Below, one piece after another: positions 1 to 64,000 of a stretch of DNA of 64,000 bases (its first letter is position 1; each line of letters starts with the position of its first letter). The translations under genes were made by a program, and so were the position numbers. The notes beneath the pieces are model-generated. The model did not search any database, was not told the DNA's origin, and worked only from the letters and a program-made list of their open reading frames with translations. Source of the DNA: an uncultured Nitrososphaerota archaeon (GTDB taxonomy: Archaea; Thermoproteota; Nitrososphaeria; Nitrososphaerales; Gagatemarchaeaceae); the NCBI GenBank assembly GCA_963718895.1, contig CAVRAG010000008.1, forward strand, positions 960,001 to 1,024,000. Reading direction: 5' to 3'.

Positions 1-5
1 CAGCG

Positions 6-1769
6 ATGGTCTTCGGCGCAGGATATCTGTATGACAGGGTCTCCGTCATGATACACCAAGGAGTGGCGACCGTAGCCGACATCTTCTTGGTGATCGCGGC
101 CCTTAGCCTGCTCTTCTCGGGCGGGGCCCTGACCGCCTCTCTCCCTCAGTCGCTGAGGGTCAGGTTCAGGAGGCCGCAGAAGAAAGAGACTACGAAGCAG
201 GTCTACGGCTTCGGCACGGTGGTCGCTGTGGGGGTGGGCGCGACGCTCGGGTCACCGCTCTTCATCCTGATACCGCAGAACGTCGTTCAGTACCTCTTCG
301 TCTCGATCGGATCGCTCTGCCTCGCGACGATCCTCTCCGTCCTGATGGCGAAGGTCTATGGCGATATGTACGTGGAGATGGGAAAGCGAGGCCTTGAGGC
401 GGTGGGCGGGCCTTCCTTCACAAAGATCGCCGTCGGGACCCGCAGCGTAAGGTACTTCCTCTCGAGGATATCGATGTGGATAGCCAACACAGCCCTAGCG
501 GCGTACTCCCAGATTGTCTTCGTGATCTTCGACTTCTCGTACTTGCCGGGCATACTCGGCTCTCTGGGGGTGAGTGCTCCGATAGCCACTCTGTTGGTCT
601 GGGCCATCGCCGGAGCCCTGGTGACCTGGACCGGGCTCAACCTTGTCTTCGAGAGGAACCTCCTCAGGGCGACCGGGGTCATCCAGGTGCTCCTCGCATC
701 CGTCCTGGTCATCATCCTTCTCGCTCACAGTTACCTGCTCGGCTCGACCGGGTCCTGGAACCTGACCGGGATAATGGATCTGCCCGCGGCAGGGAACTGG
801 CCTCTCGCGCTGGTGACAAACACGGCCTACCTCTACCTCCTCTTCTTCGGTTTCCAGGAAATCCAGTCCCTCGAGAGGGATGCGATCTCCTCGTCGCCGA
901 TCCCGGTGATATCTTGGATCAAGCGCGGGTACCGGCTCGACAAGACCAAGTACCTCGGGGCGGCGATGATCCTGACGGTCCTGATCGCCTCGGCGGTCAA
1001 CATATTCTATGCGCTCGCGGTCTTCTCATCGCACCCCGATCCGGCCGCTGTCAAAGCATCCCAGATCCCCGCGTTGTACCTCGCCGAACGCTTCCTGGGG
1101 CCGACCCAGGAACTCCTGATCGCGATCGCGTTCCTCATAGCGACCCTGACGACGTTCGTGCCTGCCTTCCTGGCCGCGACGCGCCACTTCTCCGCGCTCA
1201 GCGAAGACGGATACATACCAGGATCCCTCAAGAACGCGTCCTGGATATTCACCCTCGCGGCGATTCTCTTCCTGGCGGTGGGGAACCAGTCGTTCTTGGT
1301 CGAAATCACAGACTTTATGGTCCTGATCTCCCTCGGGATCATAGTGCTCTCGTCCGCGTGGTTCAAGAAGGCGAAGACCGGGTCGTTCGGCGGCTCCCGC
1401 CTGCCGATCTTCGTCAGCGCCAGTTGCTTCGTCGCGGGCGCGGCCGTCTATCTCATAGATTCGTCGGTGGTCGTGTTCGGTGCGCTGGCCATCCTCTTCT
1501 CGTACTTCATCTTCGATGTCCTTGAACTCGGCACCTTCGGGGTGCAGTTGTTCCTATCCATCTTCAGCCTCTCCTGCCTTCCCCTACTCGCCCTCTTCAG
1601 CCTGGATTCGCTGCCCGCGGGCGCCTTCCTCGGCGCCCTATCCATCAGTGGGTACCAAGCGGATACGATCCTCTACGCGCTGCTGGTGATCGCGCCGATA
1701 GCCATCTTCGCGAATCTGTACGTGGATTCAAGGATCTTCCTGCCGGCTCAGAGGCGCCGGCCCGGTTGA
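6..1769 (+). CDS. APC-family amino acid/polyamine permease (may be 5'-truncated at window edge)
   Basis: Many hydrophobic segments; APC TM1-like motif VAVGVGATLGSPLF and TM6-like LFFGFQE. Confidence 0.8.
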   Translation: MVFGAGYLYDRVSVMIHQGVATVADIFLVIAALSLLFSGGALTASLPQSLRVRFRRPQKKETTKQVYGFGTVVAVGVGATLGSPLFILIPQNVVQYLFVSIGSLCLATILSVLMAKVYGDMYVEMGKRGLEAVGGPSFTKIAVGTRSVRYFLSRISMWIANTALAAYSQIVFVIFDFSYLPGILGSLGVSAPIATLLVWAIAGALVTWTGLNLVFERNLLRATGVIQVLLASVLVIILLAHSYLLGSTGSWNLTGIMDLPAAGNWPLALVTNTAYLYLLFFGFQEIQSLERDAISSSPIPVISWIKRGYRLDKTKYLGAAMILTVLIASAVNIFYALAVFSSHPDPAAVKASQIPALYLAERFLGPTQELLIAIAFLIATLTTFVPAFLAATRHFSALSEDGYIPGSLKNASWIFTLAAILFLAVGNQSFLVEITDFMVLISLGIIVLSSAWFKKAKTGSFGGSRLPIFVSASCFVAGAAVYLIDSSVVVFGALAILFSYFIFDVLELGTFGVQLFLSIFSLSCLPLLALFSLDSLPAGAFLGALSISGYQADTILYALLVIAPIAIFANLYVDSRIFLPAQRRRPG

Positions 1770-1805
1770 CAGGACCCCGGTCCCGCGGTCGTTGCGCTCC
1801 CTGGC

Positions 1806-2906
1806 CTAGGGGCTGAGGGGCTTGGAGGCCCGTGTACCAAGCCCCAGCTGGGATGAGAAGGCCTCGCCCTTCTGGCCCAGGAGCATCAGCCGGTCCGTGG
1901 TCATCCGAGGGTCGAGCTCGCGCATCGCCTGAAGCATGTCCTTGGACTGGACGAAGACCCCGACCACCGCCTGCATGAAGTCGAAGCACGCGAGGGTCTC
2001 GAGGATGTCCTCTCCAGCCGACTCGAGCCTGACGAGCCTGAGCTTGTCCCGGTCGAGCTGAATGATCGCATCCAGGAGACGGCCCATCGTCTGCTTCAGC
2101 GTGCTCAGGTCCAGGTACCTGTTCAGCGAGGGCTCTCCGGTGACGTCAATCTTCCCCGTCTTCTCGGAGTACTCCACCGTCACGAAGGAGTCCTTGTTGG
2201 AGCGTGAGAAGACCACGGTCGCGCTCGCGGAGGTCTCATGGTTGGTGAAGACCGCGGAGAGGTGGTTCCCGGAGGCGCGTGCCTCGGACAGAACGTAGTT
2301 GTCGAGCTTCTCGTAGTCCGGGACAGGCTCCTTCTTCAGCCAGCCCTTGCCGGTCCGTACGGGAATCCTCGTGCCTTTCCAGATCGTCGCCACGGCAAGC
2401 TCGCTCTTGAAGAGCTTCGAGTTGGCCGTGTTCAGGAGGAACTGGTACTCGATGTCCCCCGGCGACTTGTAATTTGCGTAGGTGGCGTACGACCCCTCCG
2501 AGAGGTTGAGGCCTATCTCCTCGTCCAGAATCGGAAGGGGCGTCACCGCGAGGAACGACTCAAGGCTCTTGACCGCCTTCACCTTCAGCGAGTTGACCTC
2601 CGCCGAGAACTCCTCAATCGTCTTCTTCAACCTCTCGTTGACCCTGGCCCTGCTCTGCTGGACAGCGGCCGAGACGAAGTCGTTCACGGTCTTCGCCAGC
2701 GGCTCGATGTACTCCGAGTCGAGCTTGCTCGCGTGGAAGAGCGCCGATATCCCCGTCTGGAGCTCCTCGATAGCGTCCAGCTGTCTCTCCATGTCCCTCT
2801 TGGCCCCGTTCTGCTTCTCGATCGACTCGACCAAGCTCTGCGAGTATCTGACCGCGTCGATCAGCTCCGTGAAGAAGGCGGTAGCCCCCGTATCTGCGTC
2901 GGACAC
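1806..2906 (-). CDS. Hypothetical protein with N-terminal coiled coil
   Basis: 366-aa ORF with normal composition and a helical, charged N-terminus; no recognised motif. Confidence 0.75.
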   Translation of the reverse strand: MSDADTGATAFFTELIDAVRYSQSLVESIEKQNGAKRDMERQLDAIEELQTGISALFHASKLDSEYIEPLAKTVNDFVSAAVQQSRARVNERLKKTIEEFSAEVNSLKVKAVKSLESFLAVTPLPILDEEIGLNLSEGSYATYANYKSPGDIEYQFLLNTANSKLFKSELAVATIWKGTRIPVRTGKGWLKKEPVPDYEKLDNYVLSEARASGNHLSAVFTNHETSASATVVFSRSNKDSFVTVEYSEKTGKIDVTGEPSLNRYLDLSTLKQTMGRLLDAIIQLDRDKLRLVRLESAGEDILETLACFDFMQAVVGVFVQSKDMLQAMRELDPRMTTDRLMLLGQKGEAFSSQLGLGTRASKPLSP

Positions 2907-2960
2907 GCTCGTCGCGGACGTGGGAGAGGCGAATTAGATAAGGTAGGCGTTTTCGGCGAA

Positions 2961-3110
2961 GCTCGCCCTGCGGCCGTTCCCCCGTGGCGAACGCCCGGGT
3001 GTGGCGCCTCGAGCGGCAGCGCACCCGGCATCTGCGCCGGATGCCGATCCGGGTGGCGATGGTGAAGGGGTCGGTGGGCACCCGGGCTGAGCAGGAGGGC
3101 GCAGGTGAGC
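2961..3110. other. GC-rich nested inverted-repeat element (possible ncRNA or leader)
   Basis: gctcgccctgcg/cgcaggtgagc closing stem, gcccgggtgt/gcacccgggc inner stem and cggcatctg-cgc-cggatgccg hairpin, all intergenic. Confidence 0.35.
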
Positions 3111-3118
3111 GCGAGGCT

Positions 3119-4639
3119 TCAGCCCCAACCCACCAGCGCACGGAAGAACCCCGAGATCACGTCGCGCACGGAGATCAGGAGTGCGTGCCTTGTCTCGACT
3201 CCCCCGGCGGCGATCACCGACAGTCGCTTGACCCTGAAGTAGATGGGCGGGTGGGGGTCGAACCTCAGCCAGTCGATGAACCGCGCCCGCGAGGAGTACT
3301 TCTCGTAGTAGAGCTGTCTGAAGCCTATCTGGGTGAGCGCTGCCGCCAGCGCGCCGGGCTTCCCCAAGACAGCCACGGACGCCGTGTCGGCCCGGGTCTC
3401 GAGGAACTTCCCGACCATGTAGATGACCGCGAACGCCAGGAGGAAGTAGAAGAGTTGCAGATCCAGCAGAAGAGGGAGCCAGAGGTACAGGCCGCCTAGG
3501 TACATCACGCTCATCACCGCATAGAGTATTATCGGGTCTCGCCCCCTTATGTGGCCGAGCTCGTGACCGATCACCGACTCCAGCTCCTCGTCGTTGAGGT
3601 CCTCCAGGGCGCCGGCCGTGATCGTCATCGAGGACATTCGGGGCGATATCCCGGTCGCCGCCGCGTTGTTGACCGGCGTGTTCACGATCGCGATCTTGGG
3701 CATCGGAAGGCGGAACCGTTCGGCCGCGTTCTTGACGAGGGCGTAGGGGTTCCTCGTCTTGATCTCTATGTCGTCAAGGCTGCAGTTCACTCCCGCCTGG
3801 ACGAGGATGCCGTGGATCGCGACCTTTGTCTCGGGATCACCCACGTTCCCCGCGGAGACGGTCTTTCCGAGCTGTTCCCTAATCTGGCGCATGACCTGTC
3901 TTCCCATTCTTGACAGCGAGCCGATCGCCTCGGGAGTGGACATCACTGTGACCACGGTGACGTCCGGCTGGTCCTTGGTGGGACGGACAGACCCGGCTCC
4001 CAGCACCAGCCGGTCGGAGAAGGCGAGGGCGACGGCCTGGACGACCAGAAGAGCGACCAGGGCGTTGTTGCCCAGGAGGAAGATGAAGAGGAAGCTGACG
4101 GCGACCAGGACGAGGTAGAGGTTCACGGTGTTCCCGGCGAAGACTCTCTTGATCACCTCCCGACGGAAGCTCGAGCTCGTCTGGTTCGGCGCCTCCATCC
4201 TCTCCTCCCTGCCAAGGGAGAAGACGAAGTGAAGGCTCGTCCGCTTTGCGTTTGTCAGGAACGCCGCAATCACCGCCCGGATGTCGTCGGTGACGTGGGC
4301 GCGGATGCTATCGATTCTCGGGGCTCCCTTGTCGTAGTCGCTGTAGTCGACGCTCGCCCCTTCCTGCGATATGGAGAGCTTGACCGACATCGTTGGCGGA
4401 AAGGCGATCACCGGCTCGCTGATCTTGGTCAAGTCCAGACTCCAGAGGAACTCGAGGAGACCGCCGTCCTCCGATTGGGACTTCTGGTAGGAGCGCGGCC
4501 GGAAGAAGCGGAGGTTTGGGGTGAGATAATACGTCTCCACGAACGCGCCAAGCCCCTTCAACGCGGGGGCGGGGATGTTCTCGCCGATCTCGATCCTCTC
4601 GTTCACCACGGCCCCGTAACCCGCGCCTTCAGAGGTCAA
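3119..4639 (-). CDS. M48/HtpX-family zinc metalloprotease with long N-terminal extension
   Basis: NAAATG, GHELGH zinc motif, ETRAD, HPP C-terminal motif, TM segments. Confidence 0.9.
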   Translation of the reverse strand: MTSEGAGYGAVVNERIEIGENIPAPALKGLGAFVETYYLTPNLRFFRPRSYQKSQSEDGGLLEFLWSLDLTKISEPVIAFPPTMSVKLSISQEGASVDYSDYDKGAPRIDSIRAHVTDDIRAVIAAFLTNAKRTSLHFVFSLGREERMEAPNQTSSSFRREVIKRVFAGNTVNLYLVLVAVSFLFIFLLGNNALVALLVVQAVALAFSDRLVLGAGSVRPTKDQPDVTVVTVMSTPEAIGSLSRMGRQVMRQIREQLGKTVSAGNVGDPETKVAIHGILVQAGVNCSLDDIEIKTRNPYALVKNAAERFRLPMPKIAIVNTPVNNAAATGISPRMSSMTITAGALEDLNDEELESVIGHELGHIRGRDPIILYAVMSVMYLGGLYLWLPLLLDLQLFYFLLAFAVIYMVGKFLETRADTASVAVLGKPGALAAALTQIGFRQLYYEKYSSRARFIDWLRFDPHPPIYFRVKRLSVIAAGGVETRHALLISVRDVISGFFRALVGWG

Positions 4640-4725
4640 TCAAAACACCCTGCTTCGTGAGATTGTGAGTTTCACGGGTCCTTATTTGCGTTCGCGGGGC
4701 CCGAGGTAGGTCTCGGACGGAGTGG

Positions 4726-5583
4726 TCAGGGGATGGCCGAGAGGAACTTGGTGACTCGCTCGTTGAACTCGGACGCGTTCTCGATGTGGGGGAAGTGCCG
4801 CGACCCGGAGATCACCGCGAACCAAGCCTGCGGGATCGATGTGGCGGCGAGCTTGCCGATGCGCCTCAGCCAGAGGGCGCTCTGTTCGCCGTTCACGACC
4901 AGTGTCTTGCATGCGATCTTGCGAATCTGAGTCTTGAACGGGGGGAACTTCGTCCTGAGTTCGCCTATGGTCCTGGCGTTGTCGAGCATCATCAGCCTCT
5001 GCGCCTCAGGCAAGGCGGCGAACGCCCCTGGCGAGCCCTGTACACCGTCCACGTTCAGCTCCACGGCCTTCTCCGTCTCCCCGGCATCGAGGGCCTTGAG
5101 GGAGGGATAGAGAGACTTCAGTTGGAAGTCCCTCGCCGAGAGTGCCACCGAAGGGCTGCGAAGGAGGAGCGAGAACATCTGACCCCGGCTGCGTTCGTCC
5201 TCGACGAGCAGGGTGGAGATCGCCGGCTCCACGAGGACGAGCGAGCGAACGAGCTCGGGATGGTCCGCAGCCAGCTGGGCGGCGATGAACCCGCCGTACG
5301 AATGACCGATGAGGTCGACGGGGCCTGCACCAAGCTTCTCTATCAGGCCCTTCAGGTCCCCGGCGTTGTTCCCAACAGTGCTGTCCAGGACGTCGCCCTC
5401 CCTCTTGTTTGGATGGGCGTACCGCCTGCTGTACGAGACCACCCGGCGGTCCTTGGAGAACGACCCAATCTGCGAGTTCCAGGCGCGGTAGTCCGTTGGG
5501 ATTCCATGGGAGAAGACGACTGCTGGACCCGTGCCAGATTCCTCGTAGTAGAGAGTCACTCCGTTGACGTCGACGCTGGGCAT
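4726..5583 (-). CDS. Alpha/beta hydrolase
   Basis: HG oxyanion motif, GHSYG nucleophile elbow, C-terminal His (SRHFPH). Confidence 0.9.
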   Translation of the reverse strand: MPSVDVNGVTLYYEESGTGPAVVFSHGIPTDYRAWNSQIGSFSKDRRVVSYSRRYAHPNKREGDVLDSTVGNNAGDLKGLIEKLGAGPVDLIGHSYGGFIAAQLAADHPELVRSLVLVEPAISTLLVEDERSRGQMFSLLLRSPSVALSARDFQLKSLYPSLKALDAGETEKAVELNVDGVQGSPGAFAALPEAQRLMMLDNARTIGELRTKFPPFKTQIRKIACKTLVVNGEQSALWLRRIGKLAATSIPQAWFAVISGSRHFPHIENASEFNERVTKFLSAIP

Positions 5584-5687
5584 CGGTTCTTACCGCAGTT
5601 TCGCGTGCTATAAGCAGTTCGAGGGATCCGGGACACGGCGAAACGAAGAGAGGCGGGTTCGGTTCCTTGAAGGCTAGGCCGGTCGAC

Positions 5688-6365
5688 CTAGCCGACCGTT
5701 ATCGCCCCGGTCATCCAGCCCGCCGTCGTCATCGCCCCGGCCGTCCCGTCCGCGCCAGACCCGCACGCCGACTCGCACAGCCAGGTGAAGGACCCCGCCG
5801 CGCCCGTTGTGAAGTAGGCCACTATGGTCGACTCCGATGCCATGGGTAGGTTCAGCCCGAGCGAGGGCACGGTAAAGGTGTGGGAGATCTCGTTGAGGGG
5901 TAACGTCGACACCTTCTGAGATCCCCTGAGAACTATGCCGTTCGGACCCTCTGTGGAGTTGATGGCGGTGCTGTTGTAGACAAGCTCCGACCCGTCGGAT
6001 GTCCCCGTGACATTCGTGTACTGCGGAGCCGCGAGGCTGGCGTTACCCTCATCGAAGTTTGTGATGACAAGTTCGATCAGGCGGTGCGCAGGAAGGGAGA
6101 TGTTCGCGGACGACTCCAGGCCGCTGGGTCCCAAGACGTAGTAGGCCGGCTGCGAGCCCACCGTGGAGTTGAAGTCGTTCTCCGTGGTTATTATGAGCGT
6201 TAGGACGTAGGGTTCCGTCGAGTTCCCCCCGGTTGTTGTGGTTATCGTTGTGCCGGTCCCGCTGAATCCCCCGTTCTGGGACGCGACCAGCCCCAGACCC
6301 GCGCCTGCGAGAACGCTCGCTGCTATCAGCCCGACTATCATGAATGCGGAGACGCCCTGTCTCAT
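5688..6365 (-). CDS. Membrane-anchored cupredoxin (sulfocyanin/rusticyanin-like)
   Basis: N-terminal TM, Thr linker, HTFT, C-terminal WLCESACG...M...WMTGAITV cupredoxin loop. Confidence 0.7.
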   Translation of the reverse strand: MRQGVSAFMIVGLIAASVLAGAGLGLVASQNGGFSGTGTTITTTTGGNSTEPYVLTLIITTENDFNSTVGSQPAYYVLGPSGLESSANISLPAHRLIELVITNFDEGNASLAAPQYTNVTGTSDGSELVYNSTAINSTEGPNGIVLRGSQKVSTLPLNEISHTFTVPSLGLNLPMASESTIVAYFTTGAAGSFTWLCESACGSGADGTAGAMTTAGWMTGAITVG

Positions 6366-6521
6366 ACTGCTACCCTCCCCGCCCTTTCACTTAAGATGTT
6401 CCACGGGTCGGTATCACGACATCCGCCGCGGCCGCCGCGGCCGCCGCGGCGAACTGGGGGAATCACCTAGGCATCACCGGTCGCACAATTCATTTACCGA
6501 CCGAGTAGCCCTTCGTCCTCG

Positions 6522-7499
6522 ATGGATTCGTCCCGCCGGATGCTCACGAGGCTGAGGCGAAGAGCGCATTTCGAGATAGACGTCCTGCCCCCGTTCAACT
6601 TCCGTCTGACCGTCAGGAAGCCAGCCGGCTGGAGTCTCTTCACATCGGAGGAGGTATACGAAGAAGGGACGCTCTGGACGGGCGTCCGCCTCGGAGGAAG
6701 GCCGATCGGGCTCAAGATCCAATCCCTTGGCACCGCCCAGAGGCCGCGGATGCTGGTGGGAGTCTATGCCGACCGCGAGGTCTCCGACGCCGACGCTGAA
6801 AGGCTGCGAGACATCCTGTCGGTCTGTCTGGGAGCGAAACAGGACCTCGGAGACTTCTACGGATTCGCAAGGAAAGACGAGATCCTGAAGCACGTGGTCG
6901 AGAGCCTGTACGGGATGCACGATACCCAGGCCGTCTCTCTCTTCAACTCCGTCATCCTCGCAATCTGCCTTCAGATGGCCAGGCTCAAGAGAAGCAACCA
7001 GATGATGGCGGCAATCGACCGGAGGTACGGCGAAGCCATCCAGTTCGACGGAAAACAGGTTGTGCTCCAGCCCACCGCAAAGAGGATTGCCAGGCTCAAT
7101 CCGGAGGTCTTTGCGGAGGAGTGCAAGCTCGGTTACAGGGCCAAGTACATCGTGGCTTCTGCGAAGATGATCGATGCAGGGTTCCCGGAGATGCAGGAAA
7201 TCATGAAGATGCCGCCGGAGAAGGCGAAGGAGGAGCTGGTCAAGCTACCGGGCATAGGGGACTACGCGGCCGACATCATCAACCCTCATGCCGGCTTCCC
7301 CATCGACGCCTGGTCGGTCGATGTCTTCGGGCTCCTCTTCTTCGGGAAGCAGCCCGAGAACAGGAGGGAGGCCATCGAGGAGGTGAAGCGAGAGGGAATC
7401 AGGCGCTGGGGCAGGTGGTCCTGGATGGCCTTCTTCTACGTCGCACAGGACCTCCGGAACCTCTCCAAGCAGCTCGGCATCCAGCTGCGGCTGGAGTGA
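6522..7499 (+). CDS. HhH-GPD DNA glycosylase (AlkA/Ogg1-like)
   Basis: LGYRAKYI, HhH motif LPGIGDYAAD, FPIDAW. Confidence 0.85.
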   Translation: MDSSRRMLTRLRRRAHFEIDVLPPFNFRLTVRKPAGWSLFTSEEVYEEGTLWTGVRLGGRPIGLKIQSLGTAQRPRMLVGVYADREVSDADAERLRDILSVCLGAKQDLGDFYGFARKDEILKHVVESLYGMHDTQAVSLFNSVILAICLQMARLKRSNQMMAAIDRRYGEAIQFDGKQVVLQPTAKRIARLNPEVFAEECKLGYRAKYIVASAKMIDAGFPEMQEIMKMPPEKAKEELVKLPGIGDYAADIINPHAGFPIDAWSVDVFGLLFFGKQPENRREAIEEVKREGIRRWGRWSWMAFFYVAQDLRNLSKQLGIQLRLE

Positions 7500-7503
7500 G
7501 CCG

Positions 7504-8040
7504 CTAGGCGCGCTTCGCCATGGAGTGCAAGGCCTTGGTCGTCCTCCAGTTTCTGGTCGTCGCTGTCACCTTCAGCGTCCTTTCGAAGAACGAGTTCGAC
7601 AACTTGGTCCGGCCGTATCCCTTGGGACAGTAGAGGTAGACTTCCCTTTCACCCATTGAGAAAGCCTCCCCTTCACCAGCCGCCTGATTTATTCTGTCGA
7701 TTGAGGAGACTGCTGGCTTGTTGTACAGGAACGTTACATGGATCCAATCCTCGACGCGCTCCGCGAAGGGATTCTCCTTGATCAACCTCTGAAGCTCGTC
7801 GCCTGACCTGATGAAGACTGGAATGTCAAACCCGAAGCGTTGCCTCAGACTCTTCTCTATCTCCAGGGCGAGGCTGGGAGATGGGGCTCCTGGATGCTCC
7901 GACACGACGTTCCCACTCTGGAGGTACGTCCTCACGTTCTGGTGGCCCAGCGAGACGTAGACCTGTTTCAGCTCCGCCATCGTCACCTTCTTGTGTCCAC
8001 TGACGTTTATGCCACGGAGCATCGAGACATAGCTGTTCAT
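7504..8040 (-). CDS. DUF1697 family protein
   Basis: LRGINVSG, TYLQSGNVV, TTRNWRT signatures. Confidence 0.9.
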   Translation of the reverse strand: MNSYVSMLRGINVSGHKKVTMAELKQVYVSLGHQNVRTYLQSGNVVSEHPGAPSPSLALEIEKSLRQRFGFDIPVFIRSGDELQRLIKENPFAERVEDWIHVTFLYNKPAVSSIDRINQAAGEGEAFSMGEREVYLYCPKGYGRTKLSNSFFERTLKVTATTRNWRTTKALHSMAKRA

Positions 8041-8122
8041 CCGGAATCGTCTGGGTTAATCGGCCGTAGGGACGATTACTTAACGGTCATGGATCCGCGA
8101 GTTCGATCATACCGGGATGAGG

Positions 8123-8698
8123 TTATCCTTGCTTCCACTTTTTGGTAAGGTCGCAAATCATGTCCGATTGTATGTTGAGGCCGATGTTGGTAATGTTGTA
8201 CAGGTGCTCGCTGGCGACCAGGTAAACAATCTCGCATATCTCTCGCTCCGAGTAGTGTCGAGCCAAGCGGTCGAATGTATCCGGGTCAATCTTCTTTTTG
8301 GTTGTAAGCTCCGTCGCATAGTCGAGAGCCGCGCGCTCCGCATCGTTGAAGAACGGACTCGTTCGGTACTCCTCAAGCGCATCGAACTTCGCCTGGTTCA
8401 TCGACATCAGGATCGAGTAGGCCCGGCTGCTGTCGATGCAAAAAGGACAGACATTGATCTGCGCCACACGCTGGCGAACAAGAAGGTTGGTCTCGGGGGG
8501 CAACTTGAGCCCCCTGTCCAGCTCGCCAATCTGGCCATAGAACTGCGCGAACGCAGACGGAAGGCGAGCAGAATGGACCTTGGAGGGAGTGAGCGCCCTA
8601 CCCAACGTGGCAGCTTGAGCAGCGTAGATCTGCTTCATTACCGGATCCTCAGGTTCCTCGATGGGGGGAAGGAACGGACCGTCTTGGTGGTGTTTCAT
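8123..8698 (-). CDS. Carboxymuconolactone decarboxylase/AhpD-family protein
   Basis: VAQINVCPFCID CxxC motif; ERAALDYA. Confidence 0.85.
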   Translation of the reverse strand: MKHHQDGPFLPPIEEPEDPVMKQIYAAQAATLGRALTPSKVHSARLPSAFAQFYGQIGELDRGLKLPPETNLLVRQRVAQINVCPFCIDSSRAYSILMSMNQAKFDALEEYRTSPFFNDAERAALDYATELTTKKKIDPDTFDRLARHYSEREICEIVYLVASEHLYNITNIGLNIQSDMICDLTKKWKQG

Positions 8699-8810
8699 GG
8701 TAGTTTGGGGCCCCGCTTGCAGTTGAACCCTAGCCTAAGCGAATTAGGCAAAAAGGAAGACGGAGATTGACACAAAGGAGCGCAGGTTCGAATGAAAGGC
8801 AGAAAGCTGC

Positions 8811-8821
8811 GGGCCGGAAGG
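8811..8821 (-). repeat. Possible att remnant (11-nt match to tRNA-Ile 3' end)
   Basis: gggccggaagg, intergenic, same orientation as tRNA-Ile end at 27707; short enough to be chance. Confidence 0.35.
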
Positions 8822-9047
8822 AGCCCGGCGACTTCACATCGCTCTGTTCCCGGCCCAGACCTGGGCCTCCCTGACAAGGATTCGTGTCAAGGTAGATTCG
8901 AAGCATTGGCACGGCATGGAGTTGTTATGCTCGTCAATCCTTTCTTACTCTATCAGTTCGACACATCCCCAATGTGCTCACGTTCCGTGCAGCAGCTTGC
9001 ATGTCGTGTCGAATTGAGCGGTGCACGTGACGCTTGCGGAGGCGCGA

Positions 9048-9986
9048 TTAATCCGAGAAAGCGGATTTTTCGATCCTGCTCACTCTCAGGAGTTCCACGA
9101 GCTTCTCAGGGAACATCATGGTCTTGGTAAGTAAGTCGACCCTAGCGCTTGTGACCCCTGGTTGCGACTTCGCCCACTCTAGGTAGCTCTGAACATCTGC
9201 CATCGTGGACGCGCTCACGACGACCCACCCATTGGCAGGGTCAGAGAACAGAACGGAGAGGTAGCTTGCTTCGAAGTGCGAAAGCATCGCCCGGTCCACG
9301 GTTCCCTTCGCCCCGTTCTGGGCGCAGCCGTAGGACAGGTATACAGGGATCAGCCCCGGGATGCCGCCCGCGTCGAGGCTCGCAAGAGCGAAGACCGTGT
9401 TTTCCATCCTCAAACGGCGCACGCTGTTTCTTACGGTCCTCGTTGAGAGGCCGAGTTCCTTTGATAACTTGACGAAGCTCTTGCGAGCATCGTTCGAGAG
9501 CGCGCGGATGATAGATACGTCCGTCTCTGAAATGCGCTCAGTCCTGCACCGTGGGAGGGCCCATCGGACCTGCGTCATCCTCTCGGTGTTCGTGATTCGG
9601 GAGATCAGCTCGATGGTTCGTGAACGCGACTCTTCACCGTTGTACACGACTATGAGCTTGAGTGCTCTCCCGTAGAAATCTATCATCCCTGTGACCTCGT
9701 TGACGAGCTTGAGCTTCCTGATCATGTCTGGCTTCGCGGATTCGGGTTCCACGTCCACCGTCGCGTCCATAACCCTGCAGCCGAAGAAGGTCGGGTTGAC
9801 TATGAGCCGCCACCCCGACATCGCGCCGGACACCTGCAGCCTCTTGTATCTGTAGTTCACCGTCATGTCGTCCGCCCCCAGACGTGCTGCGATGGACCTC
9901 AGGGATGAGCTCACCTGTGTGTCTGATGGAGCCACGGAGCCCTCTGACATGAGGGCCCTGAGGATCTTCACGTCGAGTTCGTCCAC
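9048..9986 (-). CDS. Lrp/AsnC-family regulator with two HTH-RAM units
   Basis: MDELDVKILRAL HTH and a second HTH (DVSIIRALSNDARKSF...LGLSTRTV). Confidence 0.85.
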   Translation of the reverse strand: MDELDVKILRALMSEGSVAPSDTQVSSSLRSIAARLGADDMTVNYRYKRLQVSGAMSGWRLIVNPTFFGCRVMDATVDVEPESAKPDMIRKLKLVNEVTGMIDFYGRALKLIVVYNGEESRSRTIELISRITNTERMTQVRWALPRCRTERISETDVSIIRALSNDARKSFVKLSKELGLSTRTVRNSVRRLRMENTVFALASLDAGGIPGLIPVYLSYGCAQNGAKGTVDRAMLSHFEASYLSVLFSDPANGWVVVSASTMADVQSYLEWAKSQPGVTSARVDLLTKTMMFPEKLVELLRVSRIEKSAFSD

Positions 9987-10095
9987 TGGATTCCCCTAGC
10001 AATCAATCTTGCACGCTTCCTATTTATCCATCGCTTCACTTCTGCCCAAATCGTTTAGGCAACGATTCAAATGTCCGCGCCACTTACGTTCTGGC

Positions 10096-10494
10096 ATGGA
10101 TGCGAAAATCACCTCGATTGCGCTGGTCGTAAAGAACAAGGCGGAGGCGCTGGAGTTCTACACCGAGAAGGCGGGCTTCGAGAAGAAGACGGATTACACC
10201 AATGGCGGGTACAGGTATGTTACGGTCGGCCCCAAGGGACAAGATCTGGAACTGGTCCTCTGGCAGGAGGGGTCACCAGAACTGGGCGGCTCGTCCAGCC
10301 AGTTGAAGGCAGGGATGTATCCCCCGATTGTGATGCTCGTCGATGACGTTCGCAAGACCTCGGCCGAGCTGAAGGCCCACGGGGTGCAGTTCAAGCAGGA
10401 GCCGCAGGAGTTCGCCTGGGGGGTATCGGCCACATTCGCAGACCCAGACGGGAACCGCTTCTCAATCAATAGACTCTCCCAGAAGAACCCCTGA
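10096..10494 (+). CDS. VOC/glyoxalase-family protein
   Basis: ALEFYTEKAGF and FADPDGN motifs; ATG at 10096. Confidence 0.9.
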   Translation: MDAKITSIALVVKNKAEALEFYTEKAGFEKKTDYTNGGYRYVTVGPKGQDLELVLWQEGSPELGGSSSQLKAGMYPPIVMLVDDVRKTSAELKAHGVQFKQEPQEFAWGVSATFADPDGNRFSINRLSQKNP

Positions 10495-10536
10495 ACTCGA
10501 AAAAGATATTTAATCTCTGGAGAAGAATAGAATTCC

Positions 10537-11007
10537 ATGGCACCTGCACAGAAGGGCACACAAAAGTCCGCCGGGAGCGCCACCGCGACCAGCAAGAAGT
10601 CCGAGGGTTTCACGGACGAGGAACGAGCCGCGATGAAGGAGCGCGTCCAAGAGATGAAGGCGGACAAGGAAAAAGTAGAGGGGGAAAGCGCCGTACTCGC
10701 GAAAATCGCTGAAATGTCGGAACCGGATCGCACTATGGCCAAGCGACTCCACACTGTCATCAAAGCCAGCGCGCCTGGGCTCACGCCTAGACTCTGGTAC
10801 GGGATGCCCGCGTATTCCAAGGACGGCAACGTCGTCTTCTCCTTCAAACCAGCGGAGAAGTTCAAAATGAGGTATGCGACCTTTGAATTCAGCGACGAGG
10901 CGAACCTCGACGAAGGCTCCATGTGGCCGGTCGCCTTCGCATTGAAGGGGTTGACCGCCGCCGAAGAGGCGAGGATCGTCGCGCTCGTGAAGAAAGCGGT
11001 GAGCTAA
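10537..11007 (+). CDS. DUF1801 (YdhG-like) protein
   Basis: [19 protein letters not shown]; [11 protein letters not shown]. Confidence 0.85.
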
Positions 11008-11435
11008 AGGCGAAGTCACGCACGAGTCCCTCCCCGGAGGGCACTTCGGCCTCTCAACAGATAGACGCGATAATCAAGGAGCCGGGTGACTGGCGGGGCA
11101 AGGCATTATCGCAGCTGCGTACTCTAATCAAGAAAGCCGACCCCGCCGTGGTCGAAGAAGTGAAGTGGAAGAAACCCACCAACCCAATGGGAGTCCCCGT
11201 CTGGTCACATGACGGAATTGTCTGCACAGGAGGGACGCTCAAGAACGCCGTGAGGCTGACATTCCTCAAAGGTGCTCAGATGAAGGATCCAAGGAAGCTC
11301 TTCAACGCGAGTCTGAAAGGGAACGCGCTGCGTGCCATCGACTTCCACGAAGGTGACGCTGTAGATGAGGCTGCGTTAAGGGCACTCATCCTCGAGGCAG
11401 TAGAGCTGAACACGTCGAAAGTGCGCGAGCGATAA
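10923..11435 (+). CDS. DUF1801 (YdhG-like) protein; start uncertain (~11005)
   Basis: DWRG...EEVKW...PVWSHDG...[12 protein letters not shown]; no clean start codon after the upstream stop. Confidence 0.8.
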
Positions 11436-11549
11436 GGCCTTGGCAGACTGAGAAGGAACGTTCCGAGTTCGAATGGGGTTCGGATCCGTTGACCTCCGAG
11501 AGCGGTTTTCCCCGGTCAGTCAATGATTCGTCGGGCTGAGCAGGAAAGC

Positions 11550-11634
11550 GGGCCGAAAGGGACCTACCCCTTGCAGGGGGTTGAACCTACGTCCAAAGCC
11601 ACGAGGGTTCGAGCCGCAGTCGGTCTCGAACCTT
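11550..11634 (-). repeat. tRNA-Ile 3'-end remnant with 62-nt structured insertion (copy A)
   Basis: gggccgaaaggga[62 nt]ctcgaacc versus tRNA gggccggaaggga-ttcgaacc; homologous over its full length to 15659-15746. Confidence 0.75.
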
Positions 11635-11713
11635 CCTATCATGTAGATATCATCAGGTCGTGGATGTTCGCGTCCCACTTTTCGAGACGCGCCATGCACT
11701 CCAGGACATCCTG

Positions 11714-13573
11714 CTACACCAGCAGCAGCCAAGCGGCAAAGATGACTAACGTAGCGATGAAGAGCCCCGCCCAAAGCCGCTTGCTGTGGTCGAAGATGTC
11801 TTTCCCGCTCATTGGAGAAATAGGAAAGGTGTAGAAGAAAGCGCCTATCACGCACATGGACAGGCCAGCTCCGCCAACGGCGGTGTAACCTCCCTTCAAG
11901 AGCAGGAAGAACAGCCCGGCAAAGGCCAGGTAGATGAGAACTCCAGACGCAGAGACTATGGCGCCCAACTTCTCCGTGAACTTCTTGGAGTTCACGTCCC
12001 GCGTAGGCGAAGAGAAAGGAACCTTGAAGACGAAGGTGGTGAAAAGAAAGAGGACGAGCCCCAGGGGCCAGATCACGTGCTCACTCCACACGCCCTTCAT
12101 TCGCAGGTACACTATGGAGAAGAAGCTCTGAACAAATGCAACGACAAAGCTTGTGGCGAGGAAGACCGGGAGCAACGCCCAAATCTGGCTCAGTGTAATG
12201 ACCTTGACGTAGGAGAAGGAAACAGCCAGGACGATTATGGACACGATGTACGCTAGGACTTCAGGTTTGGTGGGCCTGAAGAGAGAACCTTTCTTTTCTT
12301 TTGCATCGAGCTTGCGCTTGGATTCAATTACTTCTTCGAACCATTGTCTTATGTTGTCAGGGATTACGCCCTCGGTCTTGTCGGCGAGCGTTCCACCCAA
12401 GCCACCCAGGGGGTTGCTTATGGCGGCAAAGATCAGCGAAGCTGCTCCCACTATCGCCGCGGATACGCCCACCGCAGCAACCGCATTAGTTGGCGTGGGA
12501 ACCCAGACCTGCTGCACGATGTCTTGCGTAGAAGACGTTGTCGTCTGAACAATGCTTGATGTAGTGGTGGTGGACGCTGATGTAGTTGAACTGGTGGACC
12601 CGGATGCGGTGGATGAATCTGATATGACAGAGACCGTGCCCTCGCCTTCGTTGGCTACGAAGATCTCGCCCCTAGCAGGGTCATAGGCGGCGCCGTAAGG
12701 ATTGATCCCCACGGTTACAGTTGCGACGACGGAGTTGTTGCTGTCGGACATGACCGAGACCGAGGCCGAACCTCTGTTGAGCACGAATATCAGGCCCTTA
12801 GCAGGATCATAGATCGTGCCCCCGGGAGTGGTCCCCACCGTTGTGGTTGCGACGACGGAGTTGTTGCTGTCGGATATGACCGAAACGCTGCCTGAGACGG
12901 AATTGGCCACGAATACCTCGCCCTTGGCGGAATCATAGACTACGCCCAGGGGACCGCTTCCCACAGAGATGGTCGCGACCACCTGATTGCTGCTGTCCGA
13001 TATGACTGAGACAGAGCGGGAGTAGCTGTTGGCCACAAAGATCTCGCCTTTGGACGAATCATAGCCCAGGTCGTATGGACCGCTCCCCACAGGCACAGTT
13101 GCTACGACGGTATTGCTCTTGTCTGAGATGACGGAGACGGTGCCGGCGCCGGAATTGGCCACGAATACCTCGCCCCTAGCGGAATCATAGGCAAAGGATG
13201 AAGGGAAGGTCCCAACGGGCACCGTTGCTACTACTGTGTTGGTCTTGTCCGAGATGACTGAGACGGAGTTGGCACCATAGTTGGCAACGAAGACATCGCC
13301 TTGGCCGGAATCATAGACATCCCTGTATGGCGAGTGCCCCACGGTCACAGTTGCCCGCACGGCATAGCTGCTGTCCGACAGTACCACGACGGTGCCCGCG
13401 CTGGAATTGACCACGAATATTTCGGCCTTGCCGGAATCGTAGGCGACTCCATAGGGAGCGCCTCCAACCTTTATGGTTGAGATTACTCCGACGGCATGGA
13501 CCGCGCCCGCTGCTGACAAAGCAAGAACCACGATGAATGATAGGCCCAAGAGCGTCGAAACTTTGAAGCCCAT
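11714..13573 (-). CDS. Secreted YVTN/YncE beta-propeller, Ser/Thr linker and degenerate M50 (site-2 protease)-like membrane domain
   Basis: Signal peptide, ~7 YDSxKGEIFVAN..VSVISD repeats, C-terminal multi-TM region resembling archaeal M50 without HExxH. Confidence 0.8.
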   Translation of the reverse strand: MGFKVSTLLGLSFIVVLALSAAGAVHAVGVISTIKVGGAPYGVAYDSGKAEIFVVNSSAGTVVVLSDSSYAVRATVTVGHSPYRDVYDSGQGDVFVANYGANSVSVISDKTNTVVATVPVGTFPSSFAYDSARGEVFVANSGAGTVSVISDKSNTVVATVPVGSGPYDLGYDSSKGEIFVANSYSRSVSVISDSSNQVVATISVGSGPLGVVYDSAKGEVFVANSVSGSVSVISDSNNSVVATTTVGTTPGGTIYDPAKGLIFVLNRGSASVSVMSDSNNSVVATVTVGINPYGAAYDPARGEIFVANEGEGTVSVISDSSTASGSTSSTTSASTTTTSSIVQTTTSSTQDIVQQVWVPTPTNAVAAVGVSAAIVGAASLIFAAISNPLGGLGGTLADKTEGVIPDNIRQWFEEVIESKRKLDAKEKKGSLFRPTKPEVLAYIVSIIVLAVSFSYVKVITLSQIWALLPVFLATSFVVAFVQSFFSIVYLRMKGVWSEHVIWPLGLVLFLFTTFVFKVPFSSPTRDVNSKKFTEKLGAIVSASGVLIYLAFAGLFFLLLKGGYTAVGGAGLSMCVIGAFFYTFPISPMSGKDIFDHSKRLWAGLFIATLVIFAAWLLLV

Positions 13574-13665
13574 GATCGCTCACCAGCCTCGCTGGCAGGA
13601 TGAGGAAGATCGACTGTGACGCGATGAGTACAGAGGGGCCAACGTATGCGGAGGGAACGCAGAAG

Positions 13666-14868
13666 TCATTCTGTCGTACCGCGCCTTCTGTCCCTCTTCT
13701 GCGCGATGAGCGACAACGAGAGGACCACTCCGACCTGGACGGCCACGAGCACCAGGTAAGAAGCAGGGAGCGACGTGCTGGATGCTTGGCTTGATGTGGC
13801 GCTCTGGGTCGTGGTCGGACTTTGGCTGGTGGCTGTCGCGGAACTAGTCGCGATCGTTGATGCGGAAGAAGAATCTGAAAAGATATCGAGCGCGGCTGGC
13901 GTTGATCCGATGATTTCGCCCTTGCCAGAATCATACACTACCGACCCTAGTGAATTGGGAACTTGTGCGACCACTGCATTGTTGCTATCCGATATCACCG
14001 AGTTACCTACGAATATTTCGCCTTTGGCAGAATCATACGCTATGCCCTGAACTCCTGATAGCCCGGTCACGTTTGCAACCACTGCGTTTGAGCTGTCCGA
14101 GATGACCGAAACACCGTTGTAGCCGTTCGCCGCGAAGATTTCTCCTTTACTGGAATCATAAACTAAGCCAGAGGCGGTGACCCCGTTTATGGTTGCTACT
14201 ACGGTGTTGGTGCTATCAGATATTACTGAGATGCCCGGGCCAGAATTAGCGACGAAGATTTCGCCCTTGCCAGAATCATAAGCCATCTCTCTGGGGAAAA
14301 TTCCCACACCAACAAATGCGGTTACTGTATTGGTGCTATCCGATATGACGTAGACGCCTCCGAAGACATTTTGGCCGTTGCCTGCATCGGCAAGAAATAT
14401 CTCTCCTTTGGCGGAGTCATAAGCTACACCCCAAGGAAGCCACCATGAACCCGATGTCACGTTTGCAACCACTCGGTTTGTACTACCAGATAGAACCCAA
14501 ACCGCGGGAGGGATACCCTGAGCAGTTCCACTGCCTGAGGAGAGGAATATCTCGTGTTGTCCAGAATCGTAAGTCATCTCTGTCAGGAATCCGGGATACC
14601 CGGCTATGGTTACCGTTGCGACCACTTGGTTTGTACCATCAGATACAGCCGAAATGCCAGAGTAGCCTACCACGAATATTTCGCCATTGCTATAATCATA
14701 AGCCATTGCGCCGCTAATCTTGGGTATCGTGGAGGATACTGCCAGTGTTGGAATAGCATGAACACTGCTGATTGCTGAAAACGCAAAGGTCGTGATGAAT
14801 ACCAAGCCTAAGAGTTTCCAAACTCTAACTTTCATAAACACTCTCAACCTTCTGGCACCCATCGCCAA
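13666..14868 (-). CDS. Secreted YVTN/YncE beta-propeller protein with C-terminal TM anchor
   Basis: Signal peptide, YDSxKGEIF repeats, Ser/Thr linker, TM followed by a basic tail. Confidence 0.85.
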   Translation of the reverse strand: MAMGARRLRVFMKVRVWKLLGLVFITTFAFSAISSVHAIPTLAVSSTIPKISGAMAYDYSNGEIFVVGYSGISAVSDGTNQVVATVTIAGYPGFLTEMTYDSGQHEIFLSSGSGTAQGIPPAVWVLSGSTNRVVANVTSGSWWLPWGVAYDSAKGEIFLADAGNGQNVFGGVYVISDSTNTVTAFVGVGIFPREMAYDSGKGEIFVANSGPGISVISDSTNTVVATINGVTASGLVYDSSKGEIFAANGYNGVSVISDSSNAVVANVTGLSGVQGIAYDSAKGEIFVGNSVISDSNNAVVAQVPNSLGSVVYDSGKGEIIGSTPAALDIFSDSSSASTIATSSATATSQSPTTTQSATSSQASSTSLPASYLVLVAVQVGVVLSLSLIAQKRDRRRGTTE

Positions 14869-15091
14869 GCCGAACTCCTCCCATATAGGACTTTTGCAAT
14901 TCCTACAACATAAGTTGTTGCTTCAGGAGAGTCTTATATCATCTGCCCGTCGAAACGATTGCAAATCAGGTTCTGCGAGTCGTTCTTGAAGCGCCGGGTC
15001 ACAGCCCCGCGAGACCGTCGCGCTTCTCCGGAAGATGAAATGGCCCATGCGTTCTCGGCATCTGCTTCAAGACCTATGAATTCTATGACAT

Positions 15092-15361
15092 ATGTTCTTT
15101 TTTAATGCAAAGTTTATAACGCAAAGCCAGTATCGGTTATCAGAGGGATTCGAATTGGCCCAACAAACGACCACTGCGATAAAAGGGAATACGCATGCGA
15201 TGATCCTGGCTGTGTTAGGAGTGATTGCATTTATCGCCGGAGTCGCGGTATCGACCATCCACGGGACCGGTCTGCGTGGCTCGGGCTTGGGAACCCTTCT
15301 CATCGTGGCCGGCGTAGTGCTACTGATCATCTCCTACCTGCGTTTCTCTCGAAAGGTCTAG
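15092..15361 (+). CDS. Small two-TM membrane protein (start probably downstream, ~15155)
   Basis: Two hydrophobic helices and a basic C-terminus. Confidence 0.55.
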   Translation: MFFFNAKFITQSQYRLSEGFELAQQTTTAIKGNTHAMILAVLGVIAFIAGVAVSTIHGTGLRGSGLGTLLIVAGVVLLIISYLRFSRKV

Positions 15362-15658
15362 CAGAAGCCCAACCCTAGGAACTTGAAGTCGTTCTCACGA
15401 TCGATCTGGGTTTCAGAGATCATGACGCGCTCAGATTCGGGATTGGCGCACTGGCCAGGGAAGGTGGGTCGACGGGCGGAGTCGCTCGTGCCATCGCCCT
15501 CCTAGTGGTTATCGCGCTTACAGCGTCCGCCACCGTCCCCCTCCTGGTCGCGCCCTCCCCGGCAGGGGCAGCTACTCTATACAGGTCTGACGTGGTAATC
15601 TGATGACGACTTTGAGTCAACCTTCGGAAGCAGAAAAATGCGGCCCGCTGGCAAATGA

Positions 15659-15746
15659 TGGTGGGCCGGAAGGGACCTACCCCTTGCAGGGGTGGACCCT
15701 GAGCCCAGAGCTACAAGGGTTCGAGCCGCGACTGGTTTCGAACCTT
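15659..15746 (-). repeat. tRNA-Ile 3'-end remnant ending ACCA with 61-nt structured insertion (copy B)
   Basis: tggtgggccggaaggga[61 nt]ttcgaacc; 15 nt identical to 27705-27719. Confidence 0.8.
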
Positions 15747-15847
15747 GTTGCCGTAGCATGTTACTGTCGGTCTCGGTTTACTATCCCCACAGTCGGGCCC
15801 TCCTAAATTCACTCACAATAGGTCTGGTCATTTGACCGGGACGAACA

Positions 15848-17035
15848 CTACAGGACCCGGTCGACAAGAGGTATCTTCCTGATAAGATAGGCCAGCCCCC
15901 AGGTCGAGGGCACTATCATCACCGCTGCCAAGCCAAACTTGAGCAGCGACTCTAACTGGACCTGATAGAGCACGAGAGCCGAGAACATGACTATGACGGT
16001 GGCCTGCAGGAAGTACGCGGCGTAGAAGTTCTTCGCGGCAAAGCTCCAGAGTCTTCCCGGGGAGTTGAAGCGCTTGCGGAAGAACGAGATGGCGAACATG
16101 GTCATCCCCACAGCGAAGGTGGAATCCCAGAGCGCGTAGATGGCGGAGGACAACGACCCGTATCCGACCAGGCTGCCCCAGCCAAGCGAGCTCACTTCTG
16201 TGCCGATTATCGCAAGGACAAGCAGCGTCGCGCTCGCGATGAGGGCGATCTCAAAGAAGCGCTTCGCCATGGCGTCGGGCATCTTCCTCAGCCAGTCGCC
16301 GCGGGCGGCCATCGTCCCGACGATGAAGAAGCTCAGATACTGCGGCAGGTCGAAGAGGGAGGGGAAACCGAGCACTTGGGCATCTAGTGGCACCACGATT
16401 CTTAGCGCATAGGCAGCCGCAGCAAGGATCAGGATGAAGGCAGCTATCTTCCGGTATGATGGGAAAGAGCGGGCTTCTTTCGTTGCCCTGTCTCTCACAG
16501 CCACGCGCCAGATGACATAGCCGAACTCGAAGATGAGCAGCAGCTCGACGAACCAGAGAGGCCCGGTGCCCACCGACTGGGTAATGAAGGTCAGGTTCAA
16601 TCCCATGGGGGCAGTAATCCCCTGCTGGACCAGCTGATCAGCAGTCATGTGATAGAACGCTAGGTAGATGGTCAGCGGGTTGATGACGAAGAAGAAGACG
16701 GCGAGCGGGATGAACAGACGAATCAGCCTGTCCTTGATGAACAGCTTGGCACCCTTCCGGTCAAAAGAGCCAGGCGTGAAGTAGGCGGAGAGCAGGAAGA
16801 AGGCGCCGAGGAACCAGGCCTGGTTGAAGTTCGTGAGGAGAGTCAGCACCAGCGAGGCAACCGGGTCGGTTGCAGGCTCCGTGTAGTAGAAGGACCCTGA
16901 CCCTCCGTAGGTGATCGCCGTATGATGGAGGATCACGAGGCTCACCAGCGCCCCCCTGAGGTAGTCTACAAAGTAGATGCGCGTCTTACCGGGTTTGGTC
17001 CCCTTTTCCACCGGCGCCGGGCCCTGCGCGCTCAC
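15848..17035 (-). CDS. Acyltransferase-3 family (OpgC/MdoC-like) membrane acyltransferase
   Basis: RIYFVDYLRG...HHTAITYG, FFLLSAYF, GPLWF; GTG start at 17035 overlaps the upstream stop. Confidence 0.85.
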   Translation of the reverse strand: MSAQGPAPVEKGTKPGKTRIYFVDYLRGALVSLVILHHTAITYGGSGSFYYTEPATDPVASLVLTLLTNFNQAWFLGAFFLLSAYFTPGSFDRKGAKLFIKDRLIRLFIPLAVFFFVINPLTIYLAFYHMTADQLVQQGITAPMGLNLTFITQSVGTGPLWFVELLLIFEFGYVIWRVAVRDRATKEARSFPSYRKIAAFILILAAAAYALRIVVPLDAQVLGFPSLFDLPQYLSFFIVGTMAARGDWLRKMPDAMAKRFFEIALIASATLLVLAIIGTEVSSLGWGSLVGYGSLSSAIYALWDSTFAVGMTMFAISFFRKRFNSPGRLWSFAAKNFYAAYFLQATVIVMFSALVLYQVQLESLLKFGLAAVMIVPSTWGLAYLIRKIPLVDRVL

Positions 17036-17187
17036 TTCCAAAGCACCCCAAGCACCACTATCACCGCCCCGACAACGAGCAGCGGGGCGGCGTACGGGTC
17101 TCCGAGACCTCCGATGCCGACGCGGACCACACCGATCAACGCGACTATGGCGCCCACCAGCAGGAGCCTGAGTTTCATGGCTTTCAT
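17032..17187 (-). CDS. 51-aa two-TM membrane protein (not in ORF track)
   Basis: MKAMKLRLLLVGAIVALIGVVRVGIGGLGDPYAAPLLVVGAVIVVLGVLWK*; GTGA overlap with the acyltransferase start. Confidence 0.7.
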   Translation of the reverse strand: MKAMKLRLLLVGAIVALIGVVRVGIGGLGDPYAAPLLVVGAVIVVLGVLWK

Positions 17188-17230
17188 GCACTCCACCTCC
17201 CTGGCCGCGGGAAGTATCGGGCCAGCCCGA

Positions 17231-17968
17231 CTACTTCCATTTCGTGAGTATCTCCTCTCTGCGGAAAGTGGCTCTGGCGACGTAAAGGAGCAGCAGGTCG
17301 ACCACCAGTAGGATGACGGCGATGATGAGGAGGACGCCCGTGTTGCCGAGCGGTACTATGCCGATTTCGCCGCCGACGTAGACCCCAGCGAACGGGAGTA
17401 TCAAGAGCATGCCGACCTGTTGCGCAACCCGAACGTCGCTCACCCTAGACGAGACGATGACGTTCCATTCAACACTCATTATCGCTGCGAGAGGGACGGC
17501 GAGCAAGAAGACGATGACAGCATTCCAGTTGGGAAAGAAGTAGTAACCCAATGTACCGTGTGTCACGAGGTCAATGAGGGTCATGTAGATTGCAGCCCCG
17601 ACCAGGATCGCGCCTATGGGCGGCAGGAATGATGAGATTCCCTTTCCCAGCAGGATTTCGCCGTCGGTGGTGGGGGTTGCCAGGAGCCGCTCGAAGCTCT
17701 TCTCGACTTTTTCGCCGATTATGCTGTAGGATGCGATCGTAGTCGGAATCAGGCCTGCGAGGATGAGGAAGAAGAAGGTGAGCGCCGGAAGAAGGTATGT
17801 GAGTTCGGAGGCGGCAATCCCGCTTTCAAGCTCGACATAGTAGATCACGACGGGAAGGAAGATCGCGGCAAGCAAGGGGATGACGAAGGCCGAATAGATT
17901 ATGTTCTTCTTCTTCAAGAACGTCTTGAAGTCCTTCGAGGCGATTATCCAGGATTTCGAGAGTCTCAA
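17231..17968 (-). CDS. ABC-2 type permease
   Basis: SIIGEKVEKSFERLLATP..GEILLGK motif; six TMs. Confidence 0.9.
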   Translation of the reverse strand: MRLSKSWIIASKDFKTFLKKKNIIYSAFVIPLLAAIFLPVVIYYVELESGIAASELTYLLPALTFFFLILAGLIPTTIASYSIIGEKVEKSFERLLATPTTDGEILLGKGISSFLPPIGAILVGAAIYMTLIDLVTHGTLGYYFFPNWNAVIVFLLAVPLAAIMSVEWNVIVSSRVSDVRVAQQVGMLLILPFAGVYVGGEIGIVPLGNTGVLLIIAVILLVVDLLLLYVARATFRREEILTKWK

Positions 17969-18888
17969 TTGTTGTCACGCCTCACGAGCTTCAGGTACGC
18001 ATCCTCCAGGGTTGAGCCGACGACTGTGACGGATTGGACATGGCCGCCGGCCTGGTAGATCGCGTCCGTGATGGCGACGTTCTCTTTCTCTGGATCCTTG
18101 ACATCGAATGTCAGTTTGTTGCCGTCGATTGACAAGTCTACGGGTGACAGTTTCCTCAGCGCGGCGAGGATCGCGTCGTTCACCTCCACGACCTGAACCA
18201 CGGTCTTCCTCCCGCTTACCGAACGCTCCAACTCTTCCGGGGTGCCCAGCGCCATCAGCTTCGTGTTCAGGATTGCAATCCTGTCGCAGATTCTCTGCGC
18301 CTCATCCAGGTTGTGCGTGTTCAGAAAGATGGTCCTTCTCTCTCTCTTCAGCTCCAGGATGAAGTCCCTGACCGTCTTCGCCGACTCTGGGTCGAGGTTC
18401 GCCGTTGGCTCGTCCATGAAGAGTATCTGTGGGTCGTGGATGAGGGCGCACGCTATCCCGAGCTTCTGCTTCATCCCCTTCGAGTAGGTGCCGACCGCGG
18501 CGTCTTTCCTCTCCCAGAGCCCCAGCATCATGAGGAACCTCCGGATGTTCTCCTTCCTCTGCGCCTCCGTGCAGTCATAGAGCTTCCCGTAAAAGTCCAG
18601 GTTGTCGTAGGCGCTGAGGGCATCGTAGAGGCCCACGTTGTCGGGGACGAACCCGACGAGCTTCCTTATCTTGAGTGACTCAGCTTCGTTACTAACGTCA
18701 TAGCCAGCGACCCTCGCATCACCGCTGGTCTTTGATATCAGACAGCAGAGCATTCTGACCGTGGTGGTCTTCCCCGCTCCGTTGGGCCCGAGGAACCCAA
18801 AGACCTCTCCCTCCTCGACTCGGAGGGTCACGCCATCGACCGCGGTCAGGTCCCCGAATTTCTTGGTCAGGTTAACTGTCTCGATCAA
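17965..18888 (-). CDS. ABC exporter ATP-binding protein
   Basis: GPNGAGKT, YSKGM, DEPT, H-loop. Confidence 0.95.
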   Translation of the reverse strand: MIETVNLTKKFGDLTAVDGVTLRVEEGEVFGFLGPNGAGKTTTVRMLCCLISKTSGDARVAGYDVSNEAESLKIRKLVGFVPDNVGLYDALSAYDNLDFYGKLYDCTEAQRKENIRRFLMMLGLWERKDAAVGTYSKGMKQKLGIACALIHDPQILFMDEPTANLDPESAKTVRDFILELKRERRTIFLNTHNLDEAQRICDRIAILNTKLMALGTPEELERSVSGRKTVVQVVEVNDAILAALRKLSPVDLSIDGNKLTFDVKDPEKENVAITDAIYQAGGHVQSVTVVGSTLEDAYLKLVRRDNN

Positions 18889-18950
18889 TCACACCACAAC
18901 GGCTCGACGTTTTGAAGAACGCCCCTGGCGGGTAGTTAAACGGGGGAGAT

Positions 18951-18968
18951 AGTTCACTTTAGTGAACT
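18951..18968. promoter_or_regulatory. Palindromic operator between divergent ABC and regulator genes
   Basis: Perfect inverted repeat agttcact-tt-agtgaact, flanked by TATA-like ttaaa and tttata. Confidence 0.65.
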
Positions 18969-19019
18969 CGCACCATCATTTTATAGCGAGCGGATTCTGA
19001 TTCTGGAATAGTCTGCCCA

Positions 19020-19664
19020 TTGGAAAGCGATGTCCTGCAACAGCAGCGCATAGAGGCCGAACTGATCGCCGCGAGGCTCTTCCGATTCAGGGCAAGAAGG
19101 GGCCTTGGAGTACTCTACTCTCTCGCTTCAGTGGTACCTCTGATGGCAATCATCCTCTACGTCACGGTTCCAATCCCGTTCGCAATCGCTGGAGCGATAG
19201 CCGGCAGCGTCGCTGTCTGGTTTGTCGCGAGGTTGTGCGGATACGGCGGATTCTCGAGGATGCAGTACAGCCTGGACTTCCTGAAGGGAGAGGGAGGGAC
19301 GACCTACGATGAGAGGAGGGGCCGCTGGTTGTCTTGGCGCAACTTCGCTTGGTTCTTCTTGACCGTCGGGCCCTGGCTTGGATACACGATCGCCAATGAA
19401 GAGGGCTATCCTATCTTTTCAGGGATGTCCCTCGTGATTGTGGCCTTGATCTTGGGATTTTCACAAGCGACGAAGCAGGATCGCATCGTCGAAAGAAGGG
19501 TGGAAGACTGGGCATTCGTAGCGGGGATGATCCTAATCGCCTTCGCGGCCATCCTCCCCGGAGCTCCGGCATGGACCTGGGTTCTCGCGTCACCTCTCTT
19601 TGTATTCTGTGGAACGAAATCGCTCTACGAGGCACCCAAGGAGTTTGCACTGGTTGCCTCCTGA
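19020..19664 (+). CDS. Multi-TM membrane protein
   Basis: About six hydrophobic segments; co-oriented with the wHTH gene. Confidence 0.7.
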   Translation: MESDVLQQQRIEAELIAARLFRFRARRGLGVLYSLASVVPLMAIILYVTVPIPFAIAGAIAGSVAVWFVARLCGYGGFSRMQYSLDFLKGEGGTTYDERRGRWLSWRNFAWFFLTVGPWLGYTIANEEGYPIFSGMSLVIVALILGFSQATKQDRIVERRVEDWAFVAGMILIAFAAILPGAPAWTWVLASPLFVFCGTKSLYEAPKEFALVAS

Positions 19665-20019
19665 GTCGGGACAGGGCGACAGCCGGGTGGGAAAGGAAGA
19701 GGAGGACCTGGTTTCTGACGTGGGATTACCCGGACCGTTTTCGGTCTCGACACGGGTGGGAATAATGACTGCTCTTCTCGGATTCAAGAGGACCACCTTC
19801 ACGGAATTGCTCCTTGCCGTCAAGACTCCGAAGAGCTCGCTCAACAAGAATCTCGGGATCCTGGAAGACTATGGACTCATCAAGCAACGCAAGGCTTTTG
19901 TCCTCGCCCCGGGCCCGAGGACAGTCATCGAGATAACCCCTGAAGGAGAGGAAGCCACCAAGAAGCACCTTGAATTCATGCGCACTCTGGCAGACCGACT
20001 TCTCGGACCGAAGGAATAA
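19600..20019 (+). CDS. Winged-helix (HTH_34/ArsR-like) regulator; true start downstream of ~19650
   Basis: TRVGIMTAL...TFTEL...SSLNKNLGILEDYGLI...PRTVIEITPEG. Confidence 0.85.
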   Translation: MYSVERNRSTRHPRSLHWLPPESGQGDSRVGKEEEDLVSDVGLPGPFSVSTRVGIMTALLGFKRTTFTELLLAVKTPKSSLNKNLGILEDYGLIKQRKAFVLAPGPRTVIEITPEGEEATKKHLEFMRTLADRLLGPKE

Positions 20020-20287
20020 GCGTCTCCTGCGAGGCGTTAGCTGAAGATAAAAGTGATTGGGTCGTAAAGGAGTCCCTGGTCTGTCGCTGATACGACTCCC
20101 TCCCTCTCGCTCCTCTTCGAACGAGCCCAAAATAGCATCAAATCACCACACGCAGTTCATTCTGGGCTAATCTGAATAATGGGCCGGAAGGTATGCATTT
20201 AATTAATTAAGCGAATCCTTACAACCGCACCATTCATTTTTCAGAGGTTTCTGATTCATTCGTATCTCCTTGGCGTGTCGCCGTATA

Positions 20288-21830
20288 TTACTCGAAGATC
20301 CCGCTGAAGGAAAGTGTCTGACCATCACTCATCGTAATGACTCCGGCGAAGGAGTCGCCATAGCTTTGGTTCCCGGGTAGACTCGTGATGTAGACAGAGC
20401 AAAACGAATAGCGGTCGAATAGTTTAGCGCATTGATCCATTGACAGGTGAAGAATACGTTGACCCTCCAAATGTAAGGGCGATGGAGGAAATGTTTGGGC
20501 TATACCCTCCGGCATCCCACGGCTCGTAGACGCTTATTACTCCTACCGCATTTGCTGGCGAAACAACAGCTTCCGAGTCTAGGCTTGGACTGCAGCATAC
20601 GAGCGACTAGCTGAGAACCCTGACCCTCTGGGTGGACCAAGTCGGCCATTACACTGACATTGTAACCTTTAGAAGGATAGTTGCTTCCTGGATAGGTATA
20701 GTTGATTCTGAGCAATTGTTGGTCGGGTATGAGAGCTATATGGGTAGATTCCCTTGGCGTCGAGATACAGACTCCCAAGGTAATCACTTACTGGCGCGGC
20801 CAATGTGACCGTGATTCCCTTGGAAGGCCCTAGTCCATCGACTCTCCCCACAATGAACCACTTAGGGGAGGACTGGGCTTCATGCTTATGATGGAGAATG
20901 GAAGCGATGCCTCTAAGCTGGTTATTGTCGCATTGGTCGAAGTGAATTGTGGTGCGAAGTAAAGTTGACTGTCAGGCTGGTTGAAATAATGTCGTGAGAT
21001 GGGACCCAATCATTGTAGCATGGGTTGTAATTGAATTGAGCGCAAAGGCTGAGTGGTTGGATAGCCCGTGAGGCCGGAATCGCATCCCAGACTGAAACCG
21101 CCCCTTGAAGTTCGATGGTGACTCCCGATGGGAGAAAGCAAGGGAACATTGCACACTGATTGGTGACCGTTAGATTATACCCATTCGGCCCTAACGGAGA
21201 AGGGTACAATCCAATCCCGGTCAAGACTATGAATGGGGGTCCCGTATCGTTGTAAATTGAAAGCACCATGACGTCGCCCACTTCAGCTCCTGTAAGCAAG
21301 GAGATTCTTGACGGAAGGCTGACGTTCTGCACGACGAACGAGCTGTAAAGTGAACTGGAGGAAGTCGAGTACGCTTTCCCCACCGTCGAATATAGTGCGT
21401 GTTGAATGGTGCGATCGGATGCTGTTACGTAGACGTCTCGTCCCTCAGGCATCGTAGTGCCTGAGGCGGGGACCTGAAGCACCTGTCTCCCCACAAACGA
21501 AATATTTTGCCATGCGAAATATCCGTACTTCGAATCGCTTGAGGAAATCAGGGCCTGGAACTGAAACAGCGCAGGTCCAGCCGTATGCCCACTGCTAATC
21601 TCTGAGTTGGTGTTGGTAGACGTAAGGGATTGTGTTGTCTGAAACGACGATGAACCAATTGTGGCCGTTGAAGACGAGTTACCTGGTTGTGTTATCGAGG
21701 AAGACGAACTTTTTTGGGGATTTAGTGATGTGGCCAGTCCTATTCCAGCTCCAAGAATTACAAGAAGAACTATTCCGATTATCACTATCCTGCCAATGGC
21801 ATAGCGTCGTCGAGATAGACTGCGACTCAC
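20288..21830 (-). pseudogene. Fragmented secreted/surface protein(s) with class III (pilin-like) signal peptide
   Basis: RRRYA|IGRIVIIGIVLL N-terminus, Ser/Thr linker; same-strand fragments 20922-21830, 20669-20851, 20500-20787, 20288-20515. Confidence 0.5.
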
Positions 21831-21999
21831 GTTTTGACTTCTAAATCTCCAAAAATCCCATCGACTTCTTATTCTTTCCGAGTCAGGTAGCTATTGCGTT
21901 TCCTGACCATGCGACAGGTTCCGTTCAACCAATAGCACGCCTCATCCTTATCCAGCTAGCTAGGCACGGCTTAATAGAAACGAACCTGGTCTATCGGGC

Positions 22000-22620
22000 G
22001 TGTCAGAAGATTCGTTACCTCCTGGTTTCACGATAGCACGCCCGAGCATCACTCAAAGGATGCGGGCGTTGCGAACAAACAGGTTCCTGAGAATCGGTGT
22101 CATCCTCGTTCTCGCGGCAAGTTTGGTGCTTCTGACCTATTCCTATGGGGTTCGGTTTCCGACCAGCGCACCAATCGCTGACTGGATCACCGCCACAACG
22201 CTGGTCATCGGGTTAATATTCGGAGAAGATATTCGCACTCGCTTTTTTATCAAACCTGAACTTGGCTAACACTCTCAACCCGAGACCAAAAAACTTCGGG
22301 AAAGACCACTGAAGCAAGCGAGACTCTTACCGATTGGCTCTCGCCACAATTACGAGTTACAACAGGAGTTCTCAGGGTTGTATCGCCTATTTCTCTGCAG
22401 ACGGATTGCGCATGGCGCCTTAGGTGCATATGAACGGCTAAGCTGGCAATTTTCGATAGGCGATCCCGATGTAGAGGAGATAGCAGACAGGACGGACATC
22501 CGAGAAGGAGACAGTAAGGTATTGATGCTGGTTTATTCGAGGAGCGAAGGCGCATCCTATTACTTCGATTCTCAGGAGCATCAAACGGCGGACGACCCGA
22601 AATACAGGTTAGAAACCTGA
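22000..22620 (+). pseudogene. Membrane protein, probably frameshifted (22000-22269 plus 22378-22620)
   Basis: Two-TM N-terminal ORF followed by a same-strand fragment; AT-rich. Confidence 0.4.
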
Positions 22621-22878
22621 CAGATGGTATAAGGCAACAATCCTCATCGTGGATAGGAACCGACGAGAGAAGGAATGGAATATCCGAATCCATTCTACTA
22701 AGAAAGGCGAGTTAGGAGTCTATCGTAAAGAAGAGGTCCCCGATGATGAGAAGTAAATATCAATTCCCTTCGACATGAACTCGCTCTTGGATACCCTAAG
22801 GATGGGTGTACCTCCAAAGCAGCTTCTTTTCCCCAAAATAGCTCAATTATTCCCCCTTTCCTAGCCCCCCTCAGGCGA

Positions 22879-23110
22879 GCCCATAGCAAGCAACACCCCC
22901 GCGAATCGAGCTCTTTCGGAGCGAAGATGAGCGGCCCCGCTTCAAGGCGGGGTGAAGGCGAAAGCCGAGCGGAGGGGCAAAGAGGGGGGAGGGAGCCCCG
23001 AAGGGGCGGAAGGCCGTGAGGAGCGAAGCGACGGACACGGCGAGCGAAGCGAGGGGGTGAATTTGCACCGAAGCGAAGGATGAGCCTGAAGGGCGTTGCT
23101 TGCTATGGGC
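22879..23110 (+). other. Multi-hairpin structure (candidate single-strand origin or transfer origin)
   Basis: Perfect 16-bp terminal IR gcccatagcaagcaac/gttgcttgctatgggc enclosing several hairpins, including two GCGAAGC and gccccGAAggggc. Confidence 0.6.
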
Positions 23111-24977
23111 GAGCATTCTTTTCGCTAAGGAACTCTGCGAGTGTCGCCACATTGACCCGCGAACTCTTCAGCCTGGCGTATCTGTCGCTCTTCGCGATGT
23201 CAGAGTTCGGGACAAGGACAATGAACGGCTTGATAGCGCTGAGCTTGGAGATGCGTTCCTCAAGGTCGCTCGTCCTCGTCTTGAGCCCCGTCTCTATCTC
23301 GTAGTATGCGCTCTCGGTCTCTACATCGGCGAGGCTCTGCCCCGACTCTGCCACGCTGATGACCTTCTCCTGATTCTCGCTCAGCCTGTCGAGTAGCTGC
23401 CTTACCATGTATCGGTGAAGGCCGCTGACCTTCTCTTCCCCGCTCTTCGCAAAGTACAGGGAGAGGGTCTCTCCCGACTCGGCATCGTCGTACTTCTGCG
23501 CCTGGACTTCTCCGGCGCTGAGAAGCTTCAGGAGAACGTCCCTGACCTTCAGCTTCGCGACATTCTTGTCAATGTGGTAGTTCTCTTCTATTTGGCTGGC
23601 TAGATCGGGAGACCCAGACCACGTCACCATTGTCGAGCCTCTCCCTGACTATCGCGCCGTAGTCTATCGCGGGGTTTTGCGACTGAGCACTAGCAACATC
23701 AGCGGGCGCGCCATACTGCGCCTGGCGGTCTGGAAGCTCGACCCTGTCCGCCCTGAAGATCGGGATTATGCCGCCGTTCCCGACCCGAAAGGTGAGGTCT
23801 ATGAACTGGTGAGGGCGCAGCTCCTTCACTATCCAGACGTAGGCGGAGTCTATCTTGCGTATCGCCTCCAAATCTCTCTCGGACGTGGTGTTGAAGACAA
23901 GCTGAGTCGCAAACTGGTTCCTGAGCGCGTCGGGTATGTCGGAGTAGTTCTGCGTGGCCGTATAGAGGGCGCCGAACTGCCTGATTTGCCGCATCAGGGT
24001 ATCAACAATCGTCCTCGCCTCGGTCTCGTAGAGCTGTGTGAGCCTGTGAACCTCGTCTATCACGATGAGGGTCTTCCTCTTCTCCTGCAATCCGAGCCTG
24101 CTCGTCAGCGAACTCCATATCTGCCTCAGCGCGATCTCGGCGTAGAACGTCTTCGCGCTCTCGTCGAGGTATGAGAAGTCTAGGACTGTGTCTTTGGCGA
24201 GGTCTATGCTGAAGGAACCCTCCCCGACGACCAGACCCCCAATCTGTGCCTCTATCAGCGCGAGCGCTTCCTTCTGTATGTCGGTGGCCTTCCTTCCCGT
24301 GCGCTTGAGGTTGTCCTTGAACTCGCTCCAGTTCTTGCTTTCGCGAGCGACGCTCTTGACTATCGCCCTGACCTGCGAGAAGGTAATACCCCTCACATTG
24401 GCTGGGAAGGCCAAGAGCGTATGCTATCGAGAACGCGTCCGCGTCCTGGAACGGGTCGGGTATGTGTCTTGGAGACGTCTATCACCTGGCATGGCATACG
24501 AAGGTAGGCGTCGTTCGGCTTGAACGAGAAGACGATCTTGGGCTCCTTCGCCGAGAGCAGGAGGACGTTCATCAGCTCGCTCTTGCCCATGCCAGAGCGG
24601 CCGCAGACCATCACGGACGGGTTTCCCTTCCGTCCGATGTATTCCTCAAAGTTCACGTAGCAGTGGTCTATCCGCTTGACGAGAGGTATCTCCCGCTTCC
24701 CGTATCTGACTACCTCGGGACGGCTCCTGCCAGACGCGGATTGCCTGTATTCTACGATGGGCTCCAAGAGGTCGGCGAAGGCAACCTGCCTTATCGGGGT
24801 GCGAGCGAACCTCCTCAGTATGCTCGTTCTCATTATCAGCAGCGCAGCCATGGCAATAGGAATGAGAGCGACTGCGATCAGGACGGGCTTGCGACTGTAG
24901 AGGAGCGGGAAGGCTATCAGGATCAGGAATGCTACGATCTCGTGCTTCGTCTTCTCGGTGAAGGTTGAGACGTTCAT
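23103..24977 (-). CDS. Membrane-anchored HerA/VirD4-like ATPase with C-terminal PD-(D/E)XK-like domain (two frameshifts)
   Basis: Overlapping ORFs: two TMs and Walker A GRSGMGKS; Walker B IVIDEVH and ATQ; ADV..YYEIETG. Confidence 0.75.
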
Positions 24978-25165
24978 CTGAATTCCTCCCTGAGTATGGC
25001 AAGCCAGGTCCCTAGCTTCGCTACGAACTCAGTGGCCGAGAGAGTGTCAGGCTCGGCGGCAAGGACTCTTCTGAGGAGGGACTCGCTGTCCAGTGTTGTT
25101 GCGGCCAATTCCTTCAGCTGCCGGATGTCCACCGTGCGCTCGTCCAGCACTAACTTACCTACCAT
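24974..25165 (-). CDS. Small hypothetical protein coupled to the ATPase gene
   Basis: 63 aa; ATGA overlap with the ATPase start. Confidence 0.7.
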   Translation of the reverse strand: MVGKLVLDERTVDIRQLKELAATTLDSESLLRRVLAAEPDTLSATEFVAKLGTWLAILREEFR

Positions 25166-25203
25166 ATCGGTAGGAGCCGAAAAACGACAGAATTATAAGC
25201 CTT

Positions 25204-25216
25204 CCTACTTAGTAGG
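25204..25216. promoter_or_regulatory. Palindromic operator in divergent promoter
   Basis: cctact-t-agtagg next to TATA-like attataag in a 57-bp divergent gap. Confidence 0.55.
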
Positions 25217-25222
25217 TATGCG

Positions 25223-25894
25223 ATGAATGCAGTCCCAGTAAAGGTCTCTCTCCTTCAGCTTCTCGAAGTTGAGCCGAAGCGTTACTCCGACGTGGTGAGA
25301 GAGCTGGGAAGGCCGGACAAGACGGTTTACGTGACGCTGGTGGCGCTCGTGGACTCGAAGCTCGTTGCCAAGAACGACGAAGGAAAATATATCCTGACGG
25401 ACGCTGGCAAGCGTGAACTGGAACGAATAAGGTTCGTCAGAATGGCGGAGGAGGAGGACGATATCGAGATTATCTCGAACACGCGGACGGCGATAGCGTT
25501 GGGCAGGTGCTACGATCTCCTGTTTGACATCCGCTATTTATTGTCCCGAACGCCAAAAGCCGAAGGAGAAGACAGACGGGCGGTTGGCGAAAGGATGAAT
25601 GTCATTAGAAACCTTCTGCTGAAGTACAACCCATCACTGAAGAAGGATGAGCTGCTGAAGGAAGAGAAGAAAGGACTTGACATCGGCATTGCAGACCTAG
25701 TAAGCGGCGGGATATGGTGGGGAAAGAGGTTCGTCAAGTGGGGGCTGAAGGATAGGTACATTCACCTCGTGAATCTTACGCGCGAACTCCCTGAGGGCCC
25801 GGTAAAGGACGAAATACTAGCCTCACTTGCGTTGTTTAGAGAGGTGGTCGGGAAGCTGGATAGCAGACTGAAGGAGTTGGCCGCGTATTCTTGA
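25223..25894 (+). CDS. wHTH transcriptional regulator (putative element repressor)
   Basis: PKRYSDVVRELG..DKTVYVTL...GKYILTDAG. Confidence 0.75.
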   Translation: MNAVPVKVSLLQLLEVEPKRYSDVVRELGRPDKTVYVTLVALVDSKLVAKNDEGKYILTDAGKRELERIRFVRMAEEEDDIEIISNTRTAIALGRCYDLLFDIRYLLSRTPKAEGEDRRAVGERMNVIRNLLLKYNPSLKKDELLKEEKKGLDIGIADLVSGGIWWGKRFVKWGLKDRYIHLVNLTRELPEGPVKDEILASLALFREVVGKLDSRLKELAAYS

Positions 25895-26169
25895 CGCTCT
25901 CGGAGAGAGCCTGGAAGCACATCCGCGAGAGGCATCCCGAACTCTCGAACTACGAAGGATTGATCAGGGACGCGCTCGCCGGGCCCGACATCGTCCTGAA
26001 GGGCGATCAGGAAGAAAGGAAGGCGGTCAAGCTGTTCACGAAGACTCATCTCGGGTCCAAGTACCTCGTTGTTGTCTATCGGGAGGAGAGCGGAAAGAAG
26101 GATATAATAACGGCCTACTTCACTTCAGATTTGAAGAGAGTCAAGGGTGAGCCAATATGGAAAGCCTAG
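25891..26169 (+). CDS. PBECR/RelE-like toxin nuclease
   Basis: WKHIRERHPEL, PDIV, YLVVVY, IITAY. Confidence 0.75.
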   Translation: MTLSERAWKHIRERHPELSNYEGLIRDALAGPDIVLKGDQEERKAVKLFTKTHLGSKYLVVVYREESGKKDIITAYFTSDLKRVKGEPIWKA

Positions 26170-26354
26170 TCGTGAAGCCTAAGAAACTGGACATAGACTA
26201 CGACGAGAAGAGCGACGTGCTCTATATCTCAGTGGGCAAACCGAAGGAGGCAGACGACTCAATCGAGCCACAAGAGGGCGTTGTGATGAGGACTCGGAAG
26301 GGCGAGCTCGTGGGCATCACGATCGTGGGTCTGAAAGCTCATCTCAGCAGATAG
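26157..26354 (+). CDS. DUF2283 (YuzE-like) putative antitoxin
   Basis: YDEKSDVLYI...GELVGITI. Confidence 0.85.
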   Translation: MESLVVKPKKLDIDYDEKSDVLYISVGKPKEADDSIEPQEGVVMRTRKGELVGITIVGLKAHLSR

Positions 26355-26365
26355 GTGCGGGCATT

Positions 26366-27654
26366 TCAAAACGGGAGTTTCATTATCGCTTCTCCGTCCG
26401 GCAGCGAAGCCACGTATTCGAAGCCCTGATTGATGTATGACTTGACCTCCTTAACGGGTATGACCTTCTGCCTCGACCCATTGCTGTTCATCATCCCAAC
26501 TAGCCGCTGCCTGACCAGGCTCTGAAGTTCCTCATTCGTCATGTCGTCGAGATTCATCTTCTCAAGCTCTTCTTTCTTGAACCCTGCAACGATGAGGAAC
26601 CGTTCGTTGAACGCCTTACTGATCTGCTTCTCGGTGGCTGACTCTGCCTTTGTGGAGAGGAGAGAGTCGCACTTCTTGTAGGCTTCCCTCATCTCCTCGA
26701 TCATCGAGGGTGGGAGCGTCCTTTGTTCGTCGAATACCTGGCCTCGATGTCCCCTTTGTGCCCCATCAGGAACTGGAGGTAAGGATGTGAGATGAAGCCC
26801 TTCGACTCCGCAACGATCATGCCGGTGTCACAGTAGGCTCTAAGGACGTAGGGTCTCCATGTGAAACCTGCCTTGAGAATCGCTTCCTTCACGTCTCTCG
26901 TCACGAGGGTGGTTCTCAAGAACCGATTCTTCCTGATGCCCCTCGGGTCGAATGCGAGGAGCGCGCTTTCGGCGGTAAGCTTCTCTCCCTGCTTGACCCT
27001 CTCCTGAATGTGCTCTTGGATGTAGGTGATCGCCTCGCCGCTGACGAACGCGAAGTAAGGGTGCCTCGCCTTGCTCAGCGCCCTTCTCACGAGCAGAATC
27101 GTAGGGACCTTCTCGAACTCGATTCCGTCGTCCCTTACCTTTGCCTCGGTGAAGTCTCCCAATCGTATCCCATCCGTCCCGAGGTAGTCGCCGAGGCTCT
27201 CAGGTCTGAGACCGCTGAACGCCATCAGCGCAACCGAAGTTCTTCCTCTGGGTGATGCCATCCTGAGGATTCTCGATAGTTCGTCCTTGCTCGGAATCCT
27301 TTCGCGGGCTATCGTTGGGGTGTCGGAACTTCCCTTGATGTTCACCTTCAGCTTCACGTCGAGGTTGTTGTAGGAAGTCCAAGAGAGGATGACCTTCCTG
27401 AATCGCTCGATGTAGGAGCCCGCCTTCCCGTCCTTCTCCATCCTCCTGACGAAGTCGGTAAATTCGTCCCTGAACTTCTTGGATCGTGCCTCTGCCAGTA
27501 TCTCTCTCGGCGTGGTCTTTGCGAGGTTGGAGTATAGCCCCAGCGTCCTCAGGTAGACCGTCGCAGTGATGACGGACTTGGCTTCGAGGTTCTCATACCA
27601 TCTGCGGACATCCTGATCGTCGAGAAGATGCCTGTATTTGCTCCCAAAGGGCAT
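26366..27654 (-). CDS. int: Tyrosine recombinase/integrase (frameshift ~26715)
   Basis: SGLRPE, YVLR, LMGH...ARY catalytic set; continues in frame as MIEEMREAY. Confidence 0.9.
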
Positions 27655-27705
27655 ATTTGGTCACTGGAAGGGCAATTTAATAAAGGATTCTCTTAATAAT
27701 TTAAG

Positions 27706-27803
27706 TGGGCCGGAAGGGATTCGAACCCTCGACCTCTCGATTATCAGTCGAGTGCTCTAGCTAAGCTGCCCGCTCTCTTATCGGAGCTCTGAGCTACCGG
27801 CCC
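27706..27803 (-). tRNA. tRNA-Ile(GAT) with 23-nt intron at 15/16 (27766-27788)
   Basis: Cloverleaf, anticodon arm ctcga-ctGATaa-tcgag; BHB gctc ag|a...gggc ag|c. Confidence 0.9.
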
Positions 27804-28085
27804 AAGGGGTAATGAACTCGTTCGTAATCAGCGGGGAAAGGACAGGGAAGGTCAGAGAGGGTGGTCCCCCTTTCACGCTCCTGGAGGGCAGAGAGTTGGC
27901 ATTGATAGCGGCGGGAATCAGGAAAGTCATAGAATCAGAGTTTAGGGTCGAGGTCGGGCCTGAATTCTTCAGGGACGGCTGAGTCGACGGACGTCGGCGT
28001 CCCTCCGGTTATCCTTGTGGTTATAACGACTTCGAAAAATCCGCCGACAAGACGTTATTAGTCCAAACGATTACGGCACTGGTAC

Positions 28086-28853
28086 TTGTCCACAGAGAAC
28101 GGAAGGCTGAAGGGAAGGGTCGCCATCGTGACAGGCGCGTCCAGAGGGATCGGGCGTGCAATCGCCAGAAGGTTCGCCGAGGAGGGCGCGAAGGTCGCCA
28201 TCAACTACAACGCGTCCTCGAAGGAGGCTGAGGACCTCCGGCGAGAGATATCTGAACGCGGAGGAGAGTCCATCACATTCAAGGGAGACGTCTCGAACTA
28301 TGAGGATGTGAAGCGGTTGGTCGAGGCGACGGTGTCGAAGTTCGGTCGGATCGACGTCCTCGTCAACAACGCAGGGATCGTCTTTCGGAAGAAGATCTTG
28401 GAGTCCACCGAAGAGGATTGGGACAGGACGATGGACGTGAACCTGAAGAGCGTCTATCTCTGCAGCAAGGCCGTCGCTCCCATCATGATTGCGCAGAAGC
28501 ACGGCAAGATCGTCAACATATCTTCGATCTCCGGCATCAACGGCCCCGCATCTGCGCTGGAAGTACCGGACTACACCGCGTCCAAGGCGGGGGTAATCGG
28601 ACTGACCCGGGCCCTTGCGGTGGACCTCGCCCCTTTGATCAACGTCAACGTGGTCTGTCCAGGTGCCGTCGAGACCGACATGCTCGCGACGATGAGCGAC
28701 CAGGCGAGGAGCGCCAGGATAGCGGAGACACCGCTCAGGAGGTTCGGGAGGCCGGAGGAGATCGCCTCGGCCGTGCTCTTCCTCGCCTCCGACGACTCCG
28801 ACTTCGTGACCGGGGAGACCCTCGTCGTATCCGGCGGAAGACCCGTTACGTGA
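28086..28853 (+). CDS. SDR family oxidoreductase (FabG-like)
   Basis: TGASRGIG, NNAG, YTASK. Confidence 0.95.
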   Translation: MSTENGRLKGRVAIVTGASRGIGRAIARRFAEEGAKVAINYNASSKEAEDLRREISERGGESITFKGDVSNYEDVKRLVEATVSKFGRIDVLVNNAGIVFRKKILESTEEDWDRTMDVNLKSVYLCSKAVAPIMIAQKHGKIVNISSISGINGPASALEVPDYTASKAGVIGLTRALAVDLAPLINVNVVCPGAVETDMLATMSDQARSARIAETPLRRFGRPEEIASAVLFLASDDSDFVTGETLVVSGGRPVT

Positions 28854-28904
28854 CCGCGCCCCTTCAACAGTCTTAATACAATCATGAACCTGAGCGGCCC
28901 CGAT

Positions 28905-29002
28905 GGGCCGGTAGTTCAGTTGGTACGAACGCCCGCCTTGCACGCGGGAGAAGGCAAACGAGCCTCCCTAGGCCGAGGGTTCAAGTCCCTCCCGGTCCAC
29001 CA
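28905..29002 (+). tRNA. tRNA-Ala(TGC) with 21-nt intron at 45/46 (28951-28971), CCA encoded
   Basis: G3:U70 pair, cccgc-ctTGCac-gcggg; relaxed BHB ag|a...ag|g. Confidence 0.92.
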
Positions 29003-29745
29003 TCATTCATTCGGTTCCTGACCAAATTGGCCCTCGTTAGGGCCCCAGAAACTCGCCAAAAATTGTGTGAACATGAAAAGATGAGAAGGCCGAGCCTGGG
29101 AGTCGCCGTACGACGTCCTCGAGCCACTTCAAGACCATCGAAATCTCCTCCCTACTCTCGTGTCCTCGCGAGTCAGGAGCCTCGCCTTGAGCATTCTCGC
29201 GACGCGCTCTTCTCCGACTCGATCAATCTGAGGAGGTCATTTCGACGTCGGCCGAGGCTACTTTGTCTCCGGGTTCCGGAGCAAGACTACGGGCTCGCCT
29301 GAGAACAAAGTGGAGGTTCGCCAAGAGCATGAGAACCCCGCTCCCGCCCAGACGAGCAAGATGGTCGGGATGTTTGGATGGTGACCCCGACGAGGACGGG
29401 ACTTGAACCTCCATTCTCAAAGACTTGGCCGGTCGCCGGACCGGCGCTAGTCGTCGGACTTGCTACAACGTAGATGCCCTGCGTCGAAGACTAGATGGAT
29501 CGGATTGAGAAAGACGCGTCCGGAGCGGGGAAGAACTTGAGAAGGGTGCTGGATGTTCCGTTTTGGCCCCTTATTGTATAGCTCACCAGCGTGTCTTTCG
29601 ACGCTGAGATTGCTGTGGCCGGGCATATCGACGGTGCCAGCTGGCCCTCATCCAACTTGTTGATAGAGGCGTCGCCAAGAAGCAGGCCCGACAGGAGAGA
29701 TGGCTTCGTTCGCTGATGGACTCGTTCTCTCCGACATCCGCAAAG

Positions 29746-30390
29746 TCAAGCAGGCACTTCAATACGCCTCGAATGCCCTGCCTCCAGCTCAAATCGGCGA
29801 TGGATTCTCCTCCTCGGCGCTCTTTCAAGCCGCGCCTTTACGAGCTTCCTGAGGTGCTTGTACTGGTTCCTGATCGTCACGTCTTTCACCCCAGCCGCCT
29901 CCGCCGCTTCGACCTGGGTCAGCGCCTCGCCGTTCAGCAGTGACGCCAAATAGAGGGCAGCAGCCGCCAATCCCTGGGGGAATACACCTGCCGTGATTCC
30001 AGCCTTCTCGGCTGCTGACAGTATCTCTCGGGCGTCTGCCTCCACCTTCGGGTGAACTTTCACTCGGGAGGCAACCATCGCCAGGCATTCTGTCGGGTCG
30101 GCGACGGGGATCTTCAAGTCGAGCTCCTCGACCAGCAACCTGTAGCGCCTAGCTACCACTATCTTGTTCACGCCGCTGGCTGCTGACACGTCTGCCAGCG
30201 TCGCCGGGACCTTCCTCTCCCTGCAGGCGGCATACAGGGACGCGGCCGCGATTTGGCGAGACCGGTGCCACTCTGGCGAGGCCCCTTCCCAGACTCTTCT
30301 TGCATATGCGGGCGGCCTCGTCCGCAACCGCCACTGGGATTGAGAGTTTCTCGGAGAACTCAGTCAGTTCTTCGAGAGCAATCCCTACCT
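29746..30390 (-). pseudogene. tfb: TFB (TFIIB) cyclin-repeat fragment lacking the Zn ribbon; frameshifted
   Basis: IAAASLYAACRE..PATL, GLAAAALY, TQVEAAEAAGVKDVTIRNQY. Confidence 0.8.
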
Positions 30391-31609
30391 CAGCCCTGTG
30401 GAGTTCGGGGCCTCTTGACAACGTAGCCTATTACCAGCCCGACCAGAAGCAGGACCACCATAGCTCCGTACGCCCAGTCAGGTGTAACGGAAGTCGTCGA
30501 AGTGCTGGTCACAGTTGTCGTGGGGCCTGACACAGTCGTTGTTGGCCCAGGCGCAGTCTTGGTGGTGGTTGAGGTTGTAGTCGTCGTGACCAGAGTGGTG
30601 GTCGTCACTGTCTTAGTACCGGTCTGGGTAGCGGATGATGTGGTGCTGGTCGAGGCTGATTGTGTACTGGTGCTTGACGTGGTAGTTGTGGTAGCACTTG
30701 ACGAGGTTGATGTGGTAGATGTGGTAGTCACGGCCGGGGCGGTGTACTGGAAGGTCGTGTACCCTGTCGCTCCGAACGAGTCTGTGGCGGCCACGACGTA
30801 GGTCCCCGTCACCCACGACGGAGTGCCGCCCACGTGCGTGGCGTAGGAGAAGGTGCCTGAAGAGGTGACCGCCTGTGTGGAGGAATCAATCGACGAAGAG
30901 TAACCCAAGAGCGTCACGTCAACGGAGACGCTGTCCGGGAGCGAGGGCGTTGGACTGATCGTCCCGGAGATGGTGTACGTCTGGGTGCCCGTGAACGAGG
31001 CACCGGAAGACGGGCTCGTGAATGCTATCGAGCCAGCGGTCGAAGCTGTGGTCGACGATGTCGTGGATGACGTGACGGTCGAGCTGGATGTTGAAGTTGC
31101 GGTCGTGCTGGTCGCGGCCGGGGCGGTGTACTGGAAGGTCGTGTACCCTGTCGCTCCGAACGAGTCTGTGGCGACCACGACGTAGGTCCCTGTCGCCCAC
31201 GACGGTGTGCTGCCTACGTGCGTGGCGTATGAGAAGGTGCCTGAAGCTGTCACCGCTTGGGTCGAGGAATCAACCGCAGAGGAAGAACCCAAGAGCGTTA
31301 CGTCAATGGAGACACGTTATCTCGCGATGGCGGGGCCGGACTGATCGTCCCGGAGATGGTGTACGTCTGGGTGCCCGTGAACGAGGCACCGGAAGACGGG
31401 CTCGTGAATGCTATCGAGTCAGCGGTCGATGTCGAAGTAGACGTCTGGTCTGGCGCGCCGTGCGCAGAGCTGCCAAGCAGCCAGACGCCAGAGGTCCCGG
31501 TGACGAGGCCGAGGAGCAGTACCGCGAGCGCGACTTTGTAGAGGCTTCGCTTGTTCATCGTCATTTTGGCCACCCGATTGCAAGGCAAACCCATTTTCTT
31601 TGAGACCAA
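30390..31609 (-). CDS. Surface protein: signal peptide, two Ig-like repeats, Thr/Ser stalk, TPDWAYG-TM-KRP anchor (frameshift ~31295)
   Basis: Joined ORFs 31298-31609 and 30390-31292. Confidence 0.75.
30731..31418. repeat. Near-identical ~300-bp Ig-domain repeats (30731-31032, 31116-31418; diverged third copy ~31935-32220)
   Basis: 81-nt identical block at 30952-31032 and 31338-31418. Confidence 0.9.
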
Positions 31610-31612
31610 TTT

Positions 31613-32881
31613 CTATTTCATCCCCGTTTTGACCGACGGTCTCTTGAGCACATAGCCTATCGCCAGCCCGACAAGAAGCAGGACCACCATCGCTCCGTAC
31701 GCCCAGTCAGGCGTGGCGGAGGTCGTCGAGGTGCTGGTCACAGTTGACGTGGGTCCGGTCACAGTCGTTGCTGGTCCTGTCACAGTCTGGGTGGCGATTG
31801 CCGTTGCGGTCGTCGTGACTGAAATGGTCGTCGTCACCGTCTGGGTAGCTGATGACGTTGTGCTGGTCGAGGCTGATTGTAGTACTGGTGCGTTGACGTG
31901 GTAGACGTGGTAGACGTGGTAACGTGGTAGTGGGAATACGCGAATGTCGTGGTCCCGGTCGCACCGGAAGAGTCGGTGGCCGTTATGACGTACGTCCCTG
32001 TCACCCACGAAGGGCTGCCGCCCACGTGCGTGGTGTAGGAGAAGGTGCCTGAAGCGGTGACCGCCTGTGTCGAGGAATCAAGTATCGTGAAAGAACCCTG
32101 GAGATTCACTTTGATCGTGACGCTGTCCGGGAGCGAGGGCGTTGGACTGATCGTCCCGGAGATTGTGTAGCTCTGATCTCCCACGAGCGATGCGCTGGAA
32201 GACGGGCTCGTTATTGAGACCGCGACTGGTGTGGTCGATGTGGTAGAGGTGGTCGAGTGCGTGCTGGAGGTGGTAGATGTGGAGCTTGTAGTCGAGGTTG
32301 TTGAAGAGGTGGTTGAGGTGGTAGAGGTTGTAGTCGAGGTTGTTGAAGAGGTGGTTGAGGTGGTTGAGGTTGTAGTCGATCCGCCAGTCACCTGTATCGC
32401 GATGCCCTGCATCAGCGAACCCTGCGCATAGAGAGTGAGCGTGTAGAGGCCTGCAGTCGTCGGCGCGGTCATCTTGTAGAGCGCGGTGATGTTTCCCGAT
32501 CTCGGCGAGAGGTCCTGGGCGGAGCCGTCGGTGACCTGTGCTGGGGAGATCGTGAACTTGGCGTTGTCGGTCTGGTTCGACTCCCACAGCTGGAGTCCAG
32601 TGACGACGCCCATGGGAGCCGTCGCTGTTGGTGCTGATCCGGAGGTGGAACGAGCTTCCGGCAGCTATAGAGCCGAAGAAGACTCCTGCCTCGCCGTCAC
32701 CCGTGCCGTTAACGAAAATGGCGATGCCGTTGTTGTGGCACCAGCAGCCCTGGTCGAAGCCAGGCTCGCCGTGCGAGAAGCTGGTCGTGGTCCAGATGCC
32801 GTACGTCGTAAACATGACGCCCAGGAGCAACGCCGTCAGACCAATGACGTACATTCTCCGTTTGTTCATTGCCAATTTCAC
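31613..32881 (-). CDS. Surface protein with CWCH motif, beta domain, stalk, Ig-like repeat and TPDWAYG-TM-KRP anchor (two frameshifts)
   Basis: Joined ORFs 32078-32881, 31834-32613 and 31613-32008. Confidence 0.7.
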
Positions 32882-32966
32882 ATCGAGATTCTAAAGAAGA
32901 TGGGATGGAAGCTCCTTGCTAGGGAGCTTCCAAAGCATCGAGTCTACGACTGATGTCTCTCCGCTA

Positions 32967-34827
32967 CTACGTCCAGCTCGGCAGGGTGGCAGCGTGCGCG
33001 CCAGCGACGCGTCCCATCGCAATCGCCTCGGGGACGTTCCCACCGCCGTAGTACAGGCCGCCCCACAGAGAGCCGAGTTCCCCTGGAGTGTAGAGTCTCG
33101 GAATCGGGTTGTTGTTGACGTCCAGAGTCCTTGTGTACTTGTCGTGAGCTGGACCTCCGTCCGTGTTGGTCTGGCACTCTATCAGTTGCATGGCGTAGAA
33201 CGGTGGATTCGTCAACGGCTTCAGAGTCGAAGTTGGGTCTGCCAAACGCTGTATCAGCTCCTGCAGCGCAGGCGGCGTTCCAGGCAGTCACCGTCGCATC
33301 GAGGCCCGCGGGGTCCATCCCGACAACATGTGCCGAAGAAGTCTCTGCATGTGATCTTGGCTCCCAGGTGCGTCGGCGTGTCGGCGGTTACGATCCAGCC
33401 TTTGGCTAGTTCGACGCTGTTGTCCGAACTCCAGTTGTAGAGATTGTGGACCCCGTGTAATACTGGAGCTGAAGCCTGGAGCCGGGGATGCCGGTAGCGC
33501 CGATAGGCCCGTACTTCATCCCGAGCGAGTCGAAGATGGCGTAGAATGGGATGTTTGGCCAGTCGCAGAAGATTTACTCCCTCCGTGGCCTGTGAACTGT
33601 CTCGTCGAATATGTCGTATTCTTTCGTTTGATCGGTGTGTCCAGAATAGCAGTATTCATTCATGAATCTCTTCCCGTATCTGTTCACATAGATGACTGGA
33701 TATAGGGCTGCGCCCGGACATCCATAGCCGATATTAGCCAACCACTACACCGACGCCCAGTTCCACGCTTCCCGCCGCGCATGCAATCGCAGTGGATTTC
33801 TTTCTTGTTCATGTGCCAGAGCTTCGCACCCACCTGTTCTGTGCCATGTAGATTCCGTCTCCGGTGTTGTAGGGAGTCCCGTAGAAGGTTATGAGCTCAG
33901 TCTATCGGTGACTCTGGCGCAAAATTGGCTTTGATCTCAGGATTGTTCTCGTATCCACCGCAGGCGAGAATCACCCCCTTGTTGGCTCGAACATATATGT
34001 CCTGTCCGGTCCAGTTTGTGGCAATGACGCCAAGTATCTCGTTCGTAGTGGGATTCTGTATCAGTTGCTTCCCAGGCGTCTGGTACATGATTGGTATGTT
34101 CCTGGAGGCTCTGCAGTTGTCAAGGAATGCGAAGAAGTCCTTTCCAGCGCCACTTGACCCAGTCGCACTGGTCCCTTTAGTAGGGTATGAGAATGACGGG
34201 ACGGCGATGCTGTAAGAGTTCACGCTCAAGTTTGGGGAAACAAAGCCAGCATAGAGAGGAGGAGGGAAGCCCGTAGTGGTGGATGCGGTGCCCCCATTCA
34301 TACTGCCCCCGAGGCTGCTTATCCATGTCGGAATGTTTGATATTTCTGTCAGGTGGCGGTGATTAGGTCGAGGGGAACGATACCATATGCTCACCATGTT
34401 CGCCACGGTAATCATGTCTGTTAGGGGCGTAATTATCGTGGAGGTTCCCCCTGGCCACACCCGTGTTTCCTCCATCGAGTCCCTTTGGAGCCTTCTCAAG
34501 CATGAGGACACTTGCCCCTCCGTCGTAAGCTCCTATGGCTGCAGCAAGTACCGGCATCCTCCATCCCCTACGACCACAACATCCGCGGAGTAGTCCCAAC
34601 TGGAGGGAGCCGACCAGACACTATTCCCACTGGCAGCTTGTGCTGGCACCGCGATGCGTGGCGCTGCCATCGCCACCGGGATGGCCAATTTCTCACCCGC
34701 TACATGTTACGTGTGGCGCGAACGACTTTGCTCCCGCCACAGCGCCGAGCGCTACGGCTCCTGCGGCTGCGGCTCCCACGAACTGTCTCCTGGACAGTTT
34801 CTTATCCGTAATTGCTTCATCTGTCAA
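32967..34827 (-). CDS. Tat-exported FAD-dependent oxidoreductase (flavocytochrome c/KstD superfamily), multiple frameshifts
   Basis: LSRRQFV, GVILACGGYENN, PPFYAM, IPRLYTPGE; paralog of 57590-59332. Confidence 0.8.
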
Positions 34828-34864
34828 TTGTATTACTTGGAACGAAGTTGCGATGTCAAACATA

Positions 34865-34886
34865 TACAGATGATGAGTCATCTGTA
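34865..34886. promoter_or_regulatory. Palindromic operator upstream of the flavoprotein gene
   Basis: tacagatga-tgag-tcatctgta in the divergent intergenic region. Confidence 0.55.
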
Positions 34887-34940
34887 GACAAGTGGAGTCA
34901 TGCGTAAATACAACCCCCGTAGCGTTCGCTCGAGGGCAAT

Positions 34941-35477
34941 ATGACCGCTGTTGATGTCGAGGGTTCGATGAGAGCGAGTGTTCCAGGGCACTTCAGGGTC
35001 TGGAAGGACGTGTACGACTCGCTCGAGCAGGAGGCCAGGACACGCAAGGTCAGTCTGAACACGCTGGTGAATCAGGTGCTCTCCACCCATACACGCGACG
35101 ACCTGCTGTGGGAAGAAATGGAATATGTGAAATTGACAAAGATCGCATTCCGTGCGTTTCTGGACTGTATACCTGACGACGAGCTAGCCGAATTGGGGGC
35201 TGTGTTAGCCAACGATACCCCAAGCACGATGATGCTGGCGAGGAAGGGCGCCGTCGACCTTGATGCCGTTCTGGACTACCTGCGCTTCCGTTCCAGAGCA
35301 GGATGGTTTTCAATGAATGAATCGAAAAGGAATGGGAAGACCACCCTTTGTTTCATGCACGAGTTCGGACCAAGAGAATCCGTTGTTCTCCGTTCTTATT
35401 TTATGAGCCTATTCGGGCTGATTGGCATCCATCCCAAGGTAATTACCTCAAATTCCTCGGTCGTAATCGAGTACTAG
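34941..35477 (+). CDS. RHH-domain regulator with C-terminal V4R-like/unknown domain
   Basis: FRVWKDVYDSLEQEARTRKVSLNTLVNQVL ribbon-helix-helix pattern; HEFG. Confidence 0.7.
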   Translation: MTAVDVEGSMRASVPGHFRVWKDVYDSLEQEARTRKVSLNTLVNQVLSTHTRDDLLWEEMEYVKLTKIAFRAFLDCIPDDELAELGAVLANDTPSTMMLARKGAVDLDAVLDYLRFRSRAGWFSMNESKRNGKTTLCFMHEFGPRESVVLRSYFMSLFGLIGIHPKVITSNSSVVIEY

Positions 35478-35733
35478 TCAATCGCCGACGACTCAACGGA
35501 AATGTGAGCCTGAGAAGTCCTGAAGCTCACTTGGACGGGAGCGCGTATCGGGACAAGCCGATTTGTTCCACCTTCTCGAAGAACAGTGGCCGACGTGACC
35601 CACTCAGGCATGAGCTGCCGCCGAAATCTGTAGCGGGGCTACTCTTCACTGAATCGACCCTATCATTCAGGTTGGCCACGGTCCCGGACCGAGAACCCTA
35701 CACGTCGAGACCACGACCTCCACGCTTCCACTC

Positions 35734-36818
35734 TCACGGGATTATCTCGCAGCCGTTGTTGAGCTCTGGATACTCGAAAGTCCGACCGGCTCACCGAGCC
35801 GTCTTCGATGAGCGCCTGGACCCGTGGAAGGGCGTCCTGCAATTCCGCAACGAGATGTCTGACCGTGCTGCAGATGTATGAGAAGCCGTTCTCCCGGAGC
35901 ATCCCCTGCGACCTGTTCACGAAGAGGCACCTCCCGCCGCAGATGTGGTAGATGTCGCATGACAGGCACGGCTCCCCGATCACCGCCACGTCGCGAAGAG
36001 AGCTCGGTTCGCTCTGCGAATATCGAGCCGACGACCGAGAAGTCGTGGTCGATCGATACCGGGCACGCGGATATCCTCCCGTCGGGCATGACCGAGAAGA
36101 AATCAACCCCTGAACCGCATCGCAGGGTCGACCTCTCTCCCGAGAGGAGCGAGTTCATCAATGCGACGAACGGTACCATCCCCAGGACCCGGTGCGAGCT
36201 GGACATCTCGGCCACCCACGAGTCGACGAGCGAAGAGATGCCGGAGTTGTAGGACTCGAGCCACTCCGGCAGCCCCGGGACCGTCTGGTCCCCGGCTTCC
36301 CAGAACATGCTGAAGCTGAGCTGCCAGTGGACGTGGTCGAAGAGTCCGGTTCGCAGAAGGTGGAGCACGTTCTCGGCGATGTCTGTGCCCTGCTCCACCG
36401 TCATCCTCGCAACGAGGTCGCCGCGGAAGCCCCTCTGTCTGATGAGACCGGCATTCCGTGTGACCCGTTCGTACACGCGCTTGCCCCGCTCCCTGTCCGT
36501 GACCTCTTCCGTCCCGTCGATGGAGACGAGTATGGAGTGGAACCTCGACAGGTACTCCGGCTCGATCCGGTCCAGGAAGATGCCGTTCGTCTGGACGACG
36601 TACCGTCCCGGGACCGCGTCCATGATGCTCTTCATGGTCTTTGTGCGGAGGAGGGGTTCGCCTCCGTAGAACTCGATGACTGGATCGCTGTCCTTGGAGA
36701 GGAAGCACTTGAGGTCTGCAACCGAGTACTGCATCTCTCTCGGGGGGGTGTCGCTCCCTCCCCCACAATAGCTGCAGAAGAGATTGCATTCTTTCGTCAG
36801 GATGATGAAGTAGTGCAA
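35734..36818 (-). CDS. Radical SAM/SPASM protein (AF0577/TIGR04084-like), frameshifted near the 3' end
   Basis: CNLFCSYC, YGGEPLL, CGSG..ACP, CLSC..CGGRC, ends NGCEIIP. Confidence 0.85.
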
Positions 36819-37016
36819 TTCTCTCCGGCCCGGCGGCGTCGCGCCGTCTTTCGCGTTAAAAGGAGTTCTCAAGGTCGCTCTGCGGGTCCCTGAGGGTGGG
36901 TCAAAGCGGGGCATGGAGACCCCATGACGCTTGGGGGCTCGTCGATCAGGCCGAGTAATCGGGAACGGGACCGTGAGCCAAGTCTTAAGTGGAGTGTTCA
37001 GGGGGCGACTGAGCTT

Positions 37017-38732
37017 ATGGAGAGGCTCAAGCAGGATCTCGTGATCGTGGGTTCGGGCATCGCGGGCCTGAGGGCTGCGATCGAGGCCTCTCGAGTGAGC
37101 CCGGGGTTGAAGGTCGCGGTGGTCACGAAGGTCCAGGCGATGCGCTCGCACTCCGTCTGCGCAGAGGGGGGCACCGCTGCGGTGCTCTACCCCGAACTGG
37201 GGGACACCGATCGAGTCCCACATCTTCGACACCGTGAAGGGGTCAGACTACCTCGGCAGACCAGGACGCGGTCGAGAGGTTCGTGAACACGATTCCCTCT
37301 GAGATCTACCAGCTCGAGCACTGGGGGATGCCCTGGTCGAGGAGGGAGGACGGGCGGATCGCCCAGCGGGATTTCGGCGGCTACAGCTATCCGAGAGCGA
37401 CCTTCGCCGAGGACAAGGTCGGGTTCCACGAGATGCAGACCCTCTACGACACCTGCACGAAGTTCCCCAACATCACGTTCTATCAGGAGTGGTACGTCGA
37501 CCTCGCTTCTCGTCGAGCAGGGGGAGTTCAGAGGGATCACCGCCATAGAGATGAAGACCGGCGAGTTCGCCGTGATCGCCGCCAAGGCCGGCATCATCGC
37601 CACCGGTGGGGCGGGCAGGCTCTTCAGCTTCGCGACCTACGGGCACAGCTCGACGCCCGACGGCCTGTCGATGGCGCTCAGGGCCGGGATCGCCCTCAAG
37701 GACATGGAGTTCTTCCAGTTCCATCCCTCCGGGCTGATCCCTTCAGGGATACTGATCACCGAGGGCGCGAGGGCGGAGGGAGGGGTCCTCCTGAACAAGG
37801 ACGGCGAGCGGTTCATGAAGAGGTACGCGCCCGAGAAGCTCGAACTCGCCTCGAGGGACGTCGTCTCCAGGGCGATGATAACGGAGATCGACGAGGGGAG
37901 AGGGTTCAGGGACGGGAGAGCGGGCTGCGAGTACCTCCATCTCGACCTCACGCAGATCGGCGCCGAGAAGGTCAAGGAGAGGCTCGGCGGAATCAGGGAG
38001 ATCGCGATGAAGTTCAGGGCAATCGACCCGGTAGAGGCGCCTCTCCCGGTGAGGCCCGTCTGCCACTACACGATGGGCGGGGTCGACGTCGACATCGACG
38101 GCGCGACGTAGGTCAAGGGGCTCTGGGCCGCGGGGGAGGCCGCCTGCGTGAGCATCAACGGCGCGAACCGGCTCGGGGCGAACTCCACTGCGGAGTGCCT
38201 GGTCTGGGGGCGGATCACCGGGCGCCGCCGCGGCGAACTACGCCGCGGAGAGGTCCGAGACTCCAGCCCCCCGACGAGCGGTGCTGGGGGAGGAGAAGCA
38301 CATCTTCGACGAGGTCTTCCACGGGAAGGGAGGGACCAACCCCTACGAGGTGAGGGACAAGCTCCAGCGGGCGATGGACACGAACGCCTACGTCTACCGG
38401 ACGGGGGACGGCCTGGCAGAGGCGCTCAGGGCCGTGAGAAGGCTCAAGGCAGAGGACTTCCTGCACTGCGACGACCAGAGCAGGCGATACAACACCAACC
38501 TCACGAACGTCCTCGAGGTCGAGAGCCTCCTGCTGGTGGCCGAGGCCTTTCTCGTGGGCGCCCTGGCGAGGACGGAGTCGAGGGGAGCCCACGCCAGGCG
38601 CGACTACCCACAGCGGGACGACGTCAACTGGCTGAAGCACACCCTCGCGTTCTACACAGAAGGGAGGGAGTGACGCTGGACTACTCTCCCGTCAAGATAA
38701 CGAGGTTTCAGCCGGCGGCGAGGCACTACTGA
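37017..38732 (+). CDS. sdhA: Succinate dehydrogenase/fumarate reductase flavoprotein (frameshifts and an in-frame TAG at 38109)
   Basis: [57 protein letters not shown]. Confidence 0.9.
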
Positions 38733-38787
38733 TGAAAACTGTTAAGCGCCCTGCCCACCGCGTCGGTCCCGAGGGATGGTGCGAAGA

Positions 38788-39247
38788 TTGGCCGCTGAGA
38801 AGGAGGTCCTCAACAAGCGGGGCGTGGCGGGGTGGATCAACCCGTACCACTACAACCTCGAGCGGTGGGCGTACACCTTCCAGAGGATCACGGGCGTCTC
38901 GATCCTGCTGTACGTGCTCGGCCACATCGGCGACACCAGCTTCTTCGTGGGCGGCCCCTTCGGCTCTGGACCGAGCGTGGCCAGCTGGTCCTCGGACATC
39001 GCGGCCACGGAGAACATCGCTCGGGAACGTCATCCTCACGATGATAGTGCTCGTGGTCGTCTTCCACGGGATAAACGGGATAAGGCTGATACTCTCCGAG
39101 TACGGACTCATCTTCCAGAAGCCCTCGAGGCCGGACTATCCCTACAGGGCGAAGTCGCTGAGGGCGCTGCAGAGGCACATGATCTGGGTGGCCATCGTCG
39201 CCGCCATCGTGGCCTCTCTGTGGACCGGGAGCATCCTCTTCGGGTGA
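38788..39247 (+). CDS. sdhC: Succinate dehydrogenase cytochrome b subunit (frameshift ~39020)
   Basis: QRITG..LYVLGH, FHGINGIRLIL. Confidence 0.85.
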
Positions 39248-39248
39248 G

Positions 39249-39627
39249 TTGGCATTGAAGGAATCGAACCTCATGCTGCTCCAGTACGTGACCGCGGTGG
39301 CCGCGATCGTGCTTGTCAGCATCCACCTCCTGATGCAGGGGGTGCTCGTCCCGTACTCCCACGCCGTCTCTTTCGGCCAGGTCCTTTCTGTCTACAGGAG
39401 CTGGTTCGACGGCGCCCTGCTCGAGCTCCTGCTGGTCGTCGTCGTGGTCCACGGGTTCAACGGTCTGCGGACGATCCTCCTGGAGTGGAGGCAGAGCCAG
39501 ACCTGGACAAAGGGAGTGAACTGGTCCGTGCCTTCTCGTGATGGTCGCCGTGGTCATCTACGGTACAAGGACCGTCATCCTCGCCGTGACAGGAGTCGTC
39601 GTCCTAGATGGTGGAGGTCAAGCTTAG
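39249..39627 (+). CDS. sdhD: Succinate dehydrogenase anchor subunit (frameshift ~39530; end approximate)
   Basis: LQYVTA..IH, HGFNGLRTILLE. Confidence 0.8.
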
Positions 39628-40364
39628 GGTCCAGAGGTTCGACCCTTCGCAGGACAAGAAGCCGGCCTTCCGGGAGTACGCGGTCCCGACCGACGAGGCG
39701 GGGACCGTCCTCGAGGCCCTGATCTACGCAAAGGAGCGCATCGACCACTCGATCGCGGTCAGATTCTCCTGCCGGATGTCCTCGTGCGGCTCGTGTGGTA
39801 TGAAGATCGACGGGAGACCCAGGCTCGCCTGCGAGACGCAGCTCTCGAGCGCTCGGCCCCGAAGTCACCGTCCAGCCGATGGACAACTTTCCGATAGTGA
39901 GGGACCTTGTCGTCGACCTGGAGGGCTTCTTCAGCCATCACGAGGAGATGATGCCGCATCTCGTGAGGGTCGACGCCGGCGAGCAGGAGCATCCTACGAC
40001 GGAGTACCTGATGAAGCCGGAGGAGCTCGATGCGATACAGCAGTTCACCTACTGCATAAAGTGCGGCCTCTGCACTTCCTCGTGCCCCACGGCCTCGACC
40101 GACACGCTCTTCCCGGGCCCCCAGGCCCTGGCCCAGGAATACCGTTACCTGATGGATACGAGAGACGAGGCAGGGGCGGACAGGTTGGAGCTGGTCAACA
40201 CTCCCCACGGCGTCTGGCGGTGCCACTTCGCCGGAAGCTGCTCCCAGGTCTGCCCCAAGGGGGTCGACCCGTCGCTCGGGATACAGCTGCTGAAGAGGCA
40301 CGTCATGTCGGGGAGGCCTCCCCGCGGAAGAGGCGGGGGCGCCGAAGCTCCTCCCCGGCCCTAG
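39608..40364 (+). CDS. sdhB: Succinate dehydrogenase Fe-S subunit (frameshift ~39850)
   Basis: SCRMSSCGSC, CIKCGLCTSSCP, CHFAGSCSQVCP. Confidence 0.92.
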
Positions 40365-40439
40365 GCGACGTTCCCCATCGCGCTCGGCTTGCGCCCCGCC
40401 GTGGAACCCTTAAAGCGACGAGGGGCTCAGTGCAGGTCA

Positions 40440-41225
40440 ATGAACCCGGAGCAGCTGGAGGGTCCAGACGTGATGTACGAGAGACGGGGGGCCGTCGCGA
40501 TACTGACCCTCAACCGCGAGAAGAAGCTCAACGCGTTGAGGAAGAGGACCATAAAGGAGCTCTCGAACCTCCTGAAGACGATCGAGGACGACCCGGAGGT
40601 CAGGGCTGTGGTGCTCACCGGCAGCGGCAGGGCGTTCTGCGCAGGCGCTGACATCTTCGAGTACAGCGAGATGAAGGACAGGGAGGAGTTCATGAGGTTC
40701 CAGATGCGGGGAGAGAAGCTCCACGAGGCGATAGAGAACCTCTCGAAGCCGGTCGTCGCAGCGGTGAACGGGCTCGCGCTCGGAGGGGGTTTCGAGCTCG
40801 CGCTCACGTGCGACGTGATCGTGGCTAGCGAGGCCTCCCAGTTCGGCTTCCCCGAGATCAAGATCGGATTGATCCCAGGGGGAGGGGGAACCCAGAGGCT
40901 CCCCCGGATAGTCGGCCCCAAGACGGCGAAGAAAATCTTCATGACCGGCGACCCGATCTCCCCCCAGGAGGCGCTGAGACTCAACGTCGTCGTGGAGGTC
41001 GTGCCCGCCTCGAAGCTGATGGAGAGGTCGCTCGAGCTCGCCGGCAGGATGGCCGCGATGTCTCCTGAGGCGCTCGCCGCCCTGAAGCGCCTCGTCAACA
41101 TGGGGACGGTCGGGGCGTTCGGGATGGCGCTTCCCTACGAGCGGATGATGGTCACGTACCTCTATGACACCGACGACTCGAGAGCGAGGGTCAAGGAGTT
41201 CGTCGAGAAGCGGAAGTCGAGATGA
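40440..41225 (+). CDS. Enoyl-CoA hydratase/isomerase
   Basis: AFCAGADI, ALGGGFEL, PEIKIGLIPGGGGTQRL. Confidence 0.93.
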   Translation: MNPEQLEGPDVMYERRGAVAILTLNREKKLNALRKRTIKELSNLLKTIEDDPEVRAVVLTGSGRAFCAGADIFEYSEMKDREEFMRFQMRGEKLHEAIENLSKPVVAAVNGLALGGGFELALTCDVIVASEASQFGFPEIKIGLIPGGGGTQRLPRIVGPKTAKKIFMTGDPISPQEALRLNVVVEVVPASKLMERSLELAGRMAAMSPEALAALKRLVNMGTVGAFGMALPYERMMVTYLYDTDDSRARVKEFVEKRKSR

Positions 41226-42415
41226 TGGAATCCGCCCTCAAGGGGATACGCGTCGTCGAGAACTCGGTCCATCTGGCCGGTCCATACTGTGGCAGGCTCC
41301 TCGCAGAACTCGGCGCCGAGGTGATCAAGGTCGAGCCGCCGAACGGCGAGGCGAACAGGAGGAGCCCTCCCTTCGTCAACGGCGAGGCGCTCCTGTACCT
41401 ATACTACAACAGCGGCAAGAAAGGGATGGCGCTGGACCTCAAACAAGAGAGAGGGAGAGAGGTCTTCAAGGAGCTTATCGCAAAGTCCGACGTCTTCCTC
41501 TGCAACTACAGGCCGGGGGCGATGGAGCGGCTCGGGCTCGGGTACGAGGACCTCAAGAAGGTCAATCCGGGCATAATCTACGTCTCGGTGACAGGTTTCG
41601 GCTACACGGGTCCGCTCTCGCAGATGGCGGGGTACGACCCTCTCGCTCAGGCCGTGTCCGGGCTGATGGACGCGAACGGATGCGAGGATGGGGTTCCGAA
41701 GGTGAACGCGATGTCGCTCGACTACTCAACGTCGATGATCGCCGCATGCGCGACCGTCTCCGCGCTGTTCTACAGGGAGAGGACAGGCAGAGGCCAGTTC
41801 ATCGACATGAGCCTTCACGACAGCGGCGTGATATTCTCGGTCCCCTGGATGGGTTTCCAGCTCTCCGGGATGAAGTACCGTCACGGGAACAAGAGCAGGG
41901 TCTTCGCACCCTACAACATGTACAGGGCCAGCGACGGCTACGTGATGATAGCGATCAACGAGGACAGCCGGTGGAAGGCCTTCCTGAAGTCGATCGGCAG
42001 GGGGTCACTCGCGGACGACCCGAGGTTCCAGTCCGTCGCCGACCGCGTGAAGAACTACGACGACATCGACGAGATAATCTCGGGATGGTCCGAGCGACTC
42101 ACTGTGAAGGAGGTGATGGACGTGGTCATCGCGGCGGGCGGTGCCTCCGCCCCGGTCAGGACGATCGTCGAGGCGCAGCACGAGCCCCACTCCGTGAGCA
42201 GGGAGATGCTGATCGAGATGGAGCACCCGAAGGTGGGCAAGCTGAAGGTCGCAGGCTCGGGTTTCAAGATGAGCGAGACTCCGGGAAGGGTCGCGGGAAG
42301 GGCACCTGGCCTGGGGGAGCACAACGAGGCAGTCCTTCGAGACATCCTAGGCTACTCCCCCGAGACCATCGATCAGCTGAGGAAGCTGGGCGTGATCACC
42401 CAGGCCGCGACCTGA
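41222..42415 (+). CDS. Family III CoA-transferase (CaiB/BaiF)
   Basis: AGPYC..LGAEVIKVE, NYRPG, GYDPLAQA, APGLGEH. Confidence 0.93.
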   Translation: MMESALKGIRVVENSVHLAGPYCGRLLAELGAEVIKVEPPNGEANRRSPPFVNGEALLYLYYNSGKKGMALDLKQERGREVFKELIAKSDVFLCNYRPGAMERLGLGYEDLKKVNPGIIYVSVTGFGYTGPLSQMAGYDPLAQAVSGLMDANGCEDGVPKVNAMSLDYSTSMIAACATVSALFYRERTGRGQFIDMSLHDSGVIFSVPWMGFQLSGMKYRHGNKSRVFAPYNMYRASDGYVMIAINEDSRWKAFLKSIGRGSLADDPRFQSVADRVKNYDDIDEIISGWSERLTVKEVMDVVIAAGGASAPVRTIVEAQHEPHSVSREMLIEMEHPKVGKLKVAGSGFKMSETPGRVAGRAPGLGEHNEAVLRDILGYSPETIDQLRKLGVITQAAT

Positions 42416-42440
42416 GGCCGCCCGGGAGCGAGCGGCGCTC

Positions 42441-43583
42441 TCAGTACTCGGAGCCCTGTCTCGTGCCCGCGTAGCAGGCGTTGAGGTCCGAGTAGACCTT
42501 CTCGGGGTCGCGCTCGTTGACCAGCCCTTCGTGGACTATCCTCCCGCACTCCGTCTGGACGGCCACGTATCCGTCGTACCGCGGACGGAGGTATGCCCCC
42601 GAGATCGTTGCCACGGTCCTCCTGAAGAAGTCGTCCGACCTGCGGTTGACGCCCTCGTCGAGCCAGGCGACCCTGTTCCCGGGCTGCCCTCCCGACTCGA
42701 AGTAGACCCCTCTCTGCACCTCCGGCTGGCAGACCCACATCGAGTAGTCCGCTGCGGCCTTCACATCCGGGCACCCTGACGAGATCGCGATGCCCGCCCC
42801 TCCGAGCAGGCTGCCCGTTGGCCCGTCCCCCGAGGACGGGATGTCGGCGAACCTCACCGATCTGGGCCTGAATCCGGGTCTCGAGTAGTTGGAGTATCCG
42901 AAGAGGAGCGGCGCGTAGGCAATCTGGTCGGTCGTGGACATCACCTCCAGTATCCCTGGAGGGTCGAGGGCGAACGAGGCCGGATTCACGTGTCTCGCGA
43001 GCCGCTGCAGGAGAGAGAGGGCGCGCAGCCCCGCCTCCCTGGGGACGATTACGTCGTCACTGACGAATGGGGGGTCGCCGCCGTTCGCGCAGATGGTCAG
43101 GAACGAAGCGAAGGCATCCGTGGGGATGAGAGGAATCGCGACCTTCGCGCCCTCGCGCAGCGCCAGGTCGACGACGGAATCCCAGTCGCCCGGCGGGGCC
43201 TCGAGAAGGTCGGGACGGTAGGCCGAGACCTGGGCGGCAGCGTCAACGGCGAGAGCCCACTGATGCCCGGCGTACTCGTACGAACGGTGGCTCGGACCCG
43301 CCGATTGCTCGTGCTGCAGCTCGAGGAAGCCGGTAGGAAGGACGGCGTCGAGAGGAATGAGACAACCCGCCCTGGCCGCGTAGCCGACGAAGGGATGATC
43401 GATGACAAGGAGGTCGTACGATTCAGCGAGTTCGTCCATGCTCTGCTCGCCGAACTTCAGCAGAGACCTCCTCTCCCACGTCACCTGGATTCCTGCGTGC
43501 GACTGGCTGTAGACACTGGCCGTCGCTTCGAGTCCGCCCGCGCCCCTTGGGTGGTCCCAGGTAATGCCTCGAAGGAGGGTCAT
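42441..43583 (-). CDS. Solute-binding-fold protein without signal peptide
   Basis: GITWDHPRG, YDLLVIDHP, LGGAGIAIS. Confidence 0.8.
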   Translation of the reverse strand: MTLLRGITWDHPRGAGGLEATASVYSQSHAGIQVTWERRSLLKFGEQSMDELAESYDLLVIDHPFVGYAARAGCLIPLDAVLPTGFLELQHEQSAGPSHRSYEYAGHQWALAVDAAAQVSAYRPDLLEAPPGDWDSVVDLALREGAKVAIPLIPTDAFASFLTICANGGDPPFVSDDVIVPREAGLRALSLLQRLARHVNPASFALDPPGILEVMSTTDQIAYAPLLFGYSNYSRPGFRPRSVRFADIPSSGDGPTGSLLGGAGIAISSGCPDVKAAADYSMWVCQPEVQRGVYFESGGQPGNRVAWLDEGVNRRSDDFFRRTVATISGAYLRPRYDGYVAVQTECGRIVHEGLVNERDPEKVYSDLNACYAGTRQGSEY

Positions 43584-43661
43584 CTCTGAGTCACCGCGCG
43601 GCTCCGGCAGGCAGATTAATCTCTTCCTGACCGGCGAGGGATTGCCTCTGCCGGCGGGCGC

Positions 43662-44246
43662 CTATTCTATCTTGAGCCTGACGCCCGCGCTTCCGCCCTC
43701 CCTCTTCGGGAAGGTTATCTCGAGTATGCCGTTGTTGAAGCTCGACTTGGCCCCCTCGACCAGCGCCGACTCGGGAAGCTGCAGCTCCTTCCGGTACCTC
43801 CTCTCACCGGTGTCTACCGAGATGGTGAGGGTCCGCTCGCGGACCGACATCTCGATGTCCTCCTTGGTCGCCCCGGGGACCTCCGCGATTATCCGCACCT
43901 GCTTGTCGCCCTCCACTACGTCGACGAGCGGTTCTCTCTGGTTGGTTATCCCCTTGAGCGGCTCGTCGCTCCTCTTGACGTTCCCGAACTCCCTTACGAC
44001 CGGCTTCCCGTCGGGGCCGATGGTCATGGAGTAGCCGTAGACGATGGGACCTATCTCCTTCCTCACGCTCCCGTCCGGAGAGGTGCGCTCCCGGATCATG
44101 TCCTTCGGGACCTGCTTCTCGATGTCCTTGAACTGCATAAAGTCCTTCTCCATCTCCTTCATCATCTCTTCGATGTCCGGGAAGGACCAGGGTCCGAATG
44201 GCATCATCTTCCTCCACCTGCTCTGCCAGTTGTCGTCTTCCGACAT
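43662..44246 (-). CDS. hsp20: Archaeal small heat shock protein Hsp20
   Basis: GPIVYGYSMTIGPDGKPVVREFGN, REPLVDV, NNGILEI. Confidence 0.95.
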   Translation of the reverse strand: MSEDDNWQSRWRKMMPFGPWSFPDIEEMMKEMEKDFMQFKDIEKQVPKDMIRERTSPDGSVRKEIGPIVYGYSMTIGPDGKPVVREFGNVKRSDEPLKGITNQREPLVDVVEGDKQVRIIAEVPGATKEDIEMSVRERTLTISVDTGERRYRKELQLPESALVEGAKSSFNNGILEITFPKREGGSAGVRLKIE

Positions 44247-44362
44247 GTCTTCTCGAGGGGCGAGCGCCCGCGGAAATCTAAAAAGGTTTTCCGAGAAAGG
44301 TTTTTACGGATGCTCAAGGGCGCGAATTCGAAGGTGCAAGGGTTCTGTCATTCTATCTGAGG

Positions 44363-45244
44363 ATGGCCGCGTTATTCTTCGTCCTCACGGGACTCCTGAT
44401 GCTCGTGGGATATGCCATAGGGGCCTACTTTGGGGACCCGCTCGTCTTCATGTTCCTGGGGCTGCTGCTCGCCGGCGGGATCAACTTCGGATCCTACTAC
44501 TGGAGCGACAAGCTCGTGGTGAAGATGACGAGGGCAAAGCTGATCCAGGAGAGCGACAACCCGACCCTCTACGGGATCGTGCGGAAGGTCGCGAACGAGG
44601 CGAACATACCCATGCCCAAGGTGGGCATCGTCGACAACCCGCAGCCCAACGCCTTCGCGACGGGGAGGGGACCGAGCAAGGCCGTCGTTGTCGCCACCTC
44701 GGGCATCCTCTCAACGCTGAATGCGGGCGAACTTGAGGCGGTGATAGGCCACGAGATCGGTCACGTCGTCCACAAGGACGTCCTGCTTTCCTCGGTAGCC
44801 GCAACGATGGCGGGCGTAATCTCCTACATCGGGAACATAGCGATGTGGTCGATGATGTTCGGCGGCTACGGGGGCAACAACAGGAACGGAGGGAACCCGC
44901 TCTTTCTAATCGCGGCGATCGTCCTCGTGCCCATGGGGGCGATGTTCGTACAGCTGGGCATCTCCAGGAGCGTCGAGTACAACGCCGACGACTACGGGGC
45001 GAAGCTCACCCACAACCCCGGTGGTCTGGCGTCGGCCCTGGTCAAGATCTCGACCAAGGCGAAGACCCAGAGCTTCGGGCGCAACTCGAACAACAGCCCG
45101 TCGCCCGCCACCGCGTCCCTCTGGATCGTCAACCCCTTCAGGGGGAGCTCCCTGGTGGAGCTCTTCTCTACTCACCCTTCGACCGAGCACCGTGTCGAGC
45201 GGCTGAGGAAGATCGCCGAGGAGATGGGCGTCTACGTGCCCTGA
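44363..45244 (+). CDS. htpX: Zinc metalloprotease HtpX
   Basis: PNAFATGR, HEIGH, EYNAD, LFSTHP. Confidence 0.95.
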   Translation: MAALFFVLTGLLMLVGYAIGAYFGDPLVFMFLGLLLAGGINFGSYYWSDKLVVKMTRAKLIQESDNPTLYGIVRKVANEANIPMPKVGIVDNPQPNAFATGRGPSKAVVVATSGILSTLNAGELEAVIGHEIGHVVHKDVLLSSVAATMAGVISYIGNIAMWSMMFGGYGGNNRNGGNPLFLIAAIVLVPMGAMFVQLGISRSVEYNADDYGAKLTHNPGGLASALVKISTKAKTQSFGRNSNNSPSPATASLWIVNPFRGSSLVELFSTHPSTEHRVERLRKIAEEMGVYVP

Positions 45245-45824
45245 TCGCCGTCCCTAGCTTCCTTCCGGCGCACATAGAGACGAAGTTGGCCACGATAACC
45301 CGCGCGGGAGAGTCTCCAACTTCGGGATGAAACTGCACGGCGAACTGAGCCTTGCCCACGACCTTCACCGCCTGGATCGGATGCCCTGGGGCTGTGAAGT
45401 TCTCCAGGGAGTCTGGCAGGGGAGGGAGCAGCTCGTACCTGTGGTTCTGGCGGACGGTGAACTCCGAGAGCTCCGGGCTGAGCGGGAAGCCCCTGAGCGA
45501 GACCCGGTAGTCCCCGACCACGGGCCTCCTCTTCCCTATCCTGGCGCCGTAGCAGAATCCGAGTATCTTCATCCCCAGGCATATCCCGAGGAACGGGGAC
45601 TCGAGCTCCTCGAAGAATACGGAGTATCTTCCCAGAGTCTCCTGGCGCGTGGTCGACTTCAGGAACCCGCCCGAGGCTATGACCCCGTCGTAACCCCGGA
45701 CCGGCAGCGGCCCGGCTATCGCCTCCGGCTCGATCAGGTCGACGCCAACACCAAGGCTCCCGACGAGCCCTACCAGAGCGTCCAGGGAAACCCCGCGATG
45801 GTTCAGGACTAGCATCCTTGTCAT
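45168..45824 (-). CDS. Class I glutamine amidotransferase-like protein
   Basis: PFLGICLG, VQFHPE. Confidence 0.85.
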   Translation of the reverse strand: MTRMLVLNHRGVSLDALVGLVGSLGVGVDLIEPEAIAGPLPVRGYDGVIASGGFLKSTTRQETLGRYSVFFEELESPFLGICLGMKILGFCYGARIGKRRPVVGDYRVSLRGFPLSPELSEFTVRQNHRYELLPPLPDSLENFTAPGHPIQAVKVVGKAQFAVQFHPEVGDSPARVIVANFVSMCAGRKLGTAIRARRRPSPRRSSSAARHGARSKGE

Positions 45825-45982
45825 GCGACTGTGCCCCACCTTTCGAACGCACCCTTATTGCTTCATTGGTTCCTGGCTCCACGCAGGTCCCGGCTCGGGA
45901 TGGAGCGATACGGCAAAGCACATATCCTTGGACCGCTGCGGAGGGACGTTCGGGTGCCGATGCGTCCTTACCCGTCCAAGAA

Positions 45983-46978
45983 TTGAAACACGATTTGAAG
46001 GCCGTCGAAGCCGAGAACCTGACCAAGGTGTACGGTAGGGAGACCACGGCCCTAGACCACGTCAGCTTCTCCGTGGATGAGGGAGAGATCTTCGGGCTGC
46101 TCGGTCCCAACGGCGCAGGGAAGACGACTACGATCAAGATCATCACGACCCTGACAAAGCCGACTTCGGGGACGGCCCGCGTCTTCGGCACCGACGTCCT
46201 GATCCACCCCCAGCAGGTTAGGCAGATGATGGGCTACGTCCCGCAGGCGGTCTCGGTGGACGGCGACCTCACCGGGTACGAGAATCTCCTGATATTCTCG
46301 AAGCTCTTCTACGTCGACAAGAAGGAGAGGCAGGGACGCATCGCCGAAGCCCTGGACTTCATGCAGCTCAGCAGCAGGGCCGACGACCTCGTTAAGCACT
46401 ACTCCGGAGGGATGATGAGGAGGCTCGAGATTGCCCAGGCCCTTGTCAACAGGCCGCGGATCCTCTTCCTCGACGAGCCCAGCATCGGACTCGACCCGTT
46501 CTCGAAGAACGAGGTAAAGAACCAGGTCAAGGAACTGAACAAGGAGCTCAACATGACGATGATCGTCACGACCCACGACATGGTTGAGGCCGACGAGATA
46601 TGTGACAGAGTCGCGATCATGAACGCGGGACGCATCGCTGTCATTGACACCCCGACCCGCCTGAAGGAGTCGGTGGGCGGGGACATAATCACGGTCAGGC
46701 TCTCTCAGGGCGCGGGGGCCGTCTCTCTCCCTGCCGAGGTCGGGAGGCTGCTGAGCTACGAGGGAGGGGAGATGAGGGTCCTGACCGAGAACGGCGAGGA
46801 GAAGGTCCCGAAGATAGTCGACTTCCTGGAGTCGAAAGGTATGGTGATAGACTCGATTGTCCTTGCCAAGCCGACGCTCGACGACGTCTTCATCAAGTAC
46901 GCCGGGTCGCGGGTCGACCAGGGCCGCTACGTCGAGGCCAGGTCTGAGAGACGGAACTTCGCGAGGCGCGGCAGATGA
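45983..46978 (+). CDS. ABC exporter ATP-binding protein (DrrA-like)
   Basis: GPNGAGKT, YSGGM, DEP, TTH. Confidence 0.93.
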   Translation: MKHDLKAVEAENLTKVYGRETTALDHVSFSVDEGEIFGLLGPNGAGKTTTIKIITTLTKPTSGTARVFGTDVLIHPQQVRQMMGYVPQAVSVDGDLTGYENLLIFSKLFYVDKKERQGRIAEALDFMQLSSRADDLVKHYSGGMMRRLEIAQALVNRPRILFLDEPSIGLDPFSKNEVKNQVKELNKELNMTMIVTTHDMVEADEICDRVAIMNAGRIAVIDTPTRLKESVGGDIITVRLSQGAGAVSLPAEVGRLLSYEGGEMRVLTENGEEKVPKIVDFLESKGMVIDSIVLAKPTLDDVFIKYAGSRVDQGRYVEARSERRNFARRGR

Positions 46979-47745
46979 GCCTGGGAAGGTCACTCTCAAG
47001 CGTCTTCACGGTCGCCGAGATGGAAGCCAGGAAGATCAGGCACGACTCGACCGAGCTCTGGATGAGGGCGGTCCAGCCCGCCCTCTGGCTTCTGATCTTC
47101 GGGGAGGTGCTTAACTCGGTGAAGGTGCTCGCGCCTGCCGGCTACTCGTACATCCAGTACATAGCGCCCGGGGTCCTCGCCCAGTCGGTCCTCTTCGTGG
47201 CGATATTCTACGGGATAACGATCGTCTGGGAGCGCGACGTGGGCCTCCTGACCAAGCTGCTCTCCACGCCCTCTCCGCGGTCGTCCATCGTAATCGGGAA
47301 GGCGCTGGCCTCCGCCGTGAGAGGCGTCTTCCAGGCCGTCGTCATCTTCGCGCTCTCGCTGCTGCTCGGCATACACCTGAGGCTCGACCCGCTCGACGTG
47401 CTCGGGGTCTTTGGGATAGTGGTGCTGCTCTCGATGTGCTTCTCGAGCTTCTCGATGATCCTCGCCTCGTTCCTGAAGACCAGGGACCGGATGATGGGGA
47501 TAGGGCAGGTCCTGACGATGCCCCTCTTCTTCGCCAGCAGCGCCATCTACCCGATCTCGCTGATGCCGACGTGGCTCAAGTACATAGCCTACGTCAACCC
47601 GCTGAGCTACGTCGTGGACGCCCTGAGGTCGCTGCTCCTCACGGGAGACTACTCAGCGGTGCCGCTCGACATGGCCGCGCTCCTGATCTCGACGGTCTTC
47701 TTCGCAGGGCTGGCGTCGGTCGTGGTCAAGCGTCTGGTACAGTAG
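46975..47745 (+). CDS. ABC-2 permease (DrrB-like)
   Basis: WERDVG, NPLSYVVDALR. Confidence 0.92.
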   Translation: MSLGRSLSSVFTVAEMEARKIRHDSTELWMRAVQPALWLLIFGEVLNSVKVLAPAGYSYIQYIAPGVLAQSVLFVAIFYGITIVWERDVGLLTKLLSTPSPRSSIVIGKALASAVRGVFQAVVIFALSLLLGIHLRLDPLDVLGVFGIVVLLSMCFSSFSMILASFLKTRDRMMGIGQVLTMPLFFASSAIYPISLMPTWLKYIAYVNPLSYVVDALRSLLLTGDYSAVPLDMAALLISTVFFAGLASVVVKRLVQ

Positions 47746-47766
47746 AAGAAACCTGGAGGTTGGGGG

Positions 47767-47911
47767 TGGTGGGCCGGGAGTGAGTTGAACACTCGACCTT
47801 GGCGGTGTCTGCTTTCGCCGTGTCAGAGCGACGTCCTAACCAGGCTAAGGAGCTGTGCTCTCTGGTCTGAGATACAGATTCCCCACTTGGAGCGGACTAG
47901 ACGACCGGCCC
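47767..47911 (-). tRNA. tRNA-Val(GAC) with three introns: 15/16 (47845-47896) containing a nested intron (47847-47878), and 44/45 (47799-47813)
   Basis: Cloverleaf after removal, ctGACac loop, CCA encoded; BHB motifs located by hand. Confidence 0.88.
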
Positions 47912-48466
47912 AACAATACCCGTCTGGGAGATTCCCTTAAAGATGTTGAGGCCGAACAAGGTTTAGGGTCCTGGCGGCGGGGGTCCCTTCTAGGCCTGGT
48001 TCTGTGAATGGACCAAGGAGAGAGGTCTCCTTTCTTAGGCTTGGTGGGTGGTCGGCTCTGGAGCTAAGAACTCAAAACTGCACTGGATTCGCCGTCAATT
48101 GGGAGCTTCAGCCATCTTCCCCTGCACTTGGAGTACATTTGCAACCATCTGGCTGCGCGCTTCCTCGAAATCAAAAAGCCGACCTTTTCGTCGAACCGTT
48201 GAAGATTTCTGATTCCGGCGATGTGAAGTGAAAATGAGGTCTTTTTCATCCGAAAGGACTCGCCTCGGATAATCTTCAAAGTACCTGATTTGCGTTTCAA
48301 GTTAATCCTCGATTTGATTTGGAAGGACCTTCTAAAAATCCCTTGGACCCATCTGAGAAGCTCGGCGTTTGGTACCCCCCGGTCGGTCCATTCATCTGGA
48401 ACCGGCAGCGCGCCTCTTTTCTCTAGTCGGGAGAGCTTTTATCCGTATTGTCCAGGGCGGGACCTC

Positions 48467-49375
48467 ATGGGTCCTGTCGACACATACTCCATCGTCGCCA
48501 TCGACAAGAGGTCAGGGGAGATGGGAGTGGCGGTCCAGTCCCACTGGTTCTCCGTCGGTTCGGTCGTCACCTGGGCCGAGGCAGGCGTCGGTATAGTCGC
48601 CACTCAGGCCTCGGTCGAGATAAGCTACGGGCCGCTCGGTCTTGCGCTGATGAAGGGGGGTAAGACGCCTCAGCAGGCGCTCAAGTCGCTCCTTGCGACG
48701 GATCCGAGACCGGAGGTCCGGCAGGTCGCGATGCTCGACTCTCACGGCAGGGTGGCAGTCCACACCGGCAGGAGGTGCATGCCCGAGGCCGGGCACGAGT
48801 CGGGGCGCGGCTTCAGCGTCCAGGCGAACATCATGCGGAACCGCAGGGTGTGGAGAGCCATGGCCCGCTCCTTCAGGAAGTCGAAGGGCAGCCTCGCAGA
48901 GAGGCTCATGCTCGCGCTCGAGAGCGCCGAGCAGGCAGGAGGCGATCTCAGGGGGAGACAGTCAGCGGCGATTCTGGTCGTGAGGATCACCGGCAGCAGC
49001 TCGCCTTGGCACGACAGGGTCGTCGACCTCAGGGTCGAGGACCACCCGCAGCCTCTCGTCGAGATGAGGAGGCTGCTCAGGATTCATCAGGCGTTCACCC
49101 ACGCGAACAACGGCGACCTGCTCATGGAGAAGGGCGAGAACAGGAAGGCGCTCGAAGAGTACAAGAGGTCGGTCGAGCTCTCGCCCGAGAACCCCGAGCT
49201 CAGGTTCTGGCAGGGGGTCACCCTCCTCAACCACGGCGAGCTGGCAGAGGGCAGGGCCACCCTCAAGTCGGTCTTCAGGGCCAACAGCGACCTGAGGACG
49301 CTCTTTGGAAGGCTTCCCGAGGTCGGTCTCCTCAAGATAGACAAGGCGACCCTCCAGCAGCTCCTGAAGCTCTAG
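48467..49375 (+). CDS. DUF1028 (Ntn-hydrolase-like) protein with C-terminal TPR
   Basis: TYSIVA, GVAVQS, AGGDLRGRQSAA, DLRVEDH. Confidence 0.9.
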   Translation: MGPVDTYSIVAIDKRSGEMGVAVQSHWFSVGSVVTWAEAGVGIVATQASVEISYGPLGLALMKGGKTPQQALKSLLATDPRPEVRQVAMLDSHGRVAVHTGRRCMPEAGHESGRGFSVQANIMRNRRVWRAMARSFRKSKGSLAERLMLALESAEQAGGDLRGRQSAAILVVRITGSSSPWHDRVVDLRVEDHPQPLVEMRRLLRIHQAFTHANNGDLLMEKGENRKALEEYKRSVELSPENPELRFWQGVTLLNHGELAEGRATLKSVFRANSDLRTLFGRLPEVGLLKIDKATLQQLLKL

Positions 49376-49456
49376 GTACCGCCTTCGGCTCCCGCCGATT
49401 CGCGCCCCGGTGGTTTCGCTCAAATTAAATAGCCGAAGGCGCTGCCCCGACGGGAA

Positions 49457-50725
49457 ATGCAGGAATCATCAGAGCAGCCAGGCTTCTACAAGCTCCCGAT
49501 GGCCGAGAGGCTCAGGCTGGTCCAGAAGCTGACCGGGCTCTCGGAGGAAGAGGTAAGAACGCTCAGCAACACGGGAGGGCTGCCTGCGGAGGTCGCAGAC
49601 AGGATGATCGAGAACGTGATCGGCGGGATAACCATGCCGATGGGCGTCGCCACGAACTTCATGATCAACGGGAAGGACTACCTCGTCCCGATGGCGATAG
49701 AGGAGCCGTCGGTCGTGGCCGCCGCGAGCAACGCCGCCAAGATGGCGAGGGTGAAGGGTGGGTTCCACGTCACGAACACCGGGCCCGTCATGATAGGGCA
49801 AATCCAGGCGGTAGACGTCGGGGACCCCTTCCGGGCGAGGATGGACCTTCTCCTGCACAAGGACGAGATACTTGCAAAGGCGAACGAGCAGGACCCGATG
49901 CTCGTCTCCCTCGGAGGCGGAGCCAAGGACCTCAACGTAAAGGTGCTCTCATCGATAAAGGGACCGATGGTCATCGCTGAGCTGATCGTGAACACGGGCG
50001 ACGCGATGGGAGGGAACGCCGTCAACACCATGGCGGAGGCCGTGGCCCCCATAATAGAGAGAGTGACGGGCGGTAAGGTCTACCTCAGGATAATCTCGAA
50101 CCTGGCAGACAGGAGGTTGGTCAGAGTCTCTGCCACCTTCGACAAGGAGGCGATCGGGGGAGAGGCCGCGGTCGACGGGGTCGTCTACGCCTACGCCTTC
50201 GCCGAGGCGGACCCGTACAGGTGCTCGACCCACAACAAAGGCATCATGAACGGGGTCATAGCGGTCGCGATCGCGTGCGGTCAGGACATCAGGGCGCTCG
50301 AGGCCGGGGCGCACAGCTATGCCGCGAAGCACGGAGGCTACAAACCGCTCTCTACATGGGAGAAGAACCAGGACGGCGACCTGGTGGGGACGCTCGAGAT
50401 GCCCATGGCCGTCGGTCTCGTCGGAGGGGCGGCCAAGACCCATCCAGCAGCGAAGGCCGCCATAAAGGTGCTCGGCGTCAAGACCGCGATAGAGCTGGCC
50501 GAGGTCATGGGAGCGGTCGGGCTGGCGCAGAACTTCGCGGCGCTCAGGGCGTTGGCGTCCGAGGGGATCCAGAGGGGGCACATGAAGCTGCACGCCCGCA
50601 ACGTGGCAGCTAACGCTGGCGCGACCGGAGACCTCGTCGACATCGTGGCGAACAGGATGATTCAGGAGAAGATGATCCGTTTCGACAGGGCGAAGGCTCT
50701 CGTGGAAGAACTCGGGAAGAAGTGA
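49457..50725 (+). CDS. mvaA: Class II HMG-CoA reductase
   Basis: ENVIG, EEPSVVAA, DAMGGN, THNKGIMNG, GIQRGHM. Confidence 0.95.
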   Translation: MQESSEQPGFYKLPMAERLRLVQKLTGLSEEEVRTLSNTGGLPAEVADRMIENVIGGITMPMGVATNFMINGKDYLVPMAIEEPSVVAAASNAAKMARVKGGFHVTNTGPVMIGQIQAVDVGDPFRARMDLLLHKDEILAKANEQDPMLVSLGGGAKDLNVKVLSSIKGPMVIAELIVNTGDAMGGNAVNTMAEAVAPIIERVTGGKVYLRIISNLADRRLVRVSATFDKEAIGGEAAVDGVVYAYAFAEADPYRCSTHNKGIMNGVIAVAIACGQDIRALEAGAHSYAAKHGGYKPLSTWEKNQDGDLVGTLEMPMAVGLVGGAAKTHPAAKAAIKVLGVKTAIELAEVMGAVGLAQNFAALRALASEGIQRGHMKLHARNVAANAGATGDLVDIVANRMIQEKMIRFDRAKALVEELGKK

Positions 50726-50853
50726 AGGGTCGCCTCCGCCTCCCACGCCTGGAATAGAAGGGTCGTGCCCCTCTCCGCGCAAGGCGCGGGGGTGCGCCGG
50801 GAGAGCCCAGGACGAAGGGCCGGGCCAGGGACAGATTTTCGGTGTGGAGCCCG

Positions 50854-51120
50854 CTACTTGTACTTGGAGAAGGACGGGATCATCGTGTTGGTGTCCTGAA
50901 GGTATGGTAGGTTGCTAATCTTGTCCATTACGAGCTCGAGCACCTTCTCGTCTGTCGGGAGCACGAGCTCCCTCTCGGTCTCGACCACGACCAGGAGGTC
51001 CCACTCGCCGGTGATGATGTGGACTTCTTTGACCTCGGGGAGCTTGTTCAACTTGTCCGCGACCTCTCTTTCTCGTCCCGGGTCGGTCTTTATCAGCACG
51101 AAAGCTTTCTGGGGTCTCAA
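50854..51120 (-). CDS. Stand-alone Lrp/AsnC ligand-binding (RAM) domain protein
   Basis: AFVLIKT..G..EVHIITGEWDLLV. Confidence 0.85.
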   Translation of the reverse strand: MRPQKAFVLIKTDPGREREVADKLNKLPEVKEVHIITGEWDLLVVVETERELVLPTDEKVLELVMDKISNLPYLQDTNTMIPSFSKYK

Positions 51121-51221
51121 CGGGTTATTGTACGGAATCTTTCGCTTTTAAACACTCAGTCACGATGGGAGCGCCGTGCAGGCTCTAACCCTGCGCGAGC
51201 CCGCGGGGGACTCGGGCCTCA

Positions 51222-51452
51222 TTAGGCGGCCGGAGCGGAGGGTGCGGGACCATCAGGATCCGCCGCGTCGTTCTTGGCGGTCCTGTAGACGTGCGCGATG
51301 AGGGCGAAGGCCATCACGTCGGCGGCCAACAGGAATGCGAAGGCGGCGGTAGCCTGGACCGAGAAGGCGTTCAGGAGCCAGAGCAGCGCGACCGTTACTG
51401 CCTGAAGCGCCAGCATCCCAACCACGAACACCTTCACCGTATCACTCTTCAT
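51222..51452 (-). CDS. Small two-TM protein coupled to cytochrome b
   Basis: Overlaps the cytochrome b stop; two hydrophobic helices. Confidence 0.7.
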   Translation of the reverse strand: MKSDTVKVFVVGMLALQAVTVALLWLLNAFSVQATAAFAFLLAADVMAFALIAHVYRTAKNDAADPDGPAPSAPAA

Positions 51453-52941
51453 CTGACCACCCCACCTGTAGGACCGCCACCTTTGTCCTTATCGAGCCGT
51501 TGGCTAGGTCGAGCCTGTACAGGAGATAGATCGTGCCGAGTACGACGAGCCCGACCGCCGATAGGTACGCCGCGAGGTTGACCAGGCCCGCCCCTGTGAT
51601 CCCGAGGGTCGCCATCTGGACGACGCTGCTGATGGAGCCGGATATCGCGAGTGAGCCCCCCACCAAGAGCAAGGTGAAGATCGCCGCAGTCCAGAGCTGG
51701 GCGGTCTTCATCGGCATAGTGGACTGGACCCCCGTCGAAAGCTTGCCCTTGAGCCTTGAGAACATTACGCGGTAGACTCCGACGAAGACGACCGCCACGA
51801 CCAGGGCCGTCCCCCCCAGCACGAGCGCGGCGGTCTCGGTCGGGATGATCTGGCCCGGGGTCACCTTTCCCCAGTAGCTGAGGACCGTGAGTTCGACGAT
51901 GAGGATCACGCCCAGCATAACGAACTTCGGGCGGTTCGCGAGCCTTCTCTCTCCTCCCCTGTCTATGAACGGGAGGACGAAGAGGGCGACGAAGAGCAGG
52001 GTGATCAGCGTGAGCGCTATCGGAAGGCCCGCTCCCTCGAAGGCCGCTATCTTCAGGACCTGGTAGGTCCAGAGGAAGTACCAGTCTGGCTGGGGCGTGG
52101 CGGCCTGAGATGCGGCCACAGAATACTCTGCGGGCAGCGTGTACGGGAAGAGGGCGGAGATCACCAGTAGGGCCGCCGAGAAGAGCGCTCCGAGCTCGAG
52201 GAGGTAGAGGGTCGCGTCTGGGAAGAACGAGATGCCCTTCTTCTGTACCTCGGGGATGTCCTTTGCGGGGGCGCCCGCTCCGTGGGCCTCGAACATGTAC
52301 ATCTTCCCGAAGAGTAGGAGCAGGAGGATCGCCGGCAGGATGATGATGTGAAGGTCATAGAACCGGACGAGTTCGGTCGTGGCATTGCCTCCGGATATCC
52401 CCAGCAGCGACTGGGCGAAGCTGCCGAGTGCGGCAGGGAGGGGAGGACCGAGGAGGCCCAGACCGACGTTCGTTGCATCGACCGACACCACCGTCCAGGG
52501 CAGGAGGTACCCCGTGAACCCGAAGCCGAGGGTGAGGAACCCCATCCCCATCCCGAAGACCCACATCAGCTCTCTCGGGCTCTTGTGGGAGGAGACGAAG
52601 TAGTTCCTCATCATGTGCATGAAGGCCAGCAGGATCATGGAGTATGCGCCGTAGAGGTGGACCGTCTCCAGGAACCTCCCATAGTTGACGCTGCTGAAGA
52701 CGTAGGAGGTCGACTGGTAGGCGACGGCCGGGTCGGGCACGTACCAAATCAGGAGTATTATCCCAGTCACGCCCTGGATTACGAAGGCGACGACCGTGAG
52801 CGCACCGATCCAGTAGAACGGGTTGATGGAATACTGGGGGACTGGACGCAGGAGGGGATAAGACAGACCAAGGCGGGAGTCCAGCCACCTCACAAACCGC
52901 ACAACGGGGCCGGCCTTTTCTTGGGAGGTCTCGACGGTCAT
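51442..52941 (-). CDS. petB: Cytochrome b of a Rieske/cytochrome b complex, with C-terminal TM extension
   Basis: Heme ligands VHLYGA, MHMMR, LHII; GYLLPW; QPDWYF. Confidence 0.92.
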   Translation of the reverse strand: MTVETSQEKAGPVVRFVRWLDSRLGLSYPLLRPVPQYSINPFYWIGALTVVAFVIQGVTGIILLIWYVPDPAVAYQSTSYVFSSVNYGRFLETVHLYGAYSMILLAFMHMMRNYFVSSHKSPRELMWVFGMGMGFLTLGFGFTGYLLPWTVVSVDATNVGLGLLGPPLPAALGSFAQSLLGISGGNATTELVRFYDLHIIILPAILLLLLFGKMYMFEAHGAGAPAKDIPEVQKKGISFFPDATLYLLELGALFSAALLVISALFPYTLPAEYSVAASQAATPQPDWYFLWTYQVLKIAAFEGAGLPIALTLITLLFVALFVLPFIDRGGERRLANRPKFVMLGVILIVELTVLSYWGKVTPGQIIPTETAALVLGGTALVVAVVFVGVYRVMFSRLKGKLSTGVQSTMPMKTAQLWTAAIFTLLLVGGSLAISGSISSVVQMATLGITGAGLVNLAAYLSAVGLVVLGTIYLLYRLDLANGSIRTKVAVLQVGWSDEE

Positions 52942-52944
52942 CTG

Positions 52945-53628
52945 CTAGGACACCGGGGTTCCGCCCTGAAGGTCGTAAGAGACGTCGTCCGACCCCGCCG
53001 GACCGTGCTGGTAGATCGTCGGCCCGGTCATGCCGGTCGCAAGGATATTGCCGGAGCCGTCGACCTCGAGGATGACCCGGGGGACGGGATACTTTGCGGG
53101 GCCGCCTATGACCTCTGCCTGGTTTGCCAAGTCGTAGATGCTGCCGTGGCAGCAACAATACATCACCGGCCCCTTGGCGCTGTACGAGGAGTTGCAGGGC
53201 GGAGACGCCCCGGCGGCGACGAATCCGGGGTTGCACCCGAGGTGCTGGCACGTGTCGCTGAAGGCGATTATGTCGCTCTCGGGTCCGACCCCATCGGCGA
53301 CCGCCACTCCGAGCTTGACGATTATGTTGGGCTCGTTGTCCAGCGGGTAGTAGAAGCTAAGTGGTGTGTTGGTCACCATGTTGCTCACGGTCGCGAGCAA
53401 CCCTGAAGCTATGTCCTTGACCTGCACCCTCGGAAACGTCGTCGCGGTGGTGGTGTTCGCTTGGGCCACCCCGGGGGTGGCAATCGTCTTCGCGAGGGCG
53501 GCCATCCCTCCGACGGCCAGCGCGGCGGACGCGACGACGGTCGCCTTGAGGAATATCCGCCGGTCCTCGTCGACATCGTGGCCCTCCTCCTTGTCGGTAT
53601 CCAATTCCTTCTTTGGACCTCCTGACAC
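52945..53628 (-). CDS. Rieske 2Fe-2S protein with Tat signal
   Basis: RRIFLK, CQHLGC, CCCHGSIYD, GPA. Confidence 0.93.
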   Translation of the reverse strand: MSGGPKKELDTDKEEGHDVDEDRRIFLKATVVASAALAVGGMAALAKTIATPGVAQANTTTATTFPRVQVKDIASGLLATVSNMVTNTPLSFYYPLDNEPNIIVKLGVAVADGVGPESDIIAFSDTCQHLGCNPGFVAAGASPPCNSSYSAKGPVMYCCCHGSIYDLANQAEVIGGPAKYPVPRVILEVDGSGNILATGMTGPTIYQHGPAGSDDVSYDLQGGTPVS

Positions 53629-53767
53629 AGGCCACCTGCGTTCTCCTCTGTAATATCCTTATCACTGGCAGGGAGCGGGACACGAAGGTCGGGGCCTCGG
53701 TCACGCCCAGTCCTCTTGGCATTTTAATGAATATTTTCTGCGTTCTTTACGACAAGCGTTAAATCTC

Positions 53768-54229
53768 TTGGGTCCGAACAGGAGGTCGCCGTATTTGAAG
53801 ACGATATTTGCGCTCGCAGCGTTGGCGCTGCTAATTTCCGCCGGGATCGGAGGCTATATTCTGGCGACCGATACAATTCTCTGGCAAGACGCCCCCACGC
53901 ATGCGGACGGGCTCATCGCGTTCGTCGTTCTGGACCTGGGGCTGATCCTCGGCCTCTGGTGGAAGCCCAGACTCGCCACAATCGGCATTACCCTGCTTGC
54001 TCTGATTCAGCTCGGCGCGATGGGTGCCGACGCCTTCATCGGTCAGTCAGTGGGGACGACAATAAGCTCGCAGTCATTCCTGCAGAAACACCTGTTGGGG
54101 GACGCAGCCTTCATGTTCCTTCTCGGCGTTCAGGCCCTACTGATAGCGATCGGTATCGCCGCCATTATCGTGGGACGTCGATCTTCGCCCGTGACCTCGC
54201 CCCTGACACTCCCGAAGCCGGGCGCCTGA
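53768..54229 (+). CDS. Four-TM membrane protein
   Basis: Hydrophobic helices; APTH motif. Confidence 0.7.
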   Translation: MGPNRRSPYLKTIFALAALALLISAGIGGYILATDTILWQDAPTHADGLIAFVVLDLGLILGLWWKPRLATIGITLLALIQLGAMGADAFIGQSVGTTISSQSFLQKHLLGDAAFMFLLGVQALLIAIGIAAIIVGRRSSPVTSPLTLPKPGA

Positions 54230-54384
54230 TTCCGCGGTCCGGCAGACACGGCTCCGCACGATTGCACCAGCACTCAACCTAGCGCGCCCGCCGGTCAGTC
54301 GTGTCCAGCGGGGGGCCCGGCCGGCAGCAGACGGCCCAACCCAGAGTATCCTTAAATTTCGACCGGATTCGCGGGGGTCACCCC

Positions 54385-55224
54385 ATGGAAGTGAAGATCG
54401 GGCTCGTCCAGATGAAGATGGCAGAGGATCGCCAGAAGAACCTCAGCAGCGCCGTCCGCATGGTCGGCGCGGCCGCCCGCGAGGGAGCGCAGATAGTCTG
54501 CCTCCCCGAGCTCTTCGACGTACCGTACTTTCCTCAGGAAGAGAGGTCTGAGATAGAGCCCGAGAAGATTCCCAACGACGCGACCGAGGCGCTCTCGCAG
54601 GCGGCCAGGACGAACGGGGTCGTGCTGGTCGGAGGGTCGCTCTACGAGAAGTCGAGGGGGAAGACCTACAACACCGCTACGGTCTACGACGAGCGCGGCA
54701 GACTGTTGGGGTCCTATCGCAAGGTGCACATCCCGCAGGATCCGGGTTTCTACGAGCAGGACTACTTCGCGCCAGGGGAGGTCTACCAGGTCTTCGAGAC
54801 CAAGTTCGGGAAGGTCGGCGTCCTCATATGTTTCGACCAGTGGTATCCCGAGGCGGCCAGGGCAAACAAGCTTCTCGGGGCGGACTTCCTCTTCTACCCT
54901 ACGGCCATAGGAACGGTGAAGGGCATCGACCAGGCCGAGGGCGACTGGCAGGAGGCTTGGGAGACAGTGCAGCGGGGACACGCAATCGCCAACAGCATCG
55001 TGGTGGCGGCCGTCAACAGGGTGGGAGTCGAGAAGGACACGACGTTCTGGGGTGGGTCTTTCGTCAGCGACCAGTTCGGGAAGCTGCTTGTGCGGGGCGG
55101 AGATGCGGAGCAGGTGCTCGTCGCCGCCTGCGACGTAGGACTGGGACGGGACATCGAACGCGGCTGGGGCTTCCTCAGGAACAGAAAGCCGGCCACCTAC
55201 ATGGGGCTGGTTGGCTCGCCATGA
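54385..55224 (+). CDS. aguB: N-carbamoylputrescine amidase
   Basis: LPELF, YRKVHIP, ICFDQWYPEAAR, YPTAIG; adjacent to aguA. Confidence 0.9.
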   Translation: MEVKIGLVQMKMAEDRQKNLSSAVRMVGAAAREGAQIVCLPELFDVPYFPQEERSEIEPEKIPNDATEALSQAARTNGVVLVGGSLYEKSRGKTYNTATVYDERGRLLGSYRKVHIPQDPGFYEQDYFAPGEVYQVFETKFGKVGVLICFDQWYPEAARANKLLGADFLFYPTAIGTVKGIDQAEGDWQEAWETVQRGHAIANSIVVAAVNRVGVEKDTTFWGGSFVSDQFGKLLVRGGDAEQVLVAACDVGLGRDIERGWGFLRNRKPATYMGLVGSP

Positions 55225-56261
55225 GCGGGATCGTGACGCCTCTGTCCCAGAGGTATTCCATGCCGGCGGAGTGGGGAAGACACGACGCAACTTGGCTCGC
55301 CTGGCCGAAGGACCCTCTCACGTTCCCGGAGGAGGTCCTAGGGAAGGTCGAGGAGACCTACACGAAGATGGTGGCCGCGCTCACGCTGGGGGAGCGGGTG
55401 AACCTCCTGGTCGACGACGAAGTGATGGAACAGAGGGTCTCCGGAATCCTCGGCGAGAACGAGCGGGTCTGCTACCACAGGATAAGGACGGCCGACGTCT
55501 GGATGAGGGATTACGGCCCCATCTTCGTCAGAAAGGAGGACGGAAAGCTGGCCGCGACCAAATGGACATTCAACGCCTGGGGGAACAAGTACGACGAGCT
55601 GCTGGCCGACAACCGCGCCGGGATGGATGTGGCGAGGGCCTCCGGGGTAGAGGTCCTGGAACCGGGGGTGGTGCTGGAGGGCGGATCGATCGACGCCAAC
55701 GGGCGCGGGAGCTGCCTGACGACGGAGCAGTGTCTGCTCAACAGGAACCGCAACCCCCAGCTAACTAGAGAACAGATCCAGGGCTACCTGCAACGGTACC
55801 TCGGGTTCACCAACTTCCTCTGGCTCAGGGAGGGCATAGTGGGCGACGACACGGACGGCCACGTCGACGACATCGCCAGGTTCGTCGACGAGAGGAGGGT
55901 GGTCTGCATGGTGGAAGAAGACCCCCTCGACGGGAACTACGAGGCGCTGAGGCAGAACCTCGCCTTGCTGAGGACCGCGAAGGACGAGCGGGGAAGGGAC
56001 CTTGAGGTAGTGCCGGTCTCGATGCCCCGGAAGAGGGTGGGAGGAGACGAGAGGCTACCCGCAAGCTATGCCAACTTCTACATCGGCAACTCTGTCGTCC
56101 TAGTCCCCACGTTCGACGACGCGAACGACGGTCCGGCTCTCGAGAAGCTAGCGGAGGCCTTCCCGGGAAGAAAGGTCGTTGGAATAGACTGTGAAGCGCT
56201 CGTGTACGGCTTCGGCGGGATACACTGCGTAACCCAGCAGCAGCCGGGCGCGACGGTCTGA
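55221..56261 (+). CDS. aguA: Agmatine deiminase
   Basis: MPAEW, WMRDYGP, EGGSID, DDTDGHVD, GGIHCVTQQ. Confidence 0.95.
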   Translation: MSGIVTPLSQRYSMPAEWGRHDATWLAWPKDPLTFPEEVLGKVEETYTKMVAALTLGERVNLLVDDEVMEQRVSGILGENERVCYHRIRTADVWMRDYGPIFVRKEDGKLAATKWTFNAWGNKYDELLADNRAGMDVARASGVEVLEPGVVLEGGSIDANGRGSCLTTEQCLLNRNRNPQLTREQIQGYLQRYLGFTNFLWLREGIVGDDTDGHVDDIARFVDERRVVCMVEEDPLDGNYEALRQNLALLRTAKDERGRDLEVVPVSMPRKRVGGDERLPASYANFYIGNSVVLVPTFDDANDGPALEKLAEAFPGRKVVGIDCEALVYGFGGIHCVTQQQPGATV

Positions 56262-56351
56262 GAGCAGGCCCACACCCACCGATTCCGAGTCTCATGCCCA
56301 TCGAGACTACCCAAAGATTATAATCTTCCACGGCCTCCTGGAGGCGACTAG

Positions 56352-57068
56352 ATGACCTCTCAGAAGAAGATCGTTGTGTCGAAGGACGGGCCATATCTCG
56401 TCTCGGGAGACGTTCCAATAAGCATGCAGATCATAACCCCGAACGAAGACGGTCTTTCCTGGGAATGGAAGGAGGCAAAGGCGTTCAGGACGGGAAGGAG
56501 CTATTCGCTCTGTCGTTGCGGGCACTCAAAGAACAAGCCGTTCTGTGATGACACCCACAAAAAGATCCGCTTCGACGGTACGGAGACCGCGACGCGCCAG
56601 CCTTTCGCACGGCAGGCGGAGGTCTTCGACGGTCCAGTCCTCACCCTCGAGGATGCCGAGGAGCTCTGCGCCTTCGCACGCTTCTGCGACCCCGGCGGCA
56701 AGATCTGGAGCCTGATTGGCGAGTCGGACGATCCCGAAGCGCGCAAGCTCGCGATCAGGGAGGCGGCCCACTGTCCCTCCGGAAGGCTGGTGGTCCACAA
56801 CAAGAAGACGAGGGAGGAGATCGAACCGAAGCTTCCAGAATCCATCGGCGTCGTGGAGGACCCGGCCCTCGGGTGCAGCGGACCGCTATGGGTCCGCGGC
56901 GGGATAACGATCGAGTCGGAGAACGGGGTGCCTTTCGAGAAGAGGAACCGTGTGGCGCTCTGCAGATGCGGCGCGTCCGTCAACAAGCCGTTCTGCAACG
57001 GAAGCCACGCGAGCATCAAGTTCAGAGACGGGCTCGTCGAGTTCGTAAGGCTGAAGCAAGACGAGTAG
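56352..57068 (+). CDS. CDGSH iron-sulfur domain protein
   Basis: Two CRCG.S.NKPFCxxxH motifs with a central Cys cluster. Confidence 0.9.
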   Translation: MTSQKKIVVSKDGPYLVSGDVPISMQIITPNEDGLSWEWKEAKAFRTGRSYSLCRCGHSKNKPFCDDTHKKIRFDGTETATRQPFARQAEVFDGPVLTLEDAEELCAFARFCDPGGKIWSLIGESDDPEARKLAIREAAHCPSGRLVVHNKKTREEIEPKLPESIGVVEDPALGCSGPLWVRGGITIESENGVPFEKRNRVALCRCGASVNKPFCNGSHASIKFRDGLVEFVRLKQDE

Positions 57069-57246
57069 AACTAGTCCGGATGGCCGCGCAATCTGCACTT
57101 GGAGCGCGGACCCTGGTGGTGAATTGTTCCTGAAGCTCCTGGCATACTCCAGGCTCTGAAGTGGGTCAGCTCAATCGTCTGGTCAATGCGGACTTGTGGA
57201 GGTTCCGAGGAGTGCGCTTGGGCCTGAGGCGGCCTGGCGGCTCGCT

Positions 57247-57417
57247 CTATCTCTTGCCCTCTGCCTGCTTCAGCTCCTTCATCCTCAAGATGTACATCCG
57301 GATCGCTTCGTCGACGATCTCGGCCCTGCTTCTATATCCCCATGCCTCGCTGAAGCCGTCGAGGGTCTTTGCGAGCTCCTCTGGAATCTTCACCGTAGCG
57401 TATCGACCCCTAGGCAT
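57247..57417 (-). CDS. 56-aa CopG/RHH regulator (not in ORF track)
   Basis: MPRGRYATVKIPEELAKTLDGFSEAWGYRSRAEIVDEAIR...; TATA-like sequence upstream. Confidence 0.8.
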   Translation of the reverse strand: MPRGRYATVKIPEELAKTLDGFSEAWGYRSRAEIVDEAIRMYILRMKELKQAEGKR

Positions 57418-57589
57418 GTTTCCACCTTAAAGGATGTGGCGGGGCCTGGGTCCTCGCCCCTTGAACCGATGCGACCGAGAGCAAGATGACGAGCACGCAA
57501 TCGGGACGCCGGCAGAGCTCCTACTGCGCGCTGTCATCAGCTTCTCCTTCACGTCGAGCTCGGCGGCTAGACAAACGCTCATTGCCGGT

Positions 57590-59332
57590 CTACGACGTCC
57601 ACGGGTTTTCGGTCGCCGCGTTGTGACCGGAGATCTGCCCGAACACGATTAGTTCGCCGTTGTGTGAGACGGTGTCGAGGACCGAGCCCCTGATGGAGCC
57701 GAGCTCTCCCGCGCTGTAGAGTCTCGGAATCGGCTCGTAATCCGGGCCGCAGACCTGCCCCTGCCCATTTCGGATGGGACCCGCGAATGCTGCCTCGCCT
57801 CCTGGCCACAGGGCCATGGCGTAGAACGGCGGCGTCACTATCGGGATTAGCGAGGATGCAGTCCTCCCGAACTGGGGATCGAGCTTCGCCGCGCAGTAGC
57901 CGTTGTAGGTGTTGATGGTGTTCGCTAGGTTGGTTGCGCTCATCGTGACTGTAATCTCCGCTGGAAGGGCCGCGTTGTTTGTCCCGGGCGCTAAGCTGAC
58001 GAACGTGGTGCTGTTTATCGCCGCGGCCAGGGTGGGGATGTCCTGACCCTTGAGAATCCAACCCTTGCTTATCTCCACGCTGTTGTCGCTGCTCCATGTC
58101 GGCCGTGCATCGAGGTAGGCTGGAAGGCTCCCGCTGGACCCGCTGGAGATGGCGCCGGCCTTCCTGCACGTCTCATCGAATATGATGAAGGAGGGAATGC
58201 GGGTGTACTCGGGAACGGAGAGGTTGAAGTCGGAGAGGTTCAGGTAGGTGTTGGTTCGGTTGATGTTCGGTTCGTTCATGAACCTGTTCCCGTACTTGTC
58301 GACATAGATCCACCCGTGCTGGGCCGGGGCGCTCATGCCGAATGATTGGGCATAGGCCGGGAACCACGGCACCATAGTTGCCGCGACGCAGTCGTTATGC
58401 CATATCCCGGCTCCGACGCTCTCAGCCATGACCAGCCCGTCTCCGGTGGAGAAAGCCCAGCCCTGGAAGTGCGCGGGATAGGATCTGAAGTAGTTCAGCT
58501 TGAGCTGCTCGTTGAACTCTATGCTACCGGTGCAGAGCACCACAGCCCGATTGGCTCTGATGTTCAGCATCTCGCTCCCGTAGGCGAGGGCCTGGACGCC
58601 GACCACCTCCCTTGTCGATGGATTCTGAATCAGGCTTGTTGCCGGGGTGTTGAACAGGACCGGGATGTTTCTGCTCGTCACCGCCGCGTCAAGGGCCGTG
58701 AAGAAGGCGAAGCCGCCGCCGGCTATGGACCCGCTATTGATTGTTGACGCGCCTGCGACCGCAGGAAAACCCGCACCCCCTGAGCTGGTAGTGAATTTTA
58801 TCCCCATTTGGGTGAGCCAAGCTGGAATTTGGCTGGCGACACTCGCCCACGCCTGACACGTGGTCATCGGGGTCGCTCCCCACGAAGTCTGGTAGAGGTA
58901 TGTCGCACCCAAGGTTGGGTCAACCGGATAGTCAAGGTGTCCGCCATTCATGGACGTGCTGCCACCTCCGCCTGAGATTGCGGGGTTCTGCACCCCCAGA
59001 GAGGCGTAGCTTGGCGTCTTCTCCAGGATGAGGACGTTGGCGCCCAAATCAAAGGCGGTGATGGCCGCTACCGCTCCAGCCCCGCCGTACCCGACGACGA
59101 TTACGTCGGCCGTCTGGGACCATTTGGACGGCAACTGAATCGGCTGCGCGTCCGATCTCCTCCCTAACATCGCGCTTGCGCCCGCCGAGGCCGGCGCACC
59201 CGGGGCATTCGGCGCGAAGCCCTTCGCTCCTGCCACAGCACTCAGCACTGCGGCGCTTGCGGCACCCGCTGCGACTGTTCCGACGAACTGTCGTCTCGAA
59301 AGCTTCTTGCTAGTGATCGACTCTTCGGTCAT
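57590..59332 (-). CDS. Tat-exported FAD-dependent oxidoreductase (flavocytochrome c/KstD superfamily)
   Basis: LSRRQFV, VVGYGGAG, TGDG, GNRFMNE, PPFYA, RLYSAGE. Confidence 0.9.
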   Translation of the reverse strand: MTEESITSKKLSRRQFVGTVAAGAASAAVLSAVAGAKGFAPNAPGAPASAGASAMLGRRSDAQPIQLPSKWSQTADVIVVGYGGAGAVAAITAFDLGANVLILEKTPSYASLGVQNPAISGGGGSTSMNGGHLDYPVDPTLGATYLYQTSWGATPMTTCQAWASVASQIPAWLTQMGIKFTTSSGGAGFPAVAGASTINSGSIAGGGFAFFTALDAAVTSRNIPVLFNTPATSLIQNPSTREVVGVQALAYGSEMLNIRANRAVVLCTGSIEFNEQLKLNYFRSYPAHFQGWAFSTGDGLVMAESVGAGIWHNDCVAATMVPWFPAYAQSFGMSAPAQHGWIYVDKYGNRFMNEPNINRTNTYLNLSDFNLSVPEYTRIPSFIIFDETCRKAGAISSGSSGSLPAYLDARPTWSSDNSVEISKGWILKGQDIPTLAAAINSTTFVSLAPGTNNAALPAEITVTMSATNLANTINTYNGYCAAKLDPQFGRTASSLIPIVTPPFYAMALWPGGEAAFAGPIRNGQGQVCGPDYEPIPRLYSAGELGSIRGSVLDTVSHNGELIVFGQISGHNAATENPWTS

Positions 59333-59415
59333 GTCTGTGATTCCTGTGAGCCATCCGTGAGTCACAGAATATTAATGCATCCGTGCATTTGCTCGCAATT
59401 GCGAACAGGCACCTA

Positions 59416-59438
59416 TGAGTAGATTCGAAATCTACTCA
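59416..59438. promoter_or_regulatory. Perfect 10-bp inverted repeat (operator or terminator)
   Basis: tgagtagatt-cga-aatctactca between the ABC permease and the flavoprotein gene. Confidence 0.45.
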
Positions 59439-59486
59439 GACTCGGGTCACCACGCGAGGACGAGATGGTGTTGCGATTGGGCGCCC

Positions 59487-60209
59487 TCAGGGAAGCAGTT
59501 TCTCCCTGCTGATCAGCCGGCTCGAAGAGAAGTACATCAGGACTGAGAGGGCGGCAACTATTCCGGCTAGGAGCAGATCGATCTCCAGAGCGACCGAAGG
59601 TGCGACGACAGAGACCAGATAGGCCGGCATGACGATCAAGACGCCAACCGCCATCCCGAGAGGCTGGTTCGAGCCCACCCTCTGCTTCTGGAGGGAACTG
59701 AACGACATCATGATCAGCGTGCCAAACGCAACCGCCGGGAGAGCCAGTGCCAGGACCAGCCCGGAGACCTCCACCAGAATCGGCCATCCCAGGCCCTCTG
59801 CCAGACCCGCAGCCGTACCCACGACGACCTCGAAGCCCACTAGGCCTGAGGCGAGAATCAGCGCTGCCTTTAGGTACTGACGATAGATTTCCCCCTGGTC
59901 CATCCCCAGAGACAGGAAGTATTCGAGGACTCCGTTGTTCTTGTCGTAGACGTAGAGCAGGAGGACTGGGGTCGAGAAGAGAATCGCCGAAAGGACCTGT
60001 AGTGCGACCGAGAGCAGGGGGAGGGTCGTAGAGAGGTCAAGGCTGCCCGTCGCGTTGGCGGGGATTCCAGAGGTCGAGACATTGCCGACTATCCCGGACA
60101 GCCCGGTCAGAAGCGCGCTGACCAGTGCCATGCCTATGCCCAGTATGGGGTAGGTCTTGGAGAGGGAGACGCTCCTCTTCGCGATTGTCGTGCCTTGACC
60201 GGTCGTCAA
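59487..60209 (-). CDS. ABC-2-like permease
   Basis: YDKNNGVLEYFLSLG; multiple TMs; coupled to the ATPase gene. Confidence 0.8.
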   Translation of the reverse strand: MTTGQGTTIAKRSVSLSKTYPILGIGMALVSALLTGLSGIVGNVSTSGIPANATGSLDLSTTLPLLSVALQVLSAILFSTPVLLLYVYDKNNGVLEYFLSLGMDQGEIYRQYLKAALILASGLVGFEVVVGTAAGLAEGLGWPILVEVSGLVLALALPAVAFGTLIMMSFSSLQKQRVGSNQPLGMAVGVLIVMPAYLVSVVAPSVALEIDLLLAGIVAALSVLMYFSSSRLISREKLLP

Positions 60210-61102
60210 TTCTGGTTCTCGGCGCTCCCTTCCTTCCTTGTGGCGAAGCCTCGTGGGTGGTTATCCTCGAAGAGGTCCTGGAGCGGGTTGTCCAGCTCAC
60301 GCATCTCCGTCACGAGCACTCCGTTCTCGACGAGCTTCCTCAGGACGACACCCGCATCCTCCGGCGTCGGGACGCTAAGGACATAGTAGCCGCCTTCGAG
60401 TCTGGCGTCGACCATACCGGAGATATCCGTCGTCGTCCTGATCCCGACCCTGTACTCCTTCGATCTAATGTTGGATATCTTGTCGAAGTAGCCTATCGTC
60501 CCGTCACGCACGAGGATCAGGTTCGTCCCGACGTCCTTGGCTTCGTAGAGGTTGTGCGAGGAATAGAGGACAATCCTGTCCTTCGAGAGTCTCAGGAGGA
60601 TGTCCCTTATCTCCTTCGAGACCGCGGGGTCGAGGCTCGATGTGGGTTCGTCGAGCAGGTACAGGTCCCTTTCTCGCAAGAAGACCTTGGCGATCGATAC
60701 CCTCTTCTTCTGTCCCTGGGACAGGTCTGAGACCTTCTTGTCCTTGAGCTCCTCGAGGTTCAGGAGGGAGATGACCTCGTCAGGGCTCCCGCCTTCAATC
60801 CTCGCGTAGAACTCGAGGGCACCGCGGACCGTCATCTCCTCAGGTATGGCGTTGTAGTGCGAGAGGTAGTTGATCCTCCTCCTCGCCTCCTTCGACCTCG
60901 TCAGGTCTTCGCCGTCGAACAGCACCTCTCCGGAGTAGGGCTCTAGTATTCCTGCAATCGTCCTGAACAGTGTGGTCTTTCCTGCGCCGTTTGGACCCAA
61001 GACGACGTAGATCGCGGACTCTTGGGCTTTGAAGGAGATGTCGTGGAGGACCGTCTTCCCCTCGTACCCCGAGCTCACTCCTGCGAGTTCCAGCGTGGGC
61101 AA
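60206..61102 (-). CDS. ABC exporter ATP-binding protein
   Basis: GPNGAGKT, LSQGQ, DEPT. Confidence 0.93.
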   Translation of the reverse strand: MPTLELAGVSSGYEGKTVLHDISFKAQESAIYVVLGPNGAGKTTLFRTIAGILEPYSGEVLFDGEDLTRSKEARRRINYLSHYNAIPEEMTVRGALEFYARIEGGSPDEVISLLNLEELKDKKVSDLSQGQKKRVSIAKVFLRERDLYLLDEPTSSLDPAVSKEIRDILLRLSKDRIVLYSSHNLYEAKDVGTNLILVRDGTIGYFDKISNIRSKEYRVGIRTTTDISGMVDARLEGGYYVLSVPTPEDAGVVLRKLVENGVLVTEMRELDNPLQDLFEDNHPRGFATRKEGSAENQN

Positions 61103-61267
61103 CTCTGGGCATCACTTCGACGGGACCAGTTCGGTGCCCGGGTCAATCCCCTGCGGTGCGGCCTGTCGGCCGCATGGTGGGTCTCGGAGTTGCATTCTTC
61201 GATTACCTCGTCCGATTCTCGGGCTTTCGGAAGCCCTATTTATTCAGGGAGAACACGCTTTCATCCG

Positions 61268-61819
61268 ATGAAGACCGTCATCATTATGGACGACAGGGCG
61301 TCTGAGCTGCTCCTTGACGGCCTCAACCAGAGAGTGGTGAGGGAACTCGTGTTCTCCGAGTACGGGATCGCGGAACTATCGAGGAAGCTGAACGTCCCTC
61401 CGCTGAAGATCTGGAGGAGAATCCAGAAACTCGTCGACGCGAAGGTTGTCGAGGTCGCGCGGGTCGACACGATACGCAACCTCGAGAAGAAGATCTATCG
61501 GGCGACCGCCACCAACTTCGTCGCCCGACAGTTCCTCGACCTGAAACCAAAAGACAGGGCGCTGGGGAACGCGTTCAGGACCTACCTCGAGATCCAAGGC
61601 CAGCTCATGCGCAGGGTGTCATCGCTTGCGGACATTCCGAAGGGGGTGGACCCCATCGACTTCACCATCTACGCCGCGGTGAAGTCGTACTGTCAGGTCT
61701 TCCTTGATCCCAAACTGGAGGAGAAGCTCAGGCGGCTGGAGCGTGACATCGCCGAATTTGAGCAGGCCCAAAAGTTTCAGCCGGCATCGAAGGAATCTGT
61801 TGCGAATCAGGACTCCTGA
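61268..61819 (+). CDS. ArsR-like wHTH regulator
   Basis: IAELSRKLNV..KIWRRIQKL...EKKIYRATA. Confidence 0.8.
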   Translation: MKTVIIMDDRASELLLDGLNQRVVRELVFSEYGIAELSRKLNVPPLKIWRRIQKLVDAKVVEVARVDTIRNLEKKIYRATATNFVARQFLDLKPKDRALGNAFRTYLEIQGQLMRRVSSLADIPKGVDPIDFTIYAAVKSYCQVFLDPKLEEKLRRLERDIAEFEQAQKFQPASKESVANQDS

Positions 61820-62042
61820 ACCCGCGCGACTGCTCAGCTCCGGCGAGGAGGGCTCCTCGGACGTCGCCATTGGGACCCCAGCGGAGGTCTTGAGATGGCG
61901 CGTGCGACGCGTTCCAGGAACGAGGGGCCGTCCCTCCGGGCTCCCCGATGCCCTGGACGAAGGGCCATCGAGATGAACTCAGAGTAAAAGGCCACAAATT
62001 GCCTTAAATCTGTAATAGAGGCTGGAGGTGCGCTTTAATAAG

Positions 62043-62175
62043 TGCGGTCGCCGGGATTTGAACCCGGGCGTCTGGTCCCGTTTACGGGATTACCAGCTTG
62101 GCAAGCCTACACGCACTCTTCGCGCTTGATGTCCTGACCAGGCTGTCCTCCATTCGAGATCTAGACGACGACCGC
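62043..62175 (-). tRNA. tRNA-Gly(GCC) with three introns: 15/16 (62143-62160), 29/30 (62107-62126), 45/46 (62070-62090)
   Basis: Cloverleaf after removal; BHB helices gtct/ggac, acat/gtgt, ctgg/ccag, each with 3-nt bulges. Confidence 0.92.
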
Positions 62176-62222
62176 GCAGTCGTGAACACTCAAAAGTAGC
62201 GGATAAAAATGTGACGTACCGC

Positions 62223-62552
62223 CTAGACGACCTTTGTCCCGAGTGGCATCTCCTTGTCTGGGGTGACCAGGGAGAGGTCGGTCTCGGCGAACGCGGAGAG
62301 CATCATGCACTCGGAGATCACCCCGACGACCGACTTTGGCTCGAGGTTGACCACCGCGACGACGGTCTTGCCGAGCAGCTGCTCCTTGGTGTAGTAGGCC
62401 TTTATCCCGCCGGCGCACGTCTTGGTCCCGAGGGGTCCGAAGTCTATCTTGAACTTGTACAGCGGCTTCCTCGCCTGCGGAATGTCATCCACCTCGACGA
62501 TCCTCCCGACCCTTATGTCGAGCTGAGCGAAGACATCTATCGATACCGACAC
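62223..62552 (-). CDS. csaA: CsaA/Trbp111-like tRNA-binding protein
   Basis: LDIRVGRI, IDFGPLG, VVNLEPK..GVISE. Confidence 0.9.
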   Translation of the reverse strand: MSVSIDVFAQLDIRVGRIVEVDDIPQARKPLYKFKIDFGPLGTKTCAGGIKAYYTKEQLLGKTVVAVVNLEPKSVVGVISECMMLSAFAETDLSLVTPDKEMPLGTKVV

Positions 62553-62689
62553 GGACGAACCTCCGCCGAATATTCAGATAAGCTTTGGCGGGGTCTGACC
62601 TAGCTCGGGTCGGATGCGACGGATGGTCACCTTCTTCAGAACCGGAACCTTCTTTTCCTGGGAGGGACTACTGTGTCGAGGTGTCCTGA

Positions 62690-62947
62690 GTGAGCGATTT
62701 CTTCTTCGAACGCATGCGCAGAGAGCTGTTCATCCTCTTCGTGGAGGCCAGGAACGAGAAGGCCCAGCACGAGCTAGACGAGGAGGTCGAGAGGATCACA
62801 GGAAAGGAGTGCGACGACGCAGCCCGTGCGCTCTCGAAGGAGGAGTTCAAGAAGGTGGCTCAGGAGGCGATGGAGAATATCAGGAAGAGAAAGAAGAAGG
62901 TGGCGGACGGACCCTCGAGCCACGACGAGCTATTGGCCTACAGATGA
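62690..62947 (+). CDS. Hypothetical protein
   Basis: 85-aa charged helical ORF. Confidence 0.55.
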   Translation: MSDFFFERMRRELFILFVEARNEKAQHELDEEVERITGKECDDAARALSKEEFKKVAQEAMENIRKRKKKVADGPSSHDELLAYR

Positions 62948-63004
62948 GCCTTCCCAAAAAGGAAAAGTAGGAGTTCCTCCGGGAATAAATGGGGTAACCT
63001 CGCA

Positions 63005-63292
63005 ATGAGCGAAGAACAGTTTACTGAATGGGTAAACAGAAGGTCGCGCCTCCCCCTGGCAGTTCGGGGACACTCTCTGGTAATGAGGGGCGACAACCTC
63101 ATCCTCATCGACCGTGGTCAGTTCGTCTATGAAGAGGCGCTGCAACTGGTCAGGATGCTCAACTCTCGGAACCCCTTCAACCAAATCAGCGCAAACGTGA
63201 CGATCTGGGAGCGGAACGGGATGCTGCGCCTGTTGGCACTGGCCCTGGTCGCGCTGATACTCATCGTCGTGGTCCTGTTCGCCGTGCGCTAA
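63005..63292 (+). CDS. Hypothetical protein with C-terminal TM
   Basis: 95-aa ORF with a hydrophobic tail. Confidence 0.65.
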   Translation: MSEEQFTEWVNRRSRLPLAVRGHSLVMRGDNLILIDRGQFVYEEALQLVRMLNSRNPFNQISANVTIWERNGMLRLLALALVALILIVVVLFAVR

Positions 63293-63304
63293 GAGGCCGA
63301 AGCT

Positions 63305-64000
63305 TCAAGGTTTGATCGTCACATAGTAAAGCTCGGTCACGCCCTGGGCCAAGACCCTGAGCACACCGAAGTTGACGTTCCCAGAGCTGTCGACCCAGGT
63401 GTAGACCGTGTTCGCGACGCTCCCGGGTCCGTAGTTCTGAAGCAGGTTGGTGACCTTGGCGATGGTCGTGTTCGCTCCTACTGCGGCGTACGAGACCGTC
63501 GCCACATTGTTCCAGATGGTCGGGTTTAGCGAGGTGACGTTCGCCAGCATGTACCCCTGGGCCGCGACGAGACTGTCAATCTGGCGTTCGGTCGTTCCTC
63601 TATTCTGCGTGACGGTTATGGACTGGTTGCTGGAGCCCAGAGCCAAGAACGCCGATGTGGCATCGGAGCCGACCCCGACTATCCCCGAGTTCGGGTTTAC
63701 AGCGGTCATGAACGGCAGCTGGGTTACCACCCCCGATGTTCCCGGGTTCGTATAGACAGCGACAAAATACGTCAGCTGCCCCCCCACCGAGTAGAGGAGA
63801 TAGGAACCAATTCTGTAGTTGGGGAGGAGTGTGAGCTGTGTCCTAACGGCCTGGTTTGTCGTGAGGGCGTTCTCTGCCGCGGAGGGGCCGATTACCGGCG
63901 TGGAGGATGATGGATTCTGGTAGAGGTCGATGGTGCCGAGCTTATCTCCGCCATACGCAATGTACAGCCCTGCGAGGTTCTTGCTCACGGCACCTTGATA
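63305..64000 (-). CDS. C-terminal part of a probable UPF0182-like membrane protein (runs off window)
   Basis: KNLAGLYIA...VIGP...IGSYLLY...YFVAVY resembles the UPF0182 C-terminus. Confidence 0.6.
   Translation of the reverse strand, partial: YQGAVSKNLAGLYIAYGGDKLGTIDLYQNPSSSTPVIGPSAAENALTTNQAVRTQLTLLPNYRIGSYLLYSVGGQLTYFVAVYTNPGTSGVVTQLPFMTAVNPNSGIVGVGSDATSAFLALGSSNQSITVTQNRGTTERQIDSLVAAQGYMLANVTSLNPTIWNNVATVSYAAVGANTTIAKVTNLLQNYGPGSVANTVYTWVDSSGNVNFGVLRVLAQGVTELYYVTIKP

Follow-up and report, generated by a model that had tools for sequence, protein, structure and literature searches.

Why does the end of a tRNA gene recur in two ~92-nt repeats within the window, the 64,000-nt stretch of DNA from an uncultured Nitrososphaerota archaeon analysed here? 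On the minus strand both copies (A and B) read AAGGTTCGAR, then ~61 nt, then TCCCTTYCGGCCC, and they are 82% identical across 85 nt. An earlier note had described the two segments as homologous and resembling a tRNA end, and we can now trace their core to positions 60-73 of tRNA-Ile(GAU). It had also proposed that they are att remnants in which a structured insertion interrupts the T-loop at 59/60. The repeats are probably att junctions between integrated elements that stand in tandem behind tRNA-Ile(GAU).

A tandem array behind tRNA-Ile(GAU)

The tRNA-Ile(GAU) gene carries an intron in its D region; the window contains a second intron-bearing tRNA, tRNA-Ala. The tRNA-Ile gene ends GAGGGTTCGAATCCCTTCCGGCCCA, and its last 14 nt, TCCCTTCCGGCCCA, are tRNA positions 60-73 and constitute the core (Table 1). 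Copy B and a third copy, C, located elsewhere in the same genome (G000:C4:78397-78490), are identical to these positions at 14 of 14 nucleotides, and the core of copy A differs at two of the 14. The 5' part of the repeats, GAAGGTTCGAA, matches tRNA-Ile positions 49-59 at 10 of 11. There is another 14-nt match near an integrase, at G000:C4:97724; it falls within a coding region and is a chance match.

The cores of modules A and B lie on the same strand as tRNA-Ile, 12-16 kb from it. Additional exact 12-mers of the core occur between tRNA-Ile and the repeats, within a stretch of low GC content (0.49-0.59 over window 8-28 kb vs 0.60-0.64 in the flanks). The array consists of direct repeats of the tRNA-Ile 3' end, all in the same orientation and downstream of the tRNA and an integrase gene, as is expected of att sites. 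The description of the copies as att remnants is borne out by this arrangement, which recurs elsewhere. A core-like remnant near the distal end of the low-GC stretch may mark the end of the array, but about one chance match at ≤2 mismatches is expected per 16 kb.

Table 1. Features of the tRNA-Ile(GAU) array, in window coordinates.
Feature	Position	Strand	Evidence or remark
tRNA-Ile(GAU) gene, D-region intron	27705-27803	minus	ARAGORN + Rfam; putative integration target, attL side
Core, last 14 nt of tRNA-Ile(GAU)	27705-27718	minus	tRNA positions 60-73
Tyrosine-recombinase (integrase) gene, directly downstream of tRNA-Ile	26701-27654	minus	weak phrog_1 match, E=0.0012
MGE1, 7.5-kb integrated element	20194-27704	minus	Pfam + PHROGs
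tRNA-end copy (TACCTTCCGGCCCA)	20180-20193	minus	exact 12-mer; putative attR of MGE1 and proximal junction of unit B
P' motif (CAGAATGAACTGC)	20152-20164	minus	15 nt after core
Unit B cargo: two unknown ORFs, ABC ATPase, ABC-2 permease, acyltransferase-3	15751-20179	minus	Pfam
Degenerate AT-rich box of module B (GTGGGGATAGTAAAC)	15776-15790	minus	flank alignment
Module B	15659-15750	minus	covariance model match 103.5 bits; fold z-score -4.8
Module B, hairpin 1	15715-15746	minus	
Module B, linker	15708-15714	minus	
Module B, hairpin 2	15662-15707	minus	
Module B, core	15662-15675	minus	tRNA-identical
Unit A cargo: two NHL-repeat beta-propeller proteins (11714-13573, 13666-14868) and small ORFs	11639-15658	minus	Pfam
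Position of the AT-rich box of module A	11664-11678	minus	box lost
Module A, decayed copy	11546-11638	minus	covariance model match 100.8 bits
Module A, hairpin 1	11603-11634	minus	
Module A, hairpin 2	11549-11595	minus	
Module A, core	11549-11562	minus	TCCCTTTCGGCCCG
Core-like remnant (CCTTCCGGCCCG)	8810-8821	minus	11/12; near point where GC rises again

The integrase gene has no Pfam match at E≤0.01. Its paralogues in the same genome (36-43% identity) lie beside other tRNA genes. MGE1 contains this integrase, a wHTH protein, a split HerA/FtsK-like ATPase and several unknown ORFs, and it is a different family from the module-bearing units. It is also present at tRNA-Ile of three other genomes (G009, G015 and G022), where its AT-rich end next to the core is likewise kept. 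No integrase was found inside units A or B with Pfam, and a PF00589 search of the whole window was empty.

These features suggest a module of ~130 bp, comprised of an AT-rich box, a ~22-nt spacer, a ~78-nt block that would form two hairpins, and the last 14 nt of the tRNA, which would serve as the crossover core. A tyrosine integrase would act between the core carried by a circular element and the 3' end of the tRNA gene. After recombination the tRNA would again be complete, module and core would mark the inserted element's distal end, and the next unit would open with the P' motif beyond the core. Repeated insertions would produce stacked units. Most units have no integrase and contain only cargo, namely ABC transporters, NHL proteins or an acyltransferase; they may have moved in trans or be decayed leftovers.

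The module in related genomes

We built a covariance model from the three copies, which score 100-104 bits with it; no further match at E≤0.01 exists in the 3.1-Mb genome. Among relatives, the model found copies in 12 of 97 genomes of the family, 6 of 22 of the genus and 2 of 150 further genomes from the class. In genome contigs, 16 stretches matched the pattern and five passed the model, four of which were already among the genomes surveyed; in metagenome contigs, nine of 21 passed. In viral contigs, one 21-nt degenerate pattern of the apical hairpin had 0 matches. The related copies follow a tRNA or a tRNA-end remnant on its downstream side, and none is inside a tRNA. A second core copy in the same orientation is present in the stretch around the module at 7 of the 13 genome loci and at 2 of the 10 from metagenomes or MAGs; most are exact 12-mers, that of locus L034 being an exception. 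Locus L026 has a full tRNA-Ile 1.8 kb upstream of the module (Rfam).

Two kinds of relatives differ in their tRNA-like parts. The second subgroup ends in the 3' end of another tRNA, reads GGTGTGGAAC where TTCGAA is expected, and does not contain the T-loop-like 5' part; two of its loci (L031 and L032) have a tRNA-like gene 4-6 kb upstream. The two members from another family, f21, read TTTGA where TTCGA is expected and also lack the T-loop-like 5' part.

When loci are compared in pairs, the homologous stretch is nearly always limited to 75-190 bp at the module, and their cargo differs. The acyltransferase and module B are 81% identical to metagenome contig L066, and this homology stops at window position 15663, within the core. 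The downstream unit of L066 differs from that of the window and is common to L076, with which L066 shares the downstream side only. Homology between occupied loci therefore breaks at the att site, and units have been reshuffled at the module, since L066 shares acyltransferase and module with the window and its downstream unit with L076. The stretch between tRNA-Ile and backbone also varies among relatives; in G007 a distance of 7.7 kb separates the tRNA from the start of the backbone that is homologous to window 1-5589. A clean empty/occupied pair or an excised circle for a module-bearing unit was not found among the relatives compared. We infer the mobility of these particular units from reshuffled neighbours only.

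The P' motif or a related one is found 13-16 nt after the core at nine junctions, that at 20152-20164 and eight others, and at three of the nine it directly follows a tRNA or tRNA-end remnant. A clear integrase stands next to only one of 26 full-length modules, and a second one is weak (22% identity). In G013:C174, a paralogue of the window integrase adjoins a module. Its gene is divergent and next to the box, and the P' motif is on the other side, which makes the layout attP-like.

The fold and the tRNA intron reading

The block forms hairpin 1 and a long hairpin 2, in which 19 of 29 modelled pairs have two-sided changes among 24 sequences and 82% of cells are paired, vs ≤55% when partners are slid, in alignments fitted to the structure of the model. 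Hairpin 2 is comprised of an outer helix (TGGGC/GCCCA), an unpaired centre (TC/TCC), a 4-bp helix (AGGG/CCCT), a T-T mismatch, a bulged A and a variable apical hairpin. In the outer helix, the tRNA-derived core pairs with an imperfect inverted copy of itself upstream. This helix is 86% paired with five of six pairs changed on both sides, figures that are favoured because the alignment was fitted to the same structure. The upstream strand tracks the core when the target tRNA changes. The paired core strand may form a helix that resembles an acceptor stem stacked on a T stem, and the fold is presumably needed in cis. The earlier note held that stems are kept and loops differ. This stands for hairpins 1 and 2; the small local hairpin that it named (tggac/gttca vs tgggc/gtcca) is not above shuffles, of which 441 of 500 reach its paired fraction, and the 5' letters of that hairpin pair better with the tRNA-derived 3' end.

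Non-canonical archaeal tRNA introns include the 59/60 site, and the flanks of the insert in the tRNA-Ile subgroup fall on positions 49-59 (10/11) and 60-73 (14/14). On the intron reading, the repeats would be 3' portions of tRNAs that carry a structured intron at this site and that are spread by mobile elements. The likeness is confined to this junction numbering in the tRNA-Ile subgroup, and the reading is now very improbable. No tRNA overlapping the copies was found by ARAGORN at 14 loci, nor by Rfam, and what lies upstream of the copies is the conserved AT-rich box instead of a tRNA body. The second subgroup and the f21 members do not have the T-loop-like 5' part, so the T-arm exon flank is not conserved, and within hairpin 1 the tRNA-like letters of the 5' part take part in covarying pairs. 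By inspection, a distance of 60 nt separates the two junctions, each of which sits at the base of its own hairpin, and they cannot face each other across a 4-bp helix. A bulge-helix-bulge scan gave scattered, non-conserved matches in 17 of 24 modules and is invalid because it missed both positive controls, the introns of tRNA-Ile and tRNA-Ala in the window. An intact tRNA with the insert was not found in 97 family, 24 order and 150 class genomes. The insertion at 59/60 and the idea that mobile elements carry intron-bearing tRNA ends are accordingly both abandoned, and the copies are better read as attachment-site junctions.

A coding function was also considered. The plus-strand ORFs at 11523-11834 and 15603-15806 change frame between copies, and a short minus-strand ORF that starts at a conserved ATG is not kept between subgroups (by inspection). 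The indels are not multiples of three, which rules out a conserved peptide.

Possible roles of the fold

Within the attachment-site reading, the role of the fold is divided among three options. A ~95-nt RNA transcribed from the box is quite possible, at somewhat under an even chance. Folded single-stranded or extruded DNA in recombination is a plausible but slightly weaker candidate, and a double-stranded protein-binding arm takes what remains.

A rival reading holds that the module is a small RNA gene of mobile elements, with transcription from the AT-rich box and a tRNA-like acceptor/T-stem helix at the end of the transcript. Several observations agree with transcription. In 16 of 26 modules, a distance of 23-28 nt lies between the conserved block and the most AT-rich octamer of the upstream 70 nt, which resembles the spacing between TATA-like elements and genes at the tRNAs of this genome, and ATGA is conserved at the predicted start. 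The lack of a conserved peptide fits an RNA product. On the sense strand, the outer helix has 25 G-U pairs vs 7 A-C pairs, and the two f21 members have two adjacent G-U pairs in hairpin 1. However, the counts in hairpin 1 as a whole are 6 G-U vs 26 A-C, so the helices contradict each other and do not settle the folding strand. Additionally, Rfam has no match to the copies at E≤10 in five loci and none in the window at gathering thresholds, and a consistent T-run terminator after the core was not found. The G-rich 5' half of the box does not resemble what precedes the TATA boxes at the tRNA genes of this genome, the box is more conserved than a promoter requires, and copies A and B keep the fold despite a decayed box. 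As a general promoter the box was rejected, since its strict pattern occurs once in the genome, at copy C, and its likeness to tRNA promoters is poor. A small RNA gene in place of a recombination site is thus quite unlikely. The same low probability attaches to its proposed details, in which the helix is possibly trimmed by host tRNA-processing enzymes, the core overlap supplies the 3' end, and the RNA serves as a regulator or decoy and has no part in recombination.

The second option, which the earlier note had raised as an alternative, has its counterpart in integron attC and CTX phage attP sites. These are imperfect hairpins whose crossover strand is paired to an inverted copy of itself upstream, with an unpaired centre and extrahelical bases. 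One strand of the module would fold so that the core pairs with its upstream inverted copy in the same manner; that the integrase recombines this folded strand with the double-stranded tRNA end and that the array is an integron-like cassette platform we consider doubtful. The architecture of hairpin 2, from its unpaired centre and bulged A to its variable apical hairpin, is in favour, and so is the tracking of the core by the upstream strand upon a change of target tRNA. Similarity confined to the site with diverse cargo is typical of integron cassettes, and homology between module loci is limited likewise, with cargo that has no integrase. However, attC sites have R and L boxes with a GTTRRRY consensus. 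This consensus was not seen by eye in the module sequences, no IntI-type integrase was found, and neither an IntI nor a Xer context was recognised. The units hold one to five genes on either strand, and the module includes parts absent from attC sites, namely a second hairpin, a box and a P' arm. Classical double-stranded recombination accounts for the array equally well. In its most extended form, the proposal would be that Nitrososphaerales have an integron-like cassette platform on tRNA 3' ends, in which integrase-less packets are captured and reshuffled via the ~130-bp site and a folded strand presents the 14-nt core as an acceptor/T-stem mimic to the tyrosine recombinase, possibly with a site-encoded RNA; this is speculative and rather unlikely.

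For att-flanked units that have no integrase of their own, streptococcal integrative elements provide a precedent. They include cis-mobilisable elements that are att-flanked, lack their own integrase and stand in tandem at one target as accretion arrays. The units described here are stacked in the same way. Unlike the archaeal units, the streptococcal system is bacterial, has no structured arm and uses a different recombinase lineage.

Integrated elements of Thaumarchaeota offer a further comparison. In the available text of their survey, att direct repeats are short (median 17 bp) and mostly at tRNA 3' ends, the elements encode tyrosine recombinases and also target intron-bearing tRNAs, and tandem reuse of a site leads to arrays (Krupovic et al., 2019; PMC6563490). 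The array analysed here agrees with them in 3'-distal integration at a tRNA, very short direct repeats, tyrosine recombinases and arrays from one site. It differs from the elements as described there (PMC6563490) in the covarying structured arm beside the core, though the supplementary att tables may hold such arms, and in integrase-less units that share one arm across different target tRNAs. The terms "hairpin," "arm-type" and "cruciform" are absent from the available part of a review on archaeal tyrosine recombinases (PMC8371274). Integration into tRNA genes and tandem arrays are ordinary; what is unusual is an arm that forms hairpins, is conserved with covariation and contains the crossover core. 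The same arm is retained at no fewer than two target tRNAs and in two families of soil Nitrososphaerales, and the small units that it delimits have adaptive cargo but no integrase of their own. Should the fold be functional, it could represent a new archaeal recombination-site architecture that is analogous in structure to attC, or else a small RNA of mobile elements with a borrowed tRNA 3' end. Either would help explain how accessory genes for transporters and surface propeller proteins move among uncultured relatives of ammonia oxidisers. The covariance model of the module provides a marker of island borders in these genomes.

An integration array behind tRNA-Ile

The ~92-nt repeats of the window (copies A and B) and a third on another contig (copy C) are junctions in an array formed by site-specific integration at a tRNA 3' end, and each represents a module that joins an element-side arm to a core. 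A whole-genome scan with the last 14 nt of the repeats shows that this core is identical to positions 60-73 of tRNA-Ile(GAU); their 5' letters GAAGGTTCGAA agree with positions 49-59 in 10 of 11 places. Two further tRNA-end copies were found in the window by genome scans. The scans also located a 30-nt tRNA 3' fragment at a distance of 3 kb from copy C, outside the window's contig. Copies A and B are 82% identical over 85 nt. Copy A has a mutated core, has lost its AT-rich box and looks dead; in copy B the core is intact and the box weakened.

Features of the array and related loci; positions are those of the window unless a contig of the source genome (G000) is named
Feature	Position	Strand	Remarks
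tRNA-Ile(GAU)	27705-27803	minus	same strand as the copies; ends GAGGG TTCGAAT CCCTT CCGGCCC A
Integrated element MGE1 (7.5 kb)	20194-27704		bounded by tRNA-Ile end and 12-14-nt repeat; integrase, wHTH protein, unknown ORFs
Integrase ORF, 317 aa	26701-27654		directly downstream of tRNA-Ile; weak PHROGs integrase match, expected tyrosine-recombinase look
HerA/FtsK-like ATPase of MGE1	23569-24414; 24393-24977		split over two ORFs
tRNA-end copy	20180-20191		exact 12-mer; between tRNA and repeats
Unit B	15751-20179		two unknown ORFs, ABC transporter, acyltransferase; terminates in module B
Copy B (module B)	15659-15750	minus	homologous to copy A
Unit A	11639-15658		two NHL-repeat proteins; terminates in module A
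Copy A (module A)	11546-11638	minus	homologous to copy B
Third stretch	beyond unit A, down to ~8.8 kb
tRNA-end copy	8810-8821		11/12 match
Copy C	G000:C4:78397-78490		separate contig
Four integrase paralogues	G000:C8:628062-629003; C9:5322-6260; C11:6925-7863; C5:6828-7602		36-43% identity; most directly adjacent to tRNA genes

GC content is 0.49-0.59 across 8-28 kb and 0.60-0.64 on either side. In a complete genome (G007), backbone homologous to window positions 1-5589 begins 7.7 kb from tRNA-Ile and the intervening DNA is different. The region is a variable, tRNA-anchored island. MGE1 also lies at tRNA-Ile in three compared genomes (G009, G015, G022), and there too the same AT-rich end adjoins the core. 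In another (G021), the flank found after MGE1 in G015 comes immediately after the tRNA, an arrangement suggestive of an empty site. The paralogues of the MGE1 integrase mostly adjoin other tRNA genes of the source genome. Strand exchange would take place inside the 14 nt and would be carried out by a tyrosine integrase; the integrase-less units would have been moved in trans or would be remnants.

The C5 paralogue is split, and the contigs carrying the C9 and C11 paralogues with their tRNA-Pro(GGG) look near-duplicate. The same tRNA-Thr and tRNA-Leu pair occurs on two contigs (G000:C10:321-1017 and C8:1603402-1604085) and contigs C5 and C1 have a stretch in common, which suggests redundancy in the source assembly.

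Module structure and its relation to the tRNA

Every copy contains hairpin 1 (about 10 bp, AAGGTTCGAA ... TTCGAACCCTT), a short linker GTAGCY and a long imperfect hairpin 2, and terminates in TCCCTTCCGGCCCA. ARAGORN and Rfam report no tRNA and no other known RNA at the copies. A protein-coding element was rejected: the overlying plus-strand ORFs shift frame from copy to copy, so the element is non-coding.

The earlier note had offered, as one of two readings, that the repeats are tRNA 3' ends interrupted by an intron between positions 59 and 60. That junction is exact on its 3' side, as the identity to positions 60-73 shows; the interruption by an intron is not borne out. A tRNA 5' part is missing from all copies, and upstream of every full-length copy stands a conserved box, GTGG(G/C)G(C/A)ATAWATA, instead of a tRNA. 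The tRNA-like 5' letters are base-paired inside hairpin 1. In the second subgroup, whose modules end in the 3' end of a tRNA other than tRNA-Ile, hairpin 1 is GGTGTGGAAC/GTTCCRGACC, unlike its own tRNA's T loop, and two members from another family have TTTGA at the T-loop-like place. Conservation falls on hairpin 1 and not on the T-loop letters. Nor did any searched genome yield an intact tRNA carrying the module block. The judgement that no splicing motif spans the junctions was made by inspection. In the tRNA-Ile subgroup GAAGGTTCGAAACC resembles the T arm, perhaps because the module itself arose from a tRNA-Ile end.

The window's tRNA-Ile has a D-region intron. In the source genome, ARAGORN missed many tRNAs or reported implausible kilobase introns, failures that are expected where non-canonical introns are common.

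The fold and what it may be for

Among 24 sequences aligned to the covariance model, 82.4% of cells pair (shuffled mean 77.9%, slid partners at most 55%), a figure that, like the other pairing figures here, overstates support because the aligned sequences are related and were fitted to the structure of the model. Two-sided changes occur in 19 of the 29 modelled pairs. Hairpin 1 of the second subgroup, taken alone, has U-A, C-G, U-G and A-U/G-C alternatives at two positions. In the outer helix of hairpin 2, the upstream strand (TGGGC..AGGG), an imperfect inverted copy of the core, pairs with the tRNA-derived core (CCCT..GGCCCA). This helix is 86% paired with two-sided changes at 5 of 6 pairs, and on none of five measures do more than 6 of 500 shuffles attain the observed value. 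The upstream strand tracks changes in the core: TGG-CC occurs with GGTCCA, a terminal C with CCG (in the metagenome member L077) and T-A with GACCCA (in G001). The pairs of this helix are those of the tRNA's acceptor stem and T stem when these are stacked, and a 26-nt hairpin takes the place of the T loop.

The fold could belong to a small RNA gene, a reading to which we give somewhat less than an even chance. In 16 of 26 members the AT-rich box precedes the conserved block by 23-28 nt, the spacing seen at the source genome's tRNA genes; ATGA is kept at the predicted start, and G-U pairs fall on the sense strand. The fold may instead act at the DNA level: the crossover core lies within it, and the box, which occurs nowhere else in the genome, is nearly letter-for-letter alike between subgroups whose hairpins have diverged. 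Folded DNA is a little less probable than the RNA, and the remaining probability falls to a double-stranded protein-binding arm. Counts of G-U against A-C differ between the helices, which disagree with each other. In its architecture, with a helix, an unpaired centre, a second helix, extrahelical bases and a variable tip, the fold resembles integron attC sites.

Distribution and reshuffling of units

A covariance model built from the three copies matched 9 of 61 genomes of relatives, 12 of 97 of the same family (own genome included) and 6 of 22 of the same genus. Rebuilt from 24 members, it matched 2 of 150 genomes of the class outside the family, both from one other family. Searching with a degenerate 21-nt pattern brought in one more MAG and nine metagenome contigs that pass the model, and gave no match among viral contigs. 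By record title the carriers are Nitrososphaerota/Nitrososphaerales. Carrier genomes hold one to three copies, and these counts mark the module as accessory and sporadic.

Another copy of the module's own last 12 nt, in matching orientation, lies in the retrieved sequence at 7 of 13 genome loci and at 2 of 10 further ones, mostly as an exact 12-mer (the one at L034 is inexact); chance would give about 0.002 exact 12-mers per 16-kb locus. In G013 the partner of the core is a full, Rfam-confirmed tRNA-Ile 1.8 kb upstream. In G018 and G022 the partner gene reads GGGCCGG ... GGGGG TCCGAGT CCCCC CCGGTCC A and by inspection is probably an intron-bearing tRNA missed by tRNA tools; second-subgroup modules end in CCCCCCCGGTCCA, its 3' end from position 61. 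The L077 module ends in yet another sequence. A short motif (P', CAGAATRRGCYCC) lies 13-16 nt past the core at nine junctions, directly after a tRNA or tRNA-end remnant in three of them; in the window it follows the remnant at 20180-20193. From this placement, each unit starts with P' and finishes with a module. Cargo genes between the junctions are of cellular type (ABC transporters, Nramp, NHL proteins, a TRAM protein, an acyltransferase). A clear integrase beside a module was seen only on G013:C174, where a divergent gene begins ~105 nt past the box and P' stands across the core, an attP-like layout; G005:C56 is a weak second case.

All-against-all BLASTN of 21 loci found only 75-190 bp in common, at the module, in nearly all pairs. 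The metagenome locus L066 matches the window over 1.6 kb at 81% identity (acyltransferase and module B), and the match stops at 15663, within the core. Downstream of its module, L066 has a unit common to L076 and absent from the window, and the upstream unit of L076 is different. The module is therefore where units have been reshuffled.

For Thaumarchaeota, one study (PMC6563490) already describes short att cores, targets at tRNA 3' ends and the tandem reuse of a site. The terms 'hairpin', 'arm-type' and 'cruciform' do not occur in the accessible text of a review of archaeal tyrosine recombinases (PMC8371274). A literature search on structured attP in archaea turned up nothing relevant among the papers listed, and supplementary att-site tables may include such sites unremarked. 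The tRNA-anchored islands are ordinary; their conserved structured attachment-site module is unusual, and their units are cassette-like and without an integrase.

NHL-repeat beta-propeller genes recur as cargo by tRNA-Ile ends: in unit A (window 11714-14868), in the copy-C unit on contig C4 (L038 8488-9771) and beside tRNA-Ile in G003, where there is no module (L094 13532-14390). The flank ctgctttcaagggg after the tRNA end is common to the copy-C unit and G003. At L027 7860-8100 (G005:C56), a second box lies ~50 nt downstream of the module core, and the box upstream of the module abuts, on the opposite strand, a 25-nt fragment of another tRNA that comprises T arm and acceptor; after this fragment comes a distant integrase-like ORF. 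Two modules are truncated (L022/L037 on G013:C76; L015/L036 on G027:C1): one consists of hairpin 1 and linker only, beside a convergent tRNA at a contig end, and the other begins within the hairpin 1 3' strand, immediately past a coding region. Just past the module of L020 lies a scrambled fragment in which tcccttccg is joined to attcgaaccctgt.
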